Below, in pieces: positions 1-64,000 of a stretch of 64,000 nt of DNA. The stretch is from Candidatus Fervidifonticultor tertius (GTDB lineage Bacteria; Sysuimicrobiota; Sysuimicrobiia; Sysuimicrobiales; Humicultoraceae): the NCBI GenBank assembly GCA_031459235.1, contig JAVKIY010000001.1, forward strand, positions 56,708-120,707, in the 5' to 3' direction. Made by a program: the position numbers and the translations under genes. The notes below the pieces were generated by a model that worked only from the letters and a program-made list of their open reading frames with translations, did no database searches and was not told where the DNA came from. Numbering within the stretch: the stretch's first letter is position 1; each line of letters starts with the position of its first letter.

Positions 1-914
1 CCCTCGAAGACGCTCGCGGCGCCGGCCGGCCGGTCGGGGGTGAGCGTAACGTGCTCCGGCCGCGCGCCGGCCACCACCGGGGTGCCGTCGGGCACCGCGT
101 GCGCGTCACGGCAGCGCAACGGCCCGGAGGGGGTCATGATCGTGAGCATCCCGCCCTCTCGGCCGGCCACCGCGCCGCTGAGGAAGCTGATCTCGCCCAA
201 AAACGCCGCGGTGAAGCGCGTGGTCGGCCGCGCGTAGAGGGCCTGGGGCGTGCCGACCTCGACGATGCGGCCTGCCTGCATCACCGCGATCACGTCGGAG
301 AGGCTCAGCGCCTCGAGCTGGTCGTGCGTGACGTAGATCGTGGTGATGCCGAGCCGGCGCTGGAGCCCGCGCAGGTCCTCGCGCACTTGCTCCCGCACCT
401 TGGCATCCAGGTTGGAGAGTGGTTCGTCGAGCAGCAGCACCTCGGGCTCGTAGACCAGTGCACGCGCCAGCGCCACGCGCTGCTGCTGGCCGCCGCTGAG
501 GTAGGGCGCCGGGCGGTCGGCCAGCGCGCCCAACCCGACCAGATCCAGCGCCGCGGCCACCCGCTCCTGGATGCGCCGGCGGGGCACCCCGCGGACGTCC
601 ATGGGGTAGGCCACGTTCTCGAAAACCGTGAGGTGCGGCCAGATGGCGTACGACTGGAAGACCATGCCGACGTTGCGCCCCTCCGGAGGCACGAAGACGC
701 GTCGCGCGCGGCTGAAGACCACGCGGTCGCCGAAGAGGATCTCACCGTCGTCGGGTCGCTCGAGGCCGGCCACGCAGCGCAACGTGGTGGACTTGCCGCA
801 GCCGCTGGGACCGAGCAGGGTGAGAATCTGCCCCTGGGGCGCCTCGAGCGAGACGCCGTCCGCGGCCCGGACGACCTGCCGGCCGACCCGGTGGATCTTC
901 ACCAGGCTGGTCAT
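1..914 (-). CDS. ABC transporter ATP-binding protein (PotA/MalK/CysA-like); C-terminus runs off window start
   Basis: Own translation of minus strand from ATG at 914: MTSLVKIHRVGRQVV...LLGPSGCGKSTTLR (Walker A), LSGGQQQRVALARAL, LLLDEPLSNLD, VTHDQ. Not in ORF track because no stop inside the window. Confidence 0.8.
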   Translation of the reverse strand, partial: MTSLVKIHRVGRQVVRAADGVSLEAPQGQILTLLGPSGCGKSTTLRCVAGLERPDDGEILFGDRVVFSRARRVFVPPEGRNVGMVFQSYAIWPHLTVFENVAYPMDVRGVPRRRIQERVAAALDLVGLGALADRPAPYLSGGQQQRVALARALVYEPEVLLLDEPLSNLDAKVREQVREDLRGLQRRLGITTIYVTHDQLEALSLSDVIAVMQAGRIVEVGTPQALYARPTTRFTAAFLGEISFLSGAVAGREGGMLTIMTPSGPLRCRDAHAVPDGTPVVAGARPEHVTLTPDRPAGAASVFE

Positions 915-989
915 GCGGACCGACGGCATGCCCCACCCCCGGTTCAGGATGCGCGAGGGCGGCGGAGGCCGTCAAGGGGCGCCGCGCGC

Positions 990-1949
990 CTAGTACCCCC
1001 GCGCCGGGTCCACGACGTTGCGCAGCGGTTCGCCCCGCAGGTAGCGGCCCAGATTCTCGCAGAACAGCGGTACCGCCAGGTCGGCGTAGTAGGGCGCGCT
1101 GCCCGCGGTGTGCGGGGTGATCAGGACGTTCTCCAGCGCCCACAGCGGGCTCTCTGACGGCAGCGGCTCCTGCTCGAAGACGTCCAGCGCCGCGCCCCGC
1201 AGCCGCCCGGTCGCCAGCGCCTCGGTGAGCGCGGCCTCGTCCACGACCTCGCCCCGCCCCAGGTTGACGAGCACGGCATGGGGCTTCATCACCGCGAGCT
1301 GGGCCGCGCCGATCATCCGGCGGGTCTGCGGGGTGAGCGGCAGCGTGACGACCACGTAGTCGGCCTCGCGCAGGCACGCCTCCAGCGCCTCCGGGCCGTA
1401 GACCCGCTCGACGTGCGGCACCGCGCCGGGCTCCCGTTTGAGCCCGATCACCCGCATCCCGAACTGCGCGCAGCGCCGCGCGACGTCGGCGCCGATCGCG
1501 CCCAGCCCCAGGATCGCCACCGTGCGGCCGGCCAGCTGTCCTCCCAACGCCGGGGGCCGGTGCCAGGTCCGGTGGAGGATCTGCTGGCGGTGCGCCACGT
1601 GCAGGTGGCGGGCGAACATGAGCATCGCGCCGAGCGCGTACTCGGCCAGCAGCGTCACGTGCGTGCCGCGGCTGTTGGTGACGGTCACCCCGCGCGCGGC
1701 GAGCTCTGCGAGCGGCAGCCGGTCCACCCCGGCGCCCGCGCAGTGGACCCAGCGCAGGTGCGGGGCCTGCGCGAGGCGGTCGGCCGGGAGCTCCCACCCG
1801 AAGTAGACCTCGGCCTCGGGCAGCGCGGCCGCGACGGTGTCGAGCCGGGGCGCGGCGGTGAGCACGACCCGCGGGTCCACCGCGCGGATCGCCTCTTCCA
1901 GGGCGGGCGTCGTGCGCAGCACACAGACCACGTTCACGGGCGGCCTCAC
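990..1949 (-). CDS. D-isomer specific 2-hydroxyacid dehydrogenase family protein (NAD-binding)
   Basis: 319 aa; GLGAIGADVARR Rossmann motif and typical PGDH/GyaR-like catalytic region (VNLGRGEVVDEAAL, ALDVFEQEP). Confidence 0.8.
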   Translation of the reverse strand: MRPPVNVVCVLRTTPALEEAIRAVDPRVVLTAAPRLDTVAAALPEAEVYFGWELPADRLAQAPHLRWVHCAGAGVDRLPLAELAARGVTVTNSRGTHVTLLAEYALGAMLMFARHLHVAHRQQILHRTWHRPPALGGQLAGRTVAILGLGAIGADVARRCAQFGMRVIGLKREPGAVPHVERVYGPEALEACLREADYVVVTLPLTPQTRRMIGAAQLAVMKPHAVLVNLGRGEVVDEAALTEALATGRLRGAALDVFEQEPLPSESPLWALENVLITPHTAGSAPYYADLAVPLFCENLGRYLRGEPLRNVVDPARGY

Positions 1950-1962
1950 TCCTCTCGAGCGC

Positions 1963-3147
1963 TCAGGGCGCGGCGAACAGCCCGCCGGCCAGGGCGGCGA
2001 CCAACACGATCAGCCACGACGGCTGACGCCACAGGACCAGCAGCCCGAACGCCACGAGCGCGATCGCGAAGTCGAGCGGCCCTGCGATCGCGCTCGTCCA
2101 CACGGGATGGTACAGCGCCGCCAGCAGCAGCCCGACCACGGCGGCGTTGATGCCGCGCAGCGCGGCCCGGAAGCCCGGGCGGGCGCGGAGCTCGTTCCAG
2201 AACGGCAGCGCGCCAATTACCAGCAGGAACGACGGCAGGAAGATCGCCGCGAGCGCGACCGCGGCCCCGGGCAGTCCGCCCGGGCCGCCGGGCCCCACAC
2301 GCATCACCGCGCCCAGGTAAGCCGCGAAGGTGAACAGCGGACCGGGCACCGCCTGGGCCGCGCCGTAGCCGGCGACGAACCGGTCGGCACTGACCCAGCC
2401 GGGCGAGACGACCTCGGCCTGGAGCAGCGGCAGCACGACGTGCCCGCCGCCGAAAATCAGCGATCCCGCGCGAAAGAAGCTGTCGAAGACGGCGAGCGTG
2501 GGACTCGCGCTCACCTGCCGGAGGAACGGGAGCCCCACGAGCAGGGCGACCAGGATCACCCAGGCCACGAGCGCGCCGCGGGGGCCGACTGGCGCGACCA
2601 TGAAACCTCTGGACAGAGCGGGCGCCGGCAACAGGCGGCTCCCGACGAGCCCGGCGGCGACGAGGATCGCGACCTGCGTGACCGCGGTGGGCCAGAGCAG
2701 CGCGGCCAGGGCGGCCAGCCCGGCGAGCGTCGCGCGCTCACGGTCCGGGGTCAGCGCGCGCGCCATGCCCACCACGGCGTGGGCGACGACGGCGACCGCC
2801 GCGATCTTCAGCCCGTGCAGCCAGCCGGCGCTGGCGACGCCCAGCGCCTCGACGCCGAAGGCGAAGGCCACGAGCAGCGCCGCCGACGGTAGCGTGAACC
2901 CCAGCCACGCGGCGAGCCCGCCGGCCAAGCCGGCCCGTGCCATGCCGATCGCGATGCCGACCTGGCTACTCGCCGGCCCGGGGAGGAACTGGCAGAGCGC
3001 GACCAGGTCGGCGTAGGCGTCGTCGGCGATCCACCGCCGTCGCCGCACGTACTCGTCGTGGAAGTAGCCCAGGTGCGCGACCGGACCGCCGAACGAGGTG
3101 AGGCCGAGCCGCGTGGCCACCGCGAGCACTTCGAGCGTCCGTCTCAT
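1963..3147 (-). CDS. chrA: chromate transporter ChrA family
   Basis: Polytopic membrane protein; N-terminus MRRTLEVLAVATRLGLTSFGGPVAHLGYFHDEYV is the ChrA signature; two-fold internal repeat. Start chosen at internal ATG (3145-3147) rather than ORF-track start. Confidence 0.75.
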   Translation of the reverse strand: MRRTLEVLAVATRLGLTSFGGPVAHLGYFHDEYVRRRRWIADDAYADLVALCQFLPGPASSQVGIAIGMARAGLAGGLAAWLGFTLPSAALLVAFAFGVEALGVASAGWLHGLKIAAVAVVAHAVVGMARALTPDRERATLAGLAALAALLWPTAVTQVAILVAAGLVGSRLLPAPALSRGFMVAPVGPRGALVAWVILVALLVGLPFLRQVSASPTLAVFDSFFRAGSLIFGGGHVVLPLLQAEVVSPGWVSADRFVAGYGAAQAVPGPLFTFAAYLGAVMRVGPGGPGGLPGAAVALAAIFLPSFLLVIGALPFWNELRARPGFRAALRGINAAVVGLLLAALYHPVWTSAIAGPLDFAIALVAFGLLVLWRQPSWLIVLVAALAGGLFAAP

Positions 3148-3460
3148 GGGGTTGGCTTGACGGTACTCCCCCGGCAGGGCCCTTCCTCCCCGCACCGCGG
3201 CGCGATGCGGTTTGGACGGGCTTGCGGCCGGGTAAAGCGTCTTGCGAGGAGGTGCCATTCCCTATCGTCAGGTCTGACCCCGTGCGGCGGGCCTGCCGTT
3301 GTGGTAGAGTATTCGCAGCACGAGGCGATGAGGCTCGCCCCAACCGCCGCCACCGGCTGATAGCCTCTACCCTGCGCGGGTGGAGGCGTTTTGTTTTGCC
3401 ACGCGGTCCCCCGGCGCGGGCGTCCGGCGACGTCTGTCGCGTGACAGGAGGGATCGTGCG

Positions 3461-4633
3461 ATGACCGACGCCTCGATCGCGATGGCCATGGGGCTGCTGA
3501 TCTTCCTGGCCACCGTGATCTCCGTCGAGCTGGGCATCTCCGTCGCCCTGATCGAGATCTGCCTGGGCGTGCTGGCCGGCAACGTCCTGGGCCTGCAGTC
3601 GGCGCCCTGGATCGACTACCTGGCCGGATTCGGCAGCATCGTGCTCACCTTCCTGGCCGGCGCCGAGGTAGACACGCGCCTGCTGCGCGAGCAGTTCAAG
3701 GCCAGCGTGCTGATCGGCGGCCTCTCGTTCCTGCTGCCGTTTCTGGGAGCGTGGGCCTTCGCGCTCTGGGTGCTGGGTTGGGCCCCGGACGCGGCGAAGA
3801 TCGCCGGCGTGGCCCTGTCCACGACGTCGCTGGCGGTCGTCTACGCGGTGCTGGTCGAGACGGGCCTCACGAGCACCCCCCTGGGAAAACTGATCATGGC
3901 CAGCACGTTCATCACCGACTTCGGGACCGCGGCGGCGTTGAGCGCCCTCTTCATCAGCCCGACGCCGTGGATTGTGGCCTTCCTCGCCGTCTCGGTAGCG
4001 ATCATCGTCGCGATGCCGCGGCTGCAGCCGTGGTTCTTCCGCCGCTACGGGAATCGCGTCATCGAGCCCGAAATCAAGGGGGCGTTCGCGGCGTTGCTGG
4101 CCCTCATGTACTTCGGCCGTCTGGCGGAGAGCCACGCGGTGCTCCCGGCCTTCGTCCTGGGGCTGGCGGTCTCCAACGTGTTCGCGGCGCACCGCGCACA
4201 ACAGCAGCGTTTCCGGGTGGTGGCCTTCGCCATGCTGACGCCCTTCTTCTTCATCAAGGCGGGCATGAACGTCGGCCTCGGGGCGGTCTCCGCGAACCTG
4301 GCGGTGCTGGGGCTGCTGCTCGCGGTGAAGATGGCGACGAAGTTCATCGGCGTGCTGCCCCTGGCCAGGCGGTACGTCGGGCCCCACGCCATGTACACGA
4401 CCCTGCTGATGAGCACCGGGCTCACGTTCGGGACGATCTCATCGCTGTATGGCCTGCAGGCCAATATCCTCGACCAGACGCAGTTCTCCCTGCTGGTGAC
4501 CACCGTCATCCTGAGCGCGGTCGTCCCGACGGTCATCGCCCAGCGCTTCTACGATCCGCGTCGGGCCACAGCGGGTGCGGCCCCGACGGCCGGTCCCCTC
4601 ACGCTGGCGCCGGCGGAGGAAGGAGACGAGTGA
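3461..4633 (+). CDS. cation:proton antiporter (Na+/H+ exchanger, CPA family)
   Basis: About 12 TM helices, KefB/NhaP-like N-terminus; start ATG 3461 preceded by AGGAGGGA; stop overlaps next gene (ATGA). Confidence 0.7.
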   Translation: MTDASIAMAMGLLIFLATVISVELGISVALIEICLGVLAGNVLGLQSAPWIDYLAGFGSIVLTFLAGAEVDTRLLREQFKASVLIGGLSFLLPFLGAWAFALWVLGWAPDAAKIAGVALSTTSLAVVYAVLVETGLTSTPLGKLIMASTFITDFGTAAALSALFISPTPWIVAFLAVSVAIIVAMPRLQPWFFRRYGNRVIEPEIKGAFAALLALMYFGRLAESHAVLPAFVLGLAVSNVFAAHRAQQQRFRVVAFAMLTPFFFIKAGMNVGLGAVSANLAVLGLLLAVKMATKFIGVLPLARRYVGPHAMYTTLLMSTGLTFGTISSLYGLQANILDQTQFSLLVTTVILSAVVPTVIAQRFYDPRRATAGAAPTAGPLTLAPAEEGDE

Positions 4634-5070
4634 TGGAGATCACGCACATCCTGATCGCGCTCGACGGCTCCGAGCTGGGCCGCAGGGCCATGGAGGCCGG
4701 CATCGACGTGGCGCTCCGCTACCGGGCCCGGGCGACCGTCCTCACCGCGATTCAGCATCCGGCCTACGCCGCCACGGTGGGCGAGGTCGAGGAGGCCGAT
4801 GCGGAGCAGCGAGCCTTCGCGGAGCGAGTGCAGCGCGAGGCCGTCGAGGCCGCGCGGATGCGCGGCTTGGACGTGGCGACGGCAATCGTATCCGGCCACC
4901 CGGCCGAGGCGATCGTGGACTACGCGCGCCAGCACGCCGTGGACCTGATCGTCATGGGGCACCGCGGGCTGTCGAACCTGCGGCGGTTCCTGATCGGCAG
5001 CGTCACCGACCGGGTGGTGGACCACGCGCCCTGCATGGTCCTGGTCGTAACCGAGCGCCGGCCGCGGTGA
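4633..5070 (+). CDS. universal stress protein (UspA family)
   Basis: 146 aa, MEITHILIALDGSELGRRA...VDLIVMGHRGLSNLRRFLIGSVTDRVVDHAPCMVLVV; translationally coupled to the antiporter. Confidence 0.75.
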   Translation: MEITHILIALDGSELGRRAMEAGIDVALRYRARATVLTAIQHPAYAATVGEVEEADAEQRAFAERVQREAVEAARMRGLDVATAIVSGHPAEAIVDYARQHAVDLIVMGHRGLSNLRRFLIGSVTDRVVDHAPCMVLVVTERRPR

Positions 5071-6260
5071 GCAGGGCATCAGGGCGCCCCCCGGCTCCCG
5101 CGCCGCGCGCCGCGCTGCGATTCGTCGTGCTGCTTGGCGTCGTCAGCCTCTTCGCTGATGCGACCTACGAGGGCGCCCGCAGCATCACGGGGCCCTACCT
5201 GGGCCTGCTCGGCGCGAGCGCCGCGACCGTCGGCGTCGTCGCCGGGCTCGGCGAACTCATCGGGTACGGGCTGCGCCTGGCCTCCGGATACCTGGCCGAT
5301 CGCACCCGGCGCTACTGGGCGATCACGATCGTCGGGTACGCCGTCAACCTGGGCGCGGTGCCGCTGCTTGCGCTGGCCGGGCACTGGCCGATCGCCGCGG
5401 CGCTGATCGTGGCCGAGCGCGTGGGCAAGGCGCTGCGGACCCCGGCGCGCGACGCGATGCTGTCGCACGCCACGCAGCAGATGGGCCGCGGCTGGGGCTT
5501 CGGCGTCCACGAAGCGCTCGACCAGGTGGGGGCGGTGCTCGGCCCGCTCGTCGTGGCGGGCGTCGTCCTGACCCGCTCGTCGTACCGGCTGGGGTTCGCG
5601 GTGCTGGCGATTCCCGCGGCGCTGGCCCTGGCCGTGCTGGTCGTCGCGCGGTTCCTCTCCCCCCGCCCCCGTGACCTCGAGACCGCTGCGCCGCGCCTCG
5701 AGGCCGCCGGGCTGCGCCGACCGTTCTGGGTCTACCTGGCCGGCATGGCACTGGTCGGCGCCGGCTACGCGGACTTCCCGTTGATCGCGTTCCACCTGGG
5801 CCAGCGGGCCGTGGCGCCGGCCGCGGCTATCCCGGTGCTCTACGCCGTGGCCATGGGCGTGGACGCGCTCGCGGCGCTGATCTTCGGCCGCCTTTTCGAC
5901 CGTCACGGGCTGCCCGTGCTGACGGTCGCCGTGCTCGTCTCCGCGCTCTTCGCGCCCCTGGTGTTTCTCGGCGGGTTCGCGGCCGCGGCCGCGGGCATGG
6001 TGCTGTGGGGCGTGGGCATGGGCGCGCAGGAGTCCATCATGCGCGCCGCGGTCGCCGGGATGGCGCCGCCCGACCGGCGCGGCGCCGCCTACGGCATCTT
6101 CAACACCGGCTACGGCCTCTGCTGGTTCCTCGGGAGCGCCGCGATGGGCCTGCTGTACGGCGTCTCGACTTCCGGGCTGGTGCTCTTCTCGGTGGCGGCG
6201 CAGCTCGCCGCGATTCCACTGCTCCTGTGGGTCGGCCGCGTTATGCGGGGCGCCCGCTAG
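5067..6260 (+). CDS. MFS transporter
   Basis: About 12 TM helices, two 6-TM halves, MFS loop motif (GYLADRTRRY); GTG start overlapping uspA stop (GTGA). Confidence 0.65.
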   Translation: MSRASGRPPAPAPRAALRFVVLLGVVSLFADATYEGARSITGPYLGLLGASAATVGVVAGLGELIGYGLRLASGYLADRTRRYWAITIVGYAVNLGAVPLLALAGHWPIAAALIVAERVGKALRTPARDAMLSHATQQMGRGWGFGVHEALDQVGAVLGPLVVAGVVLTRSSYRLGFAVLAIPAALALAVLVVARFLSPRPRDLETAAPRLEAAGLRRPFWVYLAGMALVGAGYADFPLIAFHLGQRAVAPAAAIPVLYAVAMGVDALAALIFGRLFDRHGLPVLTVAVLVSALFAPLVFLGGFAAAAAGMVLWGVGMGAQESIMRAAVAGMAPPDRRGAAYGIFNTGYGLCWFLGSAAMGLLYGVSTSGLVLFSVAAQLAAIPLLLWVGRVMRGAR

Positions 6261-6997
6261 CCCTGCGCCCTCCACACCATCCCCGGCGCGCCGACGAACT
6301 TGTAGACGACGCGTGTCCACGACGCGGCCTCTGCCTCGGTGATCTTCTCGTGGTGGAAGCGGTAGTCGTGCTTGCGCCAGAACTCGGCGAGGCCCTGGGT
6401 CAGCGTCTCCATCAACCCGCGCTCGGTGCGGACCAGCCACTCGAGGCTGTCGGGGTCGTCGGCCGACGCGGTGACCGCGATGAGGTGGGGAAAGCACAGC
6501 CCCAGACTGGCCTCGTAGCGGGCGCGGAAGTCGGCGTCGTCCAGGGCCCCGGCCGTCGCCGCGACGTTGCGGTCCTCGGCCTCCCACTGGCTCTGGCAGG
6601 CCAGGCAGGGCCGGCGGCGTTCCAGCCACTGTCCGACCTCGCGCGCCAGGACCTCTTCGTTCTGCGGCCCGAACAGCGTCCGTCTTCTCCGCCCGGCCGC
6701 GACCGCGAGTCGGTGAGCGGCCATGGCGGAGAAGGCGTCGAGGAAGTCCTCGAGCAGGTGCCGGTAGACGATCGCGATCCCGGTGGCGCTGTCCCTGGCC
6801 CGGGTCAACTGCCACGCATGGGTCGAGCAGAACCCGCGCGCGGCGATGAGGTCGGTGCGGGTCCACGGGTCGTTGACCCGCTCGTAGAGGAAGCCCCACA
6901 GGTATCGTTCCACGGTCTCCAGGCTGAGGTGGCAGATCGCGCAGTGGTCGGGGTGCAGCGCGCGGTAGATGCCGTGGAACAGCGCGTCACGCTGCAC
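6257..6997 (-). CDS. hypothetical protein with two tandem CxxC...C-x2-H putative zinc modules
   Basis: 246 aa; HCAICHL...FCSTHAW and CLACQSQ...CFPHLI arranged as an internal duplication; GTG start 15 bp after upstream gene; no family assignable from memory. Confidence 0.45.
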   Translation of the reverse strand: MQRDALFHGIYRALHPDHCAICHLSLETVERYLWGFLYERVNDPWTRTDLIAARGFCSTHAWQLTRARDSATGIAIVYRHLLEDFLDAFSAMAAHRLAVAAGRRRRTLFGPQNEEVLAREVGQWLERRRPCLACQSQWEAEDRNVAATAGALDDADFRARYEASLGLCFPHLIAVTASADDPDSLEWLVRTERGLMETLTQGLAEFWRKHDYRFHHEKITEAEAASWTRVVYKFVGAPGMVWRAQG

Positions 6998-7011
6998 GGT
7001 ACGATGCCCCG

Positions 7012-7443
7012 CTAGCCAGCGGCCCTGTCGCGGTGGCCCGCGCGCGCCTGGGCCGTGCCGCCATCCCCGTCGTCCAGACGGCGGAGTTCCTCACGCAGCC
7101 GGTCCCGTCGGGCTCGCTGGTCGGCGAGCGAGCGCTGGAACTGACGGTTGCTCGCTTCCAGCCCGGTCACGTTCAGCCGCAGCGAGCGGATGGCCTCGTC
7201 GGCGATGTACGCTCGGTGACGCAGCACCGCGAGCTCGGCCCTGGCGGCGCTCCACTCATTGTGCGCCGCATCAGGGCCCATGGAGGACACGGTCATCCGA
7301 TCTGCGCCGTAGGCCAGCAGGATCTTGACGCCCTCCTCGACCGTCCAGCCTTTCTCTTCGACGAGCGCCCGGAACCGTTCGCGCAGGTGCTCGGGGACGG
7401 TCACCCTGACCCGCTCCAGCCTCGGGAAAACATAGTCGCTCAT
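7012..7443 (-). CDS. hypothetical protein, N-terminal ribbon-helix-helix-like domain plus C-terminal coiled coil
   Basis: 143 aa; VRVTVPEHLRERFRALVEEKGWTVEEGVKILL has beta-strand/helix/helix RHH pattern; heptad-rich C-terminus; ATG overlaps stop of upstream paralog (ATGA). Confidence 0.45.
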   Translation of the reverse strand: MSDYVFPRLERVRVTVPEHLRERFRALVEEKGWTVEEGVKILLAYGADRMTVSSMGPDAAHNEWSAARAELAVLRHRAYIADEAIRSLRLNVTGLEASNRQFQRSLADQRARRDRLREELRRLDDGDGGTAQARAGHRDRAAG

Positions 7444-7940
7444 CGCGGTCCCTCGCTCACCCCGAGCACACGTCGCAGCCACCCGACCACCCCCCTGTGG
7501 GTCGCGGCGTCCCCGGGGGACGGGCCTCCGCCGTTGCCCGCCCCCGAGGCCACCGCCAACCTTGCTGCGAGCGCAGCGTTCTCCTCCCGGAGGGGACGCA
7601 TGGCGCGGCGGTTGGCGTAGAGCTCGGCCCCAAGCTCGTGGACGGTCTGGCCCAGCTCGGCCATCACCTTCTCCGCGGCGATGGTCCGAGCCCTCATGGA
7701 CACCAGCAAGGCCTGCGCCTCCCGGCGTTTCAGCTCCTGCTTCCTCGCCTCGGCCTCGTCGGTCGTTTGGCCATCCAGAGCCTTCCACTCCGCCTCGTCG
7801 GCGACGAAGGCGTCGAGGCCGCGCTCGAGCAGCCACGCCATTGCATCCCGGACATCGGGACCGGCAGCGTCCATCGCGCGGCGTATGGCCCCCCAGTCCT
7901 CGTCCACGAGCTCGACCTCGATGACCCACGGCGCGGCCAC
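7440..7940 (-). CDS. hypothetical protein, paralog of 7012-7443 (RHH-like N-terminus plus coiled coil)
   Basis: 166 aa; VIEVELVDEDWGAIRRAMDAAGPDVRDAMAWLLERGL then long charged coiled coil; GTG start with GGGGGAG RBS. Confidence 0.45.
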   Translation of the reverse strand: MAAPWVIEVELVDEDWGAIRRAMDAAGPDVRDAMAWLLERGLDAFVADEAEWKALDGQTTDEAEARKQELKRREAQALLVSMRARTIAAEKVMAELGQTVHELGAELYANRRAMRPLREENAALAARLAVASGAGNGGGPSPGDAATHRGVVGWLRRVLGVSEGPR

Positions 7941-7966
7941 GGTCTTCTCCCCCCGAGAAGCAGAAA

Positions 7967-7994
7967 GCTCCTACCGGCACGAGCCAGTAGGAGC
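7967..7994 (-). promoter_or_regulatory. perfect 8 bp inverted repeat (GCTCCTAC-N12-GTAGGAGC) in the 5' leader of the RHH operon, followed by a U-rich run
   Basis: Read directly; lies between predicted promoter and the GTG at 7940; candidate operator or attenuator hairpin. Confidence 0.35.
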
Positions 7995-8056
7995 TATCAG
8001 CCTCGTCTCGCAAGGCGATTCGACGAGCTCCATCGCCTATGCAATTGTCTTGTCTC

Positions 8057-8085
8057 AAAGATACGCCGCGCCCCGCGCCCTGTCA
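8057..8085 (-). promoter_or_regulatory. sigma70-like promoter (-35 TTGACA, 17 bp spacer, -10 TATCTT) for the 7940-6257 operon
   Basis: Reverse complement of 8080-8085 is TTGACA and of 8057-8062 is TATCTT; locally lower-GC segment. Confidence 0.35.
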
Positions 8086-8340
8086 ATGCGCACGTCAAGT
8101 GTCCTGTGTACTCACATTCCACAGAGGACGCCCCTGCCTCTGCATGCTGAGGTAGTGCACGACCGTCTTGGTGATGCGGTCGCAGCCGGTATCGAGCACG
8201 GTAGACACCGACAACGCCCCGCCAACCGAGCTGCTCTGCGACGGCTCAAACCGGCACCTACGCGGCGCTCCCGATGCAACTCTTCGACTACGAACACGCG
8301 TGCCGGGTCCTTCACGCCGCCGATCACACAAGAAAGCGCC

Positions 8341-10059
8341 TCAGCCCACGGCGCGTGTGCGCATTGCGTCAGCGACCAGCGCCACCGGAACCGACCCGTA
8401 CGACAGCAACCGGTCGTGGAAGTCGCGGAGCACGAACCCCGGCTGCTGCGCAAGATCACGGCGCAGCGCATGGATGAGGTGTGTGCCCACCAGGTACATG
8501 AGCGCCGCGCCCGGGAACATACTGTTCTTCACGGCTTCCGCCCGCGCGGCCTCGGGCGACATACCGGCGCGGTCGCGGTAGGTGTCGGCGGCCCGCTCGA
8601 GCGTCCACTCGCCGCGGTGGAGCCGCACGTCGACGACCGCCCGCGCGGCCATACGCAGTCGTGAGTGGGCCTGCGCCAGTTGCTGCAGCGGGTCGAGGAA
8701 ACCGATCTCTTCCATAAGATCCGTCGCGTAGCACGCCCAGCCCTCGGCCATCGTCCCGCCGCAGAACATGGCGATCCGGCTCGCGCAGTCAACCGCCGCG
8801 ACCCGCCCGATGCGAGACCCGGCGCGGTGGTACGCATACCAGTTCTGCACGTGATGGCCCAGCGCGCCGTGGTGGATCACGTGATTGAGGGTGATCACGC
8901 CGTCGTTCGTCGCGCGCAGGCGGCGCAACTGCTCCGCGGGCGGCATGTCGGGGTCGATCGGTGTCACCAGGTAGTCCACCACGGCCATCCGGTCAAACGG
9001 CGCCGGCGCACGGTAGCACAGGAAGTAGAGCGACGGTGCGGCTTCGCGCGCCCAGCGCGGCTGGGGCACGTAGCGGATTGGGTAGTCGGGCCAAGTGACC
9101 AGTCCGTGCCGCTCGGCCTCTGCGCGGACGGCGTGCCAGACCTCCGTGTACCGCTCGTAGTAGCGGTCGGCGGGCGGGTGGCGGTCCGCGAGCGCGGCCA
9201 GGGCCTCGTGCCAGGACGCAAAGCCGAGCGCGGCCGCGCCTTCGCGCAGCCGCGCGTCCCACAGCGCCAGATGCTCCTCGCCGAGCGCCACCACGTCGTC
9301 GGCAGACATGTCAAGCCAGTGCCCGCGCCGAAGCAGCAACTCCAGCGCCTCAGCGCCGCACGCGTAGCCGTCGGTGGCACATGCCAGCAGTTCGTCCCGC
9401 AGGTATCCTTGCAGGCGGCGGAACGCCTGGGCGGCCGACGCTGCGGCGTCGCGAAACCGTGGGTGTGTGATACCCGCCTCGCGCGCAAGTATCTCGGCGC
9501 CGCGCTCGAAGAACGCCAGCGCGCCGTCGCACTCGCGGATGGCTCGCTCGGTCCAGGCCCGCGGCGCCCGGCGGACGGTCGAGGCCGCCTGCGCCAGAAA
9601 GCCAGGGATAGCGAACATGCGCATGACCGCGGCCTCAACCCGATCGCGTAGCGGTGCGAACGGCCGCAGGAACAGCGCCAGCACGCCGAAGACGGCCTCG
9701 CCGGTGTAGACGCAGGGATTGCCCAGGTGGAAGTGAGTCGAGCCGTACTCCCACCGCTGCACATCGAGGAACCCCTCGGCCAGCCGGCGATCGAGCGCCT
9801 CGGCTTCGGTCAGCGGCTCACGCGGCAGGCTGCAGAATCGTACCCGCAGGGTCTCGATTGCGCGCACGGTGTCGCCGGCCGCGGCCTCGGAGAAGTCGGG
9901 CAGCCGGTGGTCGTGGTCGTGCACGCCGATGAACGTCGCGTTGATGGGATACGTAGCGTAGTACCACGCGAAGAAGTCGTCAAGAGCCGTGGCGAGCGCC
10001 GGCGCACCGCACACAGCCGCTCCGTCCTTCGGTGTACGATGGCGGTCGAGGTCAGTCAT
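8341..10059 (-). CDS. DUF885 domain-containing protein
   Basis: 572 aa; length and N-terminal FFAWYYATYPINATFIGVHDHDHRL region recalled as DUF885-like; overlaps next gene start by 8 nt. Confidence 0.6.
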   Translation of the reverse strand: MTDLDRHRTPKDGAAVCGAPALATALDDFFAWYYATYPINATFIGVHDHDHRLPDFSEAAAGDTVRAIETLRVRFCSLPREPLTEAEALDRRLAEGFLDVQRWEYGSTHFHLGNPCVYTGEAVFGVLALFLRPFAPLRDRVEAAVMRMFAIPGFLAQAASTVRRAPRAWTERAIRECDGALAFFERGAEILAREAGITHPRFRDAAASAAQAFRRLQGYLRDELLACATDGYACGAEALELLLRRGHWLDMSADDVVALGEEHLALWDARLREGAAALGFASWHEALAALADRHPPADRYYERYTEVWHAVRAEAERHGLVTWPDYPIRYVPQPRWAREAAPSLYFLCYRAPAPFDRMAVVDYLVTPIDPDMPPAEQLRRLRATNDGVITLNHVIHHGALGHHVQNWYAYHRAGSRIGRVAAVDCASRIAMFCGGTMAEGWACYATDLMEEIGFLDPLQQLAQAHSRLRMAARAVVDVRLHRGEWTLERAADTYRDRAGMSPEAARAEAVKNSMFPGAALMYLVGTHLIHALRRDLAQQPGFVLRDFHDRLLSYGSVPVALVADAMRTRAVG

Positions 10060-11173
10060 CGAGGGGTAGCTCGATCCACCGCCGCCGGTGATGCGACCGC
10101 TCGACGGCGTTGATCACCTCCTGCACCCGGGCGCCGTCCTCGAAGTTCCCCTGATTGCGGCTCCCACCCTCGAGGATCTCGTCGATGAAGTCCCTGATCA
10201 GATTGGCGTAGAACAGTGACCGCCACGACTCGCGCGCGTGCCCGCCTGCCGGGTAGAAACGCTGGGGAATCTCAAGCGGCTTGAACTCGACGCTGTCCGG
10301 CGTCGCAACCCGAATCGTCTCGGCCACGCCAAACTCCTCAACCAGCCGGCAAATGATCGCACCCTTGCTGCCGTAAATGCGCGCCTCGACGCCGGGGTAG
10401 TTGCCGATCGTCACGAACGACGTCTGGATCGAGCCGAGCGCACCGTTGGCATACTCCACCAGGTGGATGTCGCCGTCGTCGATGTTCATGCGCATCATGC
10501 GGCCGGTGGCCCGCACCATACGCTCGGGAATGAAGTTCCGCATCGTGCCCACGGTGCGGGCGTACGGTGCGCCCATCCACCACATGCCAATGTCAATAAT
10601 CGGCGCGCCGTAGCCCTCAAGGGACGACGTCTGCAGCACCGACTGATCGGCCGTGTGGTCCACCTGACGCAGCGGCACCTGCGGATCGAGCCACTGCGAG
10701 TTCTGCTCGTAGCCGTTGAAGATGAAGGGCACCCCGACGAACCCGTCATCGATCAGGGACTTCGCGTACTGCACGCCCGGGCTGTAGCGAAAGGTGAATC
10801 CGAGCTTGGTCTTGAGTCCCTTGCGCGCGGCGAGGTCGGCGGCCCGGCGCGTGTCACGGAAGTCGTAGGCCACGGGCTTCTCACACAGCACGTGCTTGCC
10901 GGCCTCGAGCGCGGCCGTGGCCAGCTCGTAGTGCGTGTGCGACGGCGTCGCGACGTCGATCACGTCGATGTCTGGACGTGAGACCACGGCCTGCCAGTCG
11001 CTTGTCGTCTCGCTGATGCCGAACTCCCCGGCCATCGCGTCCGCGCGGTCGCGGACGACATCGCACAACGTGACGACCTCACAGCGTGGATCACGCTGCC
11101 AGCCTGGAATGTGCGCGTGCCGGGCCCAGGCGCCAGCCCCGAGCACCGCCACGCGTAGCCTGTGCTGTATCAT
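10052..11173 (-). CDS. Gfo/Idh/MocA family oxidoreductase
   Basis: 373 aa; N-terminal Rossmann LRVAVLGAGAWARHAHIPGW and EKP motif (HVLCEKPVA). Confidence 0.8.
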   Translation of the reverse strand: MIQHRLRVAVLGAGAWARHAHIPGWQRDPRCEVVTLCDVVRDRADAMAGEFGISETTSDWQAVVSRPDIDVIDVATPSHTHYELATAALEAGKHVLCEKPVAYDFRDTRRAADLAARKGLKTKLGFTFRYSPGVQYAKSLIDDGFVGVPFIFNGYEQNSQWLDPQVPLRQVDHTADQSVLQTSSLEGYGAPIIDIGMWWMGAPYARTVGTMRNFIPERMVRATGRMMRMNIDDGDIHLVEYANGALGSIQTSFVTIGNYPGVEARIYGSKGAIICRLVEEFGVAETIRVATPDSVEFKPLEIPQRFYPAGGHARESWRSLFYANLIRDFIDEILEGGSRNQGNFEDGARVQEVINAVERSHHRRRWIELPLDD

Positions 11174-11592
11174 GGTGCTGCCTCCTCGATCAGGACGCCG
11201 CGCGCGCCACGGGTTTGACGCGGTCGCTGCGCAGCGACCGAAGCAGGGCTTCGATCACACGAAGGTTCGCGACCGCGTCCGGTCAGCCCGCAGTCGATGG
11301 GGGCCACGCGCCCGCCCTCGAACTGCAGGGCCGCGCCCAGAACCCCGTCCACAAGCTGGGTAGCGGGACGTAAACCGTGCCGACCTCCAGATTGGCCGGC
11401 AGCGCATTGTAGGAGCCGCGGGCCCTGGGAATCCTCAGACGCGCCGCCGCATCCTGCGCCCGTATCGTCGAGCGGCAGGCGATCGCGACCAGGCGTCCGT
11501 TCGCCGAAGACTTGGATCGCGGGGATGACCGCGCGGACGGCGATGTTGGCAACGCTCAGGGCTTCCCAGCGCAGCTGCGCCATGTGCCCTCC
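11174..11592 (-). pseudogene. possible decayed remnant of the missing peptide ABC ATPase gene(s)
   Basis: No intact ORF; minus-strand frames give short ABC-ATPase-like snatches (MAQLRWEALSV...VRAV; ...NGRLVAIACRS resembling QRVAIARA) in different frames; sits where dppD/dppF normally follow the permeases. Confidence 0.2.
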
Positions 11593-12495
11593 TCAGTTCC
11601 GCAGCCACGGATCCAACGCGTCGCGCAACCCGTCGCCGAGCAGGTTGATCGACAGCACGGCGGTCATGATCGCCAGGCCGGGGAACGTGGTCATCCACCA
11701 AGCGACCCGCAGGTAGTTCCGGCCCTCGGACAGCAGGGCCCCCCACTCCGGTTCGGGCGGCCGTGCGCCGAGCCCGAGGTAGCTGAGCGCGGCAGCGGCG
11801 ATGATCGCGCCCGCGACGCCGAGCGTGCCGAGTACGATGATCGGCGCCACGGTGTTGGGCAGGATGTGCCGGAGCATGATGCGGGCGTTCGTGCACCCCG
11901 TGGCGCGCGCGGCCTCGACGTAGGTCTGGCTCTTCGCCGCCAGCACGGTTGCCCGCACCACTCGGCCGTAGGTCGGGGATGCGGAGATGCCCACGGCCAG
12001 CATCGCATTGAATAGGTCGGGGCCTAGGATCGCAATGATGACCAAAGCCAGCAGGATGCCGGGAAACGTTAGCATTAGATCCACCAGGCGCATGAGCAGC
12101 CGATCGGCTAACCCGCCGTAGAAGCCCGACACGAGGCCGAGCGGCACGCCAATCAAGATGGCGATCGTTACCGAGATGAGCCCGGTCAACAAGGAAATCC
12201 GCGCTCCGAAGAGAATACGCGTGGCCACGTCGCGGCCGAGCACGTCGGTGCCGAAGAGGTGGCTCAACGACGGCGGCAGCAGCCGGTCGGCCGGGTTCAC
12301 CGCGAGTGGCTCGTACGGCGTCAGCAGCGGCGCCGCCACCGCAGTCAGGATCAAGGCCACAAGCGCAATCCCGCCCGCGACCGCACTCGTGGAGCGGCGC
12401 AGCCGGCGCAAGACCTCGCGCCACGGAGACCGCGGCCGAGCCTCGATCGCCGCCCGCGCGTCACTCGAATCGAATGCGCGGGTCCAGGTAGGCAT
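11593..12495 (-). CDS. peptide/nickel ABC transporter permease (DppC/OppC-like)
   Basis: 300 aa; SPWREVLRRLRRS N-terminal motif and EAARATG permease signature; 35 nt overlap with upstream permease (start may be later). Confidence 0.8.
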   Translation of the reverse strand: MPTWTRAFDSSDARAAIEARPRSPWREVLRRLRRSTSAVAGGIALVALILTAVAAPLLTPYEPLAVNPADRLLPPSLSHLFGTDVLGRDVATRILFGARISLLTGLISVTIAILIGVPLGLVSGFYGGLADRLLMRLVDLMLTFPGILLALVIIAILGPDLFNAMLAVGISASPTYGRVVRATVLAAKSQTYVEAARATGCTNARIMLRHILPNTVAPIIVLGTLGVAGAIIAAAALSYLGLGARPPEPEWGALLSEGRNYLRVAWWMTTFPGLAIMTAVLSINLLGDGLRDALDPWLRN

Positions 12496-13384
12496 ACGAG
12501 AGGTCCACGACGAGGTTCACCACGATATACACCAGCGCCACAAATAACACCGCGCCCTGCACCAGGGGGAAGTCCTTCGCCAAAATCGCATCGACCATCA
12601 GCTTACCGACCCCGGGCCTGGCGAAGACCGTTTCGGTAATGACCGCGCCCGATAGCAGGGTTCCGAGTTGCAGACCCATGACGGTGACGACGGCGATGAA
12701 CGCGTTCTTGAGCACATGCCGCCGCACCACCAGGGTCTCGCGAAGTCCCTTGGACCGCGCCGTGGTCACGTACGGCTGCCAGAGCACCTCGAGCACGCTC
12801 GAGCGCACCAACCGCGCGAGCGTGGCCGACGAGACGAATCCCAGGGCAAACGCCGGCAGCACCAAGCGGTTCCAGCCGCCGAAACCCGTCACGGGGAACC
12901 ATCCCAGTTTGATCGAGAACACGAAGATCAGCATTGCCGCCAGCCAGAAGATCGGCATTGACACGCCCCCGAGCGCTACCAGCATCGCCGCGGCATCGAC
13001 CCAGGTCGAACGCCGCAGCGCCGAGACGAGCCCCAGGCCCAGACCGAGCCCTCCGGCTACAACGAAGGCGGCGAGCGCGAGTTGCGCCGACGAACCGATG
13101 CGCGACCGCACCTCTTCGAGCACCGGCGTGCTATTGTGGATCGAGCGGCCGAGGTCACCCCGCAGGGCGCCGCCGAGAAAGTCGAAGTACTGCACCAGCA
13201 GCGGCCGGTGCAGGCCCATCTGCCGCCGGACCTGCTCCAATCGCTCAGGCGTCACCGGTTGATCCCCAAAGAAGATGATCGCCGGATCGCCCGGCACGAG
13301 GTGGAGCATCAGGAAAACCAGCAGCGAAACGGCCAGCAGGGTCGGAATGGTAAGCAGCAGACGCTTAGCGAGGTACTGCAGCAT
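12461..13384 (-). CDS. peptide/nickel ABC transporter permease (DppB/OppB-like)
   Basis: 307 aa; MLQYLAKRLLLTIPTLLAVSLLVFLM start and TARSKGL signature typical of DppB. Confidence 0.8.
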   Translation of the reverse strand: MLQYLAKRLLLTIPTLLAVSLLVFLMLHLVPGDPAIIFFGDQPVTPERLEQVRRQMGLHRPLLVQYFDFLGGALRGDLGRSIHNSTPVLEEVRSRIGSSAQLALAAFVVAGGLGLGLGLVSALRRSTWVDAAAMLVALGGVSMPIFWLAAMLIFVFSIKLGWFPVTGFGGWNRLVLPAFALGFVSSATLARLVRSSVLEVLWQPYVTTARSKGLRETLVVRRHVLKNAFIAVVTVMGLQLGTLLSGAVITETVFARPGVGKLMVDAILAKDFPLVQGAVLFVALVYIVVNLVVDLSYAYLDPRIRFE

Positions 13385-13449
13385 GAGCAGGCGTCAACCG
13401 GGGGAGCCGGACGTGTACGCCGGCCCCCCGGAGTCATAACCGTCAAGCG

Positions 13450-15087
13450 TCAGCGCTGAATGCGCGTGTCGTAGAAGTACGGGTAGTTCCCACCCCAGTC
13501 CACCCACACGCCCGAGACGCTCCGGTCGTGCGCATACAGCGACGGCGGATCGGTCAGGTAGACCATGACGGCCTCATCGATGACCTTCTGCTGTGCCCGT
13601 ACAATGAGCTCCTTGCGGCGGGCCGGGTCGGCCGTCGCCTCGATCTGCTCGATAAGCCGGTCCATGTCGGCATTCCGGTAGTTGTTGCGGTTCGTCCCGC
13701 CGCCGGCATTGCGCGAGTGGAACAGGATGCGGAGCATCTGCCCCGGGTCGGTGCCCGTGTCCCACCAGTACTGAATGTGGTGCCGGCCTTGCCGCACCGC
13801 GTCAAGGTATCCAGCGCGTGCCAGCACGTTCAAGTTGACGTCGATGCCGACCTGCCGGAGGTTGGCCTGAACGAACGCTGCCATTTCCTGGTTCTTCTGC
13901 GGCGTGGGCTGCAAATAGAACTCGAGCCGCAGGCGCTCGTTGCCCCTAGCCCGGATGCCGTCCGGCCCCGTGCGCCAGCCGGCTTCTTCGAGCAGCCGCC
14001 GCGCCTGATCTGGATTGTACGGGACCTTCGTGCAGGTCTCCTGATCGAACCCGAACATGACGCGCGTCAGCGGGCTGCATGCCGGCCTGTGAATGCTGTT
14101 CCAGACCGTGCGCACCAGCCCGTCCTTGTCGATCGCGTGCATGATGGCGCGTCGCAGCGGCAGTTCGTTCATCGGCGGCCGTGTCTGATTCATCATCAGC
14201 GACCAGCCCGACCCGCCTTGCGGAATCTCCAACAGCACTTTGTCACGCGTGCTCTTGAGCCGCTGGTAGTCAGTAACGGGCACATCTTCGATGAACAACG
14301 TCTCGCCCGTTTCCAGCGTCGCCAGCCGCGTCGCCTCCTCAGGCACAATGCGGTAGACGATGTTCTGCAGGTAGGGCAGCCCCTCGTGCTTAAAGATGCG
14401 CGCGCCCCAATTGTAGTTGGGGTTCCGGATCAAGCGCACCTCGGCGTCGGTGCGGTACGACTGCAGCATGAAGGGCCCGGTACCGACGAAGACCACACGG
14501 CCGAAGTCCCGGCCATAGCGCTGTACCGCCGTGGGCGAGACGATCCCCAGGTAGGGGCTGCTGGCGCCGTTCAGAAATGCCGCGTGCCCGCTCTTGAACC
14601 GCACCCGCACCGTGTATCGATCGACTACCTCGGTCCGATCATACGGCCCGATGAAGCTGAACGCGGTTTGCGCTCGTGTCTCGGGATCGACGATGCGGTC
14701 GAACGTAACCTTGACGGCCTCGGCGTTGAACGGCGTGCCGTCGTGAAACTTCACATCCTCGCGCAGCTTGAACGTGTAGACGGTCGCGTCGGGCGAGATC
14801 GTCCAGGAGGTGGCCAGGCCCGGCGCGTACTGCCCGGCGCCAGTGGACCAGACCAGCGGATCGACGATGTGCAGGCCGATCCGGCCCACGCGAGTGAACG
14901 TCGTCGTGGTCACATCGAGGGTGTCAAAGCCACCGGCCATGCCGTAGGTCAGCGTACCAGTGGCCTGGGCCTGCGCGTACGCCGCGCGCGGATTCGCGAA
15001 CCGCGGCACAACCTGCGATGCGGCCAGTGCGCCGGCGGTCACACCGGCCCGGCGCAAGAACTCCCGTCGCCTGATGCGCTCCACCAA
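13450..15087 (-). CDS. ABC transporter substrate-binding protein, family 5 (peptide/nickel), Tat signal
   Basis: 545 aa; RRREFLRRAG twin-arginine motif; family-5 SBP length and conserved core. Confidence 0.8.
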   Translation of the reverse strand: MVERIRRREFLRRAGVTAGALAASQVVPRFANPRAAYAQAQATGTLTYGMAGGFDTLDVTTTTFTRVGRIGLHIVDPLVWSTGAGQYAPGLATSWTISPDATVYTFKLREDVKFHDGTPFNAEAVKVTFDRIVDPETRAQTAFSFIGPYDRTEVVDRYTVRVRFKSGHAAFLNGASSPYLGIVSPTAVQRYGRDFGRVVFVGTGPFMLQSYRTDAEVRLIRNPNYNWGARIFKHEGLPYLQNIVYRIVPEEATRLATLETGETLFIEDVPVTDYQRLKSTRDKVLLEIPQGGSGWSLMMNQTRPPMNELPLRRAIMHAIDKDGLVRTVWNSIHRPACSPLTRVMFGFDQETCTKVPYNPDQARRLLEEAGWRTGPDGIRARGNERLRLEFYLQPTPQKNQEMAAFVQANLRQVGIDVNLNVLARAGYLDAVRQGRHHIQYWWDTGTDPGQMLRILFHSRNAGGGTNRNNYRNADMDRLIEQIEATADPARRKELIVRAQQKVIDEAVMVYLTDPPSLYAHDRSVSGVWVDWGGNYPYFYDTRIQR

Positions 15088-15300
15088 AGAGCCCCCCTCC
15101 GTATAGTGTGGAATCAGTAGTTCTTCCTCCCCGTACCTGCACCTCTATCTGGACGACCCAGCCTCGACCGTGGCAAAGGGGCGGCATCAGGCCGTATCTT
15201 GTCTGGAGTCGTTTTTCTTAGTCCTCCGCGAGTCCTGCCGAACGGTATCGCAGGCACCGGACAGCGTCACCGCGGGAGCCTGTGTCGTGTCTCGATTCAC

Positions 15301-15309
15301 TGCTACAAT
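15301..15309 (+). promoter_or_regulatory. extended -10 promoter element (TGcTACAAT) upstream of the mutase gene
   Basis: TGC+TACAAT at 15301-15309, 40 nt before ATG 15349, which is preceded by AGGAG. Confidence 0.3.
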
Positions 15310-15348
15310 ACCCACAAGAGCCAACCCCCTCGCCCAGGAGCGCCGCCC

Positions 15349-16956
<1,608 letters not shown>

Positions 16957-16996
16957 TCGGGTCTCATCAGAGCCGGGCCCGTGGCGGGCGAGTCGA

Positions 16997-17025
16997 TTGA
17001 ATAGGTGCATCACTCGTGCTATCAT
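16997..17025 (+). promoter_or_regulatory. promoter for vapBC (-35 TTGAAT, 17 bp, -10 TATCAT) giving a likely leaderless transcript
   Basis: -10 ends 6 nt before the vapB ATG (17032), so predicted TSS coincides with the start codon. Confidence 0.4.
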
Positions 17026-17031
17026 GATGAT

Positions 17032-17256
17032 ATGAATCGCACCACAGTGTCGCTTCCAGAAGAGCTTCTCACTCGCCTGCGGCTGATGGCTGCGGAGCGG
17101 GGGACATCCATGGCCACGCTCATCCGGCAGGCACTGGAGGAGAGCGTAAGGCGCCATCGGCCCCGCCCGAGGAGTCTCGGCGCCGGCGCCTCGGGTCGTT
17201 CCGACACGGCTCGCCGCACAGCAGAGGAGCGTCCTGAGCCGAGGGCGTGGCGCTAG
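17032..17256 (+). CDS. vapB: ribbon-helix-helix antitoxin (VapB/CopG-like)
   Basis: MNRTTVSLPEELLTRLRLMAAERGTSMATLIRQALEE is a textbook RHH; overlaps PIN gene by 10 nt. Confidence 0.7.
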   Translation: MNRTTVSLPEELLTRLRLMAAERGTSMATLIRQALEESVRRHRPRPRSLGAGASGRSDTARRTAEERPEPRAWR

Positions 17257-17660
17257 TCCTCGACACCGGACCGCTCTACGCCTCCCTGGACCGCAGCGAT
17301 GCCGACCACGCGGCGTGTCGTCGCCTCATCGAGGCAGCCGATGAACCGCTCCTCATCCCGGCGCCGGTGCTGGTGGAAGTGGACTACTGGATTCATGCCC
17401 GGCTGCATGCCGGGGTCCTGGTGGCCCTGCTGGACGACGTTGTCTCCGGAGCCTACCGCGTGGAAGAGCTTCGCACAGAGGACTACCCGCGAATACGCGA
17501 GCTGTGCGACCGCTACGCCGATGCGGACATCGGGTTCGTCGATGCGGCTGTCCTGGCCATCGTCGAGCGCCTCAACGAGCCGAAGCTTGCGTCTCTCGAC
17601 CACCGACACTTCGGCGTTCTGCGGCCTCGGCACGTAGAGACGCTGAGACTCGTGCCCTAG
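17247..17660 (+). CDS. vapC: PIN-domain ribonuclease toxin VapC
   Basis: 137 aa; LVLDTGPLYA (first PIN Asp), later acidic residues (EVDYW, DADIGFVDAAV); GTG start. Confidence 0.8.
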   Translation: MALVLDTGPLYASLDRSDADHAACRRLIEAADEPLLIPAPVLVEVDYWIHARLHAGVLVALLDDVVSGAYRVEELRTEDYPRIRELCDRYADADIGFVDAAVLAIVERLNEPKLASLDHRHFGVLRPRHVETLRLVP

Positions 17661-17699
17661 CCATCGGAGCAGTCCACGGCCAGACGGTCAGGAGAGCCG

Positions 17700-18317
17700 G
17701 TGTCCTTCGCGATGAGGGGACGACTGCCAGGTGTGATCGTGCTGACGGGGATGCTCTCCTGGACCGCCGCTGCCCCCGGAGGGCCGACCGCGGAAGCGGC
17801 ACCCGCGCGCACTGTGTGCGCCGGACACACGGTCCACGTCGTGCCGGCGGGGATGCTGGCGGGCTTCCCGATCCGCCGCGCGGAGATCCGGAGGGGCCGC
17901 AGCATCGTCGCGGCCGCCGAGGACGCATAGGTCTCGGACGTCCGTTGGGAGGATGTCACTGGTGACGGCCGGCCGGAGGTCATCGTCGAACTCTACTCCG
18001 GCGGCATGCAGCCTCCCGCTCGTGGCTGCTATCGCGGCAGACGATTCGTGGACTGCACCGGGGGATTCCCTGCGATTGTCCGGGCGACGGCCAACGACTA
18101 CGCTGAACACCTTCGGCAGTTGCAGTGTGCGAGGTGTGACAGCGCGTTCGTGCGCGGTCAGGCGCTCGGCGTCTACGCCGCGTACGTGCTCCTCGGCCGG
18201 GACGCCGACGGGCTGGCGGTGGTCCGCCGCGTCGTGCCACAGCCCACGGAGATGACCTGGCTCGCGCGCAGCGCGCCGGGGTCATGGCCTGGCAGGCCCG
18301 TCGGGCGGGACGGTTGA
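17700..18317 (+). pseudogene. small secreted protein gene interrupted by an in-frame TAG at 17928-17930
   Basis: ORFs 17700-17930 and 18006-18317 share a reading frame and read through a single TAG; N-terminus has a signal peptide (MRGRLPGVIVLTGMLSWTAAAPGG); downstream part has a DVTGDGRPEVIVE FG-GAP-like motif; third-position GC is lower than in the core genes of this window. Confidence 0.4.
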
Positions 18318-19898
18318 CGCCGTCGGTCGCCTTGCCAGGTGCAGGGGCACAAGCTTGCCCTGCGCCGTGAGCGCCGGGGCGGCGCGCACAACCCGGATCG
18401 TTCCCACCTCGGTCCACAGGTTACGGCTCAGTCCTGTCAGGTGCTGCACGATCGTGCGGACGACGTCCGCCTCGTCGGCGACGGCGACGCGGGGGTGGAT
18501 CAGCAGGCGCAGGCGCGTGAACCCGGCGTCGTCCTCCTCCTCGACCATCTGGTAGTCGAGCGCGCTGCCACCGAACCGCGCGGGCAGCACCTCCTCGAGC
18601 ACCCGCACCATGTCGGTGGCGACCACCATCGTGCCCTCGCTGGTCAGCAGCCCGAAACTGCGGATCTCCCGCAGGTGGGCGGTGAAGCCATGGGCCTCCA
18701 GGGGACACCCGCACGCACGCGGCTCGAGGATCGCGTAGTCGCCGTTCTCGGCGTTCAGGAGGATCTTGCGCGCGGTCGGCGACAGCGAAGAAAAGTACAG
18801 CGCGGGCACGGTTGTCGCGGAGGCGCCAATCCGCCGCGGCGCCTGAATGATCGCGTGCAGGTCACGGTAGACGTGCACATCGTCGGGGGCCACGGGCCGC
18901 GCGCAGCCGAACCCGACGTTGCCGCCCTCGGTGAACGCGTACGCGGGCACCCAGCGGGCTCCGCTCCGCGCGATACCGGCCGCCTTGGCCGGTGTGATCG
19001 GCTCCCCGCCAGCGATCATGGTCACGCCGGCGAGGCTGAGCCCGTGCTCCTGCGCGGCCAGCGCGACGCGGAGCGCCGTGCTCGCCACGCACCGCAGCAC
19101 GCAGCCGCCATGGGCGGCCGCGGTTTGCGCCGCCCACCTGGCGACGACGTCCGCCCGGTCCAGCGGAACGTACCGCGGCCACGGCAGCCTGACGCCCGAC
19201 AGCCATCCCACGCCCACGATGCACATCGTCAGCGCCCGAGGTTTCAACCGCCGCACCGTCCACGACATCGGCGACGGCGAGAACCACCGCACGTGCCGCT
19301 GCCCGATGAACGCACCGCTGCGGAAGAGGTTGTTCACCGCGCTCGTATTGGGCAGGATGCCGCGCCACTGCCCCATCGGCAGCCCGCGCAGGCCGTGCGC
19401 CTCGAAGGCGAGCAGGGCATTGGGCGCCTCTGCCAGCAGGTTCTCGACGCTGACGCCGACCCGAATGACCGGCCCGGTGGTGCCGCCCGTCTCGGCCCCG
19501 TAGTCCGCGCGCAGGAGCGGGTTGTCGAAATCGGTGTCGCGCACCGGGACCACCAGGTCCCCGCGGACGATTGGGGTGCGGCCCTTGGCTTCCTCGGCGG
19601 TCACGTAGACGCCGGCGGCGCGCAGGGCCTCGAGCGCGGGCTCGAGCCCCCGGGCGCGCACGGTTTCCCGGAGGTCGCCGAGCGCACAGCCCGCGCGCGC
19701 GAGCAGCGGCAGGTACGGGCTGCGTGGGTTGCCGAAAACCGCGCGCTCGACGACCTCCAGAAAGTTCGCCTCGCGCGCCTCGAGGCGCCGGCGGACGATG
19801 GCGCGGGCCTGTTCGGCCGTGACGGGATGGCGCAGCGACTCGCGCAGCTTGCGGGCGAACCGGGCGTACTGCCGGGCCTCGGACCACACAGGTCTCAC
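18282..19898 (-). CDS. putative adenylate-forming enzyme (coenzyme F390 synthetase / PaaK-like family)
   Basis: 539 aa from GTG 19898 (RBS GAGGGAG); AMP-binding-like P-loop ETGGTTGPV; family placement from memory only. Confidence 0.4.
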   Translation of the reverse strand: MRPVWSEARQYARFARKLRESLRHPVTAEQARAIVRRRLEAREANFLEVVERAVFGNPRSPYLPLLARAGCALGDLRETVRARGLEPALEALRAAGVYVTAEEAKGRTPIVRGDLVVPVRDTDFDNPLLRADYGAETGGTTGPVIRVGVSVENLLAEAPNALLAFEAHGLRGLPMGQWRGILPNTSAVNNLFRSGAFIGQRHVRWFSPSPMSWTVRRLKPRALTMCIVGVGWLSGVRLPWPRYVPLDRADVVARWAAQTAAAHGGCVLRCVASTALRVALAAQEHGLSLAGVTMIAGGEPITPAKAAGIARSGARWVPAYAFTEGGNVGFGCARPVAPDDVHVYRDLHAIIQAPRRIGASATTVPALYFSSLSPTARKILLNAENGDYAILEPRACGCPLEAHGFTAHLREIRSFGLLTSEGTMVVATDMVRVLEEVLPARFGGSALDYQMVEEEDDAGFTRLRLLIHPRVAVADEADVVRTIVQHLTGLSRNLWTEVGTIRVVRAAPALTAQGKLVPLHLARRPTASTVPPDGPARP

Positions 19899-19984
19899 TG
19901 GCTGCTCCCTCGTGGAGTTCTTCCCCACGGCATCCTGCCACGGACCGGCTGGCCGGCGCGGTCCCTGAATGATACAACCTAACC

Positions 19985-21712
19985 ATGGAATCGGCAGCAG
20001 GTCCTCCTGGCGCCCGCGCGGGCGCGCTGGCCGGCGCGCTGCTGGCCCTGGCGCTGCTGGGTGCATTCCACCTGGGGTGGATTCTCGCCGGCCTGCCGTT
20101 TGTCCCATTCGACACGTTCGACTGGCTAGTGCGCCGGCTGCCCGGTCCTGTGGTCACGTTCGCCATCGCGGCGATGGTGCGGATCATCGGCGCGCTCGAC
20201 CTCGGCGGCACCGCCGAGGTCGCCAAGACCGCGGAGCAGGGGATGGCGGTCACCAGCCTGTTGCTCGCGGGCGCGGCCGGCGGGGCGCTGTTGTTTGCGG
20301 TGCTGGCCGCGCGCCCGGAGGTGGCCGCGCGCCGCGCGGGGCTGGTGCTCGGCGCCGCGACCGGCGTGCCCGCCGCGCTGATCGGCTACAGCCTTACCGG
20401 CACCGCGACGGTCAGCCCGGCCCTCGCCTCAGTATGGACCCTCGCCGCCTTCCTCGGCTGGGGCGCGGCCTGCGGCTGGACCTTCGAGCGTCTGGCGAGG
20501 GCGGAGGGCCCACGCGCGCCGGCGGAGTCGGCCACGGCGGCGGGCGGTTCGGCGGCGGGGTCGCTGCCCGCGCAGTCCGCGCTGGCGGAGGTCGTGCCCG
20601 AAGGCCACGACCTCGCGGCCCCGGCGGCGACCGCGTCGGTGGAACGCCTCGACCGCCGGCGCTTCCTCATCCGGCTCGGCGGGGCCGCGGCGGCCATTTC
20701 GGTGTCCGGCACGGTCGTAGGCGCCCTGGTCGGCCGCGACCGGCGCGGCCCGGCCGTGGTGTCCGACGGCCGCTGGTCCGCGACCCACCCGCTGCCCAAC
20801 GCGGGCGCCGCGGTCCAGGCCGCGCCCGGCACGCGGCCCGAGCTCACCCCGCTGGAGCGGCACTACCGGATCGACATCAACCTGATCCCGCGCACACTCC
20901 AGGAGCAGGACTGGCGCCTGCAGGTGCGCGGGCTGGTGGAGACACCGCTCGATCTCACGCTCGACGAGTTGCGCGCGCAGCCGCCCCTGCACCAGTTCGT
21001 CACGCTGTCCTGCATCTCGAACGAGATCGGCGGCGACCTGATCGGCACGACGCGCTGGACCGGCCTGAGCCTGCGACGGCTCCTCCCCCGATTGCGGCTG
21101 CGCCCCGAGGCCACCCACCTGCGCGTGCGGGCGGCCGACGGTTTCTTCGAGATCGTGGCGCTCGACCTGATCCGCGACGACGAGCGGGTGATGCTGGCTT
21201 ATGCCTGGGACGGCGTGCCGCTGCTGCCGCAGCACGGCTTCCCGCTGCGCATCTACATCCCGGACCGGTACGGGATGAAGCAGCCGAAGTGGATCACGGC
21301 CATCGAGGCCATCGGCGCGTGGGAGCCGGGCTACTGGGTCGTGCGCGGTTGGGACCGCGAAGCGCGCATGCGGGCGACGTCGGTCATCGACACGGTGGCG
21401 GTCCACGCCGCGACGACCGACGGAAGCGGCCGGCGCCTCGTGCCGATCGGCGGCATCGCGCACGCCGGCGCGCGCGGGATCTCACGCGTCGAAGTCCAGG
21501 TGGACGGCGGCCCCTGGCAGCCGGCGCGGCTGCGCGACCCGCTCTCGGGCACGACGTGGGTGATCTGGCGCTACGACTGGCCGTTCACGCCGGGGACGCA
21601 CACCCTGGCGGTGCGGTGCACCGACGGCGAGGGCTTGGGGCAGATCGTGGAGCCGGCGCCCCCGCAGCCGTCGGGCGCGACGGGGGTGCACCGGCGGCGC
21701 GTGCGGCTCTAG
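19985..21712 (+). CDS. molybdopterin-dependent oxidoreductase (sulfite-oxidase fold) with N-terminal membrane domain and Tat motif
   Basis: 575 aa; N-terminal TM helices, RRRFLIRLGGAAAAIS, then Moco domain (HYRIDINLIPRT...TLSCISNEIGG...GFPLRIYIPDRYGMKQPKWI). Confidence 0.7.
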   Translation: MESAAGPPGARAGALAGALLALALLGAFHLGWILAGLPFVPFDTFDWLVRRLPGPVVTFAIAAMVRIIGALDLGGTAEVAKTAEQGMAVTSLLLAGAAGGALLFAVLAARPEVAARRAGLVLGAATGVPAALIGYSLTGTATVSPALASVWTLAAFLGWGAACGWTFERLARAEGPRAPAESATAAGGSAAGSLPAQSALAEVVPEGHDLAAPAATASVERLDRRRFLIRLGGAAAAISVSGTVVGALVGRDRRGPAVVSDGRWSATHPLPNAGAAVQAAPGTRPELTPLERHYRIDINLIPRTLQEQDWRLQVRGLVETPLDLTLDELRAQPPLHQFVTLSCISNEIGGDLIGTTRWTGLSLRRLLPRLRLRPEATHLRVRAADGFFEIVALDLIRDDERVMLAYAWDGVPLLPQHGFPLRIYIPDRYGMKQPKWITAIEAIGAWEPGYWVVRGWDREARMRATSVIDTVAVHAATTDGSGRRLVPIGGIAHAGARGISRVEVQVDGGPWQPARLRDPLSGTTWVIWRYDWPFTPGTHTLAVRCTDGEGLGQIVEPAPPQPSGATGVHRRRVRL

Positions 21713-21827
21713 TGTGTTTAGCCTCGTAGGAGCGTCGCTGCTCCCACTCTCGCTGACAGGCGGGGATTGCCTGTTCGCAGGTCGAGAGGGGGCGGCGCCG
21801 ACGCGTAATCGCAGCGAAATACCCTCG

Positions 21828-21857
21828 GTTGACAATCTTCTGATATACGTCTAACAT
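21828..21857 (+). promoter_or_regulatory. near-consensus sigma70 promoter (-35 TTGACA, 17 bp, -10 TAACAT) in a low-GC intergenic island
   Basis: Read directly; 35 nt upstream of the M20 peptidase start. Confidence 0.4.
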
Positions 21858-21893
21858 ATTACTGAATCGGCTCGGCAGTCTCCCCGGGGGTTC

Positions 21894-23213
21894 ATGCGCA
21901 CCGTGGCCACGAGCGCGTCCATGAACACTGAGGCCATAGATGACGCGATCAAGGCGTATCGCGACGCCTATGTGACGCGGCTCTCAAGTCTCGTCCAAGG
22001 AGCCGCAACCGGCGAGGACCACACCGTCCGCGCGATTGCCGAGAGTCTGGAGTCCCTGGGCTGCCAGGTCGAAGTTGTCGCCCACCGTGCGTCTGATCTG
22101 CCCGCCAGCGATGAGTTCGCTCACCCCGAGCTCGTCGACTCCTGCTTGCGCCAGTCCGTCATCGGCCAGCTACCCGGCCGCAGGGCCGGCCGCAGTCTGT
22201 TGCTCTTCTGCCACCATGACACCGAACCCATTGCCGGACTCGAGGCCTGGCGGCACCCACCGTTTGCGGCGGACGCGAGCGGCGGACGGATGGTTGGCTG
22301 GGGCATCGCCGACGATCTGGCGGGCGTGGGCGTCATGTTGTGTGCTCTCGATGCCGTGCGGCGAATTGGGGCGCCGATCGGCACCATTATCGCAGCAAGC
22401 ATCTCGAGCAAGCGGCATGCCTGCGGGATCGTCACGGTCCTGCGACGCGGATACACGGCGGACGGAGCACTCTATCTGCACCCGGCCGAGTCAGGCAACG
22501 GCCTCCGCGAGATCAAGGCGGTGACGCCAGGCCTGGCGCGCTTCCGTGTGACGCTTCATGGCTTTCCCGCCCCGACACAAGAACCCGAGCACACGCCAGT
22601 GCACCACGAGGCGGTGAACCCCGTGCTCGTGGCCGCCCGACTGGTAGGCGCGCTCACCGCGCTCGAAGAGCAACTGTCAGACGAGATGCGGCACCCGCTC
22701 ATCGAGGCACACGGCAGGTCGGTGAGCATCCACATCGGCCACATTGCCGCGGGAGAACCCGGCGCCGCGTCCCGCGTCCCGGACACCTGCGTGGTGATCG
22801 GGTCTGTCTCATTCCCACCGGGCATTCGGCCCACGACTATGATGACGCGTGTTGAGCAGGTCGTGACGGCCATCGCAGCGGCCGACCCGCGCCCAGGATC
22901 GCGGCCGCCTCGCGTCGAGTGGCTTCTCGCGACTCCTGGCGCGGAAATCTCGGCCGATCACCCGCTGTGCGCGACGGCCTCACGGGTCATCGAGCGGACG
23001 ACCGGGGTCGCGCCATCCATCAATCCCCTCCACCCAGCGAGCGACATCAGACATCCCATCCTGGCAGGCATTCCGTGCGTCGGCCTCGGGCCCAGGTGCG
23101 GGGACCTCGTGCAGGCTGGCGGGCACGACGAGTGGGTCGACGTGGAAGACTACCTCCAGGCCATCAACGCGACGGCTCATCTCATCGTGGATTGGTGCGG
23201 CGATGGAGTATAG
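21894..23213 (+). CDS. M20 family metallopeptidase (ArgE/DapE-like deacylase)
   Basis: 439 aa; HHDTEP metal-binding motif and GIADD/AG motifs typical of M20; start could be the second ATG at 21921. Confidence 0.75.
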   Translation: MRTVATSASMNTEAIDDAIKAYRDAYVTRLSSLVQGAATGEDHTVRAIAESLESLGCQVEVVAHRASDLPASDEFAHPELVDSCLRQSVIGQLPGRRAGRSLLLFCHHDTEPIAGLEAWRHPPFAADASGGRMVGWGIADDLAGVGVMLCALDAVRRIGAPIGTIIAASISSKRHACGIVTVLRRGYTADGALYLHPAESGNGLREIKAVTPGLARFRVTLHGFPAPTQEPEHTPVHHEAVNPVLVAARLVGALTALEEQLSDEMRHPLIEAHGRSVSIHIGHIAAGEPGAASRVPDTCVVIGSVSFPPGIRPTTMMTRVEQVVTAIAAADPRPGSRPPRVEWLLATPGAEISADHPLCATASRVIERTTGVAPSINPLHPASDIRHPILAGIPCVGLGPRCGDLVQAGGHDEWVDVEDYLQAINATAHLIVDWCGDGV

Positions 23214-24240
23214 ACCGCTGGGCAGCACGGGCGTCAAGGTCTCGGCCCTCTGTCTGGGCGGCGGCAACTACGGCGACATGACGGCTGAGGAGACGGCCTG
23301 GGACATCATGCGGGCGGCCATCGAGGCCGGGGTCAACCTCATCGATACCGCCGACAGCTACTGTGGCGGCGAAAGCGAGCGCATCATCGGGCGGTTTCTG
23401 AAAAGTACCGGCTTGCGGCACGAGGTGTTGGTTCTCAGCAAGGTCTTCTATCCGACCGGCGAGGGATTGAACGATCGCGGCCTGAGTCGCTATCACATCA
23501 TGCGCGCCTGCGAGGCGTCGCTGCGGCGACTGAACACGGACCACATCGACCTCTACCTGCTGCACCGCTCCGCGGAAGATGTGCCGATCGCAGAGACCCT
23601 GGAAGCCTTGAACGACCTGGTGCGTCAGGGCAAGGTCGGCTACATCGGTTGCTCGACCTACCCGGCCTGGCGGGTGATGGAAGCGCTGGCGATGAGCGAG
23701 CGCCGGGGGTTCTCGCGGTTCGTCGTGGAGTCGCCGCCGTACAACCTGCTCGACCGCCGGGCCGAGAACGAACTCATCCCGTTGTGCCACAAGTACGGGC
23801 TGGCGGTCATCCCCTGGTCACCGCTCGCCATGGGCATGCTGGCGGGACGCTACCCGGTCGATGCGTCGTTCCCCGAAGGCTCTCGCGCCGCGGCGAATCC
23901 ACAAGGGATCTATGCGCGCCGCGTCACCCGACGTGGCGCGCAGGTCGGCGCTCGCGTTGCCGAACTCGCGCGCGCACGCGGTCTGACCGCCGGGCAGCTC
24001 GCCCTGCTCTGGATCAAGGACCAGCCGGGTGTGACGTGTCCCATCGTCGGGCCGCGGACGCGCGCTCAGCTCGCCGAGATGCTCGCGGTCGTGGACCAGC
24101 GGGCCGACGACGACCTGCGGGCAGCGTTCGATGCGCTCGTCCCGCCCGGGATGGCGGTCGCGAACTTCCACAACACCAGCGGATGGATGAAAGCCGACGT
24201 CTTCGACGATGCGCCGGAAATGATGCGGACGCCACTGTAG
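23203..24240 (+). CDS. aldo/keto reductase
   Basis: 345 aa; MEYRPLGSTGVKVSALCLG, IDTADSY, HIDLYLLH are AKR hallmarks. Confidence 0.85.
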   Translation: MEYRPLGSTGVKVSALCLGGGNYGDMTAEETAWDIMRAAIEAGVNLIDTADSYCGGESERIIGRFLKSTGLRHEVLVLSKVFYPTGEGLNDRGLSRYHIMRACEASLRRLNTDHIDLYLLHRSAEDVPIAETLEALNDLVRQGKVGYIGCSTYPAWRVMEALAMSERRGFSRFVVESPPYNLLDRRAENELIPLCHKYGLAVIPWSPLAMGMLAGRYPVDASFPEGSRAAANPQGIYARRVTRRGAQVGARVAELARARGLTAGQLALLWIKDQPGVTCPIVGPRTRAQLAEMLAVVDQRADDDLRAAFDALVPPGMAVANFHNTSGWMKADVFDDAPEMMRTPL

Positions 24241-24252
24241 GGGGTGATATAG

Positions 24253-25122
24253 ATGAGAGGACGGACCGTCGTGGTGCTCATGATCGCAACCGCGGTGCTC
24301 GCGCTGATGATGGGAAGCCCCGGCAGCCCGAGTCGAGCGGCGCCCGCGGCCGTGTACCCGACCTCCCCGGTGATCGGCTCACCACCGCTGATCTCGGCCG
24401 GCAAACTCATGGCCGCCACGAACGCGACGATTCCACCGTATCAGTTCGTGGACTCCTCCGGCAAGCTGCAGGGAATGCGGATCGAACTGGGCGAGGAGCT
24501 CGCCAAACGCCTGGGGCTCAAGATGGAGTGGTTCAACGTCGGGTTCGAAACCCACATCCCAGGCCTACAGAGCAGCCGTTGGGACGTTAGTATCACGGGC
24601 ATGTTCTACACGCCTGAGCGAGCTCGTATTCTGTACATGATTCCCTACGAGTTGCAGGCGATCAGCATCTCGGTCGCGCGCGGCAACCCATTGCGCATTG
24701 CGTCCACTCGGGACCTGGCTGGTCGCCGGGTCGCCGTGGAGATCGGCGGATACGAGTTCCGCCAGATCACGCGCATCAACGAGGAGCAGGTCGCCGCAGG
24801 GCTGCGGCCGATGGAGATTCGCACGTTCAGCACGTTCGCCGACGCCTACCAGGCGCTGCGCGCGGGCCAAGTGGACGCCGTGGTCAGTGTGGACGTCACG
24901 GCCAAGTTCTACCAGGATCGGGGCGAGTTCGACCGCGCCGTCTCTGGACTCGCCGGCTCGCCGGCCACGCTCGCGTTCCGGTCGAAGGACGTCGCCTTCG
25001 CGGTGCTCCGCGTTCTCAACCAGATGCGGCGGGACGGCTTTTATGACAGGCTGTTCGACAAGTACGGCGTGGCGAAGATGAGTCCCGGGCAGCTCCTCGA
25101 GCTCCGCGGACCCGACCTCTAG
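24253..25122 (+). CDS. amino acid ABC transporter substrate-binding protein (family 3)
   Basis: 289 aa with signal peptide; polar amino acid SBP architecture. Confidence 0.75.
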   Translation: MRGRTVVVLMIATAVLALMMGSPGSPSRAAPAAVYPTSPVIGSPPLISAGKLMAATNATIPPYQFVDSSGKLQGMRIELGEELAKRLGLKMEWFNVGFETHIPGLQSSRWDVSITGMFYTPERARILYMIPYELQAISISVARGNPLRIASTRDLAGRRVAVEIGGYEFRQITRINEEQVAAGLRPMEIRTFSTFADAYQALRAGQVDAVVSVDVTAKFYQDRGEFDRAVSGLAGSPATLAFRSKDVAFAVLRVLNQMRRDGFYDRLFDKYGVAKMSPGQLLELRGPDL

Positions 25123-25157
25123 CCAAAGGCCCGCAAAGGCCCGCGGAGACCCGACTA

Positions 25158-25934
25158 ATGCCGGGTTGGGATTGGGGCGCCTTCCAACGCTATCTCTTCA
25201 ACCGGTTTCTCCTGGAGGGCGTCTGGACCACCGTGTGGCTGTCGGTGGTCGTCATGGCGCTGGGCCTGCTGATCGGCCTGCTGGCGGCGCTCATGAATCT
25301 ATCCCGGCATCCGGTCCTGCGGACGGCAGCGCGATTCTACTTGTGGCTAATCCGGGGCACGCCGCTGCTGATCCAGCTCATCATCATCTACACCGGCCTG
25401 CCCCAGATCGGCATCCGCTTCAATGTGGTCCAGTCCGCGCTCATCGGCATGACGCTCAACGAGGGCGCCTACCTGTCGGAAATCATCAGAGCAGGCATTC
25501 TGTCCGTGCCTCGGGGCCAGTACGACGCGGCGCGCGCCCTCGGGATGACGTACCCGGTACTGATGCGGGTGGTCGTGATGCCACAGGCGGCTCGGGTCAT
25601 CATTCCGCCGCTCGGCAACAACTTCAATGGATTGCTGAAGACAACGTCGCTCGTCTCGGTCATCTCCATGGAGGAGTTGCTTCGTCGGAGCCAAATGCTC
25701 ATCCAGCTCGAGTTCCGTGTGCTGGAGATCTTCCTGGTGGCCGCCCTGTACTACCTGACCTTGACCACCCTGTGGGGAGTCGCGCAGCGCCGGCTCGAAG
25801 CGCACTTCGGCCGATCGGTCGCGGCGGCGCCCGAGGGCCTCGAGCCGAGACGCGCGCTGACGGCGGAGGGAGAACCGGTACGCGCGGGCGGCGCCCCTGC
25901 GGACCGAAGCCTGCTGGAGCAGGACCTCCGATAG
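25158..25934 (+). CDS. amino acid ABC transporter permease (HisM/GlnP family)
   Basis: 258 aa; EGAYLSEIIRAGILSVPRGQYDAARALGM permease signature. Confidence 0.8.
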   Translation: MPGWDWGAFQRYLFNRFLLEGVWTTVWLSVVVMALGLLIGLLAALMNLSRHPVLRTAARFYLWLIRGTPLLIQLIIIYTGLPQIGIRFNVVQSALIGMTLNEGAYLSEIIRAGILSVPRGQYDAARALGMTYPVLMRVVVMPQAARVIIPPLGNNFNGLLKTTSLVSVISMEELLRRSQMLIQLEFRVLEIFLVAALYYLTLTTLWGVAQRRLEAHFGRSVAAAPEGLEPRRALTAEGEPVRAGGAPADRSLLEQDLR

Positions 25935-25942
25935 GGAGACCG

Positions 25943-26728
25943 ATGACACACGACCCTGCGCACATTCAGCCCATTGTGGAGCTGGTCGATGTGCACAAGT
26001 ACTTCGGCGCGCACCATGTGCTGCGCGGGATCGATCTCCGCGTGCATCAGGGCGAGGTCGTCGTCATCGTCGGGCCGAGCGGGTCGGGCAAGAGCACGAT
26101 GCTTCGCTGCATCAACCATCTGGAAAGGATTCAACGCGGCCGGATCCTGGTCGCCGGGCGCCCGGTCGGGTATCGGGAATCGGGAGGACATCTGGTCGAA
26201 CTGAGCGACGCCGACGTAGCCAGACATCGCCGTGACGTCGGCATGGTGTTCCAGCAGTTCAACCTGTTCCCACACATGACCGCGCTAGACAACATCGCCG
26301 CTGGCCCGATCCACGTCCTGCGCCTCCCGCCGACCGACGCGCGCGCGCAGGCCGTCCAGTTGCTCGAACTGGTCGGCCTGCCGGAGAAGGCCGCGGCGTA
26401 TCCCGCCCAGCTCTCGGGCGGCCAGCAACAGCGTGTTGCCATCGCGCGCGCGCTGGCGATGAACCCGAAAGTCATGCTCTTCGACGAGCCGACCTCGGCC
26501 CTCGATCCGGAGATGATCACCGAGGTCCTGGATGTGATGCTAGCGCTCTCGAGGCAGGGCAGCACGATGCTGGTGGTCACACACGAGATGGGCTTCGCGC
26601 GCGCCGCGGCTAACCGCATTGTGTTCATGGATCAGGGGCGCCTGGTGGAAGAAGCGCCACCAGAACGGTTCTTCACGGATCCGCAAAACGAGCGGACCCG
26701 CCTGTTCTTGAGCAAAATCCTGCATTGA
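25943..26728 (+). CDS. amino acid ABC transporter ATP-binding protein (GlnQ-like)
   Basis: 261 aa; GPSGSGKST, LSGGQQQRVAIARALA, LFDEPTSALD, VTHEM. Confidence 0.9.
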   Translation: MTHDPAHIQPIVELVDVHKYFGAHHVLRGIDLRVHQGEVVVIVGPSGSGKSTMLRCINHLERIQRGRILVAGRPVGYRESGGHLVELSDADVARHRRDVGMVFQQFNLFPHMTALDNIAAGPIHVLRLPPTDARAQAVQLLELVGLPEKAAAYPAQLSGGQQQRVAIARALAMNPKVMLFDEPTSALDPEMITEVLDVMLALSRQGSTMLVVTHEMGFARAAANRIVFMDQGRLVEEAPPERFFTDPQNERTRLFLSKILH

Positions 26729-26731
26729 GCG

Positions 26732-27649
26732 GTGAGTGAGGGGCACGTGCAGACGGTCCGCGGTCCGGTGGCGCCGGAGGCGCTCGGCCCCACGCTCATG
26801 CACGAGCACGTGCTGTGCGACTTCTACCGGGTCACGGGACATCTGGACCAGATCCTCAACGACGAAGGCCTAGCGGCGGAAGAACTGCTAGCCTACCGAC
26901 GCGCCGGAGGTGCAGCACTGGTCGAGGTCACGACCCGTGACCTCGGCAGTAACCCCGCGGGACTGCGCCGGGTCTCGGAGCAGACCGGGCTGCACATCGT
27001 CGCGGCCACCGGCTGGTACCGGCAGCCGTACTACCCTCCGGAGATCGACCGCACGCCAGTGAATCGACTGGCAGACCTCATGGTCAAGGACCTAACAGAG
27101 GGCATTGGCGAAAGCGGAGTGCGCGCGGGGATCATCGGCGAGATCGGCGCGCACCTCGACTACCTGACGGCCCAGGAAGAGCGCGTGCTGCGGGCCGCGG
27201 CCCGCGCGCAGCGCGCCACCGGCGCGCCGCTGACGACGCACGCCTCGATGTATCCAGTAGGGCTGGCGCAGCTCGAGGTGCTCCGGGAGGAGAACGTGGA
27301 TCTTGCGCGCGTGATCGTCGGGCACTGCGACACGTATCTCGACCCGGCGTACCATCGGGCCGTGTTGCGCACCGGCGCGTACGTGCAGTTCGATACCATA
27401 GGCCGCCGGCACATGAATCCAGACGGGCGCCGGGCCGACGCGCTGGTCGCGCTTGTCCGTGACGGCTGGCAACGACAGTTGCTGCTATCCAGCGACCGGT
27501 GCTATCGGTCCGACCTGCACGCGTTCGGCGGTGCCGGCTACGACGTCGTGATCACGGAGTTCCGAGCACTGGTCCGGGACCGCGGCATGGCCGACGATGC
27601 GTGGGAAGCGATGCTGGTCGACAATCCGAGGCGAATCCTCGCATGGTGA
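26732..27649 (+). CDS. phosphotriesterase family protein (PTE/Php-like binuclear metal hydrolase)
   Basis: 305 aa; GPTLMHEHV N-terminal His-x-His, ATGWYRQ, later TTHAS and VIVGHCD metal ligands. Confidence 0.75.
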   Translation: MSEGHVQTVRGPVAPEALGPTLMHEHVLCDFYRVTGHLDQILNDEGLAAEELLAYRRAGGAALVEVTTRDLGSNPAGLRRVSEQTGLHIVAATGWYRQPYYPPEIDRTPVNRLADLMVKDLTEGIGESGVRAGIIGEIGAHLDYLTAQEERVLRAAARAQRATGAPLTTHASMYPVGLAQLEVLREENVDLARVIVGHCDTYLDPAYHRAVLRTGAYVQFDTIGRRHMNPDGRRADALVALVRDGWQRQLLLSSDRCYRSDLHAFGGAGYDVVITEFRALVRDRGMADDAWEAMLVDNPRRILAW

Positions 27650-28326
27650 AACCGCCAAGCGGCATCGTGCTCAAGACAAGACCACGGCGCCCGGCGCGGA
27701 CGCGGCGCCTGTTTAGCGACGAGGCCTACGAGCGGCTGAAGGAGATGATCATCACCGCAGAGCTTCCCCCCGGGACGCTCTTGACTGAGGTCGACCTCGC
27801 CGAGCGGCTCGGACTGGGCCGCATGCCGGTCCGGGAAGCCCTCCAACGCTTGGCACAGGAGGATCTCGTCAACATCGTGCCGCGCAAGGGGTCGTTCGTC
27901 TCACCCATTCGGGTGGAAGACCTCCAGAAGATCTTCGAGCTGCGCCTGTCGGTGGAAGGCCTCTCGGCCCGCTTGGCCGCCGAGCGCATCCGCGAGGACG
28001 AACTGCGATCCCTGGAAGCCCTCATCGAGAAAGCCGGCGATGTCGATGAAGGCTCGCGGCGACACGTGCACATCGACCGGACCTTCCACCTCACGATCGC
28101 CGCGGCCGCGCGCAACGAGTACTTGGCGAGAGTCGTGGAACGGACCCTCAACCTGGCGCTGCGTCTGCTCTACCTGTCGGGGAGCCGGATGTCCAAGGTC
28201 GCCGAGATTGCCCATGAGTATCGCGCCGTACTGGATGCCCTCAAGCGTGGCGACGGCGAGGCCGCGTCCGCGGCAATGCAGGCGCACATCGAAGAGTTTC
28301 GCAAGAAGGTCCGGACCGCGATCTGA
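27643..28326 (+). CDS. GntR family transcriptional regulator (FadR/FCD type)
   Basis: 227 aa; LTEVDLAERLGLGRMPVREALQRLAQEDLV HTH plus FCD domain; overlaps PTE stop. Confidence 0.8.
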   Translation: MVKPPSGIVLKTRPRRPARTRRLFSDEAYERLKEMIITAELPPGTLLTEVDLAERLGLGRMPVREALQRLAQEDLVNIVPRKGSFVSPIRVEDLQKIFELRLSVEGLSARLAAERIREDELRSLEALIEKAGDVDEGSRRHVHIDRTFHLTIAAAARNEYLARVVERTLNLALRLLYLSGSRMSKVAEIAHEYRAVLDALKRGDGEAASAAMQAHIEEFRKKVRTAI

Positions 28327-28345
28327 AGCTGAGAGGAGCGCACCC

Positions 28346-28822
28346 GTGTCGGTGATCAGGATCGAGTTCGAAAGAGGCGGAACGTTCCACGCTCGCCTGC
28401 TGGAGGATGCAGCGCCGAAGACTTGCCGCCGTATCAAAGCCCGCCTCCCCTTTGCCTATCGCTTTCATCACAGCATCGTGTCGGGGCAGGCGTTGGTGAC
28501 ACTGCCGCCCGACCTCACCGTGCCGCGGGAGAACCAACGCGTTGCTGGAATCCCGCCGGGCACGTTGTCGTTCCTGGTGCGGGATGAACCCGTACTCGTG
28601 CCCGACGAGATCTATATCGCCTACGGCATCTTCATCTCGCGCGGTCTCACGGTGGACACGAAGCAGCCGGTCAACGTCTTCGCGCAAATCGACACCGATC
28701 TCGAAGACCTGAAGGTAGTGGGGAACCGCGTACTCATGCAGGGTGCCGAGACGGTCCGGTTCAGTCTAGCAGGCCCGATGAAACATGTGCGCCGGCCAGG
28801 CAGTCGCGCCAGGAACTCGTAG
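28346..28822 (+). CDS. DUF3830-like (cyclophilin-like fold) protein
   Basis: 158 aa from GTG with GAGAGGAG RBS; IRIEFERGGTFHARLLEDAAPKTC N-terminus recalled as DUF3830. Confidence 0.45.
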   Translation: MSVIRIEFERGGTFHARLLEDAAPKTCRRIKARLPFAYRFHHSIVSGQALVTLPPDLTVPRENQRVAGIPPGTLSFLVRDEPVLVPDEIYIAYGIFISRGLTVDTKQPVNVFAQIDTDLEDLKVVGNRVLMQGAETVRFSLAGPMKHVRRPGSRARNS

Positions 28823-28857
28823 GACATGCTCGGCATACCCTGCGACAGGCACACGGC

Positions 28858-29661
28858 TCAGACCCGCGCATAGGAGCCTGGAAGGTCCCGCCCACCTGTC
28901 CCTCGCACCAGCTCCCGCATCAGCCCGATCAGCATCTCCGTCAGGCGCCCGTACGTCTCGCGGCCCTCCGCGGCCGTCGCGTCGGCGGGGCGGCCGTTGT
29001 AGGCCTCGCGCAGTCCCATCGCCTTGAAGTCCTTGAGCCCGCGCCCGATGACCTCGGCGAGGTTGACCGGCACGTAGGGGAGGGCGCGCATGACCGCGAG
29101 GTCGACCAGGTCCGGACGATCCGCCAGGACCAGCGACGTCTCGTACTGGCCGGCGTGGCACTCGGCCCGCTGGAACTCCTCGGTGAGCGCCGCCGCCCGC
29201 TCGCGACGGGTCAGGTCGAGGAAGCCGACGGTGACCCCGGTCTCCGCCTGAATGGCATCCAGGCTCCGGTGGATCGTGCGGACGTGCTCCGGCTCGAAGT
29301 GATTGTTCACGATCATGATCGCGCGCAGGCCCTGCCGGATGAGCGAGCCGCAGATCTCCACGAGCAGCGCGCGCAGCGTGCCCTCCGAGATGTGGATCGT
29401 GCCCGGGAACGCGCTGGCGTAGGTCGTCACGCCGTAGCCGAGCGGCGGGAGCATCAGCGCCCCCATCTCCGGGTCATCGCGCAGCCGCTCGATCACCCGA
29501 CGGCACAGCCCGAGCGAGATCAGCAGGTCGGTGGACAGCGGCGCGTGCGGCCCATGGGGTTCGACCGTGCCCAGCGGCAGCAGCAGGACGGTCGGCCGTT
29601 CGGCCCGGCGCATGGCGTCGACTTGTGCCCACGACAGGCTCGCGAACTCCATGGGCCGCAT
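28858..29661 (-). CDS. creatininase family protein (creatinine amidohydrolase fold)
   Basis: About 268 aa from internal ATG; LLPLGTVEPHGPHAPLSTD and NNHFEP motifs. Confidence 0.7.
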   Translation of the reverse strand: MRPMEFASLSWAQVDAMRRAERPTVLLLPLGTVEPHGPHAPLSTDLLISLGLCRRVIERLRDDPEMGALMLPPLGYGVTTYASAFPGTIHISEGTLRALLVEICGSLIRQGLRAIMIVNNHFEPEHVRTIHRSLDAIQAETGVTVGFLDLTRRERAAALTEEFQRAECHAGQYETSLVLADRPDLVDLAVMRALPYVPVNLAEVIGRGLKDFKAMGLREAYNGRPADATAAEGRETYGRLTEMLIGLMRELVRGTGGRDLPGSYARV

Positions 29662-29681
29662 GGCTGCCCTCAGGTCCGCCC

Positions 29682-30047
29682 TCACCCCTTCAGGGCGGCG
29701 GTGACCACGATCTCGACGAGGAGCGTCGGCGCGCCCAGCCGGGCCTCCACCGTCGCGCGGGTCGGCAGGTTGTTCTTGTCGACCCACGCCTCCCAGACGG
29801 CGTTCATTTCGTCGAAGTAACGGATGTCCGACAGGTACACGGTCGCCGCGAGCAGCTTCGACTTGTCTGTGCCGGCCGCGGCGAGCAAGGCGTCGATCTT
29901 CTCCAGCACGCGTCGCGTCTGCGCCCGGACGTCCGCCGGCGGCTCGGACGGCGGGTCGGCCGCGGTTTGCCCGGCCACGTAGACGGTGTCGCCGTGGACG
30001 ACGACCGCGGAGAATCTCGGCCCCGGGTTGATGCGTGTGATCGCCAT
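29682..30047 (-). CDS. RidA family protein (YjgF/endoribonuclease L-PSP)
   Basis: 122 aa; FSAVVVHGDTVYVAGQTA...PTRATVEARL. Confidence 0.8.
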   Translation of the reverse strand: MAITRINPGPRFSAVVVHGDTVYVAGQTAADPPSEPPADVRAQTRRVLEKIDALLAAAGTDKSKLLAATVYLSDIRYFDEMNAVWEAWVDKNNLPTRATVEARLGAPTLLVEIVVTAALKG

Positions 30048-30168
30048 GGTCCCTCCCTGGGTCATGAGTGCGCGGCAGGACAGCGCCACGCCGCCCACAC
30101 TTCGTGGCGCCGGAAGCGAGGTCCTGTAGTTCCGTGCAGGGTCGGTGCAGACGACGGGCAGCGCCCGA

Positions 30169-30477
30169 TCAGTATGCCGGAGGCGCGTAGACGTTGACCG
30201 TCACCAACGCCACCCGTCCGGTGTTCCGGATCTCGTGCGACTCGCCGGCCTCGACGAGGAGCAGCACACCCGCCTCGAGCGTCACGCGCCGGTCCGCCAC
30301 GATCGCCTCGCCCTCGCCCGAGACGACGTAGAGCCACTGGTCGGACCCGTGGTGGACGTTGTCCGCGCCACCGGTGGACCGGCCCGGCGCGAGCACCATG
30401 GTGGCGGCCTGCGAGCGCGGCGTCTTTGCCACGACGCGGAAAAAGCCCGAGGCGCGCCCGACGCGCGCGAGCTTCAC
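30169..30477 (-). CDS. cupin domain protein
   Basis: 102 aa; HHGSDQWLYVVSGEGEA...ESHEIRNTG two-His cupin motifs; start overlaps radical SAM stop (ATGA). Confidence 0.7.
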   Translation of the reverse strand: MKLARVGRASGFFRVVAKTPRSQAATMVLAPGRSTGGADNVHHGSDQWLYVVSGEGEAIVADRRVTLEAGVLLLVEAGESHEIRNTGRVALVTVNVYAPPAY

Positions 30478-31493
30478 TCGCCGGCCCGGAGGGCGCCCGG
30501 CATGCGCCGCCAGCGGGCGTCAAACCGCCACAGGCCCGCGGCGCGCGCAAGCGCCAGCGCCTCCTCCACTTCACGCGGGGTGACGCGCCGGTTGATCTCG
30601 CGGAACCGCTCTTCGGTCTTCGCGCGCCACGCGGGGAAGTACTGGTCCATGATGTTGACGTAGGTGTCGGGGGAGAGAGCCGCCAGCCACCGCACGATCT
30701 CCCGGGTGTCGTCCAGCATGCCCGGCATGACCAGGTGGCGGACCAGGACGCCGCGCCGGGCCAGCCCGTCCTCGTCCACTTTCAGGACGCCGACCTGCTC
30801 GTGCATCAGCCGGATGGCGCGCCGCGCGGCCTCCGGGTAGTCGGGCGCGAGCAGGTAGCGGCGGCTGCGCTCACGATCCCAGAGCTTGAAGTCGGGCATG
30901 TAGACGTCCACCACGCCCTCCATCAGGCGGATGCTGTGTTCGCTGTCGTAGGCGCTGGTGTTGTAGACCAGCGGCAGCCGCAGCCCGCCCGCGACCGCGA
31001 CCAGCAGGGCCTCGAGAATCTGCGGGACGACATGCTCGGGGGTCACGAAGTTGATGTTGTGACAGCCCTCGGCCTGCAGGCGCAGCATCACGCGGGCGAG
31101 CTCGCGCGGTGTGAGCTCCTCCCCCTCACCGATCTGGCTGGTCTCGAAGTTCTGGCAAAAGACGCATCGCAGGTTGCACCAGGAGAAGAAGATCGTCCCC
31201 GATCCGTTCCATCCGCGCAGGACGTCCTCCTCACCGAAATGGTGGAAGGCCGACGACACCCGTGCGTGGCGCCCCACCTTGCAGACCGCGAAGCGGTTCT
31301 CCAACCGGTTCACGCCGCAGTCGCGCGGGCACAGCCGGCAATCGCGGAGGGCCTCGATGGCTTCTTCGACCTTGGCGCGCAGGCGGCCGTCCTCGTATGC
31401 GCGGAGATAGGCGGGCGAGAAGTCGGCCGCGCGAATCACGAACCGACCGTGGCCGTGAAGTTCCGGCGGGATCGTACGGCTGGCCAGCCACAT
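30474..31493 (-). CDS. radical SAM protein, PflX-like (pyruvate formate-lyase activase homolog)
   Basis: 339 aa; CNLRCVFCQN CX3CX2C cluster plus extra N-terminal Cys (CRLCPRDCG) as in COG1313. Confidence 0.75.
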   Translation of the reverse strand: MWLASRTIPPELHGHGRFVIRAADFSPAYLRAYEDGRLRAKVEEAIEALRDCRLCPRDCGVNRLENRFAVCKVGRHARVSSAFHHFGEEDVLRGWNGSGTIFFSWCNLRCVFCQNFETSQIGEGEELTPRELARVMLRLQAEGCHNINFVTPEHVVPQILEALLVAVAGGLRLPLVYNTSAYDSEHSIRLMEGVVDVYMPDFKLWDRERSRRYLLAPDYPEAARRAIRLMHEQVGVLKVDEDGLARRGVLVRHLVMPGMLDDTREIVRWLAALSPDTYVNIMDQYFPAWRAKTEERFREINRRVTPREVEEALALARAAGLWRFDARWRRMPGALRAGE

Positions 31494-31647
31494 GCCAGTC
31501 CCTCTGGCGGGGTGTCACTCGCATTATACCGTGCGCAACGGCCCAGGCTCTGCAGGATGGCGCAGGGGGACCAACGGCAGGGCGCCAGTGCGGTGGCACG
31601 GAAGGTTATCAAGGTACCCGCAGCGCCATGTGTGAGGAGGCCGCCGC

Positions 31648-33132
31648 ATGCACCCCGAGGCCATCACCTCGCCTACGGCGTTTCTCGACGCCATGCTCGG
31701 CGACGTGCCGCACCGCGACGAGCTGCGCGCCTACGAGGCCTGGTGGGAAGCCGAGGGCCGGGCCACGTCGGAGGCCATCGACCGCGCGGGCACACCGCCG
31801 CTGCGTCTCTTCGACCGGCTGGGCCGGCGCGTCGACGAGGTCCTCTACGCGCCTGCCTACCGGGCGCTACTGCGGCGCGGCTACCGCGCGGGCGCGGTCT
31901 GGCGCGCCTTCGACGGCTCGCTGGTCCCGGCCTATCTGATCGGCTACGTGACGAGCTTCTACGATCCGGGCGTCTACTGCCCGTACACGGTCTCGCTCGC
32001 GACCGCGGTCGCCTTGTACAAGTACGGCACCGACGCGCTCAAGGCGTCGTACCTCGAGCCGCTCCTGCGCCGAGACGACACCGTCTGGCAGGGTGCCACC
32101 TGGATGACCGAGGCCGGCGGTGGCTCCGATCTCGGCGCGGCGGTCCGGACCGAAGCGATCCCCGACGGTGACCGGTGGCGCCTGCGAGGCGAGAAGTACT
32201 TCGCCAGCAACGCCGGCGCCGAGGTGGCCGTGGTCGCGGCGCGTCCCCGCGGGGCATCGGCCGGCGTGCGGGGCCTCGCCCTGTTCCTGGTGCCGCGGTG
32301 GCGCCGCGACGGCACACTGAACTACGTCATCCGTCGCCTGAAGGACAAGTGCGGGACACGGCTGGTCCCCACAGGCGAGGTCGAGCTCCACGACAGCGAG
32401 GCACACCTGCTGGGGACACCGGAGCAGGGCGTCTACCTGATCCTGGAGGTCCTCAATGTGTCGCGCGTGGCCAACAGCGTCGGCAGCGTGGCGCTGGCCC
32501 AGCGGGCCCTGGCGGAGGCGTACCGGTTCGGCACCGAGCGCCTGGCCTTCGGGAGGCCGGTCCTCGACCACCCGCTGCTGCGCGCGCAATTCGCCCAGCG
32601 GCTGGACCGCCTCCAGGAGGCCTTCGCCCTGGCCTGGGAAGCGCTGCGTGCGCTCGACGCCGTCTGGCATGAGACGCCCCGGTACTCGGGCGCCTACCAT
32701 CGGTTTCGTCTGCTGGCGCACCTGGCCAAGTACTGGACCGCCGAGGTCGCGGTGCAGGCTGCGGTCTGGAGCATGATCGCACACGGGGGTGCCGGCGTCG
32801 TCGCGGACTATCCGGTGGAACGCCTGCTGCGGGAGGCCATGATCCTTCCGATCTGGGAAGGCACGCCCCAGCGTCAGGTCCTGGACGGCCTGGAGGTCAT
32901 GCAGCGGCGCGAGGCGCACCACCTGCTGTTCCAGCACCTCGCCGCCGACGCGGACCCCGAGGCCCTCGCCGCGCTGCGGACGCGCACCGAAGCCCACCTC
33001 GGGCTTGACCCGGCCACACGCGAGGCCCAGGCGGAGGAGCTCTTCGCCAGCCTCGCGGCATTCACCGCGGCCGTCGCCCGACGGCGACTGCCCGGGAGAA
33101 GCACCCTCGACGCGCCGCCCTCCGCGCGGTAG
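31648..33132 (+). CDS. acyl-CoA dehydrogenase family protein (AidB-like)
   Basis: 494 aa; WMTEAGGGSDLGA and C-terminal ACAD helical domain. Confidence 0.8.
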   Translation: MHPEAITSPTAFLDAMLGDVPHRDELRAYEAWWEAEGRATSEAIDRAGTPPLRLFDRLGRRVDEVLYAPAYRALLRRGYRAGAVWRAFDGSLVPAYLIGYVTSFYDPGVYCPYTVSLATAVALYKYGTDALKASYLEPLLRRDDTVWQGATWMTEAGGGSDLGAAVRTEAIPDGDRWRLRGEKYFASNAGAEVAVVAARPRGASAGVRGLALFLVPRWRRDGTLNYVIRRLKDKCGTRLVPTGEVELHDSEAHLLGTPEQGVYLILEVLNVSRVANSVGSVALAQRALAEAYRFGTERLAFGRPVLDHPLLRAQFAQRLDRLQEAFALAWEALRALDAVWHETPRYSGAYHRFRLLAHLAKYWTAEVAVQAAVWSMIAHGGAGVVADYPVERLLREAMILPIWEGTPQRQVLDGLEVMQRREAHHLLFQHLAADADPEALAALRTRTEAHLGLDPATREAQAEELFASLAAFTAAVARRRLPGRSTLDAPPSAR

Positions 33133-33178
33133 GGTACTACTTGTGCGGGAGGAGTGATCCCGCGACCGGGGGGACGGC

Positions 33179-34324
33179 ATGGCACCGGCACAGGTGGTGA
33201 TTCTCGGGGGCGGCTTCGGCGGGCTCGCCGCGGCCCACCGGCTGCGCGACCGCCTCGGCGAGGCCGCCGCGATCACGCTCGTCGACCGCCGCGACTGGTT
33301 CATGATGGGGCTGCGCATCCTGTGGACTATCGCCGGCCGCGCGGCTCGCGCCGGCGGGACCCGATCCCTGGCGACCCTGCGCCGCCGTGGCATCCGGTTC
33401 GTCCAGGACCAGGTCGCCGGTATCGACCTCGAGCGCAAGGCCGTGGTCACCGCCGGCGGCACGCTGCCCTACGACGCGCTCGTCGTGGGCCTGGGCGCCG
33501 AACTCCGGCCCGACCTGATCCCCGGCTATCGTCCCGAGGGTTCCAACCTCTACGATCCGGAACAGGCCGAAGCGATCGCGGCGCGCGTGGCGTCCATCAC
33601 CGAGGGCCGCGTCGGGATCGGCATCCTGGGGCTGCCGTACAAGTGCCCGCCCGCACCCTATGAGGCCGCGTTCCTGATCGACGACGTACTGCGCGCACGG
33701 GGCGTGCGCGGGCGCGTCGAGCTCGAGGTGTTCACGCCCCAGCCGTCGTCCCTGCCGGTCGCCGGGCCCGCGGCCTGCGCCGCGGTGGAAGGCCGGCTGG
33801 CGGATCGGGCCATCGCCTTCCTGCCCGGCCGCAAGGCCGTCGCGGTCGAAGGCACCGAGGTGGTCTTCGAGCGCGACCGCCGGGCCTATGACCTGCTGAT
33901 CGGCGTGCCCCCGCACCGGGCGCCGACGCCGGTGAAGACGAGCGGGCTGGCGACCGGCGAGTGGGTTCGGCTGGCAGACCTCGCGATCTGCGAGACCGCG
34001 GTCCCGGGTGTGTTCGCGGTGGGCGACGTCACCGAGGTGCCGCTGGCCAACGGCATGATGTTGCCCAAGGCCGGCGTGTTCGCCGAGGCCCAGGGCCGGG
34101 CAGCCGCGGACGCGATCGCCGACCGCCTGGCTCAGCCGGGCCCGGGCGACCGGTTCGACGGCGTGGGTTACTGTTTCGTCGAGATGGGCGAGGAGATGGC
34201 GACCGCGGTGCGCGGACGGTTCCTGGCGACGCCCGAGCCGCTCATCGAGATCGCGGAGCCGAGCGCACGCACGCTGGAGGAGAAGCGGGCTTTCGAGGCC
34301 ACGCGGCTGGAGGCGTGGTTGTAG
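33179..34324 (+). CDS. NAD(P)/FAD-dependent oxidoreductase (sulfide:quinone oxidoreductase-like)
   Basis: 381 aa; VVILGGGFGG dinucleotide fold, KCPPAPYEA motif, second Rossmann GDV. Confidence 0.65.
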   Translation: MAPAQVVILGGGFGGLAAAHRLRDRLGEAAAITLVDRRDWFMMGLRILWTIAGRAARAGGTRSLATLRRRGIRFVQDQVAGIDLERKAVVTAGGTLPYDALVVGLGAELRPDLIPGYRPEGSNLYDPEQAEAIAARVASITEGRVGIGILGLPYKCPPAPYEAAFLIDDVLRARGVRGRVELEVFTPQPSSLPVAGPAACAAVEGRLADRAIAFLPGRKAVAVEGTEVVFERDRRAYDLLIGVPPHRAPTPVKTSGLATGEWVRLADLAICETAVPGVFAVGDVTEVPLANGMMLPKAGVFAEAQGRAAADAIADRLAQPGPGDRFDGVGYCFVEMGEEMATAVRGRFLATPEPLIEIAEPSARTLEEKRAFEATRLEAWL

Positions 34325-34327
34325 GCG

Positions 34328-35395
34328 CTACGGCATCTCGTTCGCCCCAAGCCAGCGCGTCCCCGGGTGATCCAGGTCCACCATCAGGTACGCCCAGTCG
34401 CCCGGCCGGACCGGGTAGTGGCGACCCACCATGTCGACGAGGCCCCGGAACGGCGCCCGCAGCTCCTCCAGCACCTCGAACGTGTAGGGGCTCCACACCC
34501 GGCCGAGGAGCGCACCCGCAGGCACCTCGCGCCTCATGAGGTCTTCTGGCGGGAACACGGGCTCCAGCATGCCGCCGCGCGTGGGGTTGATGCGCTGCAC
34601 GCGCTCGAAGATCATCACCCGGTCCGGCACCGGCGGTTGGCCCGGCAGAATCCCCAGGTATTGCAGGACGCCGTGCACGCCTCGCACGTTGGTCTGCAGC
34701 CACGCCTCCTCGAGCTCGGGGTCGAAGCCGGCGCCACCGACCTCGGAGGCGATTCCGGGGATGCCCAGCACCTGCCCCGCATAGCCAACCGCGCTGCGCG
34801 GACCCGGGAACCGGGTGGCGAAGTCGCTGCGCCGGATGTGCGGGAGGCCGAAGGCCCGCGCCATCTGGAAGGCGCGCTCGGATACCGTTGGGTCCTTATA
34901 GTCGCGGCCACAGGTCACCGAGCCCATGGCCGCACCCCACAGCCCGCAGTGGAAGTCCACGACCGCATCGGCGTGCGACAGCACGTGCGTCGTCACGGCC
35001 AGGGCCAGCTGGTCGGCGATCCACGCCTGCTCGGTCCCGAACGCGCGGTTCAGGTCAGGGCTGTCGGACTCGTCGCGCACGTTGCGCGTGAGCGTGGCGA
35101 GCGCGACCGGGTTGGCCACGGGCACGGCGAGGACGGCCCCGGCCATCGCTTTCGGATCGAGCGTGTCCACGATCCGGCGGACGATCTCGGCGGACAGCCA
35201 CTCGCTGCCGTGCTGAGCGGCGAGCAGCGCCAGGACCGGCCCCGGCGCGGCGCCGACCACGGCGTGGATGTGCAACGCGACCTCGCTCCCATCCAGATCG
35301 GTGAGCACAGGCACGGCCACGTGCGTGCGCTCGCCGCGCGGCATCGTCCGCTCGGCGATGCGGATCTCGCCTTTCGGGTCGCGGGCCCGCGTCAT
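34328..35395 (-). CDS. succinylglutamate desuccinylase/aspartoacylase family protein
   Basis: 355 aa; PGPVLALLAAQHGSEW...VANPVALAT...NLNRAF zinc-deacylase motifs; downstream copy of a tandem pair. Confidence 0.7.
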   Translation of the reverse strand: MTRARDPKGEIRIAERTMPRGERTHVAVPVLTDLDGSEVALHIHAVVGAAPGPVLALLAAQHGSEWLSAEIVRRIVDTLDPKAMAGAVLAVPVANPVALATLTRNVRDESDSPDLNRAFGTEQAWIADQLALAVTTHVLSHADAVVDFHCGLWGAAMGSVTCGRDYKDPTVSERAFQMARAFGLPHIRRSDFATRFPGPRSAVGYAGQVLGIPGIASEVGGAGFDPELEEAWLQTNVRGVHGVLQYLGILPGQPPVPDRVMIFERVQRINPTRGGMLEPVFPPEDLMRREVPAGALLGRVWSPYTFEVLEELRAPFRGLVDMVGRHYPVRPGDWAYLMVDLDHPGTRWLGANEMP

Positions 35396-36462
35396 CGAGG
35401 TGCTCCAATCGTTCGCGCGTTCTCGACCCAGCGCGCGGTCCCGTCCTCGGTGTTGGCGAGCCCGTAGGCCCAGTCGCCCGGGCGCACCGGGTAGTCGCGC
35501 GCCACGTAGAACAGCGCGCCCCTGACCGGCGCCCGCAGCTCCTCGAGCGTCTCGAAGGTATACGGGCTCACGACCTCACCCAGCAGCGTGCCCTTCTCGA
35601 CCTCGCGGCCCAGCGCGTCGCCGCCGAAGCGCGAGCGCAGGAACCCGCCCTTCGTCGGGTTGACCCGGTGCCCGGTCCGGTAGACGAGCTGCCGCGGGGG
35701 ACGCACGTCCGGGGTGCCGTCCAGCATGCCCAGCGCGCCCATGACCGCGCGAACGCCGTCCACCGTCATCTGCCGCCAGCGGTCCTCCAGGCGCCGGCCG
35801 AACCCCACGCCGCCCACCTCGACGCCCAGGGCCGGAATCCCGAGCACGCCGCCGGCGTATCCAATGGACGCGCGCGGGCCGGGAAATCCCCCCACCACGC
35901 TGGCGCGCCTGATGATGGGTAAACCGAAGGCCAGCGCCAGACGCTCGGTCTCGTCCGCGAGACCCGGCCGCGGGAAGTCGTCGCCGACGAGGATGTCGAG
36001 GAACGCCGAGCCCCAGGGCCCCATGTGGAAGTCCATCAGGCAGGTCGCGTGCGCGAGCACCTCGCGCACGATGGTGCCGACGAGCTGGTCGCTCGTCCAC
36101 GTGTGGACACCGGGAAAGATGCGGTTCATGTCGGGACTGTCGGATTCGTCCGGCATGTTCCGGGTCTGCAGCCGCAGTGCCGGCGGATTCGCCACGGGCA
36201 CAGCGAGCACGGCCCCGCGCAGGCCCTCCGGGTCGAGGCCGGTGACGACCTGCCGGACGACATCCACGGAGAACCACTCTCCGCCGTGGAGCGTGGACAG
36301 CAGGGCCAGGACGGGGCCGGGCGCGCGCCCACGCACCGCGTGTACCCACAGCGCGAGCTCGGCGCCGTTCAGCCCGGTCGTCACGGGGAGGCGAATCGCG
36401 GCTCGCTCGCCCGGCGCGACGGCGTGCCCACCGATGGTCATCTCCTGGTTGGTTGACAGCAC
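35392..36462 (-). CDS. succinylglutamate desuccinylase/aspartoacylase family protein (tandem paralog)
   Basis: 356 aa, roughly half identical to the neighbour by eye; stop/start overlap (ATGA). Confidence 0.7.
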   Translation of the reverse strand: MLSTNQEMTIGGHAVAPGERAAIRLPVTTGLNGAELALWVHAVRGRAPGPVLALLSTLHGGEWFSVDVVRQVVTGLDPEGLRGAVLAVPVANPPALRLQTRNMPDESDSPDMNRIFPGVHTWTSDQLVGTIVREVLAHATCLMDFHMGPWGSAFLDILVGDDFPRPGLADETERLALAFGLPIIRRASVVGGFPGPRASIGYAGGVLGIPALGVEVGGVGFGRRLEDRWRQMTVDGVRAVMGALGMLDGTPDVRPPRQLVYRTGHRVNPTKGGFLRSRFGGDALGREVEKGTLLGEVVSPYTFETLEELRAPVRGALFYVARDYPVRPGDWAYGLANTEDGTARWVENARTIGAPR

Positions 36463-36588
36463 ACGAACACCTCCGTCGCCCGATCATCGTGCGCGATCTA
36501 CTGCGGCCGTTCGGGGTGCTAATGGAGTTCGCGAGGGTCGGGTGCGCCCCCTGGGAGTTGGGATGAGCACACACGAGCAAGTGTCTGG

Positions 36589-36610
36589 GGCCGGGAGGGA
36601 GATTTTGGAG
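36589..36610. repeat. degenerate direct repeat of the tRNA-Leu 3' end (possible att remnant)
   Basis: GGCCGGGAGGGAGATTTTGGAG versus tRNA 3' end TGCCGGGAGGGGGATTTGAACC at 38563-38584; about 1.95 kb apart, bracketing the DUF4143 gene. Confidence 0.25.
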
Positions 36611-36656
36611 TTACCTCCACGTCGCGCAAAGGTCGCAGAGCGACGACGCTGAACCG

Positions 36657-37976
36657 TCACCTACCCGCCCGTCGGGTCGTTGCGGATGAGCGAGCCCCGG
36701 GCGCCGCGGCGCGGCCGCGGCCGGCGGGTCCCGGCTGCTGCCAGTGCCAGACGCTGGAGATCGGCAGCGCATAGAGGTTTGCGCCGAAGGGCACCGCCTG
36801 GGACCCGAGGTAGAGCAACGTGCCACGCAGGAACCGCCGCCCGGCAATTTCGGCCAGAATGCGCAGGCCGCGAAAGTCATCCGCATCGACAGAGACGGCC
36901 GCTTTGACCTCCACACCGACAATCTCGCCGGACGGTGCCTCCAGCACGACGTCCACGTCCTCCCCCTTTGCCGTCCGCAGGTGGTACAGCGTGGGCTGGG
37001 TCGTGCTCCAGCCTGCCTGTTTCATCAACTCCATCGCCAGGAACGTCTCGACGAACGGGCCCCACAGTTCCGGGTGTGTCGGCAGGGCCCGACTGTCCAC
37101 CCCGGCGAGATGCCCGGCCAGACCCGTATCGACGACCAGAATCTTGGGAGACCTCAGCAGCCGCTTGCGCACCTTCGCGGTCCATGCTGGCAGCAGGTGC
37201 ACGAGAAACGTCGCCTGCAGCAGCGCCAGATACCGCTGCAAGGTGGTCTGCGGAATCCCAAGTGTCCGCGAGAGGTCGGCCACGTTGAGCAGGGTCCCCG
37301 TCCTCGCCGCTAGCACGCTCAACAGCCTCGGGATCTCGTGGAGGCGCTCGATGTCGACGATGTCGCGAACCGTGCGCTGGAGGATGGTCGTGACGTACGC
37401 TCGGAACCATGCCGGTCGACGGGCAGTCGAGCGTCGGACCGCCTCCGGATAGCCACCCGCTGCGATCCTGCCCGCAAGTTCGTCGCGATCGAGGGTGGTG
37501 GCGGACGGCAGGACCAGCGCCCGCGCAAACACCCGGTCGATGAACTCCTCGACCGCTCCAGCGATCTCGCCTTGAGACAGCGGCCACAGCCTCAGGACCT
37601 CCATGCGACCGGCGAGCGACTCCGACAGTTTCGGCAGCAGGAGAACGTTGGCCGATCCGGTGAGCAGGAACCGGCCCGGCCGGCGGTCACGATCGACGGC
37701 GGCCTTGATCGGGAGGAACAACTCCGGCACCCGCTGGACCTCATCGATCACCGCCGGTCCCTTGAGCCCGCTGATGAAGCCTGCGGGGTCGCTCCGTGCC
37801 GCGGCGAGCACCGTGGCGTCATCAAGCGTCAGATAGCGTGCGGGATGCTGCGCGGAGGTAATCTCCTGTGCCAGTGTGCTCTTGCCGACCTGGCGGGCGC
37901 CGTGGAGCAGGACGACAGGCGTGTCGCCGAGCGCGGCAAGGAGCGGTGTCGTGAGATGTCGCCGAAACACACCCAC
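36657..37976 (-). CDS. ATP-binding protein, AAA domain plus DUF4143 (COG1373)
   Basis: 439 aa; LLHGARQVGKSTL Walker A, VIDEVQRVP Walker B, C-terminal DUF4143-like region. Confidence 0.7.
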   Translation of the reverse strand: MGVFRRHLTTPLLAALGDTPVVLLHGARQVGKSTLAQEITSAQHPARYLTLDDATVLAAARSDPAGFISGLKGPAVIDEVQRVPELFLPIKAAVDRDRRPGRFLLTGSANVLLLPKLSESLAGRMEVLRLWPLSQGEIAGAVEEFIDRVFARALVLPSATTLDRDELAGRIAAGGYPEAVRRSTARRPAWFRAYVTTILQRTVRDIVDIERLHEIPRLLSVLAARTGTLLNVADLSRTLGIPQTTLQRYLALLQATFLVHLLPAWTAKVRKRLLRSPKILVVDTGLAGHLAGVDSRALPTHPELWGPFVETFLAMELMKQAGWSTTQPTLYHLRTAKGEDVDVVLEAPSGEIVGVEVKAAVSVDADDFRGLRILAEIAGRRFLRGTLLYLGSQAVPFGANLYALPISSVWHWQQPGPAGRGRAAAPGARSSATTRRAGR

Positions 37977-38560
37977 AGTCTAGGGCGGGCCTGGGTGATA
38001 ATCAAGCGTCTAATGGGTGAATTTCACCCGGTATCCGGAGGAATTGCACCCCAAAGCCGCTGGGGCTGGAGGCCGACGAGGAAGATCGCGACACCCCGCT
38101 GCTCGTTCCCCGTGTTGCGGACCGCAAGGCGACATCTCCGGCTCCCCGTGCCGGGGACGTACTCATACGTTTTGGCGGTCACAATGGCGGTGGGCCTAAG
38201 GTACGGCCACCTGGCGATGAGGGCGAACGTCCCTCCGAGCACAGAGGCCACATCAACCACATCTCGCCAAGCCACAACCCGCATCACCCCTGTTCCCCAA
38301 GGCCTATGACGATGGAAGCTCGCACGCGCCTCGATGGGTGCCGGGATGTTGCCGACGCACCGCCGCTGGCGTCGGGCCGTCCGCGCAGTGCCGGCCGCAC
38401 GCGTCGCCGGTTCGGCAGGGTCGGGTCATCGCGGTCACGCGACGTATCATCTTTGGGCGCCCGGCGCAGGTGCAGCCCCGGGTGGAGGCGCTACGGCGGG
38501 CGAATCGCTGGAGAGGCCAGATGGAGGGTACCATCGATATGTCAAAGGGTCACAACTGTT

Positions 38561-38646
38561 TGGTGCCGGGAGGGGGATTTGAACCCCCACGGGAAACCCC
38601 ACACGCCCCTCAAGCGTGCGCGTCTGCCAAGTTCCGCCATCCCGGC
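38561..38646 (-). tRNA. tRNA-Leu (anticodon GAG), type II with long variable arm, CCA encoded
   Basis: Folded by hand: acceptor GCCGGGA/TCCCGGC, anticodon stem CACGC/GCGTG with loop TTGAGGG, variable arm, T-arm GGGGG-TTCAAAT-CCCCC, then ACCA. Confidence 0.85.
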
Positions 38647-38697
38647 AGGTCTGCGACTCTGGTGGGCCCGACCGAGGCCGTCGGGGTTAGCGGACCC

Positions 38698-38727
38698 ATT
38701 ATAGGGACGGACCGGAGAGAGTGTCAA
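38698..38727 (-). promoter_or_regulatory. perfect-consensus sigma70 promoter for tRNA-Leu (TTGACA, 18 bp, TATAAT)
   Basis: Reverse complement of 38722-38727 is TTGACA and of 38698-38703 is TATAAT; about 50 nt upstream of the mature 5' end. Confidence 0.55.
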
Positions 38728-38795
38728 ACCAGCCGCGGCGCGCGCCGGACCGATGAGGCGGCACCGGGGCGGCCGTCACGAGACGTCCTTTCGCC

Positions 38796-39173
38796 CTACC
38801 GCACGCCCCAGATGGTGTAGCGAAACAGCACCGCCACTTCCTGGAACCCTCGATTCGTGATCCGGTAGGAGCTCCGCGTCGTCCCGCTCCCCTGACCGGT
38901 GGGTCGCAGCACCGCCGGGTGGCACGCCTCCGGCCGCGGGCACTGCTCGAGGATGACGAAGGTAGGGGCCGGTACGGGCCGGACGATGGTCCACGTGAAC
39001 GAGAGCGGCCGCTCCTCGGCGCCGAGTGCCGACGGCACGGGAAACGACCAGGCGCGCATCGCTCCCCGCGCCACGTTCACCTGGTACGCGCCGGTGTAGA
39101 GCACGGCCCAGGTCGTCGTCCGCGTGGGCGCGGGGGCGGCCAGGAGCAGGACGGCTAGCAGCAGCGGTACCAT
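38796..39173 (-). CDS. hypothetical secreted protein
   Basis: 125 aa from ATG 39173; signal peptide MVPLLLAVLLLAAPAPT; no family assignable. Confidence 0.4.
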   Translation of the reverse strand: MVPLLLAVLLLAAPAPTRTTTWAVLYTGAYQVNVARGAMRAWSFPVPSALGAEERPLSFTWTIVRPVPAPTFVILEQCPRPEACHPAVLRPTGQGSGTTRSSYRITNRGFQEVAVLFRYTIWGVR

Positions 39174-39240
39174 CGCTCGTCCTCTCGATGCCCGAACGGA
39201 CCTCCCCGAAGACGCGCGGCACCGGGCGTGCCTGGATGCA

Positions 39241-39270
39241 CAAAGCCCCGGCGGCCGGATGCCCCGGGGC
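39241..39270 (-). terminator. candidate intrinsic terminator after secG
   Basis: GCCCCGG-N12-CCGGGGC stem followed on the minus strand by UUUGUG. Confidence 0.35.
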
Positions 39271-39298
39271 CTCGCCCGAAGGAGTGACGGCGCGGCGT

Positions 39299-39517
39299 CT
39301 AGCGGACGAACACGAGCAGCCCGCCGGTGATCACGAAGAGCACAGCGACGCCCGCGGTGACGCGGGTCATCAGCGTCTCGCGCGGCCGCGGGCCGTGGAA
39401 CATGCGCGCGCTCCCGCCGATGGCCCCGAGGCCCTCGCCCTTCGGCCCCTGGAGCAGGATGACCCCGATCAGCGCGAGTGAGACGACGATGTGCACGATC
39501 AGGACGATCTCGTTCAC
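39299..39517 (-). CDS. secG: preprotein translocase subunit SecG
   Basis: 72 aa from GTG 39517 (RBS GGAGGG); IVLIVHIVVSLALIGVILLQGPKGEGLG...GG...LTRVTAGVAVLFVI matches SecG. Confidence 0.75.
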   Translation of the reverse strand: MNEIVLIVHIVVSLALIGVILLQGPKGEGLGAIGGSARMFHGPRPRETLMTRVTAGVAVLFVITGGLLVFVR

Positions 39518-39676
39518 GGCGGCACCCTCCGGAGCGCGTAGCCGGCGCGGTCGCGCGCCGGCCACGTGACAACATCTAAGGTTAGCACGAAATCTCCGCC
39601 GCCGCCAGACACGCTGCGGCGCTGGTGGATCTGTTTCGCCTCGAGCGGCGCGGTAGGCGGATCCGTTGTAAGCGGA

Positions 39677-40786
39677 CTACTCGACGCCCTCCGCGGTCTC
39701 CCGGACGAGCTGGTCCACGACGTCGTGCAGGTTCCCGGTTCGCCGGAAGGTGTCGAGTTGCCGGTCGGCGCTCGACCCTTCCTCGAGGATGCGCAGCGCG
39801 TAGGCCACCTCGCGGCGGCTGCCGAGCTCGTCCACCACGTCGTCTACGAACCACTCGACCAGCTCGCGAACCAGGTCGCGGGCGGGCAGCTCCTCGCGCC
39901 GGCCGAAGTCGATGAGCCGGCCATCCAGCCCGTAACGCACCGCGCGCCACTTGTTCTCCTCGATGAGCTCGGCCGGGTAGACGCGGAACGTCAGGTTGTC
40001 GCGCCGGAGCTTCCAGCATTTCGCGACGATCGCCTGGAAGAGCGCGGCCACGCAGACGGCCTCGTCCACCCGCGTGCAGACGTCGCAGATGCGGAACTCA
40101 AGCGTCGGGTAGTTCCAGTTGGGCCGCGCGTCCCACCAGATCTTGGTGCCGTCGGGGATGCTGCGGGTGCGGGCCAGCACCTCCACCATCGAGGCGTAGT
40201 CGGCCCACGACTGGAACACACGCGGGATGCCGGTGCGCGGGAAGTTGCGGAAGATGATGCTCCGGTACGACTTGAGCCCGGTGTTGCGCCCCATCCAGAA
40301 CGGGCTGCTGGTGGACAGGCAGAGCACGTGCGGCAGCAGGTAGCGGGCCACGTTCATCGCGTCGATCAGGAACTCGCGGTCCTCGATGCCGATGTGCACG
40401 TGGGTGCCGAAGATCAGGAGCTGCTGGGCGAGCTCCTGCATGTCCTCCTTCACGCCCAGGTAGCGCTCGTAGGGCGTGATCTCCTGGGTGAGCCAGGACG
40501 AGAAGGGGTGCGTGCCGGCGGCCGCGATCGCCAGGCCGTTGCGGCTTGCGGCGCGGCGGATCTCACGGCGCAGCCGCACCAGCTCCCCCCGGGCCTCCGC
40601 GGCGGTGCGGCACACGCGCGTGCCGATCTCGACGATCGACTGGTGGAGTTCGGGCTTCACCTGCTCGCGGAGCGCGATCGAGTCGCCCTGGAGAATCTCG
40701 GTGATGTAGCTCCGCAGCTCGCGCGTCTGCGGGTCGATGATCTGGTACTCTTCCTCGATGCCGATGGTCAGCGACGGGGGCTCCAC
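39677..40786 (-). CDS. carboxylate-amine ligase, glutamate-cysteine ligase family 2 (YbdK-like)
   Basis: 369 aa; LTIGIEEEYQIIDP start and GTHVHIGI motif typical of GCS2. Confidence 0.75.
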   Translation of the reverse strand: MEPPSLTIGIEEEYQIIDPQTRELRSYITEILQGDSIALREQVKPELHQSIVEIGTRVCRTAAEARGELVRLRREIRRAASRNGLAIAAAGTHPFSSWLTQEITPYERYLGVKEDMQELAQQLLIFGTHVHIGIEDREFLIDAMNVARYLLPHVLCLSTSSPFWMGRNTGLKSYRSIIFRNFPRTGIPRVFQSWADYASMVEVLARTRSIPDGTKIWWDARPNWNYPTLEFRICDVCTRVDEAVCVAALFQAIVAKCWKLRRDNLTFRVYPAELIEENKWRAVRYGLDGRLIDFGRREELPARDLVRELVEWFVDDVVDELGSRREVAYALRILEEGSSADRQLDTFRRTGNLHDVVDQLVRETAEGVE

Positions 40787-40790
40787 GGCC

Positions 40791-42140
40791 CTAGCGCGCC
40801 TCCACGACGAACGTCGCGGTCGTCGAGCCGCCGCCGGCGGTGACGTTGAGCAGCGGGGCGGTGGACAGCCGGGTCATGCACCCGTCGACGTACTCGCCGG
40901 CGTAGACGTAGGGGTTGGTGTCCAGCATCCGGTCCAGGAGCCGCAGGCGGCCGTCCACCAGGCTGGGGTAGGGTTCCCGCGGTACGGCCACGCGCTCCTG
41001 CACGACGGCCCCTTCGGCCATCGCCGCCAACACCGCCCGCTCCCAGTCGCCCGGAGCGGTCTCCCATCCGAGCACCACGCCCTTCCCGCCGTACTCGTCA
41101 TCGGGCTTCACCACGAAGCGCTCGCGCCGCTCCAGCACGAACGGGATGAGGTCCACCGGCCGTCCCGCGTACGTGGTCGCGCGCTCCTCCAGCCGCCGGG
41201 TCCACGGCACGTGCGCGGCGATGGCGCGGCGCTCCTCCGCGTCGAACACCCCGGCGTTGCGCTCGTCGGAGAGCACGGCCAGGCTCGCCTTCTTGTGGAG
41301 GATCTTGCAGCGAAAGGGGTTGACCATGCAGGCGGCGCCGTCGCGGACCGCGCGGATCACCGGGTGGTCCGCCCCGCCGCGCTCGACCAGCTCGCCGAGG
41401 AGCACGCGCTTGTAGATCAGGTCGGCGGGCCGGCCCTCGACGACGAGGCGGCCGTCGCGATACTCGGCGGTCCGCGGGTCGCCGATGAAGCTGTCCAGAC
41501 CCGCTGCGCGGAAGTACTCGTCGAAGAGCACGAACTCGCTGTAGGTGGGCACCTCGCGCCAGTCGAGGATGACGATGCGGGGCGCGCGGCCCGCTCCGGC
41601 CCACCGCCGGTAGGCGTCGAGCAGCGCGTGCAGCAGGTGGGGCCGCCCGGGCAGCGGCCGCACGTCGAAGCGCCGCAGGAACGCGCGCATGACCGGCAGG
41701 GTGTAGAAGATCTCGGCCAGCGCGTCGGCGTAGGCAATCGCGGCCGGCGTCTCCGCGTTGTACTCGGTGAGCGCCAGCACCCCGTCCGGCGCCAGGAAGC
41801 CGTCGAGCCGCGCGGTCGGACTCGGCGCGGGGAAGCCCGGGTCGGTGGCCAGGAGCGCCTCCTCCCACTCACGCAGGCCGAACTGCCGCCGGAACGCCGG
41901 GTCGGCCATCGCCGCCTCGTGGGCCCGGGCCAGGGCGCGCAAGAGCGGGCGCAGCCCGGTGCGCATGGCCCGGTACTGCTCGACCGTGAGGAACCGGGGG
42001 CGCAGCACCGTGCACAGCGCGCGCTCGCCGAAGAACAGACCGCGCCGCCGCAGGGCGTCGTCCAGCGCGGCCTGTGAGGCGGCCGCGAGATCGTCGGTCA
42101 GGAGGTCGTGGTAGACCGCGACGGCGTCGCCGGGGGACAC
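40791..42140 (-). CDS. circularly permuted ATP-grasp type 2 protein
   Basis: 449 aa; architecture and motifs (LTEYNAETPAAIAY, VVKPDDEYGGKGVVLG, NPYVYAGEYVDG) recalled for the CP-ATP-grasp_2 family; 5 bp from the GCS2 gene. Confidence 0.65.
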   Translation of the reverse strand: MSPGDAVAVYHDLLTDDLAAASQAALDDALRRRGLFFGERALCTVLRPRFLTVEQYRAMRTGLRPLLRALARAHEAAMADPAFRRQFGLREWEEALLATDPGFPAPSPTARLDGFLAPDGVLALTEYNAETPAAIAYADALAEIFYTLPVMRAFLRRFDVRPLPGRPHLLHALLDAYRRWAGAGRAPRIVILDWREVPTYSEFVLFDEYFRAAGLDSFIGDPRTAEYRDGRLVVEGRPADLIYKRVLLGELVERGGADHPVIRAVRDGAACMVNPFRCKILHKKASLAVLSDERNAGVFDAEERRAIAAHVPWTRRLEERATTYAGRPVDLIPFVLERRERFVVKPDDEYGGKGVVLGWETAPGDWERAVLAAMAEGAVVQERVAVPREPYPSLVDGRLRLLDRMLDTNPYVYAGEYVDGCMTRLSTAPLLNVTAGGGSTTATFVVEAR

Positions 42141-42155
42141 GATGCCCCCGGGATT

Positions 42156-42932
42156 CTAAGGCGCCCCGGAAGAGTCCTTCGTGGCGACCGCCCAGACGAT
42201 GCGCGCGAACGCGTCGGCATCGAGGCTGGCGCCGCCCACGAGCGCACCGTCCACCTCGGGCTGCGCGGCAAACTCGCCGATCGTCTCTGGGGTCACGCTG
42301 CCGCCGTAGAGGATGCGGATCGCCTCGGCCGCCTCGCCGAACCACTCGCGGAGCCAGCCCCGCAGCAGCCCGGCCACGCGTCCGGCCTCGGCGCCAGTGG
42401 CGGGCCTTCCGGTTCCGATGGCCCACACCGGCTCATAGGCGATGACGAGCTGGCCGGCCTGGTCGGGCGGCACGTCGAGCGTCGCGATACGGACCTGCGT
42501 CTGCACGACCCGCTCGGTGCGGCCGCCGTCGCGCTCCTCCAGCGACTCGCCCACGCACAGGATGGGGATAAGCTCGTGCGCGAGCGCGGCGGCTACCTTG
42601 CGGCGCACGGTCTCGTCGTCCTCGCCGAGCAGGTGCCGTCGCTCGGAGTGGCCCACGATCACGTACGTGCAGCCCAGGTCCCACAGCATGGGCGCGGAGA
42701 TCTCACCCGTGAACGCGCCGTGGGACTCCCAGTGGACGTCCTGCGCGCCGAGCTCGATCGGCGAGCCGGCCAGCGTGCGGCCGACCTCGGCCAGCGCGGT
42801 GAAGGGCGGGCAGACGACGACGTCGGCACCGTCCGCGGCCGCCAGCCGGTCGCGCACCCCGGCCGCCAGGTCGTGCGCCTCGCGCACAGTCGTGTGCATC
42901 TTCCAGTTCCCGGCCACCAGCCGTGTCCGCAT
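42156..42932 (-). CDS. tpiA: triose-phosphate isomerase
   Basis: 258 aa; AGNWKMH, VGHSERR, AYEPVWAIGTG. Confidence 0.9.
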   Translation of the reverse strand: MRTRLVAGNWKMHTTVREAHDLAAGVRDRLAAADGADVVVCPPFTALAEVGRTLAGSPIELGAQDVHWESHGAFTGEISAPMLWDLGCTYVIVGHSERRHLLGEDDETVRRKVAAALAHELIPILCVGESLEERDGGRTERVVQTQVRIATLDVPPDQAGQLVIAYEPVWAIGTGRPATGAEAGRVAGLLRGWLREWFGEAAEAIRILYGGSVTPETIGEFAAQPEVDGALVGGASLDADAFARIVWAVATKDSSGAP

Positions 42933-42952
42933 GCGCCCTCCGCGCTCGTCTC

Positions 42953-44137
42953 TCAGACGTCCTGCAGGACCGCCACGCCGGGCAGCTCGCGTCCCTCGAG
43001 GAACTCGAGCGACGCGCCGCCCCCGGTGGAGATGTGCGTCATCCGGTCCGCCAGGCCGAACTCTTCGACGGCCGCGGCGGTGTCTCCGCCACCCACGACC
43101 GTGACCGCGGACGACGCCGCCATCGCCTCGGCGACCGCGCGCGTGCCGGCGGCGAAGGCCGGCACCTCGAAGACCCCCATCGGGCCGTTCCACAGCACGG
43201 TGCCCGCGCGCGCGATGACCGCGGCGAACGCGGCGGCGGTCCGGGGACCGATGTCCACGCCTCGCATGTGCGCGGGGATCGCATCGGCGGGGACCACCTG
43301 CGCGTCCGCGCCCCCGGCGGGGTCGGTCGTGACCACCACGTCGTGGGGTAGCTCGAACGCCACCCCGCGCGCCGCGGCCGTGGCCAGGAACTCCCCGGCC
43401 ATCGGCAGGTGCTCTGGGTCCAGGATCGAGCCGCCGATCTCGTAGCCCCGCGCGCGCAGGAACGTGTAGGCCATGCCGCCGCCGACGAGCAGCGCGTCGG
43501 CGCGGGTGAGCAGGTTGCGGATCACCGCGATCTTGTCCGAGACCTTCTTCCCGCCCAAGATCGCCACGAACGGCCGCGCCGGCGCGTCCAGCGCCCGTCC
43601 GAGGTACGCCAGCTCCTTCTCCATCAGGAAGCCGGCCACCGCCGGCAGGTACGCGGCCACACCCGCGGTCGAGGCGTGCGCGCGGTGGGCCGTGCCGAAG
43701 GCGTCGTTCACGTAGAGGTCGGCCAGGCGCGCGAGCCGGCGCGCAAAAGCCGGGTCGTTCGCCTCCTCCTCCGGGTGGAAGCGCAGGTTCTCGAGCAGCA
43801 CCACGCTCCCGGGGGCGAGCGCGGCCACCGCCGCCTCCACCTCGGGGCCCACGCAGTCCGGCAGCAGCGGGACCGGCCGGCCGAGCAGCGCGCCGAGGCG
43901 CGCGGCCACCGGCGCCAGGCTCAGCGCCGGGTCGGGCTTCCCGCCCGGCCGCCCCAGGTGCGAGCAGAGCACGGCGGTGACGCCGTGCTCGAGCAGGTAG
44001 CGGATCGTCGGCAGAGCCTCGCGGATGCGGCGGTCGTCGCCGACGGCGCCGTCCTCCATCGGCACGTTGAAGTCGACGCGCACGAGCGCGCGCCGACCGC
44101 GCAGGTCGACGTCCCGGATCGTCTTCTTGGCCCTCAT
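42953..44137 (-). CDS. pgk: phosphoglycerate kinase
   Basis: 394 aa; [26 protein letters not shown]. Confidence 0.95.
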
Positions 44138-44172
44138 GCCGTACTCCTCACCGTCGGGACCGGCCGCTCGCG

Positions 44173-44206
44173 CCGGGGGCCGCGGGCGGACGCCCGCGGC
44201 CCCCGG
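44173..44206 (-). promoter_or_regulatory. perfect 16 bp GC inverted repeat (34 nt palindrome) in the gap-pgk intercistronic spacer
   Basis: CCGGGGGCCGCGGGCG ga CGCCCGCGGCCCCCGG read directly; very stable stem-loop on the gap-pgk-tpi transcript. Confidence 0.45.
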
Positions 44207-44219
44207 CGACGGCGTCGGC

Positions 44220-45227
44220 CTAACCGCGTTCCGCCATGTAGTGCACCAGATCGGCCACGCGGCACGCGTAACCCCACTCGTTGTCGTACCAGGTCATGAC
44301 CTTGGCCAGGCCGTCGATCACCTGCGTGAGCGGGCCGTCCACCACACCGGACCGCGGATCGCCCTTGAAATCCATCGAGACGAGCGGCGCCTCGCTGTAG
44401 CCCAGGTAGCCCTTCATCTCGCCCTCGGCCGCCTCCTTGAAGGCGGCGTTGAGCTCCTCGGCCGTCGCCGTCTTCTCCAGGTCCACCGTGAGGTCCACGA
44501 TGGACACCGTGGGGGTCGGCACGCGCAGCGCGATGCCCGTGAGCTTGCCGCGGAGCTCCGGAAGCACCAGGAAGATGGCGCGCGCGGCGCCGGTGCTGGC
44601 CGGGATGATGTTGAGCGCCGCGGCGCGCGCCTCGCGCAGGTCGTCGCTCACCACGTCGAGGATGCGCTGGGTGTTCGTGTACGAGTGGACGGTCGTCATG
44701 TGTCCGCGCCGGATGCCGAACCGCCGGCTCAGCACCTTCGCGGTGACCGAGAGACCGTTGGTCGTGCAGGACCCGTTGCTCACGATCACGTGGCGCGCGG
44801 GGTCGTAGTGCTCGTGGTTGACCCCCATGTTCAGCGTGATGTCCTCGCCCTTGGCCGGCGCGCTGATGACGACCTTCTGCGCGCCCCCCTGGAGATGCCC
44901 CTTCGCCTTCTCCGCCGCGGTGAACCGGCCGGTGGACTCGACGACGATTTCGGCACCGGCCTTCCCCCACGGGATGGCGGCCGGGTCGCGCTCCGCGAAC
45001 ACCATGATCTCGCGCCCGTCCACGACCAGCCGGCCGTCGCTGGTTCCCACCGTACCGGGATACGCGCCGTAGTTCGAGTCATGGGCGAACAGGTGGGCGT
45101 TGGTCTGGAGATCGGCGATGTCGTTGATCGCGGTGACCTCGATCGCCCCGGGATAGCGCTGGCGCATCGCCCGCAGCGTTAGGCGGCCGATGCGGCCGAA
45201 CCCGTTGATGCCGACCCGCACGGACAT
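44220..45227 (-). CDS. gap: type I glyceraldehyde-3-phosphate dehydrogenase
   Basis: 335 aa; [17 protein letters not shown] active-site Cys. Confidence 0.95.
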
Positions 45228-45231
45228 TGAT

Positions 45232-45579
45232 CTACCTCCCGAGCTTCAGATAGTGCGTCAGCACGTCGCGCCGGATGAAGCCCACGTTGTCGAAGATGCG
45301 GATGGAGAAGGCGATGACCGCACCCAGGTAGATGTCGAGGCCCAGCAGGTCGCCGATCCCGGTCAGCAGCGCGGCGAACGCGGCGTTCACCACGAACCCG
45401 GACAAAAAGATACCGAGGTCGAAACGGTCCTCCACCTGCGCGCGCAGCCCGCCCAAGATCGTATCGATGGCGGCCAGGATCATGATCGCCGTGTACTTGA
45501 CGTACCCGAGCGGGATCTCGACCGAGAAGAGGAAGCCCAGGGCGACGCCCAGGAACAGGCCGACGACGGGAAGCCACAT
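45232..45579 (-). CDS. small basic membrane protein (DUF1290, Sbp-like)
   Basis: 115 aa, 3-4 TM, MWLPVVGLFLGVALGF; conserved partner of DUF881. Confidence 0.55.
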   Translation of the reverse strand: MWLPVVGLFLGVALGFLFSVEIPLGYVKYTAIMILAAIDTILGGLRAQVEDRFDLGIFLSGFVVNAAFAALLTGIGDLLGLDIYLGAVIAFSIRIFDNVGFIRRDVLTHYLKLGR

Positions 45580-45585
45580 GGCCGT

Positions 45586-46356
45586 CTACTCCTTCTCGCT
45601 GACTCCAGCATACTCGAACCGGAAGGTGCCGCGGTAGGGCGGCACCTCGACCCGGGGGTAGGCGGCCAGCCGGACGGGGAAGTCGAAGGCGGCCAGCAAC
45701 TCGATAGCGCCGCCGGGCCGGCGCAGGTACGCGGTCAGCCGCGCCCGGTCGCCGATGGCGGTGATGACATACGGCGGGGCCATGCGCTTGGTGTTGCACA
45801 GGATGGTCGTGCCCACGCAGTTGATGCCCGTGCTCGAGATGACGCGCTCGCCGTTGAGCGCGACCGCCTCGGCGCCGGCGGCCCACAACTCGGCGACCAC
45901 CGCGGCAATATCGGTGTAGTGCAGGATGGTCTTGTTGGGGTCCTCGCCGGCCCGGGGCGGGCGCGTGCTGTCGTTCATCGTGACCACGACCCCGGGGCCT
46001 TCGAGTTCCGTGAGCCCCACGCGTGCCCGCAGCTCCTGCAGCTGACGGCTCAGGCGCACCGCGGCGGTCCGCCCCTCGGCGGCGGCGCGCTCGTACTCGG
46101 CCAGGCGCACGCGCAGCTCGCCCACCTGGCCCTCGAGCGCGGTCCGGCGGCGCTCCTGCTCGCGGAGCTCGAACGCCAGCTCCTCCAGCCGGGTGGACGG
46201 GATGCGCAGCGCGCGGCGGATCTGCCACTCGGTGCGGATCTGGGTGACGGCCAGGAACCCCGCCAGCGCCAGCAGCACGGCCATCGCCGCGCCCCACCGC
46301 CCCGGCTGCGCCCGCGACGCGGGCGGCGAGGGGCCGGTGGCGCGGCGGTCAGGCAT
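45586..46356 (-). CDS. DUF881 family protein (YlxW-like)
   Basis: 256 aa; N-terminal TM, coiled coil, C-terminal region (NCVGTTILCNTKRMAPPYVITAIGD) typical of DUF881. Confidence 0.6.
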   Translation of the reverse strand: MPDRRATGPSPPASRAQPGRWGAAMAVLLALAGFLAVTQIRTEWQIRRALRIPSTRLEELAFELREQERRRTALEGQVGELRVRLAEYERAAAEGRTAAVRLSRQLQELRARVGLTELEGPGVVVTMNDSTRPPRAGEDPNKTILHYTDIAAVVAELWAAGAEAVALNGERVISSTGINCVGTTILCNTKRMAPPYVITAIGDRARLTAYLRRPGGAIELLAAFDFPVRLAAYPRVEVPPYRGTFRFEYAGVSEKE

Positions 46357-46990
46357 CCGCGGCCTTCGCCTCGAGCTTCTTCTTGATGCGCTTGAGCCGG
46401 AAGACGTCCTCGCGCGCGCGCTGCTCGAGGACCGACGAGATGTACCGTGTCTCGCCGCGCAGGCGCGGGATGACCACCTGCTCCAGGGCGTTGACGCGCC
46501 GGGTGGTCTTCTTGATCTCCTCGCCGATCTTCCGGAGCTTGATCTCGGTGGCCGCCACGGCCAGGATCGCGGCCACTACCTCTTCGAAGTTGGCGGCGCT
46601 CTCGATCGTGCGCGCACTGGTGGCGACGGGGTTCTGGCCCCGCTCGAGGGCCTGCCGGCGTACCGGCACCACCGCGACCTCGGGGATCTTGGTGCCCCAC
46701 ACGTTGCGCACCTCGATGTCGATGAGCAGGTCGCGCCGGGCAGGGATAGCGGCCGCCTCGAGTGCCTCGCGGCCCTCGACCGCTTTCGCCACCGCCAGCA
46801 GGACGTAGGCGTCGCGGCACGCCGCCGCGAGCTGGTCGCGGGCCGCCAGCGACTGCCGGACGATCTTGAAGAAGTCGGCCACCAGCGCGTCCCGCTTGCG
46901 CTTGAGCAGATCGACGCCCTGCTGCGCGACGCGCAGCTGGTTGCGCCGCTGCAGCAGGTTCATGCGGGTCGGGCTGATGACCTCGGCCAT
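46349..46990 (-). CDS. atpD: V/A-type ATP synthase subunit D
   Basis: 213 aa; MNLLQRRNQLRVAQQGVDLLKRKRDAL start is characteristic. Confidence 0.85.
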   Translation of the reverse strand: MAEVISPTRMNLLQRRNQLRVAQQGVDLLKRKRDALVADFFKIVRQSLAARDQLAAACRDAYVLLAVAKAVEGREALEAAAIPARRDLLIDIEVRNVWGTKIPEVAVVPVRRQALERGQNPVATSARTIESAANFEEVVAAILAVAATEIKLRKIGEEIKKTTRRVNALEQVVIPRLRGETRYISSVLEQRAREDVFRLKRIKKKLEAKAADA

Positions 46991-47017
46991 GCGCGTGCTC
47001 CTCTCGCCCCCGGGCGC

Positions 47018-48433
47018 CTAGCGGGTCGAGCGATCCTCCCAGAGCTTCTCCATCTGCTCGCCGAAGTAGTACCGGTCCACGTGGTCCTGCTTGATGCGCT
47101 TGAGCTCGCCGCGCGGGAAGTGCGAGAGCAGCCGCCAGCCGGTGGCCAGGGTCTCCTCGATCGTCCGGTCGGTCTGGCCCTGCCCGATGAACTCGCGCTC
47201 GAACTCCTCGGCGAACTTCAGGTAGAGGCGGTCGCGCTCGGTGAGCGCCTCCTCGCCGATGATCGCGACCAGGCGCCGGAGGTCCACGCCGTTGGCGTAG
47301 GAGGCGAAGAGCTGGTCCTTGACATTGGAGTGGTCGGCGCGCGTGCGCCCCTCGCCGATGCCGTCGTTCATCAGCCGCGACAGGCTGGGCAGCGGGTTGA
47401 TCGGGGGGTAGATGCCGTTGCGGTGGAGCGCGCGGCTCAGCACGATCTGCCCCTCGGTGATGTAGCCGGTCAGGTCGGGGATGGGGTGCGTGATGTCGTC
47501 GTCGGGCATGGTGAGGATCGGAAGCTGGGTGATCGAGCCCTTGCGGCCCAGCACGCGGCCAGCGCGCTCGTAGATCGTCGCAAGGTCGGTGTACATGTAG
47601 CCGGGGTAGCCGCGCCGGCCCGGGATCTCCTCGCGTGCGGCGCCGATCTCACGAAGCGCTTCGCAGTAATTCGTCATGTCCGTGAGGATCACCAGCACCT
47701 GCATGTCGAGCTCGAACGCCAGGTACTCCGCGGTCGTCAGGGCCATCCGCGGCGTCAGCAGCCGCTCGATCGCGGGGTCGTCGGCCAAATTGAGGAACAC
47801 GACGCTGCGCGCGAGCGCGCCGGTCGCCTCGAACTGCTCGATGAAGTAGGCGGCCTCGCGCTGCGTGATCCCCATGGCCGCGAACACGACCGAGAACTCC
47901 TCCGCGGCGCCGAGCACCTTCGCCTGGCGCGCGATCTGCGCCGCGATCTCGTTGTGGGGCAGGCCGGCGCCGGAGAAGATCGGCAGCTTCTGGCCGCGCA
48001 CGAGCGTGTTGAGCCCGTCGATGGTCGAGATGCCGGTCTGGATGAACTCCTTGGGTCGCTCGCGGGCCACCGGGTTGATCGGCGAGCCCACGATCGGCAG
48101 CCGCTTCTCGGGGATGATCGGGGGGAGCCCGTCGATGGGCTCGCCCAGGCCGCTGAACCGCCGGCCGATCATCTCCCGCGAGACGCCGATGCGCGCCACG
48201 TCCTCGCGCAGGCTCACCGAGGTCCGCGCCAGGTCCAGCCCGGCGGTCTCCTCGAACACCTGGATAACCGCGTTCCGCTCGGAGACCTCAATGACCTGGC
48301 CGCCGCGCACCCCGCCGTCGGGCAAGTGGATGTTGACGATCGCGCCGTAGGCCAGGTCCTGCGCGCCCTCGACGAACAGCAGGGGCCCCGAGATGTAGGA
48401 AATCGACTGGTACTGCTTGGTGGCCAGCGACAT
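47018..48433 (-). CDS. atpB: V/A-type ATP synthase subunit B
   Basis: 471 aa non-catalytic subunit; [21 protein letters not shown]. Confidence 0.95.
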
Positions 48434-48437
48434 GGCC

Positions 48438-50198
48438 CTACGCTCCTTCCGCCGCGGCCTTCGCGCCGAAGGCCTCCGGCAGCCGCGTCATCCACGCGTC
48501 GATGTACGCCTTGAACCGATCGTTGGGCACTTCCTTCATGCGGGCGATCTCCTCGAGCTGCGGCAGGTTGAGGATCTCGTCCATGAGCATGCCGCGCCGG
48601 AGCGCCGCGGATGCCTCGTCGTAGAACGTCAGGATCGCCCGGAGCATCCCGTACGCCTTCTCCAGCGAGCAGTACGCGTCCACCTCGGAGAACGACGACT
48701 GCTGGAGGAAGTCCTCGCGCAGCATCTTACCGGCCTCGATGATCAGCCGTTGATCGTCCTGGAGCGCGTCGGGACCCACGAGCTGCACGATCTCCTGGAG
48801 CTCCGCCTCGCGCTGCAACAACGCCGAGGCGCGGTCGCGCAGCACGGTAAAGTCCTCGGGCATGTTGTCCCGGTACCAGTCGCGGAACAACGGCATGTAG
48901 AGGCTATAGGACCGCAGCCAGTGAATCGCCGGGAAGTGGCGACGGTTCGCCAGGCCGGCGTCCAGGGACCAGAACGTGCCGGTGATGCGCAACGTTGCCT
49001 GCGTCACAGGTTCGGAGAGGTCGCCGCCCGGCGGCGAAACCGCGCCGATGACCGTGACCGACCCGTTGCGCTCCGGCGCGCCCAGGCAGACGGCGCGGCC
49101 GGCGCGCTCGTAGAACGCGGCCAAGCGGCTCGACAGGTAGGGTGGGTAGCCCTCCTCGGCGGGCATCTCCTCCAGCCGGGAGGAGATCTCCCGCATCGCC
49201 TCGGCCCAGCGGCTCGTGGAGTCCGCCATCAGGGCGACCTTGTAGCCCTGGTCGCGCCAGTACTCGGCCATGGTGATGCCGGTGTAGACCGAGGCCTCGC
49301 GCGCGGCCACCGGCATGTTGGACGTGTTGGCGATGATGATCGTCCGCTCCATCAGCGGCCGGCCGCTGCGCGGGTCCTCCAGCTCCGGGAACTCGTCGAG
49401 CACGTGTGTCATCTCATTGCCGCGCTCGCCGCACCCCACGTAGATGATCACGTCGGCGTTCGACCACTTGGCCAGCGTCTGCTGCATGACCGTCTTGCCC
49501 GATCCGAACGGGCCGGGGATGGCCGCCGCGCCGCCCATGGCCACGGGGAACAGCACGTCGATGATCCGCTGCCCGGAGATGAACGGCTCGCGCGGATCGA
49601 GCTTGCGCGCGACCGGCCGCGCGGTCCGCACCGGCCAGGTATGCGCCAGGCGCAGCTCGGTCCCGTCGGCGAGCCGCGCGATGACCTCCTCCACGGTGAC
49701 CTCGCCGGCGCGGATCTCCGCGAGACGGCCGCCGCGGACGTCCGGGGGTACCATGATCCGGTGCTCGAACCCGAACTCGCGCACCACGCCGAGGGTGTCG
49801 CCAGGCCCGAGTGCGGCGCCCTGCTGCACGCGCGGCTCGAATGCCCACCGCTTCTCGCGGTCGAGCGCACGGGCCGCGGCCCCGCGCGCGATGAAGTCGC
49901 CGGTCTGGCTCCGCACGCTCTGGAGCGGCCGCTGGATGCCGTCGTAGATGCCGGTCAGCAGGCCGGGCCCGAGCTCGAGCGAGAGCGGCGCGCCGGTGCT
50001 GGTCGCGGGCTCACCCACCCGGAGTCCCGAGGTGTCCTCGTAGACCTGGATGAACGCATCGGGGCCGTCCAGGCGGATGATCTCGCCCAGCAGGCCCTCG
50101 CTCCCGACGCGGACCAGGTCGTACATGCGCGCGCCCGGGATGCCGCGCGCGATGACCGCCGGCCCCGCGATACGGATGATCGTGCCCTGGCTCGACAT
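48438..50198 (-). CDS. atpA: V/A-type ATP synthase catalytic subunit A
   Basis: 586 aa; GPFGSGKT P-loop and non-homologous insert region. Confidence 0.95.
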
Positions 50199-50217
50199 GC
50201 CGGTCCCTCCGATGCCG

Positions 50218-50535
50218 CTACCGCAGCTTCACGTAGAACCCGATGTGCTCCTTGACCAGCCGGGCGACGTACGCCTCGCCGCTCTCGATCTCGGCCTGCG
50301 GCGCCGGGACCGGGACGATGATCGGGAGGTCGCGGCCGCGCAGCAGCCGGGCCCGCTCGTCCTCCGTGCCCTCGAGCAACCGCTCGTTGATGGCGATCAG
50401 GCCGTAGTCGAGCGAGACGAAGTGGCGCAGGTGCTCCAGCGCCTCCTGCGGGGTGGCGGCCTCGCGGACCTCCACGCCCGCCAGCCGGAAGCCTGTGGCG
50501 CTCTCGCTGTCCGTGACGACCGCCAGCCTATACAC
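50218..50535 (-). CDS. atpF: V/A-type ATP synthase subunit F
   Basis: 105 aa; position between C and A and typical sequence ([20 protein letters not shown]). Confidence 0.7.
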
Positions 50536-51553
50536 GGACCATCTCCCGCCTGACCAGCTCGCGCGGCAGGCCGAGCAGCACCCCGCGCGCGATCAGCCGG
50601 AGGTTGGCGACCTCGGCCGACTTCATCGTCAGGTAGCCGGTCACGATGTCCAACCCGAGCGGGTCGCCCCGCACGTACCGCTGGGCGAGCGTGGCCGCCA
50701 TCGCCGCGTCCAGCGTCCGCTCGAACGCCACCAGGTCGCGGGGCAGCTCCTTCACGGGAAACCCCTGTGCCCGCAGCCGCGCCCACGCCCGCGCCTGGCG
50801 GCCCTCGTCGGAGAGGTCCAGGAAGAGTCGGTCGGTGACCAGCGCCCCGCCCGGGGTGAAGAACCGCAGCCGCTGTTCGTCGGGCAGGCCGGCAGGCGCG
50901 AGCTTGAGCGCCGTCTTGACGTTGGCGGCGTCGAGCTCGGCGGTGAGGATCTCGCGGAGCGCTCGGGCGCCAGCACCGCGCGCCTGGCGGAGCACGTACT
51001 CGGCGTACGCCCGCTCCAGGCTGAGCTCGATCGCCAGCGGGTCGTTCGTGCGCGCGTCCTCGGCGACGCCGGCGGCCAGCGCCGGCGCGAGCGGGTGGTT
51101 GACCACCTCCAGCGCGCCGGCGAGCGCGGTCATCGTGGGCGAGCCCGCCATTTCCCGGAGCACACCTTCCCCGAGCGTCCCGGCCGGAATCACCGCCTCG
51201 AGGGTTTCCCCGGCCGACCGGCCGGCGTGTCGGCCGCGGACGATCGCGCGCAGGTTCGCCAGGTCCCATCGCAGCAGCAGGATGGTGATGAGCCGGTGCG
51301 GCGGCCCGTCGGCGAACTCAAGGATGCGCCGCGTGGTGCGCTGGAGGTTACGCGCCAGCGCGTCATCCACCGCGCGCACGCCCTCGTACCGTGTCAGGGC
51401 CTCCTGGAGGTCGTGCCCGTAGGGCGTGGCGGCGAGGGCCTGGATGAGGGCCGGCAGCGAGGCGGCGGCGAGCAAATCCTCCAGCTGCGTCGGCGCGAGC
51501 AGGCGGCCGCGCATCGCGCGCACCCTGGCGTTGATGTACGGAAAGTCAGGCAC
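50528..51553 (-). CDS. atpC: V/A-type ATP synthase subunit C (eukaryotic d homolog)
   Basis: 341 aa; YINARVRAMRGRLL N-terminus typical. Confidence 0.75.
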   Translation of the reverse strand: MPDFPYINARVRAMRGRLLAPTQLEDLLAAASLPALIQALAATPYGHDLQEALTRYEGVRAVDDALARNLQRTTRRILEFADGPPHRLITILLLRWDLANLRAIVRGRHAGRSAGETLEAVIPAGTLGEGVLREMAGSPTMTALAGALEVVNHPLAPALAAGVAEDARTNDPLAIELSLERAYAEYVLRQARGAGARALREILTAELDAANVKTALKLAPAGLPDEQRLRFFTPGGALVTDRLFLDLSDEGRQARAWARLRAQGFPVKELPRDLVAFERTLDAAMAATLAQRYVRGDPLGLDIVTGYLTMKSAEVANLRLIARGVLLGLPRELVRREMVRV

Positions 51554-51562
51554 CGCGGCCCT

Positions 51563-52144
51563 CTACTCCCACAGGATGCGCGCCACCTCCGCGGCCAGCA
51601 TCGGGCGCGCCCGCTCCAGGCGTGAGGCCAGGGTGTTGGTCACGACGAACCGGCCGTCGGGGGTGGCGACCCGCGCGCCACCGCGCACGGCCGGGTCGGT
51701 GCGGACCGTGACCTCCGCCCGGCCGCGCACGACCGCCTCGGCGGCGGCCGCGTCGTCGGGGTTGACCGTGACCACCGCGGGGCCCCGGACCCCGCGCAGC
51801 CCCTCGTCGATGAAGGCCCGCAGCACATCGGGATAGCGCTGCGCGTCGCCCGCCACGCGGGCCAGCTCCTCCTCGGCCTGCGCGAACACCCGGGCGATCT
51901 CCTCTTCCTTCGCCTGGAGAATCAGGGATGCCGCGCGGAGCTGCGCGGTGCTCTGCGCCTTGACGAGCGCCGCACGGGTCTCCGCCTCGAGGCGCTCCCG
52001 CGCCGCCGCGAGGTAGGTCTCCGCCTCGCGCCGAGCGCGGTCGCGGATCTCCTCCGCCTGCGCCCGCGCGTCGGCGAGCACCTGCTCACGCTCGGCCGCG
52101 GCCTCGCGCTCGAGCAGCGTAATGAGCTCGGAGGACGTCGCCAC
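51563..52144 (-). CDS. atpE: V/A-type ATP synthase subunit E
   Basis: 193 aa charged helical protein at the E position. Confidence 0.7.
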   Translation of the reverse strand: MATSSELITLLEREAAAEREQVLADARAQAEEIRDRARREAETYLAAARERLEAETRAALVKAQSTAQLRAASLILQAKEEEIARVFAQAEEELARVAGDAQRYPDVLRAFIDEGLRGVRGPAVVTVNPDDAAAAEAVVRGRAEVTVRTDPAVRGGARVATPDGRFVVTNTLASRLERARPMLAAEVARILWE

Positions 52145-52151
52145 CGCAGCC

Positions 52152-52481
52152 TCAGATCTTGCCGAGGATGAAGAACGCCACCAGGAAGCCGAAGATGATC
52201 ATCGTCTCGGGCAGGACCAGGAAAATGAGCATCTGGCCACCGATCTCCGGCCGCTCCGCCATCGCTCCTGCGGCGGCCGCGCCGATGCGCGACATCGCCC
52301 ACGCGGTGCCCACCGCACCGAACGCTACCGCGAGCGCGGCCGCCAGGCCGAGCAGGCCGTGCGCCATGGTAATCGTCCGGGCACCCTCGGGCGCCGCCTC
52401 CGCGGCGCACGCCGCCGACGCGCCGAGCAGCACCAGGGTCGCCACCGCGACCACGGATGAGAGCTTCTTCAACCTAGTCAC
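52152..52481 (-). CDS. atpK: V/A-type ATP synthase proteolipid subunit K
   Basis: Hydrophobic hairpin protein with conserved Glu (LVLPETMII); the listed GTG sits immediately after the AGGAG RBS, so true start is probably the TTG at 52472, 1 nt after the atpI stop. Confidence 0.7.
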   Translation of the reverse strand: MTRLKKLSSVVAVATLVLLGASAACAAEAAPEGARTITMAHGLLGLAAALAVAFGAVGTAWAMSRIGAAAAGAMAERPEIGGQMLIFLVLPETMIIFGFLVAFFILGKI

Positions 52482-54423
52482 CTCCTGTTTTCTGGAGCGG
52501 GCGGTACGAGTTGCCTGTTTCGTCGTGGTACTTCATCTTCGTTAGGAACTCCACCCAGTTGAGACGGGCGGGCTGAATGAGGTGGCCCGGCAACGTGAAC
52601 AGGAAGAAGATCATCTGTATCAGGATGCCGGCGATGATGCCGACCCAAACCGGCCCCAGCCGCCCTCCGAGTTCGTTCGACACGTTCGCGAGCACCGCCG
52701 CGGCCAGGCCGACCCCGAACAACCGCGCGTAGGACAGGACGTTCCCCATGCCGGAGATCGCCTCGAGCAGCCACATGGCCGCGAAGCGGTCCAGGGCGAA
52801 ACCGGCCAGGAAGAACACGAAGAACGCGATCAGGAGCACCAGCCCGGGGGCGAAGAAGGTCCGTGGCAGCTCGTTGCCCATCGCGCCGAGCAGGACGACC
52901 AAGCCGACCACGCCGCAGATGAGGGCGAGGGATTCGAGCACGCCCACCGTGTGCCGGTGCCGCAGGGCGATGAGGAGATGCAGGATGTTGCCCAACGTCA
53001 CCTGGACGACACCCAGCGCGACCGCGAACTTGAAGAACGCGGTGGCGAGCTCGATGCGGTGGAAGATGGGATGCCACCCCGTGGCGTGCTCCACCAGATC
53101 GCCGAAGATCTCGAGGTAGAGCACCCCGAAGAGCATCGTCCACACCGCCATCACCCGGATGATCCACGAGACGTCCGCCAGGACCGGCGGCGTCATGCGC
53201 AGACGGACTACCGGCACGATCCACGCCGCACCCCCGCGCGCCTTGTTGCGCAAGAACCACCCGACAGAGAACAGGATCGCCCCGTACGCCACGTCGCCGA
53301 TGACGATCCCGACGAACAGCGGGAAGAACAGCGCCAGGGCGAGCGTGGGGTCGAGCGACCCATAACGCGGCGGCTTGAACAGCCCAAGCAGCCGCTGGAA
53401 AGGCTTGATCGCGGGCGGGTTGTCCAGCAGCACCGGCACCTCGGCCGCGCGGTGCGGATCGGCTGGCGCCTCCTCCACCACGACATCGCCGCCGAAGCGC
53501 GCGCGCAGCGCCGCGCGCAGGTCGCCGACCTGGGCCGTCGGCGTCCAGCCGTGCAGGATGAAGACGTAGTGGGACGCGCCGAGCTGGGCCGCCGCGTGGA
53601 GCTGCGCGAGCCGGTCGGCGACCAGCGCCCGCAGCCCATCGATCACCGGGCGGTGGCGGCGCGCGGCCTCGGCGAGCGCGGCCTCGGCCTCGGCCCGCTC
53701 GCCCGGGAGCGCGGCGCGGCGTTGCTCCATCAGCCTGATCGCCTCGGCCGGACCGCCCTCGGCGTACCGCGCGGGCAGCCGCAGCTCGGCGATGCCGGCC
53801 CGGGAGAGGAACCCGCGTACCGCGTCTGCGTCCCGCTTGAGGAACGCGACGACGACCCCGATCTTGCCCTCGTCGATCGCCCGGCTGACGACCTCGACGC
53901 GGCCGTCGGTCAGCTCGCGGAGCTGGTTGTGCACCGCGGCCACGACGGTCAGGTCGCGGCCGCGCAGGATGAAGCCCACGCTCTCGAGCGCGCGGCTGCC
54001 CGCCAGGGCGTCCATCAGCGGGGCGAGGGCGCGGACCGCGCCCTCGTACGTGCGGATGAGCTCAAACTCCTCGTCCAGCTCCAGCCGGCGGCGGCTCAGC
54101 CCGTGGACCTCGGCCTCCACCGCGGCCACGGCGGCTTCCACCGCGTCCAGGTCGTCGGCGGCCGGCAGCGCCGGGACCGCGGCGGCGGGCTCCCCGCCCG
54201 AGGGCGGGAGCAGCCCGGCCAGGCCATCGAGGCGCGCGTGCAGCGCCTCCAGCCGCGCCTGCTCCGCGCGCGCATGGTCATCGAGGGCCAGGGCGCGGAT
54301 GGCGTCGTCGTCGGTCTCGATACGGTCGATGTGCACCGCACCCACGCGCTGCACCTCGTCGATGACCCCGTTGAGCAGCCGCCTGGGGCCGACGATCAGC
54401 AGGCGGGACATCTCAACGATCAT
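52474..54423 (-). CDS. atpI: V/A-type ATP synthase subunit I (a-subunit homolog)
   Basis: 649 aa; N-terminal soluble coiled-coil half and C-terminal multi-TM half. Confidence 0.85.
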   Translation of the reverse strand: MIVEMSRLLIVGPRRLLNGVIDEVQRVGAVHIDRIETDDDAIRALALDDHARAEQARLEALHARLDGLAGLLPPSGGEPAAAVPALPAADDLDAVEAAVAAVEAEVHGLSRRRLELDEEFELIRTYEGAVRALAPLMDALAGSRALESVGFILRGRDLTVVAAVHNQLRELTDGRVEVVSRAIDEGKIGVVVAFLKRDADAVRGFLSRAGIAELRLPARYAEGGPAEAIRLMEQRRAALPGERAEAEAALAEAARRHRPVIDGLRALVADRLAQLHAAAQLGASHYVFILHGWTPTAQVGDLRAALRARFGGDVVVEEAPADPHRAAEVPVLLDNPPAIKPFQRLLGLFKPPRYGSLDPTLALALFFPLFVGIVIGDVAYGAILFSVGWFLRNKARGGAAWIVPVVRLRMTPPVLADVSWIIRVMAVWTMLFGVLYLEIFGDLVEHATGWHPIFHRIELATAFFKFAVALGVVQVTLGNILHLLIALRHRHTVGVLESLALICGVVGLVVLLGAMGNELPRTFFAPGLVLLIAFFVFFLAGFALDRFAAMWLLEAISGMGNVLSYARLFGVGLAAAVLANVSNELGGRLGPVWVGIIAGILIQMIFFLFTLPGHLIQPARLNWVEFLTKMKYHDETGNSYRPLQKTGGD

Positions 54424-54444
54424 CCGCTCAGCCTCCGCGCACGC

Positions 54445-54801
54445 TCAACCGCCAACGACGCGCTCGACGACCGCGCGGACCGCGGCCGCCGTGCGGCCCG
54501 CGGCCTGGCGCCGCAGCGCCTCGACCTCCGCGGTCGCCTTCGCTTCGGCGTCCTGCTGGACGCGCGCGGCTTCGGCCGCGGCGCGTTCGCCGTACTCGGC
54601 GGACAGCGCGGCGGCCCGCTCACGGGCCTCGCGGAGCATCCGCTCGGCGTCCACGCGGGCCTGGGCGATGAGCGCCTCGGCCTCGCGCCGCGCCGCGCCG
54701 ACCTGGGCCTGGAGTTCACGTTCCTTCTGAGCGATGAGGTGCAGGAGATTGTCGTGACTGTGGCGGTCGCCCCCGTGCCCTGCTGGCTTCTGCGCCCCCA
54801 T
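54445..54801 (-). CDS. atpG: V/A-type ATP synthase peripheral-stalk subunit G/H
   Basis: 118 aa coiled-coil protein from ATG 54801; first gene of the operon, as in Thermus atpG. Confidence 0.5.
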   Translation of the reverse strand: MGAQKPAGHGGDRHSHDNLLHLIAQKERELQAQVGAARREAEALIAQARVDAERMLREARERAAALSAEYGERAAAEAARVQQDAEAKATAEVEALRRQAAGRTAAAVRAVVERVVGG

Positions 54802-54826
54802 TTGTGACGGTCCCCTTGGGAAAGCC

Positions 54827-54850
54827 TCACACGAAACCCCCAGGACAGGC
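54827..54850 (-). terminator. GC hairpin (CCCCCAGG-N8-CCTGGGGG) followed by UUUCGUGUG between nuoN and the V-ATPase operon
   Basis: Read directly; could end the nuo transcript or structure the ATPase 5' UTR. Confidence 0.3.
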
Positions 54851-54971
54851 GCCCTGGGGGCCCACTGCAGGTCGAGGATAGCAGAGGGTCCCCTGACCGT
54901 CAAGGCAAGGCGGATGCGGTGCGGCGCGGGTTTCCACGCACGGACGGGGCGCCGCGCACGGGCGCGGGCGC

Positions 54972-56411
54972 CTAGAACCGAAGCAGCAGCGACGCCGCGG
55001 ACACCAGGGTGACGAACGGCTGGGGAAACAGGCCGGCGGCGAGCGTGCCCAAGCCGGTGATGCCGAGCGCGAGCTGCAGCGCTGCGGGCTGGCCCACCGG
55101 CCCCGCGGAGGCCGGTGGCATCAGGAACATCGCCCGGATGACCCCCACGTAGTAGTACAGCGCGATCACACTGTTGACCACACCGATTGCCGCCAGCCAG
55201 ATGAGCCCGTTCTGGACCGCCGCCCCGAAGATGTAGAACTTCCCGACGAACCCCGCCGTCGGCGGGATGCCGGTGAGCGAGAGCATGAACAGCGCCATCA
55301 GCCAGGCCAGCGCGGGGGCGCGCTCGCCCAGCCCGGCATAGGCCGGAATGTCGTCGGTGCCCAGGCGCTGGCCCACCGTCACCGCGACGAAGAACGCGCC
55401 CAGATTGGTGAACGCGTACGCCAGGATGTAGTACAGCAGCCCCTGGGCGAACTCACCGGCGTAGGCGGCCACGCCCATGAGCAGGAAGCCGGCGTGCGAG
55501 ATGCTGGAGTAGGCCAGCATGCGCTTGATGTTGCGCTGCGGCAGCGCCAGCAGGTTCCCGACCGTCATGGTGACCGCGGACAGTCCCGCGATCAGCGTGA
55601 TCCAGTCCACCGGCGCCGAGGCGAACGCCACGGCCAGCAGCCGCAGGAGCACCGCGAAGCCGGCGGCCTTGGAGGCGACCGACAGGAACGCCGCGACCGG
55701 GGTGGGCGCGCCCTCGTAAACATCGGGGGTCCACTGGTGGAAGGGGACCATCGAGACCTTGAACCCGATGCCGGCCAGGGCCATCACCAGCGCCACCACC
55801 ACCGCCGGCCGGGGTGCGCCGCTGAGCGCGGAGGCGATCGCGTAGAGGCTCGTCTGCCCGGTGAGGCCGTAGAGGATCGAGAAGCCATAGATCATCACCG
55901 CCGAGGCCCCGGCGCCGAACAGGAAGTACTTGAGCCCGGCCTCGTTGCCCCGGCGGTCCGCCTTGAAGTACCCCGCCATGACGTACGAGCACAGGCTCAC
56001 GAACTCGATCGACAGCACGACCATGATCAGGTCGGCGCTCCCGGCCATCAGGCTGAGGCCCAGCGCGGTGAAGGTGAGCAGGATGTACATCTCGCCTTCG
56101 AACTGCGTCTGCCCCCGCAGCACGTCCATCGCCGAAAGGATCACCAGCACCGTGGACGCGACCGCGACAATCTTGAAGAAGATGGCGAACCCGTCCACGA
56201 CGTAGGTGCCGAAGAAGACCGTCCGCGGCGTGACCCCGACCAGGCCCAGGATGGGCACCAGGCCGAGGGTGAGTCCCGCCGCCGCCGCCCAGCCCACGAT
56301 CGCCTTGCGGCCGCTGGGGACGAACAGGTCCAGCACGAGCAGCAGCAGGCCGAGCCCCGCGAGCCAGATCTCGGGGCTGACGGCCCAGAGGTCCTCAATC
56401 GGCAGCGGCAT
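54972..56411 (-). CDS. nuoN: NADH-quinone oxidoreductase subunit N
   Basis: 479 aa, about 14 TM antiporter-like subunit. Confidence 0.9.
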   Translation of the reverse strand: MPLPIEDLWAVSPEIWLAGLGLLLLVLDLFVPSGRKAIVGWAAAAGLTLGLVPILGLVGVTPRTVFFGTYVVDGFAIFFKIVAVASTVLVILSAMDVLRGQTQFEGEMYILLTFTALGLSLMAGSADLIMVVLSIEFVSLCSYVMAGYFKADRRGNEAGLKYFLFGAGASAVMIYGFSILYGLTGQTSLYAIASALSGAPRPAVVVALVMALAGIGFKVSMVPFHQWTPDVYEGAPTPVAAFLSVASKAAGFAVLLRLLAVAFASAPVDWITLIAGLSAVTMTVGNLLALPQRNIKRMLAYSSISHAGFLLMGVAAYAGEFAQGLLYYILAYAFTNLGAFFVAVTVGQRLGTDDIPAYAGLGERAPALAWLMALFMLSLTGIPPTAGFVGKFYIFGAAVQNGLIWLAAIGVVNSVIALYYYVGVIRAMFLMPPASAGPVGQPAALQLALGITGLGTLAAGLFPQPFVTLVSAASLLLRF

Positions 56412-56420
56412 CGGTGGCGC

Positions 56421-57929
56421 CTACCGCAGGACCGTGACCAGGCTGGCCATGGCGGCGTTGATGACCTCGAGCAGCGGCCGCGGGTAGACACCGAAGACGA
56501 GCATGATGGCCGCGAGCGGCACGAGCGAGACCGCTTCGCGGCCGTCCAGGTCGGGCAGCGCGGCCCACCGTGGGTTCTTCGGGCCGAGGAAGATGCGCTG
56601 GATGGTCCACAGGAACATGGCCGCGGAGAACACGACCCCGGTCACCGCGATCACCGTGAGCTCGGGGAAGATCCCGAACGACCCGACGAAGATCAAAAAC
56701 TCCGCCACGAACCCCATGAGCCCGGGCAGGCCCAGCGAGGCCAGCATCGCCATCATGGTGATCCCGCTGTACCTCGGGAGCACCGCGCCGAGCCCGCCGA
56801 AGTCGTCCACGCCCCGCGTGTGCGCCCGGTAGTCGTAGATGACACCCACGATGAGGAACAGCGCGCCCGTGATGATGCCGTGCGCCACCATCTCGAAGAC
56901 CGCGCCGTTCAGCGCCAGGGTGGCCGCGCCGGCCCGCTCCGGGGCACCCACCGCGCCAGCGGCTGCGGCCACGCCCAGCATCACGTAACCCATGTGGTTC
57001 ACGCTGGAGTAGGCGACCAGCTTCTTGAGGTCGGGCTGGGCCATCGCGACAAGGGCGCCGTAGACCACGCCGATGACCGCCAGGATCGCCACGACGGGCG
57101 CGTACTCCCGGAACGTCTCGGGGAGCATCGGGAGGCTGATCCGCACGAACCCGTAGGTGCCCAGCTTCAGCAGCACCCCGGCCAGGATGACGCTGCCCGC
57201 GGTGGGGGCCTCGACGTGCGCGTCGGGGAGCCAGGTGTGGAACGGCCACATCGGCACCTTGATCGCGAACGCCAGGAAGAACCCCCAGAACGCCAGCGAC
57301 GCCAACAACGGCGCGCGCGCCAGCGGCTGCTGCCCGATCAACTCCAGGATGCCGAACGTCCGCGGCTCCGCGTTGAAGTAGAGCAGCAAGATGGCCAGCA
57401 ACATCGCGAGCGAGCCCACCAGGGTATAGAGGAAGAACTTGATGGCCGCGTACTCCTTGCGCGGGCCGCCCCAGATGCCGATCAGGAAGTACATCGGGAC
57501 GATCGACACTTCCCAGAACACGAAGAACAGGAAGAAGTCCAGGGCGGCGAACACGCCGACCATCGCGGTCTCGAGCAGGAGGAAGAGGAACAGGTACTCC
57601 TTGACGCGCACGTCCACGCGCCAGGAGTAGACGATCGAGAGCACCGTGAGGAGCGTGGTCAGGATGACCAGCGGCAGGCTCAGCCCGTCGATGCCGACGT
57701 GGTAGTGGACACCGATCGCCGGGATCCAGGCGTAGCGCTCCTGGAGCTGCATCTCCGCGCCGCCGACCTGGAAGGGCCCCAGCAGCCACAGGGAGACCAG
57801 GAACGCGAGCGCCGCGGTCGCCAGCGCGACCTGCCGCATCAGGCGCTCCTGGCCCTTGGGGATCAGCAGGACGATCAACCCGCCCACCAGCGGCAGGAAG
57901 ATCGTGATGCTCAACAGGTACCGGTCCAT
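56421..57929 (-). CDS. nuoM: NADH-quinone oxidoreductase subunit M
   Basis: 502 aa antiporter-like subunit. Confidence 0.9.
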   Translation of the reverse strand: MDRYLLSITIFLPLVGGLIVLLIPKGQERLMRQVALATAALAFLVSLWLLGPFQVGGAEMQLQERYAWIPAIGVHYHVGIDGLSLPLVILTTLLTVLSIVYSWRVDVRVKEYLFLFLLLETAMVGVFAALDFFLFFVFWEVSIVPMYFLIGIWGGPRKEYAAIKFFLYTLVGSLAMLLAILLLYFNAEPRTFGILELIGQQPLARAPLLASLAFWGFFLAFAIKVPMWPFHTWLPDAHVEAPTAGSVILAGVLLKLGTYGFVRISLPMLPETFREYAPVVAILAVIGVVYGALVAMAQPDLKKLVAYSSVNHMGYVMLGVAAAAGAVGAPERAGAATLALNGAVFEMVAHGIITGALFLIVGVIYDYRAHTRGVDDFGGLGAVLPRYSGITMMAMLASLGLPGLMGFVAEFLIFVGSFGIFPELTVIAVTGVVFSAAMFLWTIQRIFLGPKNPRWAALPDLDGREAVSLVPLAAIMLVFGVYPRPLLEVINAAMASLVTVLR

Positions 57930-57957
57930 CCGCCTCCCGTCCCCCTCCGCCCGGCCG

Positions 57958-59901
57958 CTACCGGAACAGGCCCGCGGCGAGCAGCACGATGACCCCGAGC
58001 GCGATCGCCAGCAGGTAGTTCTGCGCGCGGCCGGTCTGCACGTACCGGAGCACGCCGCCGGCGGTCTGCGCGATCCAGCCCAGTAGGTTCACGGCTCCGT
58101 CCACGACGTACAGGTCGAAGACCCGGTACAGTCGCGCCAGACCCAGGCCGGCGAAGCCGAACAGGTTCACGATCAGGTCGATCACGTAGACGTCGAAGGT
58201 CCTTAGCGCCCGGGCGACCGCGAGCGTCGGCCGGACGACCGCCGCCGCGTAGAGTTCGTCGAAGTAGTACTTGTGGGCCACCAGGGTGAACAGCGGGCCC
58301 GCGGCGCGCCGCAGGGCCCCCGACGGCACGACCTTCCAGTGGTAGACCGCCGCGGCGGCGGCGATGCCCGCGCCGGAGGCGCCCACGCCCGCGAGCGCCA
58401 CGCCCCAGCTGAACGCCGGGGCCTTGAGGCCCTCGAAGTGCAGGTAGTGGTGGAACGGGTTCCCCAGAAACGGCGCGCCGACCAGGCCGATGCCCGCCGA
58501 GAAGACCGCCAGCACCCACAGGGGCCGGGTCATGACCGCCGGGCTCTCGTGCGGGTGGGCGTGGTGCGACCGCGTCGTGCCGGCGAAGGTGTAGAAGATC
58601 ACCCGGAACATGTAGAACGCCGTCAGGAACGCCGCCGCCAGGGCCATCGCGTACAGCCCCCGGTGGTGGTGGAACGCCTCGAGCAGGATCTCGTCCTTAC
58701 TCCAGAAGCCGGCGAACGGCGGCACGCCGGCCAGCGCCAGCGTGCCGATCAAGAACGTCCAGTAGGTGGACGGCATGGCGCGCGCCAGGCCGCCCATCGC
58801 CTTGATGTCGTTGGTGTGCATCGCGTGGATCACGCTGCCGGCGCCCAGGAACAGCAAGGCCTTGAAGAAGGCGTGCGTCATCAGGTGGAACATGCCGGCC
58901 GCGTACCCGAGCATGCCCAGGCCGAGCATCATGTACCCGAGCTGGCTGATCGTCGAGTAGGCGAGCACGCGCTTGATGTCGTCCTGCACGACGGCGATCG
59001 TGGCCGCCATGAGCGCGGTGACCGCGCCGATCCACGCGACCACCGTGAGCGCCCCGTGCCCCGGTGACTCGAAGAACAGCAGGTAGGTCCGCGCGACCAT
59101 GTACACGCCGGCGGCCACCATGGTCGCGGCGTGGATGAGCGCGGACACCGGCGTCGGGCCCTCCATGGCATCGGGCAACCAGGTGTGCAGCGGCACCTGG
59201 GCCGATTTACCGATCGCCCCGCCGAAGAGGAGCACCGCGACCACGGTGAGCAGCGGCAGCCCGCCCACCATCATCCCCTCGAGCGCCCCGGCGTGCACCT
59301 TCGCGAAGATCTCCTCGAACCGGAACGTGCCCAGGGTGAAGAAGACCAGCAGGATGCCCAGGAACATGAAGAGGTCGCCGACGCGCGTCGTGACGAACGC
59401 CTTCATCGACGCGCGCGCGGCCGACGGCTTCTCGAAGTAGAACCCGATGAGCAGGTAGGAGCACAGCCCCACCAGCTCCCACCCGGCGTAGAGGAACAGC
59501 AGGTTGTTCGCGAGCACGAGCAGCAGCATCGACGCCGCGAAAAGCGACAGGTAGGCGAAGAAGCGGGAGAACCGCGGGTCGTCGTGCATGTACCCGACGG
59601 AGTAGACGAAGATCATCGACCCGACGATCGTGACCACGAGCAGCATGACGGTGGTCAGGTTGTCCACCCGCAGGCCCAGGTCGAGCGCCGTCTGACCGTA
59701 GGGCACCCAGCGCACGTTGAGCTCGTGGGCCTTTGCGCCCCCCAGCCCCTCGACGAAGATGCCGATCGACAGCAGCGCGGCCAGCCCGATGCCGGCGATG
59801 GCCACGTAGGCGCCCCGGCCCGGCAGCCTCGGCCCGAAGGCGAAGATGAGGGCGCAGGCGACCAGCGGCAGGACCGGGATCAGCCAGGCCAGCTCACGCA
59901 T
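57958..59901 (-). CDS. nuoL: NADH-quinone oxidoreductase subunit L
   Basis: 647 aa; antiporter-like core plus C-terminal lateral helix region. Confidence 0.9.
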   Translation of the reverse strand: MRELAWLIPVLPLVACALIFAFGPRLPGRGAYVAIAGIGLAALLSIGIFVEGLGGAKAHELNVRWVPYGQTALDLGLRVDNLTTVMLLVVTIVGSMIFVYSVGYMHDDPRFSRFFAYLSLFAASMLLLVLANNLLFLYAGWELVGLCSYLLIGFYFEKPSAARASMKAFVTTRVGDLFMFLGILLVFFTLGTFRFEEIFAKVHAGALEGMMVGGLPLLTVVAVLLFGGAIGKSAQVPLHTWLPDAMEGPTPVSALIHAATMVAAGVYMVARTYLLFFESPGHGALTVVAWIGAVTALMAATIAVVQDDIKRVLAYSTISQLGYMMLGLGMLGYAAGMFHLMTHAFFKALLFLGAGSVIHAMHTNDIKAMGGLARAMPSTYWTFLIGTLALAGVPPFAGFWSKDEILLEAFHHHRGLYAMALAAAFLTAFYMFRVIFYTFAGTTRSHHAHPHESPAVMTRPLWVLAVFSAGIGLVGAPFLGNPFHHYLHFEGLKAPAFSWGVALAGVGASGAGIAAAAAVYHWKVVPSGALRRAAGPLFTLVAHKYYFDELYAAAVVRPTLAVARALRTFDVYVIDLIVNLFGFAGLGLARLYRVFDLYVVDGAVNLLGWIAQTAGGVLRYVQTGRAQNYLLAIALGVIVLLAAGLFR

Positions 59902-59904
59902 CGG

Positions 59905-60216
59905 CTACCACTTCATGACGTTGATCTCGTCGACGTGGACGGTCTCCAGGTTCCGGTAGGCCGACATGACCAGCGCGAGACCCACGCCCGCCTCGCAGGC
60001 GGCCAGCGTGATGACCACCAGCGCGAACACCTGCCCGTTGAGCGCCCCGGGGGCGACGTACTTGTTGAACGCCACGAGGTTGATGTTCGCGGCGTTGAGC
60101 ATGAGCTCGACACCCATCAGGATCGCCACCGCGTTCCGCCGGGTGAGCATGGCGAACAGCCCCAGGCAGAACAGCAGCGTCGAGAGGACCAGGAAGTGCG
60201 TCAGGCCCAGCGTCAC
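59905..60216 (-). CDS. nuoK: NADH-quinone oxidoreductase subunit K
   Basis: 103 aa, 3 TM, conserved Glu residues. Confidence 0.9.
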   Translation of the reverse strand: MTLGLTHFLVLSTLLFCLGLFAMLTRRNAVAILMGVELMLNAANINLVAFNKYVAPGALNGQVFALVVITLAACEAGVGLALVMSAYRNLETVHVDEINVMKW

Positions 60217-60226
60217 GGACGCCTCC

Positions 60227-60718
60227 CTACCGCTCCCGCCGCGCGATAACGATCGCGCCCATCAGCGCGACCAGCAGGACGAAGCTGGTCACGATGAAGA
60301 CCAGGATGGCGCTGGTCAGGAACGTCGTGCCGATGGACGTGGCGGTGTACTGGGGCAGCGTCCCCGCCGCGCGCGGCCACGCGGTCCCGAAGAACACGGC
60401 CATCAGCAGGGCAGCCAGCACCGCCACCGCGATCGTGCCGGGCAGCACCTGCTCGTTGACCTGCCGGAACCGCGCGCCCGTGCCGTGCTCGGTGAGCATG
60501 ATGACGAACAGGATGAGGACGGTGATGGCGCCCGCGTAGATCAAGACCTGGATGCCCGCCACGTACTCGGCCTGCAGCAGGATGTAGACCCCCGCGATCC
60601 CCAGCAGCGTCGGGATGAGCGACAGGGCGCTGCGGACGATGTTCTGCGAGGCGACCACGACGACCGCCGAGACGAGGGTCACCACCGACAGGATGATGAA
60701 CGCGGCGAGCTGTCCCAT
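60227..60718 (-). CDS. nuoJ: NADH-quinone oxidoreductase subunit J
   Basis: 163 aa from ATG 60718 (MGQLAAFIILSVVTLVSAVVVV). Confidence 0.8.
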   Translation of the reverse strand: MGQLAAFIILSVVTLVSAVVVVASQNIVRSALSLIPTLLGIAGVYILLQAEYVAGIQVLIYAGAITVLILFVIMLTEHGTGARFRQVNEQVLPGTIAVAVLAALLMAVFFGTAWPRAAGTLPQYTATSIGTTFLTSAILVFIVTSFVLLVALMGAIVIARRER

Positions 60719-60720
60719 GG

Positions 60721-61701
60721 CTAGAAGGTGACCCGGTACCCCGTAATGAGGATCCAGACCAGACCCGCGGGAAGCAGGACCTTCCACGACAGGTTGAGGA
60801 GCTGGTCGAGCCGGTAGCGCGGGTAGGTCCAGCGTACCCACATCAGCAGGAACACGATCAGGTACATCTTGAGGAGGAACCAGACGACCCCCGGCAGCAC
60901 CGGGCCCTTCCACCCGCCCAGGAACAGCGTGGTCGCCATGGCCGCCATGGCGAACATCTCGCCGTACTCGCCGAGCTGGAAGAGCGCGAAGCGCATGCCG
61001 GTATACTCGGAGAAGTACCCCGCCACCAACTCGGACTCGGCCTCGGGCAGGTCGAAGGGCACGCGGTTCACCTCGGCGGTGGCCGCGATCAGGAAGATCA
61101 CGAAGGCCGGGAACTGCCGGAAGGCGAACGAACCGAACCACCCCGCCTGCGCCTCCACGATGCCGACCGTCGAGAGCGTGCCCGCCTCCATCGCGACGGC
61201 GATCAGGGCCATCGCCAGCGGCAGCTCGTAGCTGATCATCTGCGAGGCCGACCGCAACCCGCCGAGCAGGGCGTACTTGTTGTTGGACGCGAAGCCGCCG
61301 GCCAGGATGCCGACGACCGTGAGCGAGGCCATGGCGGCGAAGAAGACGACGCCGATGTTGAGGTCGCGCACCACCAGCACGCGGTCGCCGAGCGTCCCGA
61401 AGGGGATCACCACCCAGCTCATCAACCCCGCCACCGCCACCACCAGCGGCGCGGTGTTGAAGATGGCGCGGTCGGCCGCGCGGGGCTCGATGTGCTCCTT
61501 CTGGAGGAGCTTGATCGTGTCCGCCACAGTCTGCAGGAGCCCCTGCGGCCCGACGTGCTTGGGCCCCAGGCGCGACTGGATCCAGCCGCCGACCTTCCGC
61601 TCGAGCAGCACGCCGAACATGGCCGCCACCACGGCCATGAAGGTGAAGACCGCCGCGGTCAGCAGCACGGCGCGAACGATCTCGAGCGGCCAGTTCACCA
61701 T
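60721..61701 (-). CDS. nuoH: NADH-quinone oxidoreductase subunit H
   Basis: 326 aa; GPQGLLQTVADTIKLLQKE and EYTGMRFALF motifs. Confidence 0.9.
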   Translation of the reverse strand: MVNWPLEIVRAVLLTAAVFTFMAVVAAMFGVLLERKVGGWIQSRLGPKHVGPQGLLQTVADTIKLLQKEHIEPRAADRAIFNTAPLVVAVAGLMSWVVIPFGTLGDRVLVVRDLNIGVVFFAAMASLTVVGILAGGFASNNKYALLGGLRSASQMISYELPLAMALIAVAMEAGTLSTVGIVEAQAGWFGSFAFRQFPAFVIFLIAATAEVNRVPFDLPEAESELVAGYFSEYTGMRFALFQLGEYGEMFAMAAMATTLFLGGWKGPVLPGVVWFLLKMYLIVFLLMWVRWTYPRYRLDQLLNLSWKVLLPAGLVWILITGYRVTF

Positions 61702-61713
61702 GCGCGGCCGGCC

Positions 61714-62073
61714 CTACGTCCACTCCAGGGCGCCCTTGCGCCAGGCGTGGATCAGCCCCAGCAGCAGGATGCCCACGAAGATCAGCATGACGAAGAAGGC
61801 ATAGCGGCCGTACTGTCGGAACACGATCGACCAGGGGTAGAGGTAGATCACCTCGACGTCGAAGATGACGAAGACCAGCGAGAACAGGTAGTAGCGCACG
61901 TTGAACTGCGCCCACGCCTGCCCGAACGGCACGACCCCGGACTCGTAGGTGGTGCGCTTCTGCGGCTGCGCCAGGCGCGGCGCCAGGGCCCAGACGACGG
62001 CCAGCGGCAGGGCGGCCATCGCCAGACCCACGACGAGGAACACGCCCACGTAGAGCCAGTCAACCAGCAGCAT
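61714..62073 (-). CDS. nuoA: NADH-quinone oxidoreductase subunit A
   Basis: 119 aa, 3 TM, TTYESGVVPFGQAWAQFNVRYYLF. Confidence 0.85.
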   Translation of the reverse strand: MLLVDWLYVGVFLVVGLAMAALPLAVVWALAPRLAQPQKRTTYESGVVPFGQAWAQFNVRYYLFSLVFVIFDVEVIYLYPWSIVFRQYGRYAFFVMLIFVGILLLGLIHAWRKGALEWT

Positions 62074-62226
62074 GCCCGTCCCTCGCGCATGTCCGCCGGG
62101 GCGTGGGGTCCACGGTGGGGATCAACGCCCGGCTCGCTCGCACCTGTGCTCCCGGCGGTCGGGATGTTCGAATGGATGGCTCTGCACGAACCGACGCTGA
62201 GTGTTCGGCGCCGGCGACCCGGACTC

Positions 62227-63573
62227 CTACGGCCGACCGGCCACCGGCATGCGGCGGTCGGGCGCCGGCCGCCCGGCGGCACCCATCACCCGGAGCACGG
62301 CGGCGGCCAGGCGGAGCGGGTCGTGGCGGAGCAGCTCCGCCTCGCTCATCAGGCCGGCGCCCAGCGGCGCCAGGCCCATCGCCTCCAGCTCCTCCAGCGC
62401 CGGATCCACGGGGCGGCTTCCCTGGTCGGCGTACCGATCCAGCAGGGCGCGGTTCCGCGGCGGCGTGGTGTTGACCAGCACATGGCCGAAGAGCGCCGCG
62501 CCGGCGTGCGCGTGGATGGCGCGTACGTGGTCGGCCGCGGTGTAACCGTCGGTCTCGCCCGGCTGGGTCATGACGTTGCAGACATAGACGCAGGGCACCT
62601 GCGCCTCGCGGATCGCCTCCGCGATGCCGCGGACCAGCAGGGTGGGAATCACGCTGGTGTACAGGCTGCCCGGGCCGATGACGATCAGGTCGGCCTCGGC
62701 GATGGCCTCCAGCACCTCGGGGAGCGGGTAGACTTCATCCGGCCGCAGGAACACGCGCCGGATGCGCCGCCGGGCCGCGGTGATGTTCGACTCGCCCTCC
62801 ACCACCCCGCCGTCCTCGAACTGGGCCACCAGCACGACGTCGTGGCCCGTGGCCGGCAGCACGCGGCCGCGGATGTTGAGGACCTTGCTCGTCTCCTTGA
62901 CGGCCATCTCCACATCGCCCGTGACGCCGGTCAGGCTGGCGATGAAGAGGTTGCCGAAGGCGTGGCCGTCGAGCGCGCCGCCCTTGAAGCGATACTCGAA
63001 CAGCCGGGTCATCAGCGGCTCGGACTCGGCGAGCGCCACCAGGCAGTGCCGGATATCGCCCGGCGGCAGGATGCCGAGTTCGCGGCGCAGCCGGCCCGAG
63101 GAGCCGCCGTCGTCGAAGACGGTGACCACCGCGGTGATGTTCGAGGTGTGGTGCTTCAGCCCGCGCAGCAGCGTGGCCAGCCCGGTCCCGCCGCCGAGCG
63201 CGACGACATGCAGGCCGCGTCGCCGCCGGCGGCGCTCGCGCAGCTCCTCGACGATCGTGGTGCTGCCGGAGGGGAAGAGCACGCGGTCGATGGACCGCAA
63301 CACGCCGCGCAGTCCCAGCGCCACCAGCGCCAGCCCGGCCCCGAGCCCGAGTGTGCCGAGCCACAGCGGCGTCAGGCGCCCGCCCGTGGCCTCGCCCGCC
63401 CGGCCGGCCAGCCGCTCCACCGCCGCCTCGTAGGCGGCGAGCACGCCGACCTCGGCGAGCAAGGAGAACCCCGCGCCGAATAGGAGCAACCCGAGCCCGA
63501 TGAGCAGGCCCCAGCGCTTGATGCCGATGCCCGGCGTCAACCAGCGCAGCCAGCGTCGGAGCTGATCGCTCAC
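62227..63573 (-). CDS. yvcK: gluconeogenesis factor YvcK family protein (UPF0052), with N-terminal TM extension
   Basis: 448 aa; LRRWLRWLTPGIGIKRW start and VVALGGGTG / PGSLYTS motifs. Confidence 0.8.
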   Translation of the reverse strand: MSDQLRRWLRWLTPGIGIKRWGLLIGLGLLLFGAGFSLLAEVGVLAAYEAAVERLAGRAGEATGGRLTPLWLGTLGLGAGLALVALGLRGVLRSIDRVLFPSGSTTIVEELRERRRRRRGLHVVALGGGTGLATLLRGLKHHTSNITAVVTVFDDGGSSGRLRRELGILPPGDIRHCLVALAESEPLMTRLFEYRFKGGALDGHAFGNLFIASLTGVTGDVEMAVKETSKVLNIRGRVLPATGHDVVLVAQFEDGGVVEGESNITAARRRIRRVFLRPDEVYPLPEVLEAIAEADLIVIGPGSLYTSVIPTLLVRGIAEAIREAQVPCVYVCNVMTQPGETDGYTAADHVRAIHAHAGAALFGHVLVNTTPPRNRALLDRYADQGSRPVDPALEELEAMGLAPLGAGLMSEAELLRHDPLRLAAAVLRVMGAAGRPAPDRRMPVAGRP

Positions 63574-64000
63574 GACGCCGCCTCCGCCTCGCCGTTGCGG
63601 CGCAGGTCGCGGTGCCGCACCCGCACGCGGTACCCCAGGCGCCTGAGCTGCCGGCCGAGCAGGTCGCCGAGGACCACCGAGCGATGACGGCCGCCGGTGC
63701 AGCCCACGCCGATGGTGAGGTGGGTCTTGCCCTCCTGCACGAACCGCGGGAGCAGGTAAGCGGCGAACTCACGGAGCCGGCCCACGAACTCGCGCGTCTC
63801 GGGCTGGCCCAGCACGAATCGCCGCACCCGCGGGTGCGTGCCGGGCAGCGGCCGCAGCGCCTCGTGGTAGTGCGGGTTCGGGAGGAACCGGACGTCGAAC
63901 AGCAGGTCGGCGTCGATCGGGATGCCGTACTTGTACCCGAAGGTAACGATGCTGACCGTAAGCGGCGGCGCGGCGCCCCGGCCGGTCGGGTAGGCGCCGG
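63570..64000 (-). CDS. rapZ: RNase adapter RapZ / YvcJ P-loop protein, C-terminal part (5' end beyond window)
   Basis: Minus-strand frame reads ...FGYKYGIPIDADLLFDVRFLPNPHY...GCTGGRHRSV... to the window edge; the ORF-track M at 63827 is internal. Confidence 0.8.
   Translation of the reverse strand, partial: GAYPTGRGAAPPLTVSIVTFGYKYGIPIDADLLFDVRFLPNPHYHEALRPLPGTHPRVRRFVLGQPETREFVGRLREFAAYLLPRFVQEGKTHLTIGVGCTGGRHRSVVLGDLLGRQLRRLGYRVRVRHRDLRRNGEAEAAS

Follow-up and report, generated by a model that had tools for sequence, protein, structure and literature searches.

Introduction

The crcB-motif RNAs (Rfam RF01734) lie in 5' UTRs and overlap terminators, and ligand binding is expected to raise expression (PMC2864571). 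Fluoride riboswitches that act on transcription combine a pseudoknotted aptamer with an intrinsic terminator (PMC11077080). The genes usually placed under RF01734 are crcB, eriC-F, enolase and pyrophosphatase. In Enterobacter cloacae FRM, a riboswitch-controlled operon with a Usp gene, ppaC-uspA-eno-gpmA-crcB-orf5249, confers fluoride resistance (PMC5533749).

The Pfam family DUF6062 has no assigned function, and no papers mentioning it were found in the literature searchable here. P22 Mnt is composed of a ribbon-helix-helix (RHH) domain and a coiled-coil oligomerisation domain. RsrA and ChrR are zinc-binding anti-sigma (ZAS) domains, which are helical and carry Cys/His metal sites. Membrane-targeting sequences are present in MinD and FtsA.

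In this study, we analysed a 64-kb stretch of DNA (hereafter the window) from Candidatus Fervidifonticultor tertius, an organism known only as a MAG. The original prediction had described a three-gene cassette (genes A, B and C). Its cassette, promoter and leader hairpin were confirmed, but it had placed none of the three proteins in a named family and had missed a fluoride riboswitch in the leader.

Leader of the operon

The three-gene cassette is real. The three co-directional open reading frames are present on the minus strand as predicted (Table 1), and so is the ATGA overlap of A and B; the gap between B and C, given as 15 bp, is 14 nt. The 400 bp upstream (7941-8340), described as gene-free and locally low in GC, has a GC content of 61.8%, against 70% for the window.

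Table 1. Features of the two riboswitch-controlled operons (positions in the window)
Feature	Position	Strand	Basis or detail
Sigma-70-like promoter	8058..8086	-	-35 TTGACA 8086-8081, 17-nt spacer, -10 TATCTT 8063-8058
Fluoride riboswitch aptamer (crcB motif, Rfam RF01734)	7981..8046	-	41.7 bits, E 6e-9
Expression platform, intrinsic terminator	7956..7995	-	terminator scan; MFE fold
Gene A, 166 aa	7440..7940	-	GGAG-type ribosome-binding site ~7953-7946
Gene B, 143 aa	7012..7443	-	RHH_5 / RelB profile signals; overlaps A in ATGA
Gene C, 246 aa, Pfam DUF6062	6257..6997	-	PF19538, 60 bits
Second fluoride riboswitch aptamer	3315..3376	+	RF01734, 42 bits, E 5e-9
Second riboswitch terminator	3363..3398	+	read directly from sequence
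Convergent operon, Na+/H+ exchanger-Usp-MFS	3461..6260	+	Pfam; start codons and overlaps
Na+/H+ exchanger gene	ATG 3461 to 4633	+	
Usp gene	4633-5070	+	
MFS_1 transporter gene	probable GTG 5067 to 6260	+	

The cassette had been proposed to be an operon with its own promoter, and the TTGACA-17-TATCTT site was indeed found 5' of A. With 10/12 matches, it is the sole sigma-70-like site within 6000-8500, where shuffled sequence gives 0.1 sites expected against the 1 found. Judging from the promoter position, the transcription start would fall a few nucleotides 5' of the aptamer. Almost every orthologous leader examined has the TTGACA -35 box at the same position and a -10-like hexamer at an equal distance from the aptamer.

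The RF01734 match in the A leader spans the full-length model and exceeds the gathering score of 34; a custom model built in this analysis gave 63 bits. The aptamer is formed by P1 (GGCG/CGUC), P3 (GCCU/AGGC) and a pseudoknot of GGAGC with GCUCC, and the conserved core GGCGAUGG...CUGAUxxCUCCUAC is present. P1 and the pseudoknot covary: in 22 aptamers 99% of the cells are paired, and four pairs have changed on both sides. In L011, L012, L017 and T. roseum, P3 is enlarged, which brings the riboswitch below the Rfam threshold.

The terminator hairpin has a 13-bp stem (7995-7966) closed by the loop UCGU; the U-rich tract UUCUGCUUCU comes next, at 7965-7956, and the sequence after the stem reads TTCTGCTTCT. 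It is also formed in the MFE fold of the leader (z = -5.0). Its 5' arm, AGCUCCUACUGGC, reuses the 3' pseudoknot strand of the aptamer. The same layout of aptamer and terminator, with compensatory changes in the stem, was observed in the orthologous leaders.

The leader palindrome, reported earlier as a perfect 8 bp inverted repeat with a U-rich run, is thus real but larger than described: it is the terminator of a fluoride-sensing riboswitch. Of the two functions suggested for it, attenuation was essentially right, whereas that of an operator for RHH dimers was not supported. We rejected the operator because the repeat is the terminator stem of an RF01734 riboswitch, with compensatory changes at the RNA level; no conserved operator-like repeat was evident around the promoters of the orthologous leaders compared.

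The aptamer match above the gathering threshold, the covarying pseudoknot, the position in a 5' UTR and the overlap of the terminator 5' arm with the aptamer 3' end agree with the transcriptional ON type of RF01734 (PMC2864571; PMC11077080). These features, and their conservation across relatives, are direct observations. By its riboswitch class, from which we infer both the fluoride ligand and the ON direction, the leader would be a classic fluoride "ON" antitermination switch. The RNA shows no essential difference from RF01734, apart from the interrupted U-tract, which counts against the explanation preferred below. The cargo, in contrast, differs: three uncharacterised proteins take the place of the usual genes.

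Second riboswitch operon

A second RF01734 match above the gathering threshold was found in the window, likewise in a sense-strand 5' leader. Its aptamer carries a compensated pseudoknot (GAGGC/GCCUC), and the following terminator has the arms GCCUCUACCC and GGGUGGAGGC and then GUUUUGUUUUG, with the 5' arm overlapping the aptamer 3' end. This aptamer controls the convergent Na+/H+ exchanger-Usp-MFS operon, in which start and stop codons overlap between the genes. The two operons meet in the palindrome CTAG at 6257-6260, which is shared by the stop codons of the MFS gene and C. The same three genes also adjoin the trio in relatives. Although the trio had been regarded as an autonomous accessory module, it sits in a fluoride regulon beside this transporter operon.

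Like the E. cloacae FRM operon, the locus is multi-gene, is switched by RF01734 riboswitches and includes a Usp gene in the response. It differs in having two convergent riboswitch units and, instead of CrcB, a Na+/H+ exchanger and an MFS transporter. Neither a CrcB nor a CLC homologue was found within the window, and nothing in the E. cloacae operon corresponds to the A-B-DUF6062 trio.

Distribution in relatives

The cassette had been predicted to be a small recurring module. A, B and C are adjacent across Ca. Sysuimicrobiota loci with differing flanks, and the order promoter-aptamer-terminator-A is kept in every orthologous trio locus (L005-L010, L013, L006, L014, L016, L018, L057). As to whether the genes travel together, B-like and DUF6062 genes are adjacent in distant lineages as well, within riboswitch operons and in other gene orders.

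Among 52 distinct DUF6062 loci from several phyla, 21 are preceded by a same-strand fluoride riboswitch; the lineages represented by these 21 are Sysuimicrobiota, Chloroflexota, Actinomycetota, Fervidibacterota and Armatimonadota. Frequent neighbours are CrcB, CLC, Na+/H+ exchanger, MFS, Usp, pyrophosphatase, and enolase or phosphoglycerate-mutase-type genes. The arrangements include riboswitch-CLC-DUF6062-CrcB (L044), riboswitch-CrcB-DUF190-DUF6062 (L031), riboswitch-MFS-DUF6062-Na+/H+ exchanger-Usp (L019) and riboswitch-Na+/H+ exchanger-DUF6062 (L052); the Na+/H+ exchanger-Usp-MFS operon of L057 closes with a second DUF6062 gene. In L060, L061 and L066, B-like genes in riboswitch operons adjoin DUF6062 together with enolase, His_Phos_1 or pyrophosphatase genes, an association that recalls the E. 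cloacae operon. The B-like family is small (67 clusters among 1.84 billion representatives). A fluoride riboswitch was present in 5/7 distinct contexts looked up for distant members, the other two being uninformative contigs under 1.5 kb, and four of the five also held a DUF6062 or DUF6062-like gene.

Riboswitches are not the exclusive form of control in the DUF6062 family, as about 30 of the 52 loci lack one within 6 kb. The riboswitch might then be genuine and the trio a passenger without a fluoride-specific role, for example general stress proteins; Usp-type general stress genes also belong to the regulon (PMC5533749). However, the linkage of riboswitch and DUF6062 recurs in at least five phylum-level lineages with differing gene orders and partners, and the riboswitch accompanies most of the distant contexts of so tiny a family as that of B. 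A mere passenger is in our opinion quite unlikely.

The cassette had also been interpreted as a toxin-antitoxin, partition-like or defence module, which would be autoregulated by RHH dimers on the leader palindrome. The operon is indeed compact, with overlapping genes and its own promoter, and the profile of B weakly resembles the RHH domain of the RelB antitoxin. Nevertheless, the palindrome is a riboswitch terminator that is conserved as RNA, and in different phyla the module is found together with genes of the fluoride regulon. Searches for toxin families, ParA-type ATPases and defence systems (PADLOC) gave no match; there were no phage matches, and the sole plasmid match was a 918-kb non-mobilizable Thermomicrobium replicon. 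In the window, the trio is not flanked by an integrase or transposase; in L001, its upstream side carries a weak rve-domain gene at a distance of about 0.6 kb. Such an autonomous cassette is highly improbable. Of the earlier interpretation, the operon, the recurrent module and the attenuator are retained, and the operator, the autonomy and the toxin-antitoxin, partition or defence role are not.

Protein C

C matches almost the whole PF19538 model, far above the cut-off of 27 bits, and is named "DUF6062 family protein" by NCBI; it does belong to a named family. The predicted internal duplication was borne out, with the two halves aligning with CxxC...CxxH in register (hhalign local E 5e-5, probability 67.5%). 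Both putative zinc sites are Cys3His, and the eight ligand residues (C19, C22, C57, H60, C131, C134, C168 and H171) are invariant in 16 homologues. The model of C is all-alpha (pLDDT 86); no structural relative was found in the PDB and the model has no significant neighbour. The fluoride-riboswitch link, the two Cys3His sites and the internal duplication of DUF6062 are worked out in the present analysis.

C resembles the ZAS domains of RsrA and ChrR in being helical, in its Cys/His metal sites and in being encoded beside a putative regulator. It differs in motif order (CxxC...CxxH twice against HxxxCxxC), and there is no sequence or structure match and no sigma factor nearby.

Proteins A and B

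An RHH fold had been claimed for both A and B. The N-terminal segment of B (RVRVTVPEHL...GWTVEEGVKILLAYG) is RelB/CopG-like, with a beta-alpha-alpha pattern, and leads into a coiled coil. The RHH signal of B is weak: Pfam RHH_5 gives 18 bits, under the 26-bit cut-off, 4/25 family members match RHH_5 (best E 4e-5), and the B profile matches RelB with E 0.002-0.006. In A, an acidic N-terminal domain precedes a long helix (residues 61-135), which is joined by a Gly/Pro linker to a cationic amphipathic C-terminal tail. The N-terminal domain may be RHH-like, but no RHH profile match was obtained and the putative beta-strand is acidic (VEVEL), unfavourable for DNA contact. In the AF2 monomer model of A (pLDDT 74 overall, 85-95 in the long helix), the N-terminus is low-confidence and helical.

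The proposed paralogy of A and B is only weakly supported by sequence comparison, in which A appears as a distant, colinear relative of B: BLASTP gave E 0.018, and profile-profile alignment gave E 3e-4 (probability 39%) across 120 columns. The two are fused in frame in L016 and P0073.

Like RelB/CopG proteins, B combines the beta-alpha-alpha pattern with a long C-terminal helix. Unlike those systems, A and B have neither a partner toxin nor an identifiable operator, and B-like domains are duplicated in tandem (the two-repeat proteins P0087, P0094 and P0126) and fused to HEAT repeats (P0095).

These facts bear on how the trio might act. A and B might form a heteromeric RHH DNA-binding regulator, made only with fluoride present, that represses or activates riboswitch-free genes, with DUF6062 as the partner that responds to metal or redox state, in the manner of a zinc-binding anti-sigma factor. 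Such a cascade from riboswitch to transcription factor is consistent with the CopG/RelB-like segment of B, whose putative strand (RVRVTV) has alternating basic residues and whose helix 2 is capped by GWT, with the A/B pairing indicated by the colinear match and the natural fusions, with the precedent of Mnt, and with the Cys3His sites of the helical C, as in RsrA. However, the RHH signal is sub-threshold in B and absent in A, whose strand would be acidic, a conserved operator was not seen, and the HEAT-repeat fusion suggests protein scaffolding over a simple repressor. We regard the cascade as possible, if doubtful.

The tail of A points in another direction. In each of the 12 members of the A family, the C-terminus consists of a Gly/Pro linker and a W/L/R-rich segment (net charge 0 to +4, positive in 11/12; hydrophobic moment up to 0.96), which resembles the membrane-targeting sequences of MinD and FtsA. 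A and B might accordingly build a membrane-peripheral coiled-coil scaffold, tethered by this helix, that together with DUF6062 (and HEAT proteins in other lineages) assists or gates the MFS, Na+/H+ exchanger, CrcB and CLC proteins, the RHH-like domain serving only for dimerisation. The commonest neighbours of DUF6062 are membrane transporter genes, in many cases with an overlap of start and stop codons, and the second DUF6062 gene of L057 fits the same picture. On the other hand, for only about one in two A-family members is the amphipathic signal stronger than in shuffled tails, the segment is missing from many B tails, and several DUF6062 or B-like operons hold only soluble enzymes (pyrophosphatase, enolase, His_Phos_1). 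The A model has no significant structural neighbour in Foldseek, the PspA/Vipp1 matches having E about 1.7. This arrangement seems to us rather unlikely.

Discussion

The locus is likely a fluoride-inducible operon. Transcription from the TTGACA/TATCTT promoter would yield the aptamer first. Without fluoride, AGCUCCUACUGGC would pair with GCCGGUAGGAGCU to form the 13-bp terminator, followed by the U-rich tract, and transcription would stop before A. With fluoride, bound via Mg2+, the pseudoknot GGAGC/GCUCC would be stabilised and would hold the terminator 5' arm, and RNA polymerase would therefore read through into A-B-C. By equal logic, the second riboswitch would turn on the convergent Na+/H+ exchanger-Usp-MFS operon, and both operons together would make up one fluoride-response locus.

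The protein part of this explanation is held with lower confidence. A and B, as diverged paralogues, may form a hetero-oligomer in which the RHH-like N-terminal domains and the long coiled coils make the contacts, and C may be a helical protein binding two metal centres (Zn or Fe-S) via its Cys3His sites; the three may act jointly, as an accessory unit, in the fluoride response. Our leading guess is a regulatory adaptor, either an RHH-type DNA binder or a membrane-tethered scaffold, set by the metal sites of DUF6062. Its role would be to tune fluoride-sensitive enzymes and the ion transporters induced along with it.

This type of regulation is already known. As for the protein module, it is uncharacterised, and the literature searchable here contains no description of it. 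Since the leader palindrome is the terminator of a fluoride riboswitch, the cassette would therefore be part of the bacterial fluoride-stress response, and the trio an uncharacterised, evolutionarily recurrent component of it.

The leader of the trio

The three co-directional minus-strand genes A, B and C were found at the coordinates of the original prediction, both in the open reading frame list and in the sequence. As predicted, genes A and B have an ATGA in common, and gene C follows closely, although the gap between B and C is 14 nt rather than 15 bp. The 400 bp upstream of gene A (7941-8340) is intergenic and low in GC (61.8% vs 70.0% in the window), as had been described, and the predicted promoter TTGACA-17-TATCTT was the sole sigma-70-like site in 6000-8500 (0.1 in shuffles). 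The inverted repeat and U-rich run reported for the leader are also present, but the repeat is larger than described: it is a 13-bp stem followed by TTCTGCTTCT, and this hairpin was the sole terminator-like site found in the terminator scan.

A whole-window Rfam scan gave exactly two matches above the gathering score (covariance-model score of at least 34 bits, full model), both of them aptamers of the fluoride riboswitch (RF01734, crcB motif). The first is located between gene A and the promoter, which lies about 12 nt upstream of the aptamer. The conserved 3' segment of this aptamer, CUGAUAGCUCCUACUGG, provides the pseudoknot strand GCUCC, the partner of which, GGAGC, is in the P1 loop. In the sense-strand 5' UTR, the same nucleotides of the 3' pseudoknot strand constitute the 5' arm of the terminator, and the leader folded without ligand gave the terminator (MFE -58.4 kcal/mol, z = -5.0). 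In transcriptional fluoride riboswitches, the ligand-stabilised pseudoknot blocks formation of the terminator, and the leader of the trio matches this standard layout of a pseudoknotted aptamer and an overlapping terminator (PMC2864571; PMC11077080).

The aptamer was found, by Rfam or by our own covariance model R1, immediately 5' of gene A in all trio-orthologous loci checked among relatives (L005-L010, L013, L006, L014, L016, L018 and L057). The orthologous leaders are built alike: a -35 box, which reads TTGACA in nearly all of them, and a -10-like hexamer precede the aptamer, and the terminator, with AGCUCCU(A/G)CUG as its 5' arm, is followed by a U-rich tract. Their alignment showed compensatory substitutions in the terminator stems. 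Across 22 aptamers from these loci, 99% of the cells of P1 and the pseudoknot were paired, compared with 42-65% in slid controls, and four of the nine pairs were changed on both sides.

The leader palindrome had originally been read as an operator for ribbon-helix-helix (RHH) dimers or as an attenuator. The latter reading was close to the mark, the palindrome being the terminator of a fluoride riboswitch and thus an attenuator-like element. The former was not borne out: the repeats of the leader are part of the terminator of the riboswitch, and no conserved operator near the promoters was found in the alignment of orthologous leaders. By analogy with its riboswitch class, the view that the switch of the trio would act as a fluoride-dependent antiterminator is well supported. 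As a regulatory element, this switch adds a new case to a riboswitch class that is well known.

In the MFE fold of the leader, CUUCUC pairs with GAGAAG over a G5 loop at 7946-7962 (minus strand), masking the Shine-Dalgarno-like GGAG of gene A. This pairing may add control at the level of translation to that of the riboswitch, or may be due to chance.

Coordinates of features in the window and in loci of relatives (L numbers)
Feature	Location	Strand	Remarks
Promoter of the trio	8086-8058	-	TTGACA-17-TATCTT
RF01734 aptamer, trio leader	8046-7981	-	41.7 bits; model positions 1-64 of 64
Terminator hairpin	7995-7966	-	13-bp stem
Gene A	7940-7440	-	166 aa; GTG start, GGGGGGAGAAG just upstream
C-terminal segment of A	7440-7500	-	
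Gene B	7443-7012	-	143 aa
Gene C	6997-6257	-	246 aa
Overlapping stop codons, MFS and C	6257-6260		palindrome CTAG
MFS transporter	5067-6260	+	GTG start probable
Universal stress protein (Usp)	4633-5070	+	
Na+/H+ exchanger	3461-4633	+	ATG start; AGGAGG ribosome-binding site
Second RF01734 aptamer	3315-3376	+	42.0 bits; model positions 1-64 of 64
Chromate transporter	1963-3258	-	
A-B fusion	L016 5021-5975		one open reading frame
Back-to-back riboswitches	L048 5742-5929	both	
CxxC...CxxH protein	L058 6742-8139	-	
Fluoride riboswitch of the CxxC...CxxH protein	L058 8305-8403	-	
Variant aptamer	L011 2634-2711		enlarged P3 or inserted hairpin
Variant aptamer	L012 5861-5938		enlarged P3 or inserted hairpin
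Variant aptamer	L017 5858-5938		enlarged P3 or inserted hairpin
Variant aptamer	L068 4760-4837		enlarged P3 or inserted hairpin
HEAT_2 neighbour of DUF6062	L012 9305-9781		
HEAT_2 neighbour of DUF6062	L021 6941-7336		
HEAT_2 neighbour of DUF6062	L061 6432-6803		
HEAT_2 neighbour of DUF6062	L066 8243-8737		
HEAT_2 neighbour of DUF6062	L068 5878-6315		

The convergent operon

Downstream of the second riboswitch, the genes of a Na+/H+ exchanger, a Usp and an MFS transporter are linked by overlapping start and stop codons. The pseudoknot of this aptamer is compensated, with GAGGC/GCCUC where that of the trio has GGAGC/GCUCC, and the sequence GCCUCUACCC-UGCGC-GGGUGGAGGC-GUUUUGUUUUG after it reads as a textbook terminator overlapping the aptamer. 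The operon converges on the trio; its last gene (MFS) and gene C overlap in their stop codons, and no terminator is present between the two operons. Homologues of CrcB, CLC, DUF190 and MutS_V were looked for in the 64-kb window and were not found. With regard to base composition, the AT skew on the plus strand is strongly positive at 2-3 kb (0.44 for 2001-3000) and over 52-62 kb (0.16-0.30), and is far below these values elsewhere in the window; the 2-3 kb stretch lies inside the minus-strand chromate-transporter gene.

Protein C and the neighbourhoods of DUF6062

Protein C, for which no named family had been recognised, is a member of Pfam DUF6062 (PF19538), with 60 bits (E 3e-16) against a gathering cut-off of 27 bits. 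Its residues 17-232 align to positions 18-234 of the 243-position model, and PF19538 was present in 20 of 20 homologues of protein C. The family occurs in Chloroflexota, Actinomycetota, Fervidibacterota and Armatimonadota. The profile search of protein C gave no match among PDB sequences, NCBIfam gave none for A, B or C, and no mention of DUF6062 was found in the searchable literature. We infer that C, a conserved protein with metal sites, belongs to the fluoride regulon and binds two metal centres.

With one genome taken per GTDB species, a pattern scan found DUF6062 at 51 loci; the metagenome locus L005 brings the number of distinct loci to 52. Since the GC3-based gene caller placed some starts wrongly and called some genes on the opposite strand, the neighbour counts rest on homology searches. 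Of the 52 loci, 14 have an MFS transporter, 11 a Na+/H+ exchanger and 10 a Usp; CrcB, DUF190, CBS, pyrophosphatase, NhaA and CLC were further neighbours in Pfam scans. A fluoride aptamer is located upstream on the same strand in 21 of the 52. At L048, from an Actinomycetota MAG, two riboswitches on opposite strands point away from each other across about 60 nt; a Na+/H+ exchanger is driven by one and DUF6062 by the other.

The variant aptamers at four loci fall below the Rfam gathering score; they retain the core GCGAUG...CUGAU and a pseudoknot compensated as GAGGC/GCCUC. Three of them, in Anaerolineae (L011, L012 and L017), precede tandem DUF6062 pairs. The variant aptamer of Thermomicrobium roseum (33.9 bits with R1; 29 bits with Rfam, gathering score 34), with core and pseudoknot intact, precedes one DUF6062-like gene and then a HEAT-repeat gene. 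DUF6062 is repeatedly adjoined by small HEAT_2 proteins, which often carry a double zinc ribbon at the N-terminus, and P0095, a distant relative of B (B-like) from the B-family profile search, is fused to HEAT repeats. The small HEAT_2/zinc-ribbon proteins may belong to the module as its fourth part.

In some relatives, genes of MutS_V-only ATPases (about 510-590 aa) lie downstream of DUF6062 or transporter genes. At L001/L010, a pair of such genes is located downstream of the trio with a small TPR protein gene in front, and at L014, L016 and L018 at least one MutS_V homologue lies at about 8.6-11.2 kb. The occurrence of mutS-like genes next to crcB-motif RNAs was recorded in 2010 (PMC2864571).

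Gene orders at DUF6062 and B-like loci of relatives
Locus	Gene order
L044	riboswitch-CLC-DUF6062-CrcB
L031	riboswitch-CrcB-DUF190-DUF6062
L019	riboswitch-MFS-DUF6062-Na+/H+ exchanger-Usp
L052	riboswitch-Na+/H+ exchanger-DUF6062
L039, L048	riboswitch-DUF6062
L057	riboswitch-A-B-DUF6062; a second DUF6062 ends the convergent Na+/H+ exchanger-Usp-MFS operon
L058/L059	riboswitch, frameshifted A, N-terminally shortened B; facing a riboswitch-controlled multi-module CxxC...CxxH protein
L060	riboswitch-Blike-279 aa-pyrophosphatase
L061	riboswitch-MFS-...-enolase-His_Phos_1-DUF6062-Blike-Blike, facing riboswitch-DUF6062-HEAT_2-Blike
L066	riboswitch-DUF6062-Blike-pyrophosphatase-HEAT_2/zinc ribbon-His_Phos_1

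The family of protein B is tiny: a search of 1.84 billion representatives gave 67 clusters at E <= 1e-3. For its distant members, a fluoride riboswitch was present in five of the seven distinct contexts examined; the remaining two, L063/L064 and L065, are contigs shorter than 1.5 kb and uninformative. The CxxC...CxxH protein of L058 (428-465 aa) has at least three complete modules and further CxxC motifs, and its match to DUF6062 is faint (E 0.007). On the evidence of these contexts, DUF6062 and RHH-like coiled-coil proteins stay associated through changes in gene order and lineage, and fluoride riboswitches consistently accompany the association. Enolase, pyrophosphatase, phosphoglycerate mutase, Usp and CrcB, which recur around the DUF6062 and B-like genes, are precisely what the fluoride operon of E. 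cloacae, validated by experiment, contains (PMC5533749). The trio is a real conserved module. Its strict A-B-C order recurs only in Ca. Sysuimicrobiota, some trio MAGs of which bear the NCBI title "Armatimonadota"; DUF6062 and B-like genes adjoin in other orders in other lineages.

Proteins A and B

Both A and B had been described as RHH proteins. Protein B has a beta-alpha-alpha-like N-terminus (RVRVTVPEHLRERFRALVEEKGWTVEEGVKILLAYG) and matched RHH_5 with 18.1 bits, below the cut-off of 26. RHH_5 was matched by 4 of 25 B-family members (best E 4e-5), and the family profile matched RelB structures (E 0.002-0.006). Protein A showed no family match and no RHH match in Pfam or PDB; it is linked to RHH solely through B, with which hhalign aligned it colinearly over 120 columns (E 3e-4, 39% probability). 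An RHH fold stays putative for both proteins. The AF2 monomer of A showed a confident 75-residue helix (61-135) and an N-terminus of pLDDT 43-70, drawn as helix. Foldseek with this model gave nothing significant, with PspA, Vipp1 and ESCRT-III only at E of about 1.7-5.

The top matches of B among PDB sequences, designed ankyrin proteins (DARPins, E 3e-5), were rejected as spurious, since GWTxEEGVKILLAYGAD resembles the ankyrin consensus by chance. The motif GWTVEEGVKILLAYGAD in residues 32-50 of B (window ~7294-7350) mimics this consensus and is a likely source of false annotation. JGI labels some B homologues "chromosome segregation ATPase" or "RecN" from coiled-coil composition alone.

The proposed paralogy of A and B is plausible, if weakly supported (BLASTP E 0.018 and the above hhalign match), and the two families merge in iterated jackhmmer searches. 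Their partnership is independently supported by gene fusions: A and B form a single open reading frame at L016 (Ca. Tepidifontimicrobium) and are parted by only one in-frame stop codon at L014 and L018. The exhaustive profile search also turned up P0073, P0087, P0094 and P0126, proteins of 282-302 aa with two repeats. Gene callers also take the riboswitch for coding sequence and so give a spurious N-terminus (...VDSSYWVASRSF...).

Possible roles of the trio

The functional classes first considered for the trio were not supported. A type II toxin-antitoxin was rejected, A, B and C having no toxin-family match in Pfam, NCBIfam or PADLOC. The same holds for a partition module (ParA with a ParG-type RHH protein), as neither the operon nor its flanks encode an ATPase and the leader repeats are those of the riboswitch terminator, and for known anti-phage defence, as no PADLOC-DB match was obtained at E <= 0.01. 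No phage homologues were found, the only match in the plasmid search was a 918-kb non-mobilizable replicon of Thermomicrobium roseum, and the window shows neither an integrase nor a transposase beside the trio. In one relative (L001), the trio has a weak rve-domain gene about 0.6 kb upstream. The original prediction was largely correct as an observation and partly right in its interpretation.

Since A and B are plausible paralogues, lie side by side with translational coupling and occur as fusions, they would form a hetero-oligomer, and, because adjacency is conserved in different orders, the two would act as one unit with C and its two putative metal centres. Two readings of this unit fit about equally well. 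A and B may be an RHH-type DNA-binding regulator produced only in fluoride stress; the basic strand of B (RVRVT) and its GWT helix cap are in line with such a role, but the putative strand of A is acidic (VEVEL), no operator is evident from the leaders, and B-like domains occur fused to HEAT repeats. It may equally be that the unit is a membrane-peripheral scaffold for the co-induced transporters. In 12 of 12 A-family proteins, the C-terminus has a Gly/Pro linker and, after it, an amphipathic segment (such as GVVGWLRRVLG) that is cationic and rich in W, L and R and recalls the membrane-targeting helices of the MinD/FtsA type, although the amphipathic signal is statistically weak. Since the RHH protein PutA shuttles between DNA and the membrane, the DNA-binding and scaffold readings are not mutually exclusive.

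The fluoride riboswitch "super-regulon" is mostly unexplained functionally beyond exporters (CrcB/Fluc and CLC-F) and extra copies of fluoride-sensitive enzymes. On comparative sequence evidence, DUF6062 and the tiny orphan RHH-like coiled-coil family can be placed firmly in the fluoride regulon, in several phyla and gene orders. As far as the searchable literature shows, this membership of the uncharacterised families of the trio is newly described. Three hypothetical proteins gain a physiological context and a testable hypothesis; the link is specific and adds no new principle. Thermomicrobium roseum DSM 5159 is a cultured, sequenced carrier of a related locus on its megaplasmid (TRD_RS12225 and the HEAT-repeat gene). 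TRD_RS12225 and TRD_RS12230 are located at 661188-662625 of NC_011961.1.

It is a tentative proposal, and one we hold with some doubt, that DUF6062 with one or two RHH-like coiled-coil proteins, often joined by a small HEAT/zinc-ribbon protein, is a dedicated and previously unrecognised fluoride-response machine. Such a machine would be either a cascade from riboswitch to transcription factor that extends the regulon, or a metal-centre sensor/adaptor controlling the co-induced ion transporters. Should the module be a regulator or a transporter accessory, it would represent a further, new level at which fluoride and pH stress are controlled. Should it be no more than a stress passenger, the locus remains a clean new case of paired convergent fluoride riboswitch operons.

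Follow-up and report, generated by a model that had tools for sequence, protein, structure and literature searches.

The 64-kb window analysed here, that is, the whole stretch of 64,000 nt, carries on its minus strand the genes gap, pgk, tpi, grasp, GCS2 and secG, in this order as assigned with Pfam and NCBIfam. Grasp and GCS2 designate an ATP-grasp-like ligase and a carboxylate-amine ligase, respectively (Table 1). The first-pass annotation had described two ligase genes at these positions, co-directional with the glycolytic genes, and both inspection of the ORFs and the order of the Pfam and NCBIfam matches agree with this description. It had also set the two genes 5 bp apart; they are indeed adjacent, but 5 is the difference between coordinates and the actual spacer measures 4 nt, a length consistent with translational coupling. 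Strong profile scores for GCS2 and thousands of homologues of grasp confirmed that both are genuine genes rather than chance ORFs of a genome with 70% GC.

Table 1. Genes, spacers and motifs of the locus, in window coordinates.
Feature	Position	Strand	Basis and remarks
gap (glyceraldehyde-3-phosphate dehydrogenase)	44220..45227	-	Pfam Gp_dh_N, Gp_dh_C; first listed in the co-directional run
pgk (phosphoglycerate kinase)	42953..44137	-	Pfam PGK, E = 1.3e-157
tpi (triosephosphate isomerase)	42156..42932, start approximate	-	Pfam TIM; tblastn
tpi-grasp spacer, 15 nt	42141..42155	-	tpi stop at 42156, grasp GTG at 42140; GGGGG run inside
grasp (449-aa ATP-grasp-like ligase)	40791..42140	-	GTG start; stop codon 40791-40793
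R111-x-D113 ... E126-Y-N128 motif (ARLDGF...LTEYNAETP)	41757..41810	-	invariant columns in the grasp family
Glycine-rich loop K345-P-D-D-E349-Y-G-G-K-G354	41079..41108	-	hhalign; aligned with 3n6x 'VVKEVQGSGGYG'
grasp-GCS2 spacer, 4 nt	40787..40790	-	grasp stop 40791-40793, GCS2 GTG 40786-40784
GCS2 (369-aa YbdK-type carboxylate-amine ligase)	39677..40786	-	PF04107; NF010039 / PRK13515 subfamily
GhExE signature G9-I-E-E-E13	40748..40762	-	sequence; part of the Mg/ATP site
secG	39299..39565, start uncertain	-	Pfam SecG, TIGR00810

The long tpi ORF (42156-43193) overlaps pgk, and the Pfam TIM domain occupies residues 92-334 of this ORF. Used as a tblastn query, tpi of the comparison locus L002 covers 42177-42932, and the tpi homologue of a second comparison locus, L161, has 258 aa. 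The secG homologue of L161 has 72 aa, and in the window about 111 nt separate the GCS2 stop (39677) from the start of the secG ORF (39565). Scanning the tpi-grasp spacer revealed no promoter-like site. The sole terminator-like match within the pair, at 42040-42053 inside grasp, is a weak 5-bp stem of a kind expected at this frequency by chance, and was discarded.

The first-pass annotation had identified GCS2 as a YbdK-like ligase, and this family assignment is solid on profile and signature evidence. The protein matched PF04107 with 200.9 bits (cutoff 21, E = 3.6e-59) and NF010039 with 534.8 bits (cutoff 371), whereas its 224 bits against the YbdK model NF010040 fell under the cutoff of 425. 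E. coli YbdK (1r8g) shares with it the family and the GhExE site, but belongs to the NF010040 subfamily and not to that of the window protein. The GhExE signature, as defined for carboxylate-amine ligases (PMC2588565), is intact in the window GCS2 and invariant across 16 homologues (alignment A3). A profile built from A3, which comprises 16 subfamily members including the window GCS2, matched the YbdK structure 1r8g (E = 1.1e-48) as well as 1tt4 (E = 6e-48). E. coli YbdK itself is said, after work by Lehmann et al. in 2004, to have weak gamma-Glu-Cys ligase activity only.

The label given to grasp in the first-pass annotation, circularly permuted ATP-grasp type 2 (PF14403), holds for the family, as 20 of 20 aligned homologues match this model (best E = 3.8e-10), but not for the window protein, which scored 20.1 bits (E = 3.5e-4) against a gathering score of 32. 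PF04174 was matched by 15 of the 20 homologues, and PF03738 gave weak matches (E >= 1e-4) in 13 of them and none in the window protein itself. Grasp had no match in NCBIfam, and Pfam detected no extra domain, such as a CHAP amidase, in its 449 aa. With PF03738 so weakly matched and NCBIfam silent, grasp is not a standard glutathionylspermidine synthetase, an outcome that the first-pass annotation had named as counting against its interpretation. More than 6,550 homologues were found at E <= 1e-3, and 968 clusters (50% identity) match grasp at E <= 1e-30. In terms of sequence models, grasp is a separate family that has neither a Pfam nor an NCBIfam model of its own and borders on PF14403.

The R-x-D, E-x-N, KK and KPxxE-GG motifs are all invariant in the grasp family, whose profile matched 3n6x with an E-value of 3e-7 and YjfC weakly. 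The segment LTEYNAETP of grasp aligns with LLEYNADTP in YjfC and with LEDNLRTP in 3n6x. Counterparts of the R-x-D and E-x-N residues in Cp1B are R139, D141, E163 and N165, and these motifs have been tied to acyl-phosphate formation in ATP-grasp enzymes of the GS fold (PMC12568646). Alignment with hhalign placed grasp residues 333-355 onto residues 352-374 of human glutathione synthetase (GS), over its KPQREGGGNN segment (K364-N373), and paired K345-P-x-x-E349-x-G-G with K364-P-x-x-E368-G-G-G; this alignment had a probability of 1.8% and 23 columns, confined to the G-loop.

The AlphaFold2 model of grasp is of moderate confidence (pLDDT 68.8, pTM 0.68), with a poorly modelled C-terminal loop at residues 408-440. 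Foldseek ranked human, potato and yeast glutathione synthetases and soybean homoglutathione synthetase as its top matches, over about 440-497 columns with E-values of 2e-12 to 2e-7 and TM scores of 0.49-0.63. The model also matched 3n6x (E = 3e-11), Cp1B (9cjn, E = 2e-10), the group of GspS, YgiC and YjfC (E = 5e-7 to 1e-5) and trypanothione synthetase. In contrast to 3n6x and the eukaryotic GS enzymes, which align over 407-497 columns at E-values of about 1e-11, bacterial GshB (1gsa) aligned over 278 columns only (E = 2.6e-4). The predicted topology is that of a permuted ATP-grasp, collinear with 3n6x and eukaryotic GS and not with bacterial GshB. Family-level matches, motifs and the predicted fold place grasp in the group that comprises GspS, the permuted ATP-grasps and eukaryotic glutathione synthetase. 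Within this group, the glutathionylspermidine synthetase family (YgiC/YjfC, 7uk6 and 7uk8; GspS, 2io7) resembles grasp in its fold, its EYNA[ED]TP motif and the weak PF03738 matches, but grasp scores below threshold, lacks the CHAP amidase and has GCS2 as its conserved partner. We know of no assigned substrates for YgiC and YjfC.

Conservation of the neighbourhood was the check proposed in the first-pass annotation, and it upheld the pair. GCS2 lies directly downstream of grasp, within 400 nt, in 56 of 67 informative genomes (84%), and these grasp-anchored loci belong to Sysuimicrobiota/'Armatimonadota', Chloroflexota, Gemmatimonadota and Planctomycetota. When loci were anchored on GCS2, grasp was found nearby in 18 of 18 with at least 66% identity and enough flanking DNA, and in 7 of 13 more distant ones, where the gene order had changed. 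The pair is kept together over at least five bacterial phyla. In 11 of the 67 grasp loci GCS2 is not adjacent, so that joint encoding of the two enzymes is not obligatory, and the linkage to grasp was established for the NF010039 subfamily of GCS2. Sequence identity between phyla ranges from 57 to 83%, an unusual degree of conservation. The position between tpi and secG, which the first-pass annotation had presented as part of the finding, holds in the window, in L161 and in L002; it is a trait of the window clade (Ca. Sysuimicrobiota-like) and not of the system. One protein of 692 aa (P0172) that appeared to be a 'Rosetta-stone' fusion of grasp and GCS2 is an artefact in which a frameshift merges two neighbouring genes, as its middle 230 residues are an Arg/Ala/Pro-rich out-of-frame translation. 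A full-text literature search, whose reach did not extend to Iyer et al. 2009, returned no description of the grasp and GCS2 pair.

Rather than a two-gene system, most lineages have a bigger ligase-plus-peptidase cluster with the pair as its core. A third, classical ATP-grasp ligase lies directly upstream of the core in 55 of 62 loci, and further members in relatives are an esterase of family PF00756 and peptidases of many unrelated folds, namely S9 oligopeptidase, S8 subtilase, S1-PDZ (HtrA-like), M29 aminopeptidase and C26, the latter having PuuD, the gamma-glutamyl-GABA hydrolase, as its best NCBIfam match. The notion of two ligases forming a self-contained unit thus describes the window clade locally, but not most lineages. 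A tblastn search of the 64-kb window found no third ATP-grasp, esterase, C26, LAL-type ATP-grasp, S9 or S8 gene. Two AstE/AspA-like genes located 3-5 kb downstream were weighed as hydrolases of the product and dropped, since neither L161 nor L002 has them in synteny. Neither the pair nor its partners had a match in PADLOC, which detects defence systems.

The nearest Pfam family, PF14403, belongs to a predicted peptide system linked to alpha-E, transglutaminase and Anbu, and grasp resembles its member 3n6x by profile and by fold. However, the window protein falls under the threshold of PF14403, and neither alpha-E, transglutaminase nor NTN-hydrolase/Anbu partners occur among the annotated conserved neighbour clusters of 160 loci or, by Pfam, beside the pair in the window. 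The partner is instead a non-permuted YbdK-type ligase, which bears out the statement of the first-pass annotation that a second, unrelated ligase takes the place of alpha-E and transglutaminase.

On balance, we consider it probable that grasp and GCS2 form a co-transcribed and probably translationally coupled two-ligase module whose sequential action builds a small peptide or amide with neither ribosome nor NRPS. GCS2 would phosphorylate a carboxylate and then ligate this group to an amine or an amino acid, in line with the two-step chemistry of its family, phosphorylation then ligation (PMC2588565); by analogy with characterised relatives, glutamate would most likely be the substrate, through its gamma-carboxylate. 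For grasp, the fold and catalytic motifs of ligases of the glutathione synthetase and glutathionylspermidine synthetase type suggest that it would convert a second carboxylate into an acyl phosphate, to which another amino acid or amine would then be coupled. The product that we infer, together with the substrates and the order of the two steps, would most likely be a gamma-glutamyl-type small peptide or amide made stepwise and independently of NRPS, in keeping with the two-step synthesis of a gamma-glutamyl-type metabolite suggested in the first-pass annotation. Conservation of the pair over phyla, usually within a ligase-plus-peptidase cluster, points to a small peptide-like molecule as the probable product. 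Successive peptide ligations have an established signature in operons that join ATP-grasp with COOH-NH2 ligases (PMC4431377), and Cp1B followed by Cp1D provides a proven sequence of a GS-fold ATP-grasp and an unrelated ATP-dependent amide ligase (PMC12568646). This E-64 pathway, in which Cp1B (9cjn) and then the amide bond synthetase Cp1D make one amide bond after another on a small acid, resembles the pair in its use of two unrelated ATP-dependent ligases, and Cp1B resembles grasp in fold and in its R/D/E/N catalytic residues (PMC12568646). It differs in being fungal, in having a second enzyme of another superfamily and in its warhead-making oxygenase, which is absent here.

In most other lineages, the third classical ATP-grasp and the hydrolases may extend or turn over the product, the hydrolases including the esterase, the gamma-glutamyl-hydrolase-like C26 and the S9, S8, S1-PDZ or M29 peptidases. 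The window clade has locally just the two-ligase core. There, the gap-pgk-tpi transcript would carry the pair as well, hinting at expression that is constitutive and of housekeeping level.

Endo- and exopeptidases recur in relatives, which would suit peptide or protein substrates no less well than a small metabolite. The ligases could accordingly act in tagging, adding amino acids to the C-terminus or a side chain of a peptide or protein, like RimK, the tubulin-tyrosine-ligase family or the predicted role of other permuted ATP-grasp systems, with the S8, S9, S1-PDZ, M29 and C26 peptidases linked to the core processing or removing the modification. An identity of 57-83% across phyla would suit a conserved macromolecular substrate, and PF14403 itself is reportedly predicted, by Iyer et al. 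2009 as relayed in the Pfam description, to belong to a peptide synthesis or modification system. However, the window clade has no adjacent peptidase, the closest experimentally characterised structural relatives of grasp all use small molecules, and no candidate target gene accompanies the cluster: when 160 loci were searched for small conserved ORFs of 25-110 aa as potential precursor-peptide genes, the candidates all proved to be antisense or overlap artefacts, apart from a Trm112-like gene that is unrelated. We regard tagging as unlikely, though it deserves to be kept in view.

A module of two amide ligases producing a small peptide also recalls the two-step glutathione pathway (GshA, including the GCS2 type, and GS; 2hgs, 5oes, 3kal), in which a COOH-NH2 ligase is likewise paired with an ATP-grasp ligase. 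In a non-canonical analogue of gshA/gshB, GCS2 would make gamma-glutamylcysteine or another gamma-Glu-X, to which grasp would attach a third residue; the end product would be glutathione or a low-molecular-weight thiol resembling it. Glutathione and homoglutathione synthetases of the eukaryote type are the best structural matches of the grasp model, which aligns with them over its full length and has R-x-D, E-x-N and the KPxxE-GG loop at equivalent positions, and the G-loop aligns with K364-N373 of human GS. Neighbouring GCS2 subfamilies are named glutamate--cysteine ligase by NCBIfam. The relatives' clusters contain a C26 peptidase resembling gamma-glutamyl hydrolase and a PF00756 esterase, a family that also includes S-formylglutathione hydrolases. 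The adjacency of the two genes parallels the GshA-like/GshB-like synteny that is accepted as a ground for predicting glutathione synthesis (PMC7278568), and several phyla, such as Planctomycetes, have no documented or predicted thiol (PMC6282198).

Against this analogy, grasp lies outside the eukaryotic GS sequence families, as PF03917 and PF03199 gave no match to it even at E <= 10 in Pfam. Furthermore, 3n6x, Cp1B and GspS-like proteins are nearly equal as structural matches, and the motifs are nearer to those of YjfC/GspS (EYNAETP vs EYNADTP). For Gemmatimonadetes, bacillithiol synthesis has already been predicted (PMC6282198), the third ligase of most lineages would be superfluous for a tripeptide pathway, and the relatives' peptidases have no place in it. 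A gshA/gshB analogue is thus decidedly unlikely. Equally doubtful in our judgement is an undescribed gamma-glutamyl peptide cofactor, by which the pair, mostly with the third ATP-grasp, would supply a glutathione-like thiol to Chloroflexota, Gemmatimonadota, Sysuimicrobiota/'Armatimonadota' and some Planctomycetota through a bacterial enzyme with the permuted fold of eukaryotic glutathione synthetase.

The resemblance of the C26 neighbour to PuuD raises a further alternative, in which a Puu-like catabolic or salvage route for amines or amino acids would use GCS2, from a superfamily that includes gamma-glutamyl-amine ligases (PMC2588565), to gamma-glutamylate an amine and the C26 hydrolase to remove the glutamate later. 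We consider this very unlikely, as no oxidase or aldehyde dehydrogenase occurs among the annotated conserved neighbours, the C26 gene is missing from the window clade, and one or two extra ATP-consuming ligases would make no sense in catabolism. Finally, that grasp and GCS2 are chance neighbours with independent functions, as the grasp loci lacking GCS2 and some distant GCS2 loci lacking grasp might suggest, is scarcely credible and effectively refuted by the conservation analysis, given an adjacency that recurs over several phyla, a linkage that outlasts changes of gene order and a spacer that favours coupling.

Chained amide-ligase operons are a recognised NRPS-free way to cofactors, storage peptides and antibiotics. 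For the two-ligase module favoured here, identification of the product would give a function to two large protein families and could expose a common metabolite not yet described, perhaps a redox cofactor, while the pair itself could supply a minimal two-enzyme system for biocatalytic synthesis of peptides or amides. The module is widespread, with at least 573 confirmed matches in a genome scan, and occurs mainly in poorly studied phyla of soil and hot springs.

The window has a GC content of ~70%, and long spurious ORFs are therefore common in it. Despite this background, sequence layout and profile matches indicate that the two ligase ORFs reported in the first-pass annotation are real genes. 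After the tpi stop codon come 15 nt and then the ATP-grasp-like gene (hereafter grasp), which runs from a GTG start to a TAG stop; 4 nt further on, the YbdK-type ligase gene (GCS2) begins, also with GTG, and ~111 nt separate it from secG downstream. The flanking gap, pgk, tpi and secG genes were identified by Pfam and NCBIfam. A scan of the tpi-grasp-GCS2-secG stretch revealed no promoter-like site, and the pair contains a single terminator-like match, a weak stem of 5 bp within grasp; such matches occur at chance frequency. The GC content of the pair (0.68-0.74) is the same as that of its flanks and gives no sign of a recent foreign origin. Downstream of secG and a 125-aa gene, we observed a candidate promoter that is a perfect 12/12 sigma-70 consensus (TTGACA, 18 nt, TATAAT) in this 70% GC genome. 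The tandem AstE/AspA-family genes, which adjoin the AAA_14/DUF4143 gene, show no synteny to the pair in the homologous loci L161 and L002.

Features of the window (window numbering) and recurrent neighbours of the pair in homologous loci
Feature	Position	Strand	Basis
grasp, 449 aa	40791-42140	minus	ORF call
GCS2, 369 aa	39677-40786	minus	ORF call
Candidate promoter	38698-38727	minus	sigma-70 consensus
AAA_14/DUF4143 ATPase gene	36657-37976	minus	
AstE/AspA-family gene (succinylglutamate desuccinylase/aspartoacylase-like)	35392-36462	minus	
AstE/AspA-family gene, tandem copy	34328-35395	minus	
c5, ~240-aa serine esterase	upstream of c2; ~49 loci by ORF clustering		PF00756, GASFG motif
c2, ~315-aa classical ATP-grasp ligase	directly upstream of grasp in 55/62 informative loci		profile matches to Ddl and biotin carboxylase-type domains, E 1e-8
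grasp then GCS2	cluster core		profile/fold assignments
c6, C26 gamma-glutamyl-hydrolase-like peptidase	downstream; mainly Gemmatimonadota		PF07722, E 8e-60; best NCBIfam match PuuD
c8, one or two L-amino-acid-ligase-like ATP-grasps	downstream or upstream; Anaerolineae and Gemmatimonadales		
c10, S9 peptidase	downstream; Ktedonobacteria		
c13, S8 subtilase with CBM48 (glycogen-binding) domain	upstream; Anaerolineales		

By sequence, GCS2 is unambiguously a YbdK-type carboxylate-amine ligase. It matches PF04107 (E 3.6e-59) and scores 534.8 bits (cutoff 371) with the NCBIfam equivalog NF010039 (PRK13515, 'carboxylate-amine ligase'). The window protein was one of 16 subfamily members whose joint profile matched 1r8g and 1tt4, both YbdK structures, at E ~1e-48. 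The GhExE signature, which is part of the Mg/ATP site in this superfamily, is intact and invariant (G9-I-E-E-E13). Enzymes of this superfamily act by phosphorylating a carboxylate, in most cases the gamma-carboxylate of Glu, to which an amine is then ligated (PMC2588565).

The label CP-ATP-grasp type 2, previously given to grasp, is firmer for its family than for the window protein by itself. All 20 aligned homologues match PF14403 (CP_ATPgrasp_2; best E 3.8e-10), 15 match PF04174 and 13 match PF03738, whereas the window protein alone matched only PF14403, at 20.1 bits and under the gathering score of 32, and none of the NCBIfam models. The family profile matches the PF14403 structure 3n6x (E 3e-7) and, weakly, E. 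coli YjfC, with which the family shares the motif EYNA[ED]TP. Judged by its sequence, grasp falls outside every named family of its fold group, and the idea that it might be a standard glutathionylspermidine synthetase (GspS)-like enzyme was not borne out. The family is large, with 968 clusters (50% identity) matching at E <= 1e-30 and 3,030 when the threshold is relaxed to 1e-10, and has no dedicated profile model.

An AlphaFold2 model of grasp, of moderate confidence (pLDDT 68.8, pTM 0.68), was compared with the PDB. Eukaryote-type glutathione/homoglutathione synthetases (8fbz, 2hgs, 5oes, 3kal and 1m0w) came first, aligned over practically the full length (E 2e-12 to 2e-7, TM 0.49-0.63), followed by 3n6x (3e-11), the fungal E-64 pathway ligase Cp1B (2e-10), YgiC/YjfC, GspS and trypanothione synthetase. 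Since these glutathione synthetase (GS)- and 3n6x-type matches are full-length whereas bacterial non-permuted GshB matched partially (278 columns, E 2.6e-4), the modelled topology is that of a permuted ATP-grasp, as in the GS/GspS fold group. With hhalign, only the glycine-rich loop aligned to human GS (the 2hgs sequence), pairing K345-P-D-D-E349-Y-G-G with K364-P-Q-R-E368-G-G-G. R111-x-D113 and E126-x-N128 are invariant in the family and correspond to the R/D/E/N set of Cp1B, which is assigned to acyl-phosphate formation and whose mutation abolished or strongly reduced activity (PMC12568646). Given this match, grasp is predicted to be catalytically active.

A grasp profile scan of one genome per species gave at least 573 confirmed matches, of which the best 80 loci were kept. 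GCS2 is co-directional and no more than 400 nt away in 56 of the 67 of these loci that have at least 1.3 kb downstream. Conversely, when metagenomes were scanned with the GCS2 profile, a grasp gene was present in 18/18 close loci (GCS2 at least 66% identical, at least 2.5 kb on each side) and in 7/13 more distant ones. Conservation of the pair in other genomes, a check proposed in the first-pass annotation, is thus strong. Among the matches listed, carriers are labelled Armatimonadota or Sysuimicrobiota, Gemmatimonadota, Chloroflexota (Ktedonobacteria, Anaerolineae, Thermomicrobiales) and Planctomycetota (Gemmataceae, Gemmatales), with 57-73% identity to the window protein for grasp and 64-83% for GCS2. 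Distant loci show the orders GCS2-c2-grasp, grasp-177 aa-GCS2 and grasp-GCS2-GCS2; in them, identity for grasp falls to as low as 36-45%. Because linkage persists through rearranged gene order, there is good evidence for a functional tie between the two genes.

Clustering the ORFs of the best 80 loci for recurrent neighbours revealed that, outside the Ca. Sysuimicrobiota-like clade of the window, the pair forms the centre of an extended cluster on one strand. In most relatives (loci L007-L160), the genes typically run PF00756 esterase, 315-aa classical ATP-grasp, grasp, GCS2, then C26 peptidase, LAL-type ATP-grasp(s) or S9 peptidase (e.g. L081 2172-6541, L096 1256-7845, L083 2745-9470); distant versions add an S1-PDZ protease, M29 aminopeptidase or O-methyltransferase. 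The proposed two-ligase system thus describes the window clade locally but not most other lineages. Using tblastn, c2, the esterase and the other partners were not found anywhere in the 64-kb window, and c2 is also missing beside the pair in L001-L003, the closest relatives (71-73% identity) among the matches listed. The gap-pgk-tpi-grasp-GCS2-secG order recurs in L161 (grasp 92% identical) and L002 (Ca. Fervidifonticultor sextus; the genus belongs to phylum Ca. Sysuimicrobiota). Since the partners are absent from the window and this arrangement is shared, the tpi-secG position is specific to this clade, in which the pair stands as a minimal version with two ligases; we infer that this position ties expression of the pair to the glycolytic operon. 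In L002, a Crp/Fnr-family regulator gene (10582-11280), found in neither the window nor L161, is inserted between GCS2 and secG. In L082 (222-1219), a close metagenomic relative, c2 upstream of the pair is split across two frames (222-758 and 467-1219), which may reflect a pseudogene or a sequencing error and fits c2 loss in the window clade.

The best-supported reading, and on balance a probable one, is that amide bonds are formed one after another, at the expense of ATP, on a small substrate. GCS2 would make an amide, probably gamma-glutamyl, and grasp, through its GS/GspS fold, would turn a carboxylate into an acyl phosphate and join a further amino acid or amine. Operons that combine ATP-grasp with COOH-NH2 ligases are known to mark successive ligation pathways, glutathione included (PMC4431377), and the succession of Cp1B and Cp1D offers a parallel proven by experiment (PMC12568646). 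We found no conserved small ORF near the pair and no defence-system signal, which argues against a RiPP or defence role. The varied peptidases in relatives' clusters would suit modification of peptides or proteins, a role we consider rather unlikely. Less likely still, though attractive as a more specific form of the main reading, is a gshA/gshB analogue producing a glutathione-like thiol: GS structures head the matches of the grasp model, the G-loop aligns to human GS, relatives' clusters hold a PF00756 esterase and a C26 peptidase, and certain phyla have no known thiol (PMC6282198); however, grasp belongs to no GS family by sequence, non-GS relatives match its structure almost equally, most relatives have a third ligase, and bacillithiol is already predicted for Gemmatimonadetes (PMC6282198). 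A Puu-like catabolic role is improbable, and adjacency by chance hardly credible.

Linked amidoligases in non-ribosomal peptide synthesis are a kind already known. The combination in question is a distinct GS/GspS-fold ATP-grasp family joined by an NF010039-type GCS2 and, in most cases, by a third ATP-grasp and hydrolases; no description of it was found in the literature searched, which did not include the survey likeliest to have catalogued it (Iyer et al. 2009). The pair is a solid, widespread and testable case, though one that a specialist would not find surprising.

Several loci carry further variants. Tandem GCS2 paralogues, ~48-52% and 58-60% identical to the window protein, occur in the distant loci L133 (4880-7110), L135 (72-2296) and L139 (1456-3677), directly 3' of grasp in L133 and L139, where upstream sequence exists. 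In the distant loci L150 (5368-5901) and L154 (5435-5971), which have an S1-PDZ protease gene upstream, grasp and GCS2 are separated by the gene of a conserved ~177-aa protein that matches nothing in Pfam or PADLOC. L054 (4634-10758) carries two grasp-GCS2 units in tandem (4634-7112 and 7653-10758) with S9-peptidase fragments in between, either a true duplication or an assembly artefact. An apparent grasp-GCS2 fusion, the cluster representative P0172 (692 aa), was rejected as a gene-calling artefact, its central ~230 residues being out-of-frame and Arg/Ala/Pro-rich. Another representative, P0239 (990 aa), is an apparent fusion of an AMP-binding domain (acyl-CoA-synthetase-like adenylation; 8-495) to a full-length grasp (534-980); in it, the grasp family would be linked to yet another, third type of carboxylate-activating enzyme.

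Follow-up and report, generated by a model that had tools for sequence, protein, structure and literature searches.

Membrane-arm genes of complex I form an operon apart from peripheral-arm genes in the phylum Sysuimicrobiota

The complex I genes of cyanobacteria and plastids (NDH-1), which lack nuoEFG, are scattered over several loci, and the seven membrane genes are not kept together in cyanobacteria. Another variant, the 2M complex I, reportedly owes its definition to Chadwick et al. 2018. In the Chloroflexi form of this variant, nuoBCDI lie apart from the membrane-arm operon, as described in PMC7117926, and 2M complex I is reportedly recognised by a NuoL lateral helix that carries some 26 inserted residues (PMC9040806, PMC6606698). 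A 'partial nuo operon' is present in Salinispora, Kocuria and Streptomyces SM17/SM18 (PMC3314556, PMC6676996), and the 11-subunit complex I, which is devoid of EFG, has a contiguous operon, nuoABCDHIJKLMN (Moparthi and Hagerhall 2011, PMC3144371). An earlier note on the DNA analyzed here considered a non-contiguous nuo operon to be unusual; this was overstated, since split clusters, even those reduced to the membrane arm, are already published, and several further kinds of nuo operon split are seen among the loci retrieved.

We analyzed a stretch of 64 kb, hereafter called the window, from a hot-spring bacterium of the phylum Sysuimicrobiota (GTDB CSP1-3), family Humicultoraceae, with Ca. Fervidifonticultor as a near relative. 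Positions 54972-62073 of the window are a genuine membrane-arm (P-module) operon of respiratory complex I, with seven genes in the order nuoA-H-J-K-L-M-N, as had been proposed from the sequence. Gene calls were obtained from open reading frames and their translations, which were then scanned with Pfam and NCBIfam models:

61714-62073, minus strand: nuoA, 119 aa; PF00507 E=2.5e-34; best NCBIfam match NuoA NF005839
60721-61701, minus strand: nuoH, 326 aa; PF00146 E=1.9e-117; NF004741 NuoH equivalog 351 bits (cutoff 305)
60227-60718, minus strand: nuoJ, 163 aa; PF00499 E=1.4e-32
59905-60216, minus strand: nuoK, 103 aa; PF00420; NF004322 129.8 bits (cutoff 128)
57958-59901, minus strand: nuoL, 647 aa; NF005141 701.9 bits (cutoff 556); TIGR01974 666
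56421-57929, minus strand: nuoM, 502 aa; TIGR01972 595.9 bits (cutoff 263.8)
54972-56411, minus strand: nuoN, 479 aa; TIGR01770 406.8 bits (cutoff 332.6)

Homologues of all P-module members, namely A, H, J, K, L, M and N, are present by both Pfam and NCBIfam. All seven Pfam scores are well over the gathering scores, and NuoH, K, L, M and N exceed their curated NCBIfam cutoffs; NuoA and NuoJ also have a Nuo model as top NCBIfam match, yet remain under the equivalog cutoffs. The intergenic gaps are 12 bp (A/H) and 2 bp (H/J), both exactly as previously given, followed by 10 bp (J/K), 3 bp (K/L), 28 bp (L/M) and 9 bp (M/N), so that nuoJ begins just past the nuoH stop, in the usual place of nuoI. 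There is a single nuoM in the cluster, and the antiporter-like genes of the window are one L, one M and one N. A protein identical to this NuoH occurs also in the MAGs GCA_031081715.1 and GCA_031458995.1.

The absence of nuoB-G and nuoI from both cluster and window, also claimed before, was borne out by two kinds of searches. With E. coli proteins as tblastn queries against the whole window, NuoA, H, J, K, L, M and N each found a match, whereas NuoB, C, D, E, F, G and I found none at E<=0.01; nor did any of about 55 other open reading frames of coding character, spread over the window and scanned with Pfam, match a peripheral-arm family of complex I. The operon is flanked, on its own strand, by these genes:

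63570 to the window end (64000), minus strand: 3' part of rapZ, upstream neighbour (PF22740)
62227-63573, minus strand: CofD/YvcK-family gene, upstream neighbour (PF01933)
46349-54903, minus strand: V/A-type ATPase operon, downstream neighbour (Pfam matches), with the subunits
54445-54903, minus strand: G-like
52474-54423, minus strand: I
52152-52481, minus strand: c
51563-52144, minus strand: E
50528-51553, minus strand: C
50218-50535, minus strand: F
48438-50198, minus strand: A
47018-48433, minus strand: B
46349-46990, minus strand: D

The same arrangement is shared by close relatives. The order A-H-J-K-L-M-N was found in 46 of the 46 Sysuimicrobiota-type loci examined, in which NuoH identity ranges from 61 to 100%, and in none of these 46 do nuoB, C, D or I lie within ±10 kb. 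Since the identical order recurs on independent contigs of related MAGs, it is no accident of assembly. The rapZ-yvcK pair precedes nuoA in nearly all of these loci, and the V/A-ATPase operon follows nuoN in every one with a contig of sufficient length.

Is this membrane arm still part of a redox enzyme? Residues known by their E. coli numbering (checked against the E. coli sequence) provide evidence on this point. All 36 residues that relatives also keep are kept in the proteins of the window, the sole differing residue being E80 of NuoJ, which relatives do not keep either. Among the residues conserved in the window are D79 and E81 in NuoA; Y59 in NuoJ; E36 and E72 in NuoK; E144, K229, K342, K399, D400, H334, H338, D178 and R175 in NuoL; E144, K234, K265, E407, H322 and H348 in NuoM; E133, K217, K247, K395 and E154 in NuoN; and 12 of the 12 tested charged residues of NuoH. 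The tested pump and channel residues of NuoL, M, N, K, A and H are kept also across 37-48 Sysuimicrobiota sequences per subunit. The 12 residues of NuoH line the quinone cavity and the E-channel and serve the interface with the Q-module; their invariance across the phylum implies selection for a Q-module partner, and such conservation would not be expected in an arm deprived of it. NuoL, too, has the P-module feature of a lateral helix with a terminal transmembrane anchor: its KYYFDELY motif, QTGR motif and hydrophobic last helix align with the start of the lateral helix and the last transmembrane helix of the E. coli protein.

Model scores argue against membership in other families. Fpo models all fall below the Nuo scores and below their own cutoffs (FpoH 286, cutoff 475; FpoK 115, cutoff 145; FpoL 489, cutoff 1050; FpoJ 24, cutoff 110), and Pfam scans of the open reading frames revealed no FpoF-like gene in the window. 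Every NAD(P)H-quinone oxidoreductase equivalog model of NCBIfam is likewise under its cutoff, which sets aside NDH-1 of the cyanobacterial type (NF006303 86.8, cutoff 145; NF005626 598, cutoff 963; NF009212 422, cutoff 645; NF002701 392, cutoff 569). Mrp antiporters are rejected by the presence of NuoH, NuoA and NuoJ and by Mrp models far below their cutoffs.

Gene content, synteny and residue conservation are our own observations; for the presence and transcription of peripheral-arm genes in the phylum we rely on published tables. Sysuimicrobiaceae MAGs have, in Table S5 of PMC11604079, two copies each of the 11 core-subunit KOs and a single copy each of nuoE, nuoF and nuoG, counts in which nuo and ndh KOs are pooled (in KEGG, certain subunits of Sysuimicrobiota bear ndh KO labels), which mis-binning or generic ferredoxins scored as nuoI may inflate, and which refer to Sysuimicrobiaceae, the family Humicultoraceae of the window being covered by the transcript table only. 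One MAG of Table S5, HHBFW-2_201803_bins_120, is our locus L045 and thus has the A-H-J-K-L-M-N cluster seen here. In two MAGs of Fervidifonticultor tertius, whose genus is the nearest to the window, nuoB, nuoC, nuoD, nuoE, nuoF, nuoG and nuoI are reported as transcribed (PMC11604079 Table S7). Together, the KO sets and the transcripts point to another locus for the peripheral arm. Of the two options of the earlier note, a peripheral arm located elsewhere is thereby supported, if indirectly. The NCBIfam scores speak against membership in an Fpo- or NDH-like system, and the other option, a different input module for electrons, may hold in the limited sense of a Q-module devoid of EFG. Contig look-ups directed by NuoD returned other lineages only, and placed Q-module genes on no verified Sysuimicrobiota contig.

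We therefore consider it probable that the cluster is the P-module operon of a genuine quinone oxidoreductase of complex I type, that nuoB, C, D and I reside at another locus, that the split predates the diversification of the phylum and that the arm most likely belongs to an enzyme without EFG. The split would have become fixed, since that time, between yvcK and the V/A-ATPase operon. In the proposed enzyme, NuoH with NuoA, J and K would form the quinone entry and first proton path, onto which separately encoded NuoB, D, C and I would dock, and NuoL, M and N would be the antiporter-like pumps held together by the lateral helix of NuoL. The partner may be a Q-module without EFG, because the closest relatives with contiguous operons mostly have 11 subunits and lack nuoEFG, their identity to the proteins of the window being 44-54% for NuoH and as much as 60% for NuoM. 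Adding to this the two core sets, with a single nuoEFG, per genome, we assign the arm most likely to the 11-subunit enzyme rather than to the NADH-oxidising one of 14 subunits; the electron donor may then be ferredoxin. Module pairing and donor are inferred, and this is the weakest step of our proposal.

The same gene counts have a second reading, since a single nuoEFG with two core sets (Table S5) means that the NADH-oxidising enzyme must use one arm or the other. It is conceivable, though we judge it unlikely, that this is the arm described here, with nuoB, C, D, E, F, G and I lying together elsewhere and the second core set forming a contiguous 11-subunit operon. H/J junctions without nuoI do occur in operons containing EFG, for in Eisenbacteria L060 and Calditrichia L081 C-D-E-F-G is joined to H-J-K-L-M-N without nuoB or nuoI, and Fervidifonticultor has transcripts for every nuo KO (PMC11604079 Table S7). 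However, the closest contiguous relatives (L059, L048, L051-L057) mostly have 11-subunit operons devoid of EFG, and among the loci retrieved none joins EFG to a Sysuimicrobiota Q-module.

A different question is raised by NuoL, which has a tandem duplication in its lateral helix, as recognised in the translations:

58042-58197, minus strand: tandem repeat of 2 x 26 residues in the NuoL lateral helix
58120-58197, minus strand: repeat copy 1, FDVYVIDLIVNLFGFAGLGLARLYRV
58042-58119, minus strand: repeat copy 2, FDLYVVDGAVNLLGWIAQTAGGVLRY

From KYYxDExY to QTGR the lateral helix measures 78 aa, versus 52-53 aa in canonical relatives, and the extra length is exactly 26 residues, which repeat a 26-aa unit in tandem. 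The two copies are identical at 10 of 26 positions here and at 17 of 26 in L037. An insertion of 26 residues is present in 29 of 41 Sysuimicrobiota-type NuoL and in the Zixibacteria locus L050, and L059 has a longer form of 83 aa. This duplication is a previously unreported detail, and a plain three-pump complex leaves it, in the absence of a second nuoM, unexplained. A fourth large subunit encoded outside the operon, be it an antiporter-like protein from another locus or a partner of unrelated kind, could account for it, in which case Sysuimicrobiota and the related Zixibacteria and L059 lineages would build a four-pump or otherwise enlarged complex I from at least three loci (arm, Q-module and extra subunit); we regard this as improbable. 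In its four-pump version, an unlinked antiporter-like subunit would dock under the extension and raise the H+/e- ratio. The insertion matches the 2M hallmark in length and position (PMC9040806, PMC6606698), and nuoBCDI are unlinked in the Chloroflexi 2M clade too (PMC7117926). Nevertheless, with one nuoM in the cluster, no further gene of PF00361 type in the window, none within ±10 kb in 46 of 46 loci and none downstream in L059 and L050, we find this version doubtful. Moreover, the KO counts give 2 L, 2 M and 2 N for two arms and only MrpA/D as spare pumps, and Ca. Manganitrophaceae have such insertions in complexes without extra NuoM (PMC9040806). With a single nuoM here, as in all 46 related loci, we do not class the cluster as 2M complex I in spite of its insertion. 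A fourth subunit, should there be one, would be relevant to the tuning of proton-pumping stoichiometry in low-energy chemolithoautotrophs.

Finally, a stand-alone Mrp-like cation/proton antiporter module without redox partner might be imagined from a cluster of membrane subunits only that adjoins an ATP synthase operon, and from the ion-pumping role proposed by Penn and Jensen for the equivalent seven-gene operon of Salinispora (PMC3314556), but this is very improbable given that NuoH, which has no counterpart in Mrp, is present with its tested charged residues invariant across the phylum, that Mrp models score so low, that two Q-modules accompany two membrane arms in the Sysuimicrobiaceae gene counts and that a separate mrpA-G KO set is listed for the genomes of the phylum.

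Returning to the P-module of a genuine complex I, the finding is an ordinary operon split of a kind already described and no new enzyme. The peripheral arm 'missing' from the window reflects a split that is fixed at the level of the phylum and is of a kind known from Chloroflexi and actinomycetes. What is new concerns a recently named, uncultivated phylum, in which one complex I membrane arm adjoins the sole ATP synthase, two core complex I sets are carried and most NuoL have an extension so far tied to four-pump complexes, yet with no extra nuoM.

In comparison with known systems, the locus resembles Chloroflexi 2M complex I, by description, in having its own membrane-arm operon with nuoBCDI elsewhere (PMC7117926) and in the 26-residue insertion of NuoL (PMC9040806, PMC6606698). 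It differs in that the 2M order is nuoL-M1-M2-N, whereas the second nuoM is absent here, and in that the Sysuimicrobiota KO table reports no fused nuoCD. Complex_I_1 and Complex_I_2 of Ca. Manganitrophaceae are similar in combining a 2M-type NuoL insertion with the standard three pump subunits only, but belong to the phylum Nitrospirota, and the accessible part of their description mentions no Q-module split (PMC9040806). The nearest contiguous relatives (L059, L048, L051-L057 and others) mostly follow the 11-subunit order A-B-C-D-H-I-J-K-L-M-N without EFG, from which nuoB, C, D and nuoI are gone in the operon described here, and, unlike in cyanobacterial NDH-1, the seven membrane genes are together. 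Closest in gene content is the 'partial nuo operon', or partial NDH-1 operon 2, of marine actinomycetes, with seven membrane-arm genes in the order nuoA-(H)-J-K-L-M-N and no peripheral-arm genes (PMC3314556, PMC6676996), a likeness drawn from published description, as no actinobacterial locus is among the 80 best NuoH loci. That operon has a hypothetical ORF after nuoA, has been read as an ion pump of marine adaptation and is a patchily distributed additional copy, apparently gained by horizontal transfer, in genomes that also have a complete nuoA-N; in Sysuimicrobiota, by contrast, the arm is phylum-wide at one syntenic site, is adjoined by the V/A-ATPase operon and, in the gene counts, is matched in number by the Q-modules.

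The minus strand between 54972 and 62073 carries seven closely packed open reading frames (ORFs), which Pfam and NCBIfam models identify as nuoA-H-J-K-L-M-N, the membrane subunits (P-module) of complex I.

Genes of the membrane-arm cluster, assigned with Pfam and NCBIfam
61714-62073, minus strand, nuoA
60721-61701, minus strand, nuoH
60227-60718, minus strand, nuoJ
59905-60216, minus strand, nuoK
57958-59901, minus strand, nuoL
56421-57929, minus strand, nuoM
54972-56411, minus strand, nuoN

The seven-gene membrane-arm cluster described in the earlier note is thus confirmed by ORFs and domain models alike, and the gaps it reported, 12 bp between nuoA and nuoH and 2 bp between nuoH and nuoJ, are exact; the remaining ones measure 10 (J/K), 3 (K/L), 28 (L/M) and 9 bp (M/N). 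Its statement that nuoB-G and nuoI are missing from the window also holds, since the NuoB, C, D, E, F, G and I proteins of E. coli K-12 gave no tblastn match in the whole 64 kb at E<=0.01, in the same search that matched all of NuoA, H, J, K, L, M and N, and Pfam scans found no peripheral-arm families in about 55 further window ORFs with coding-type GC3 bias (the G+C content of the window is about 70%).

The NuoH of the window is identical to proteins of the metagenome-assembled genomes (MAGs) GCA_031081715.1 and GCA_031458995.1, labelled 'Armatimonadota bacterium', and its best matches among species representatives are Ca. Fervidifonticultor sextus (90%), quartus (87%), secundus (86%) and quintus (84%), members of the family Humicultoraceae in the phylum Sysuimicrobiota, equivalent to GTDB CSP1-3 (PMC11604079). 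The nuo genes were then mapped by tblastn on the best 80 NuoH loci, including 10 kb on either side. The order A-H-J-K-L-M-N was present, to the extent of each contig, in 46 of 46 Sysuimicrobiota-type loci (L001-L047, L049), with NuoH identities to the window of 61-100%; these loci include Fervidifonticultor, Geohabitans, Calidihabitans, Thermofontivivens, Sysuimicrobium and Tepidifontimicrobium, as well as 'ANGP1' genomes from soil and 'Firmicutes' MAGs from long reads. In no case did tblastn match nuoB, C, D or I in the 10-kb flanks, and close relatives therefore do share the split, a check proposed when the cluster was first noticed.

The surroundings of the cluster are equally stable. Upstream of nuoA, on the same strand, Pfam identifies rapZ and a CofD/YvcK-family gene, while a V/A-type ATPase operon (46349-54903, minus strand) begins 68 bp past nuoN in the order G-like, I, c, E, C, F, A, B, D, with genes for DUF881 and DUF1290 proteins and then the genes gap and pgk after it. 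The block rapZ-yvcK-nuoAHJKLMN-V/A-ATPase is conserved across the Sysuimicrobiota-type loci; in the portion of the Sysuimicrobiota KO table considered here, V/A-type ATPase subunits are present and F-type ones are not (PMC11604079), so the conserved linkage of the nuo cluster is to the only ATP synthase of the phylum. A scan for consensus promoters and terminators, which bears on co-transcription of nuo with the ATPase operon, returned nothing beyond shuffled expectation. An assembly or binning artefact is ruled out, as 46 independent contigs share the gene order, its gaps measuring 2-28 bp; together with the conserved block from rapZ to the ATPase, this order indicates that the split is ancient and fixed in Sysuimicrobiota.

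Some loci depart from the window in detail. The nuoL of L002, from GCA_031458995.1, is divided into two called ORFs of 103 and 586 aa (7016-9186), probably because of a frameshift or assembly error, the locus being otherwise the same as in the window. A longer NuoH (about 370-395 vs 326 aa), with an insertion in the C-terminal third, occurs in some families of the phylum (L032, L034 and L035, with matches of 1113 nt; L046 and L047, 1179 nt in split HSPs), and database proteins P0098-P0120 may represent the same variant. Elsewhere in the window, a 608-aa ORF without Pfam match (18282-20108, minus strand) shares about 120 bp with the 5' end of the gene for a 575-aa protein (19985-21712, plus strand), which has a molybdopterin oxidoreductase domain in its C-terminal half only, and a sulfide:quinone-reductase-like flavoprotein lies at 33179-34324.

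That the peripheral arm is encoded elsewhere is indicated by published tables for the phylum (PMC11604079). In the first 45 columns of Table S5, which are all Sysuimicrobiaceae and thus not the family Humicultoraceae of the window, the KO counts per MAG give two copies each of nuoB and nuoI, two of nuoC plus ndhJ, two of nuoD plus ndhH, a single nuoE, nuoF and nuoG, and, with nuo and ndh KOs added together, two of each membrane subunit. One of these MAGs, HHBFW-2_201803_bins_120, corresponds to our locus L045, with the same A-H-J-K-L-M-N cluster. In Table S7, the two Fervidifonticultor tertius MAGs both show non-zero transcript abundances for each gene from nuoA to nuoK, and one of the two also for ndhC. 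Genes of the Q-module (NuoB, C, D, I) and N-module (nuoEFG) are therefore encoded and transcribed away from the cluster in the genus and phylum, and the KO counts amount to two Q-modules alongside two membrane arms. NuoH, K, L, M and N of the window score above the curated NCBIfam cutoffs for Nuo, whereas the Fpo-specific, cyanobacterial NDH-1 and Mrp models of the same collection all remain well under their own. The earlier note had offered two options, a peripheral arm encoded elsewhere or a partnership with an Fpo- or NDH-like input module; the former is indirectly supported by Tables S5 and S7, while the models argue against Fpo- or NDH-like membership. We consequently regard the cluster as probably the operon of a P-module, the matching Q-module lying elsewhere in the genome, and lean, more weakly, towards an arm serving an 11-subunit enzyme without EFG rather than an NADH-oxidising one.

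The partner was sought with NuoD of L059, the closest contiguous relative, and with the database NuoD P0201, together with 50%-identity representatives and cluster names, the matches being ranked by amino-acid composition and clustered before contig inspection. No Sysuimicrobiota NuoD was found among the 10 inspected contigs, which all belong to other lineages: some are true Armatimonadota, with an F-type ATPase and then nuoA(B)CD, and the remainder carry contiguous or interrupted 11-subunit operons not assignable to Sysuimicrobiota. The high-GC family of L087, L089 and L096 was considered as the second operon of the phylum and dropped, for it has no anchor to any Sysuimicrobiota assembly.

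NuoL has a distinctive feature in its lateral helix, which spans 78 aa from the KYYxDExY to the QTGR motif vs 52-53 aa in canonical relatives. The 26 additional residues repeat the adjoining 26-residue unit in tandem (58042-58197, minus strand), as seen in the translation.

Repeat copies in NuoL
58120-58197, minus strand, copy 1
58042-58119, minus strand, copy 2

The copies are identical at 10 of 26 positions in the window and 17 of 26 in L037, a Sysuimicrobiota-type locus, and copy 1 is hydrophobic enough for a transmembrane-like score. The insertion occurs in 29 of 41 Sysuimicrobiota-type NuoL sequences and is absent, though the split is present, from 12 loci of ANGP1 soil MAGs and their relatives (L016, L020, L022, L024-L031, L033). 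L050, a Zixibacteria MAG, has it too, and L059 has a lengthened version (83 residues); these two are also the nearest outgroups as regards NuoK, L, M and N. An insertion of 26 residues at the equivalent site is described as a hallmark of 2M complex I, which has a second nuoM and thus four pump subunits, and is thought to let the helix span the fourth pump (as described in PMC9040806 and PMC6606698). An enzyme with four pumps, the extra one being encoded apart from the cluster, is a possible though not a likely account of the insertion: unlike 2M complex I, the window cluster has one nuoM only, no further antiporter-like gene was found in the window, in the flanks of the mapped loci or downstream in L059 and L050, and the KO counts considered show no spare pump besides the Mrp system (PMC11604079). 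Moreover, Ca. Manganitrophaceae are described in PMC9040806 with the same oddity, an insertion and no extra NuoM, in two complexes. The NuoL duplication combined with a single nuoM is a previously unreported detail.

Each subunit was further aligned with E. coli and all recovered relatives, with positions verified on the E. coli sequence. The residues compared are sites known from the complex I literature (E. coli numbering). Retained are E144, K229, K342, K399, D400, H334, H338, D178 and R175 in NuoL; E144, K234, K265, E407, H322 and H348 in NuoM; E133, K217, K247, K395 and E154 in NuoN; E36 and E72 in NuoK; D79 and E81 in NuoA; Y59 in NuoJ; and E36, R37, K70, E71, E157, R209, D213, E216, E220, E228, R293 and K303 in NuoH, all present in the window and nearly invariant across Sysuimicrobiota. 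The invariance of the charged NuoH residues argues that the arm would still operate with a Q-module, and makes a stand-alone antiporter highly improbable.

Outside Sysuimicrobiota, most relatives among the best 80 NuoH loci (NuoH identity 44-54%) have a contiguous A-B-C-D-H-I-J-K-L-M-N operon without nuoEFG. Zixibacteria L050 has A-H-J-K-L-M-N too, whereas Eisenbacteria L060 (24-12978) and Calditrichia L081 (4235-16996) show (A)-C-D-E-F-G-H-J-K-L-M-N without nuoB or nuoI, their A/C and H/J junctions being too tight for either gene. True Armatimonadota MAGs contain a stand-alone nuoA-(B)-C-D (L084, 208-11101; L093, 1-11164, with no nuoB called between nuoA and nuoC; L085, 782-3229; L092, 8407-11173), which in L084 and L093 comes immediately after the operon of the F1Fo ATP synthase and has PIN/TRAM and ispD/F genes behind it in L084, L092 and L093; this is another type of complex I split, also beside ATP synthase in L084 and L093. 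Splitting of nuo clusters is evidently frequent among these little-studied lineages.

Other variants were observed as well. On a 1.1-Mb MAG contig (L068, 7331-20926), a nuoABCDHIJKLMN operon of 11 genes, its L and N matches fragmented, directly precedes the start of a second nuo operon (A-B-C-D-E...). Deltaproteobacterial L051, L061, L070 and L077 have two separate NuoL-like genes (about 12400-15800) in the order A-B-C-D-H-I-J-K-L-L-M-N, recalling the two-MrpD 'green' complex I described in PMC9040806. The 11-subunit operon is broken in L095 between nuoH and nuoI/J by a SASA-family gene and an unknown ORF (4075-7689), and in L099, after a 493-aa NuoH, by a 354-aa ORF without Pfam match (11183-13725). 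Contiguous operons lacking EFG are followed in L096 by etfB, a ferredoxin-fused etfA and a fixC-like gene (18507-21068) and in L097 by pyruvate:ferredoxin oxidoreductase (18882-21227), possible electron-input genes.

The membrane-arm cluster is therefore real, yet it is an ordinary operon split, conserved in the phylum, and splits of this kind have been described before. A 'partial NDH-1/nuo operon' made up of the seven membrane-arm genes alone, in identical order, was reported in Salinispora in 2012 (PMC3314556), and later in Kocuria and in Streptomyces of marine origin, where it accompanies a complete nuoA-N as an additional copy (PMC6676996), so that the architecture was previously known. 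The sections of the main text of the phylum paper considered here carry no comment on the nuo split (PMC11604079); what is new is only the occurrence and fixation of such a cluster in Sysuimicrobiota. In contrast with the partial operon of actinomycetes, which is an addition to a complete nuoA-N, the cluster of Sysuimicrobiota is fixed across the phylum.
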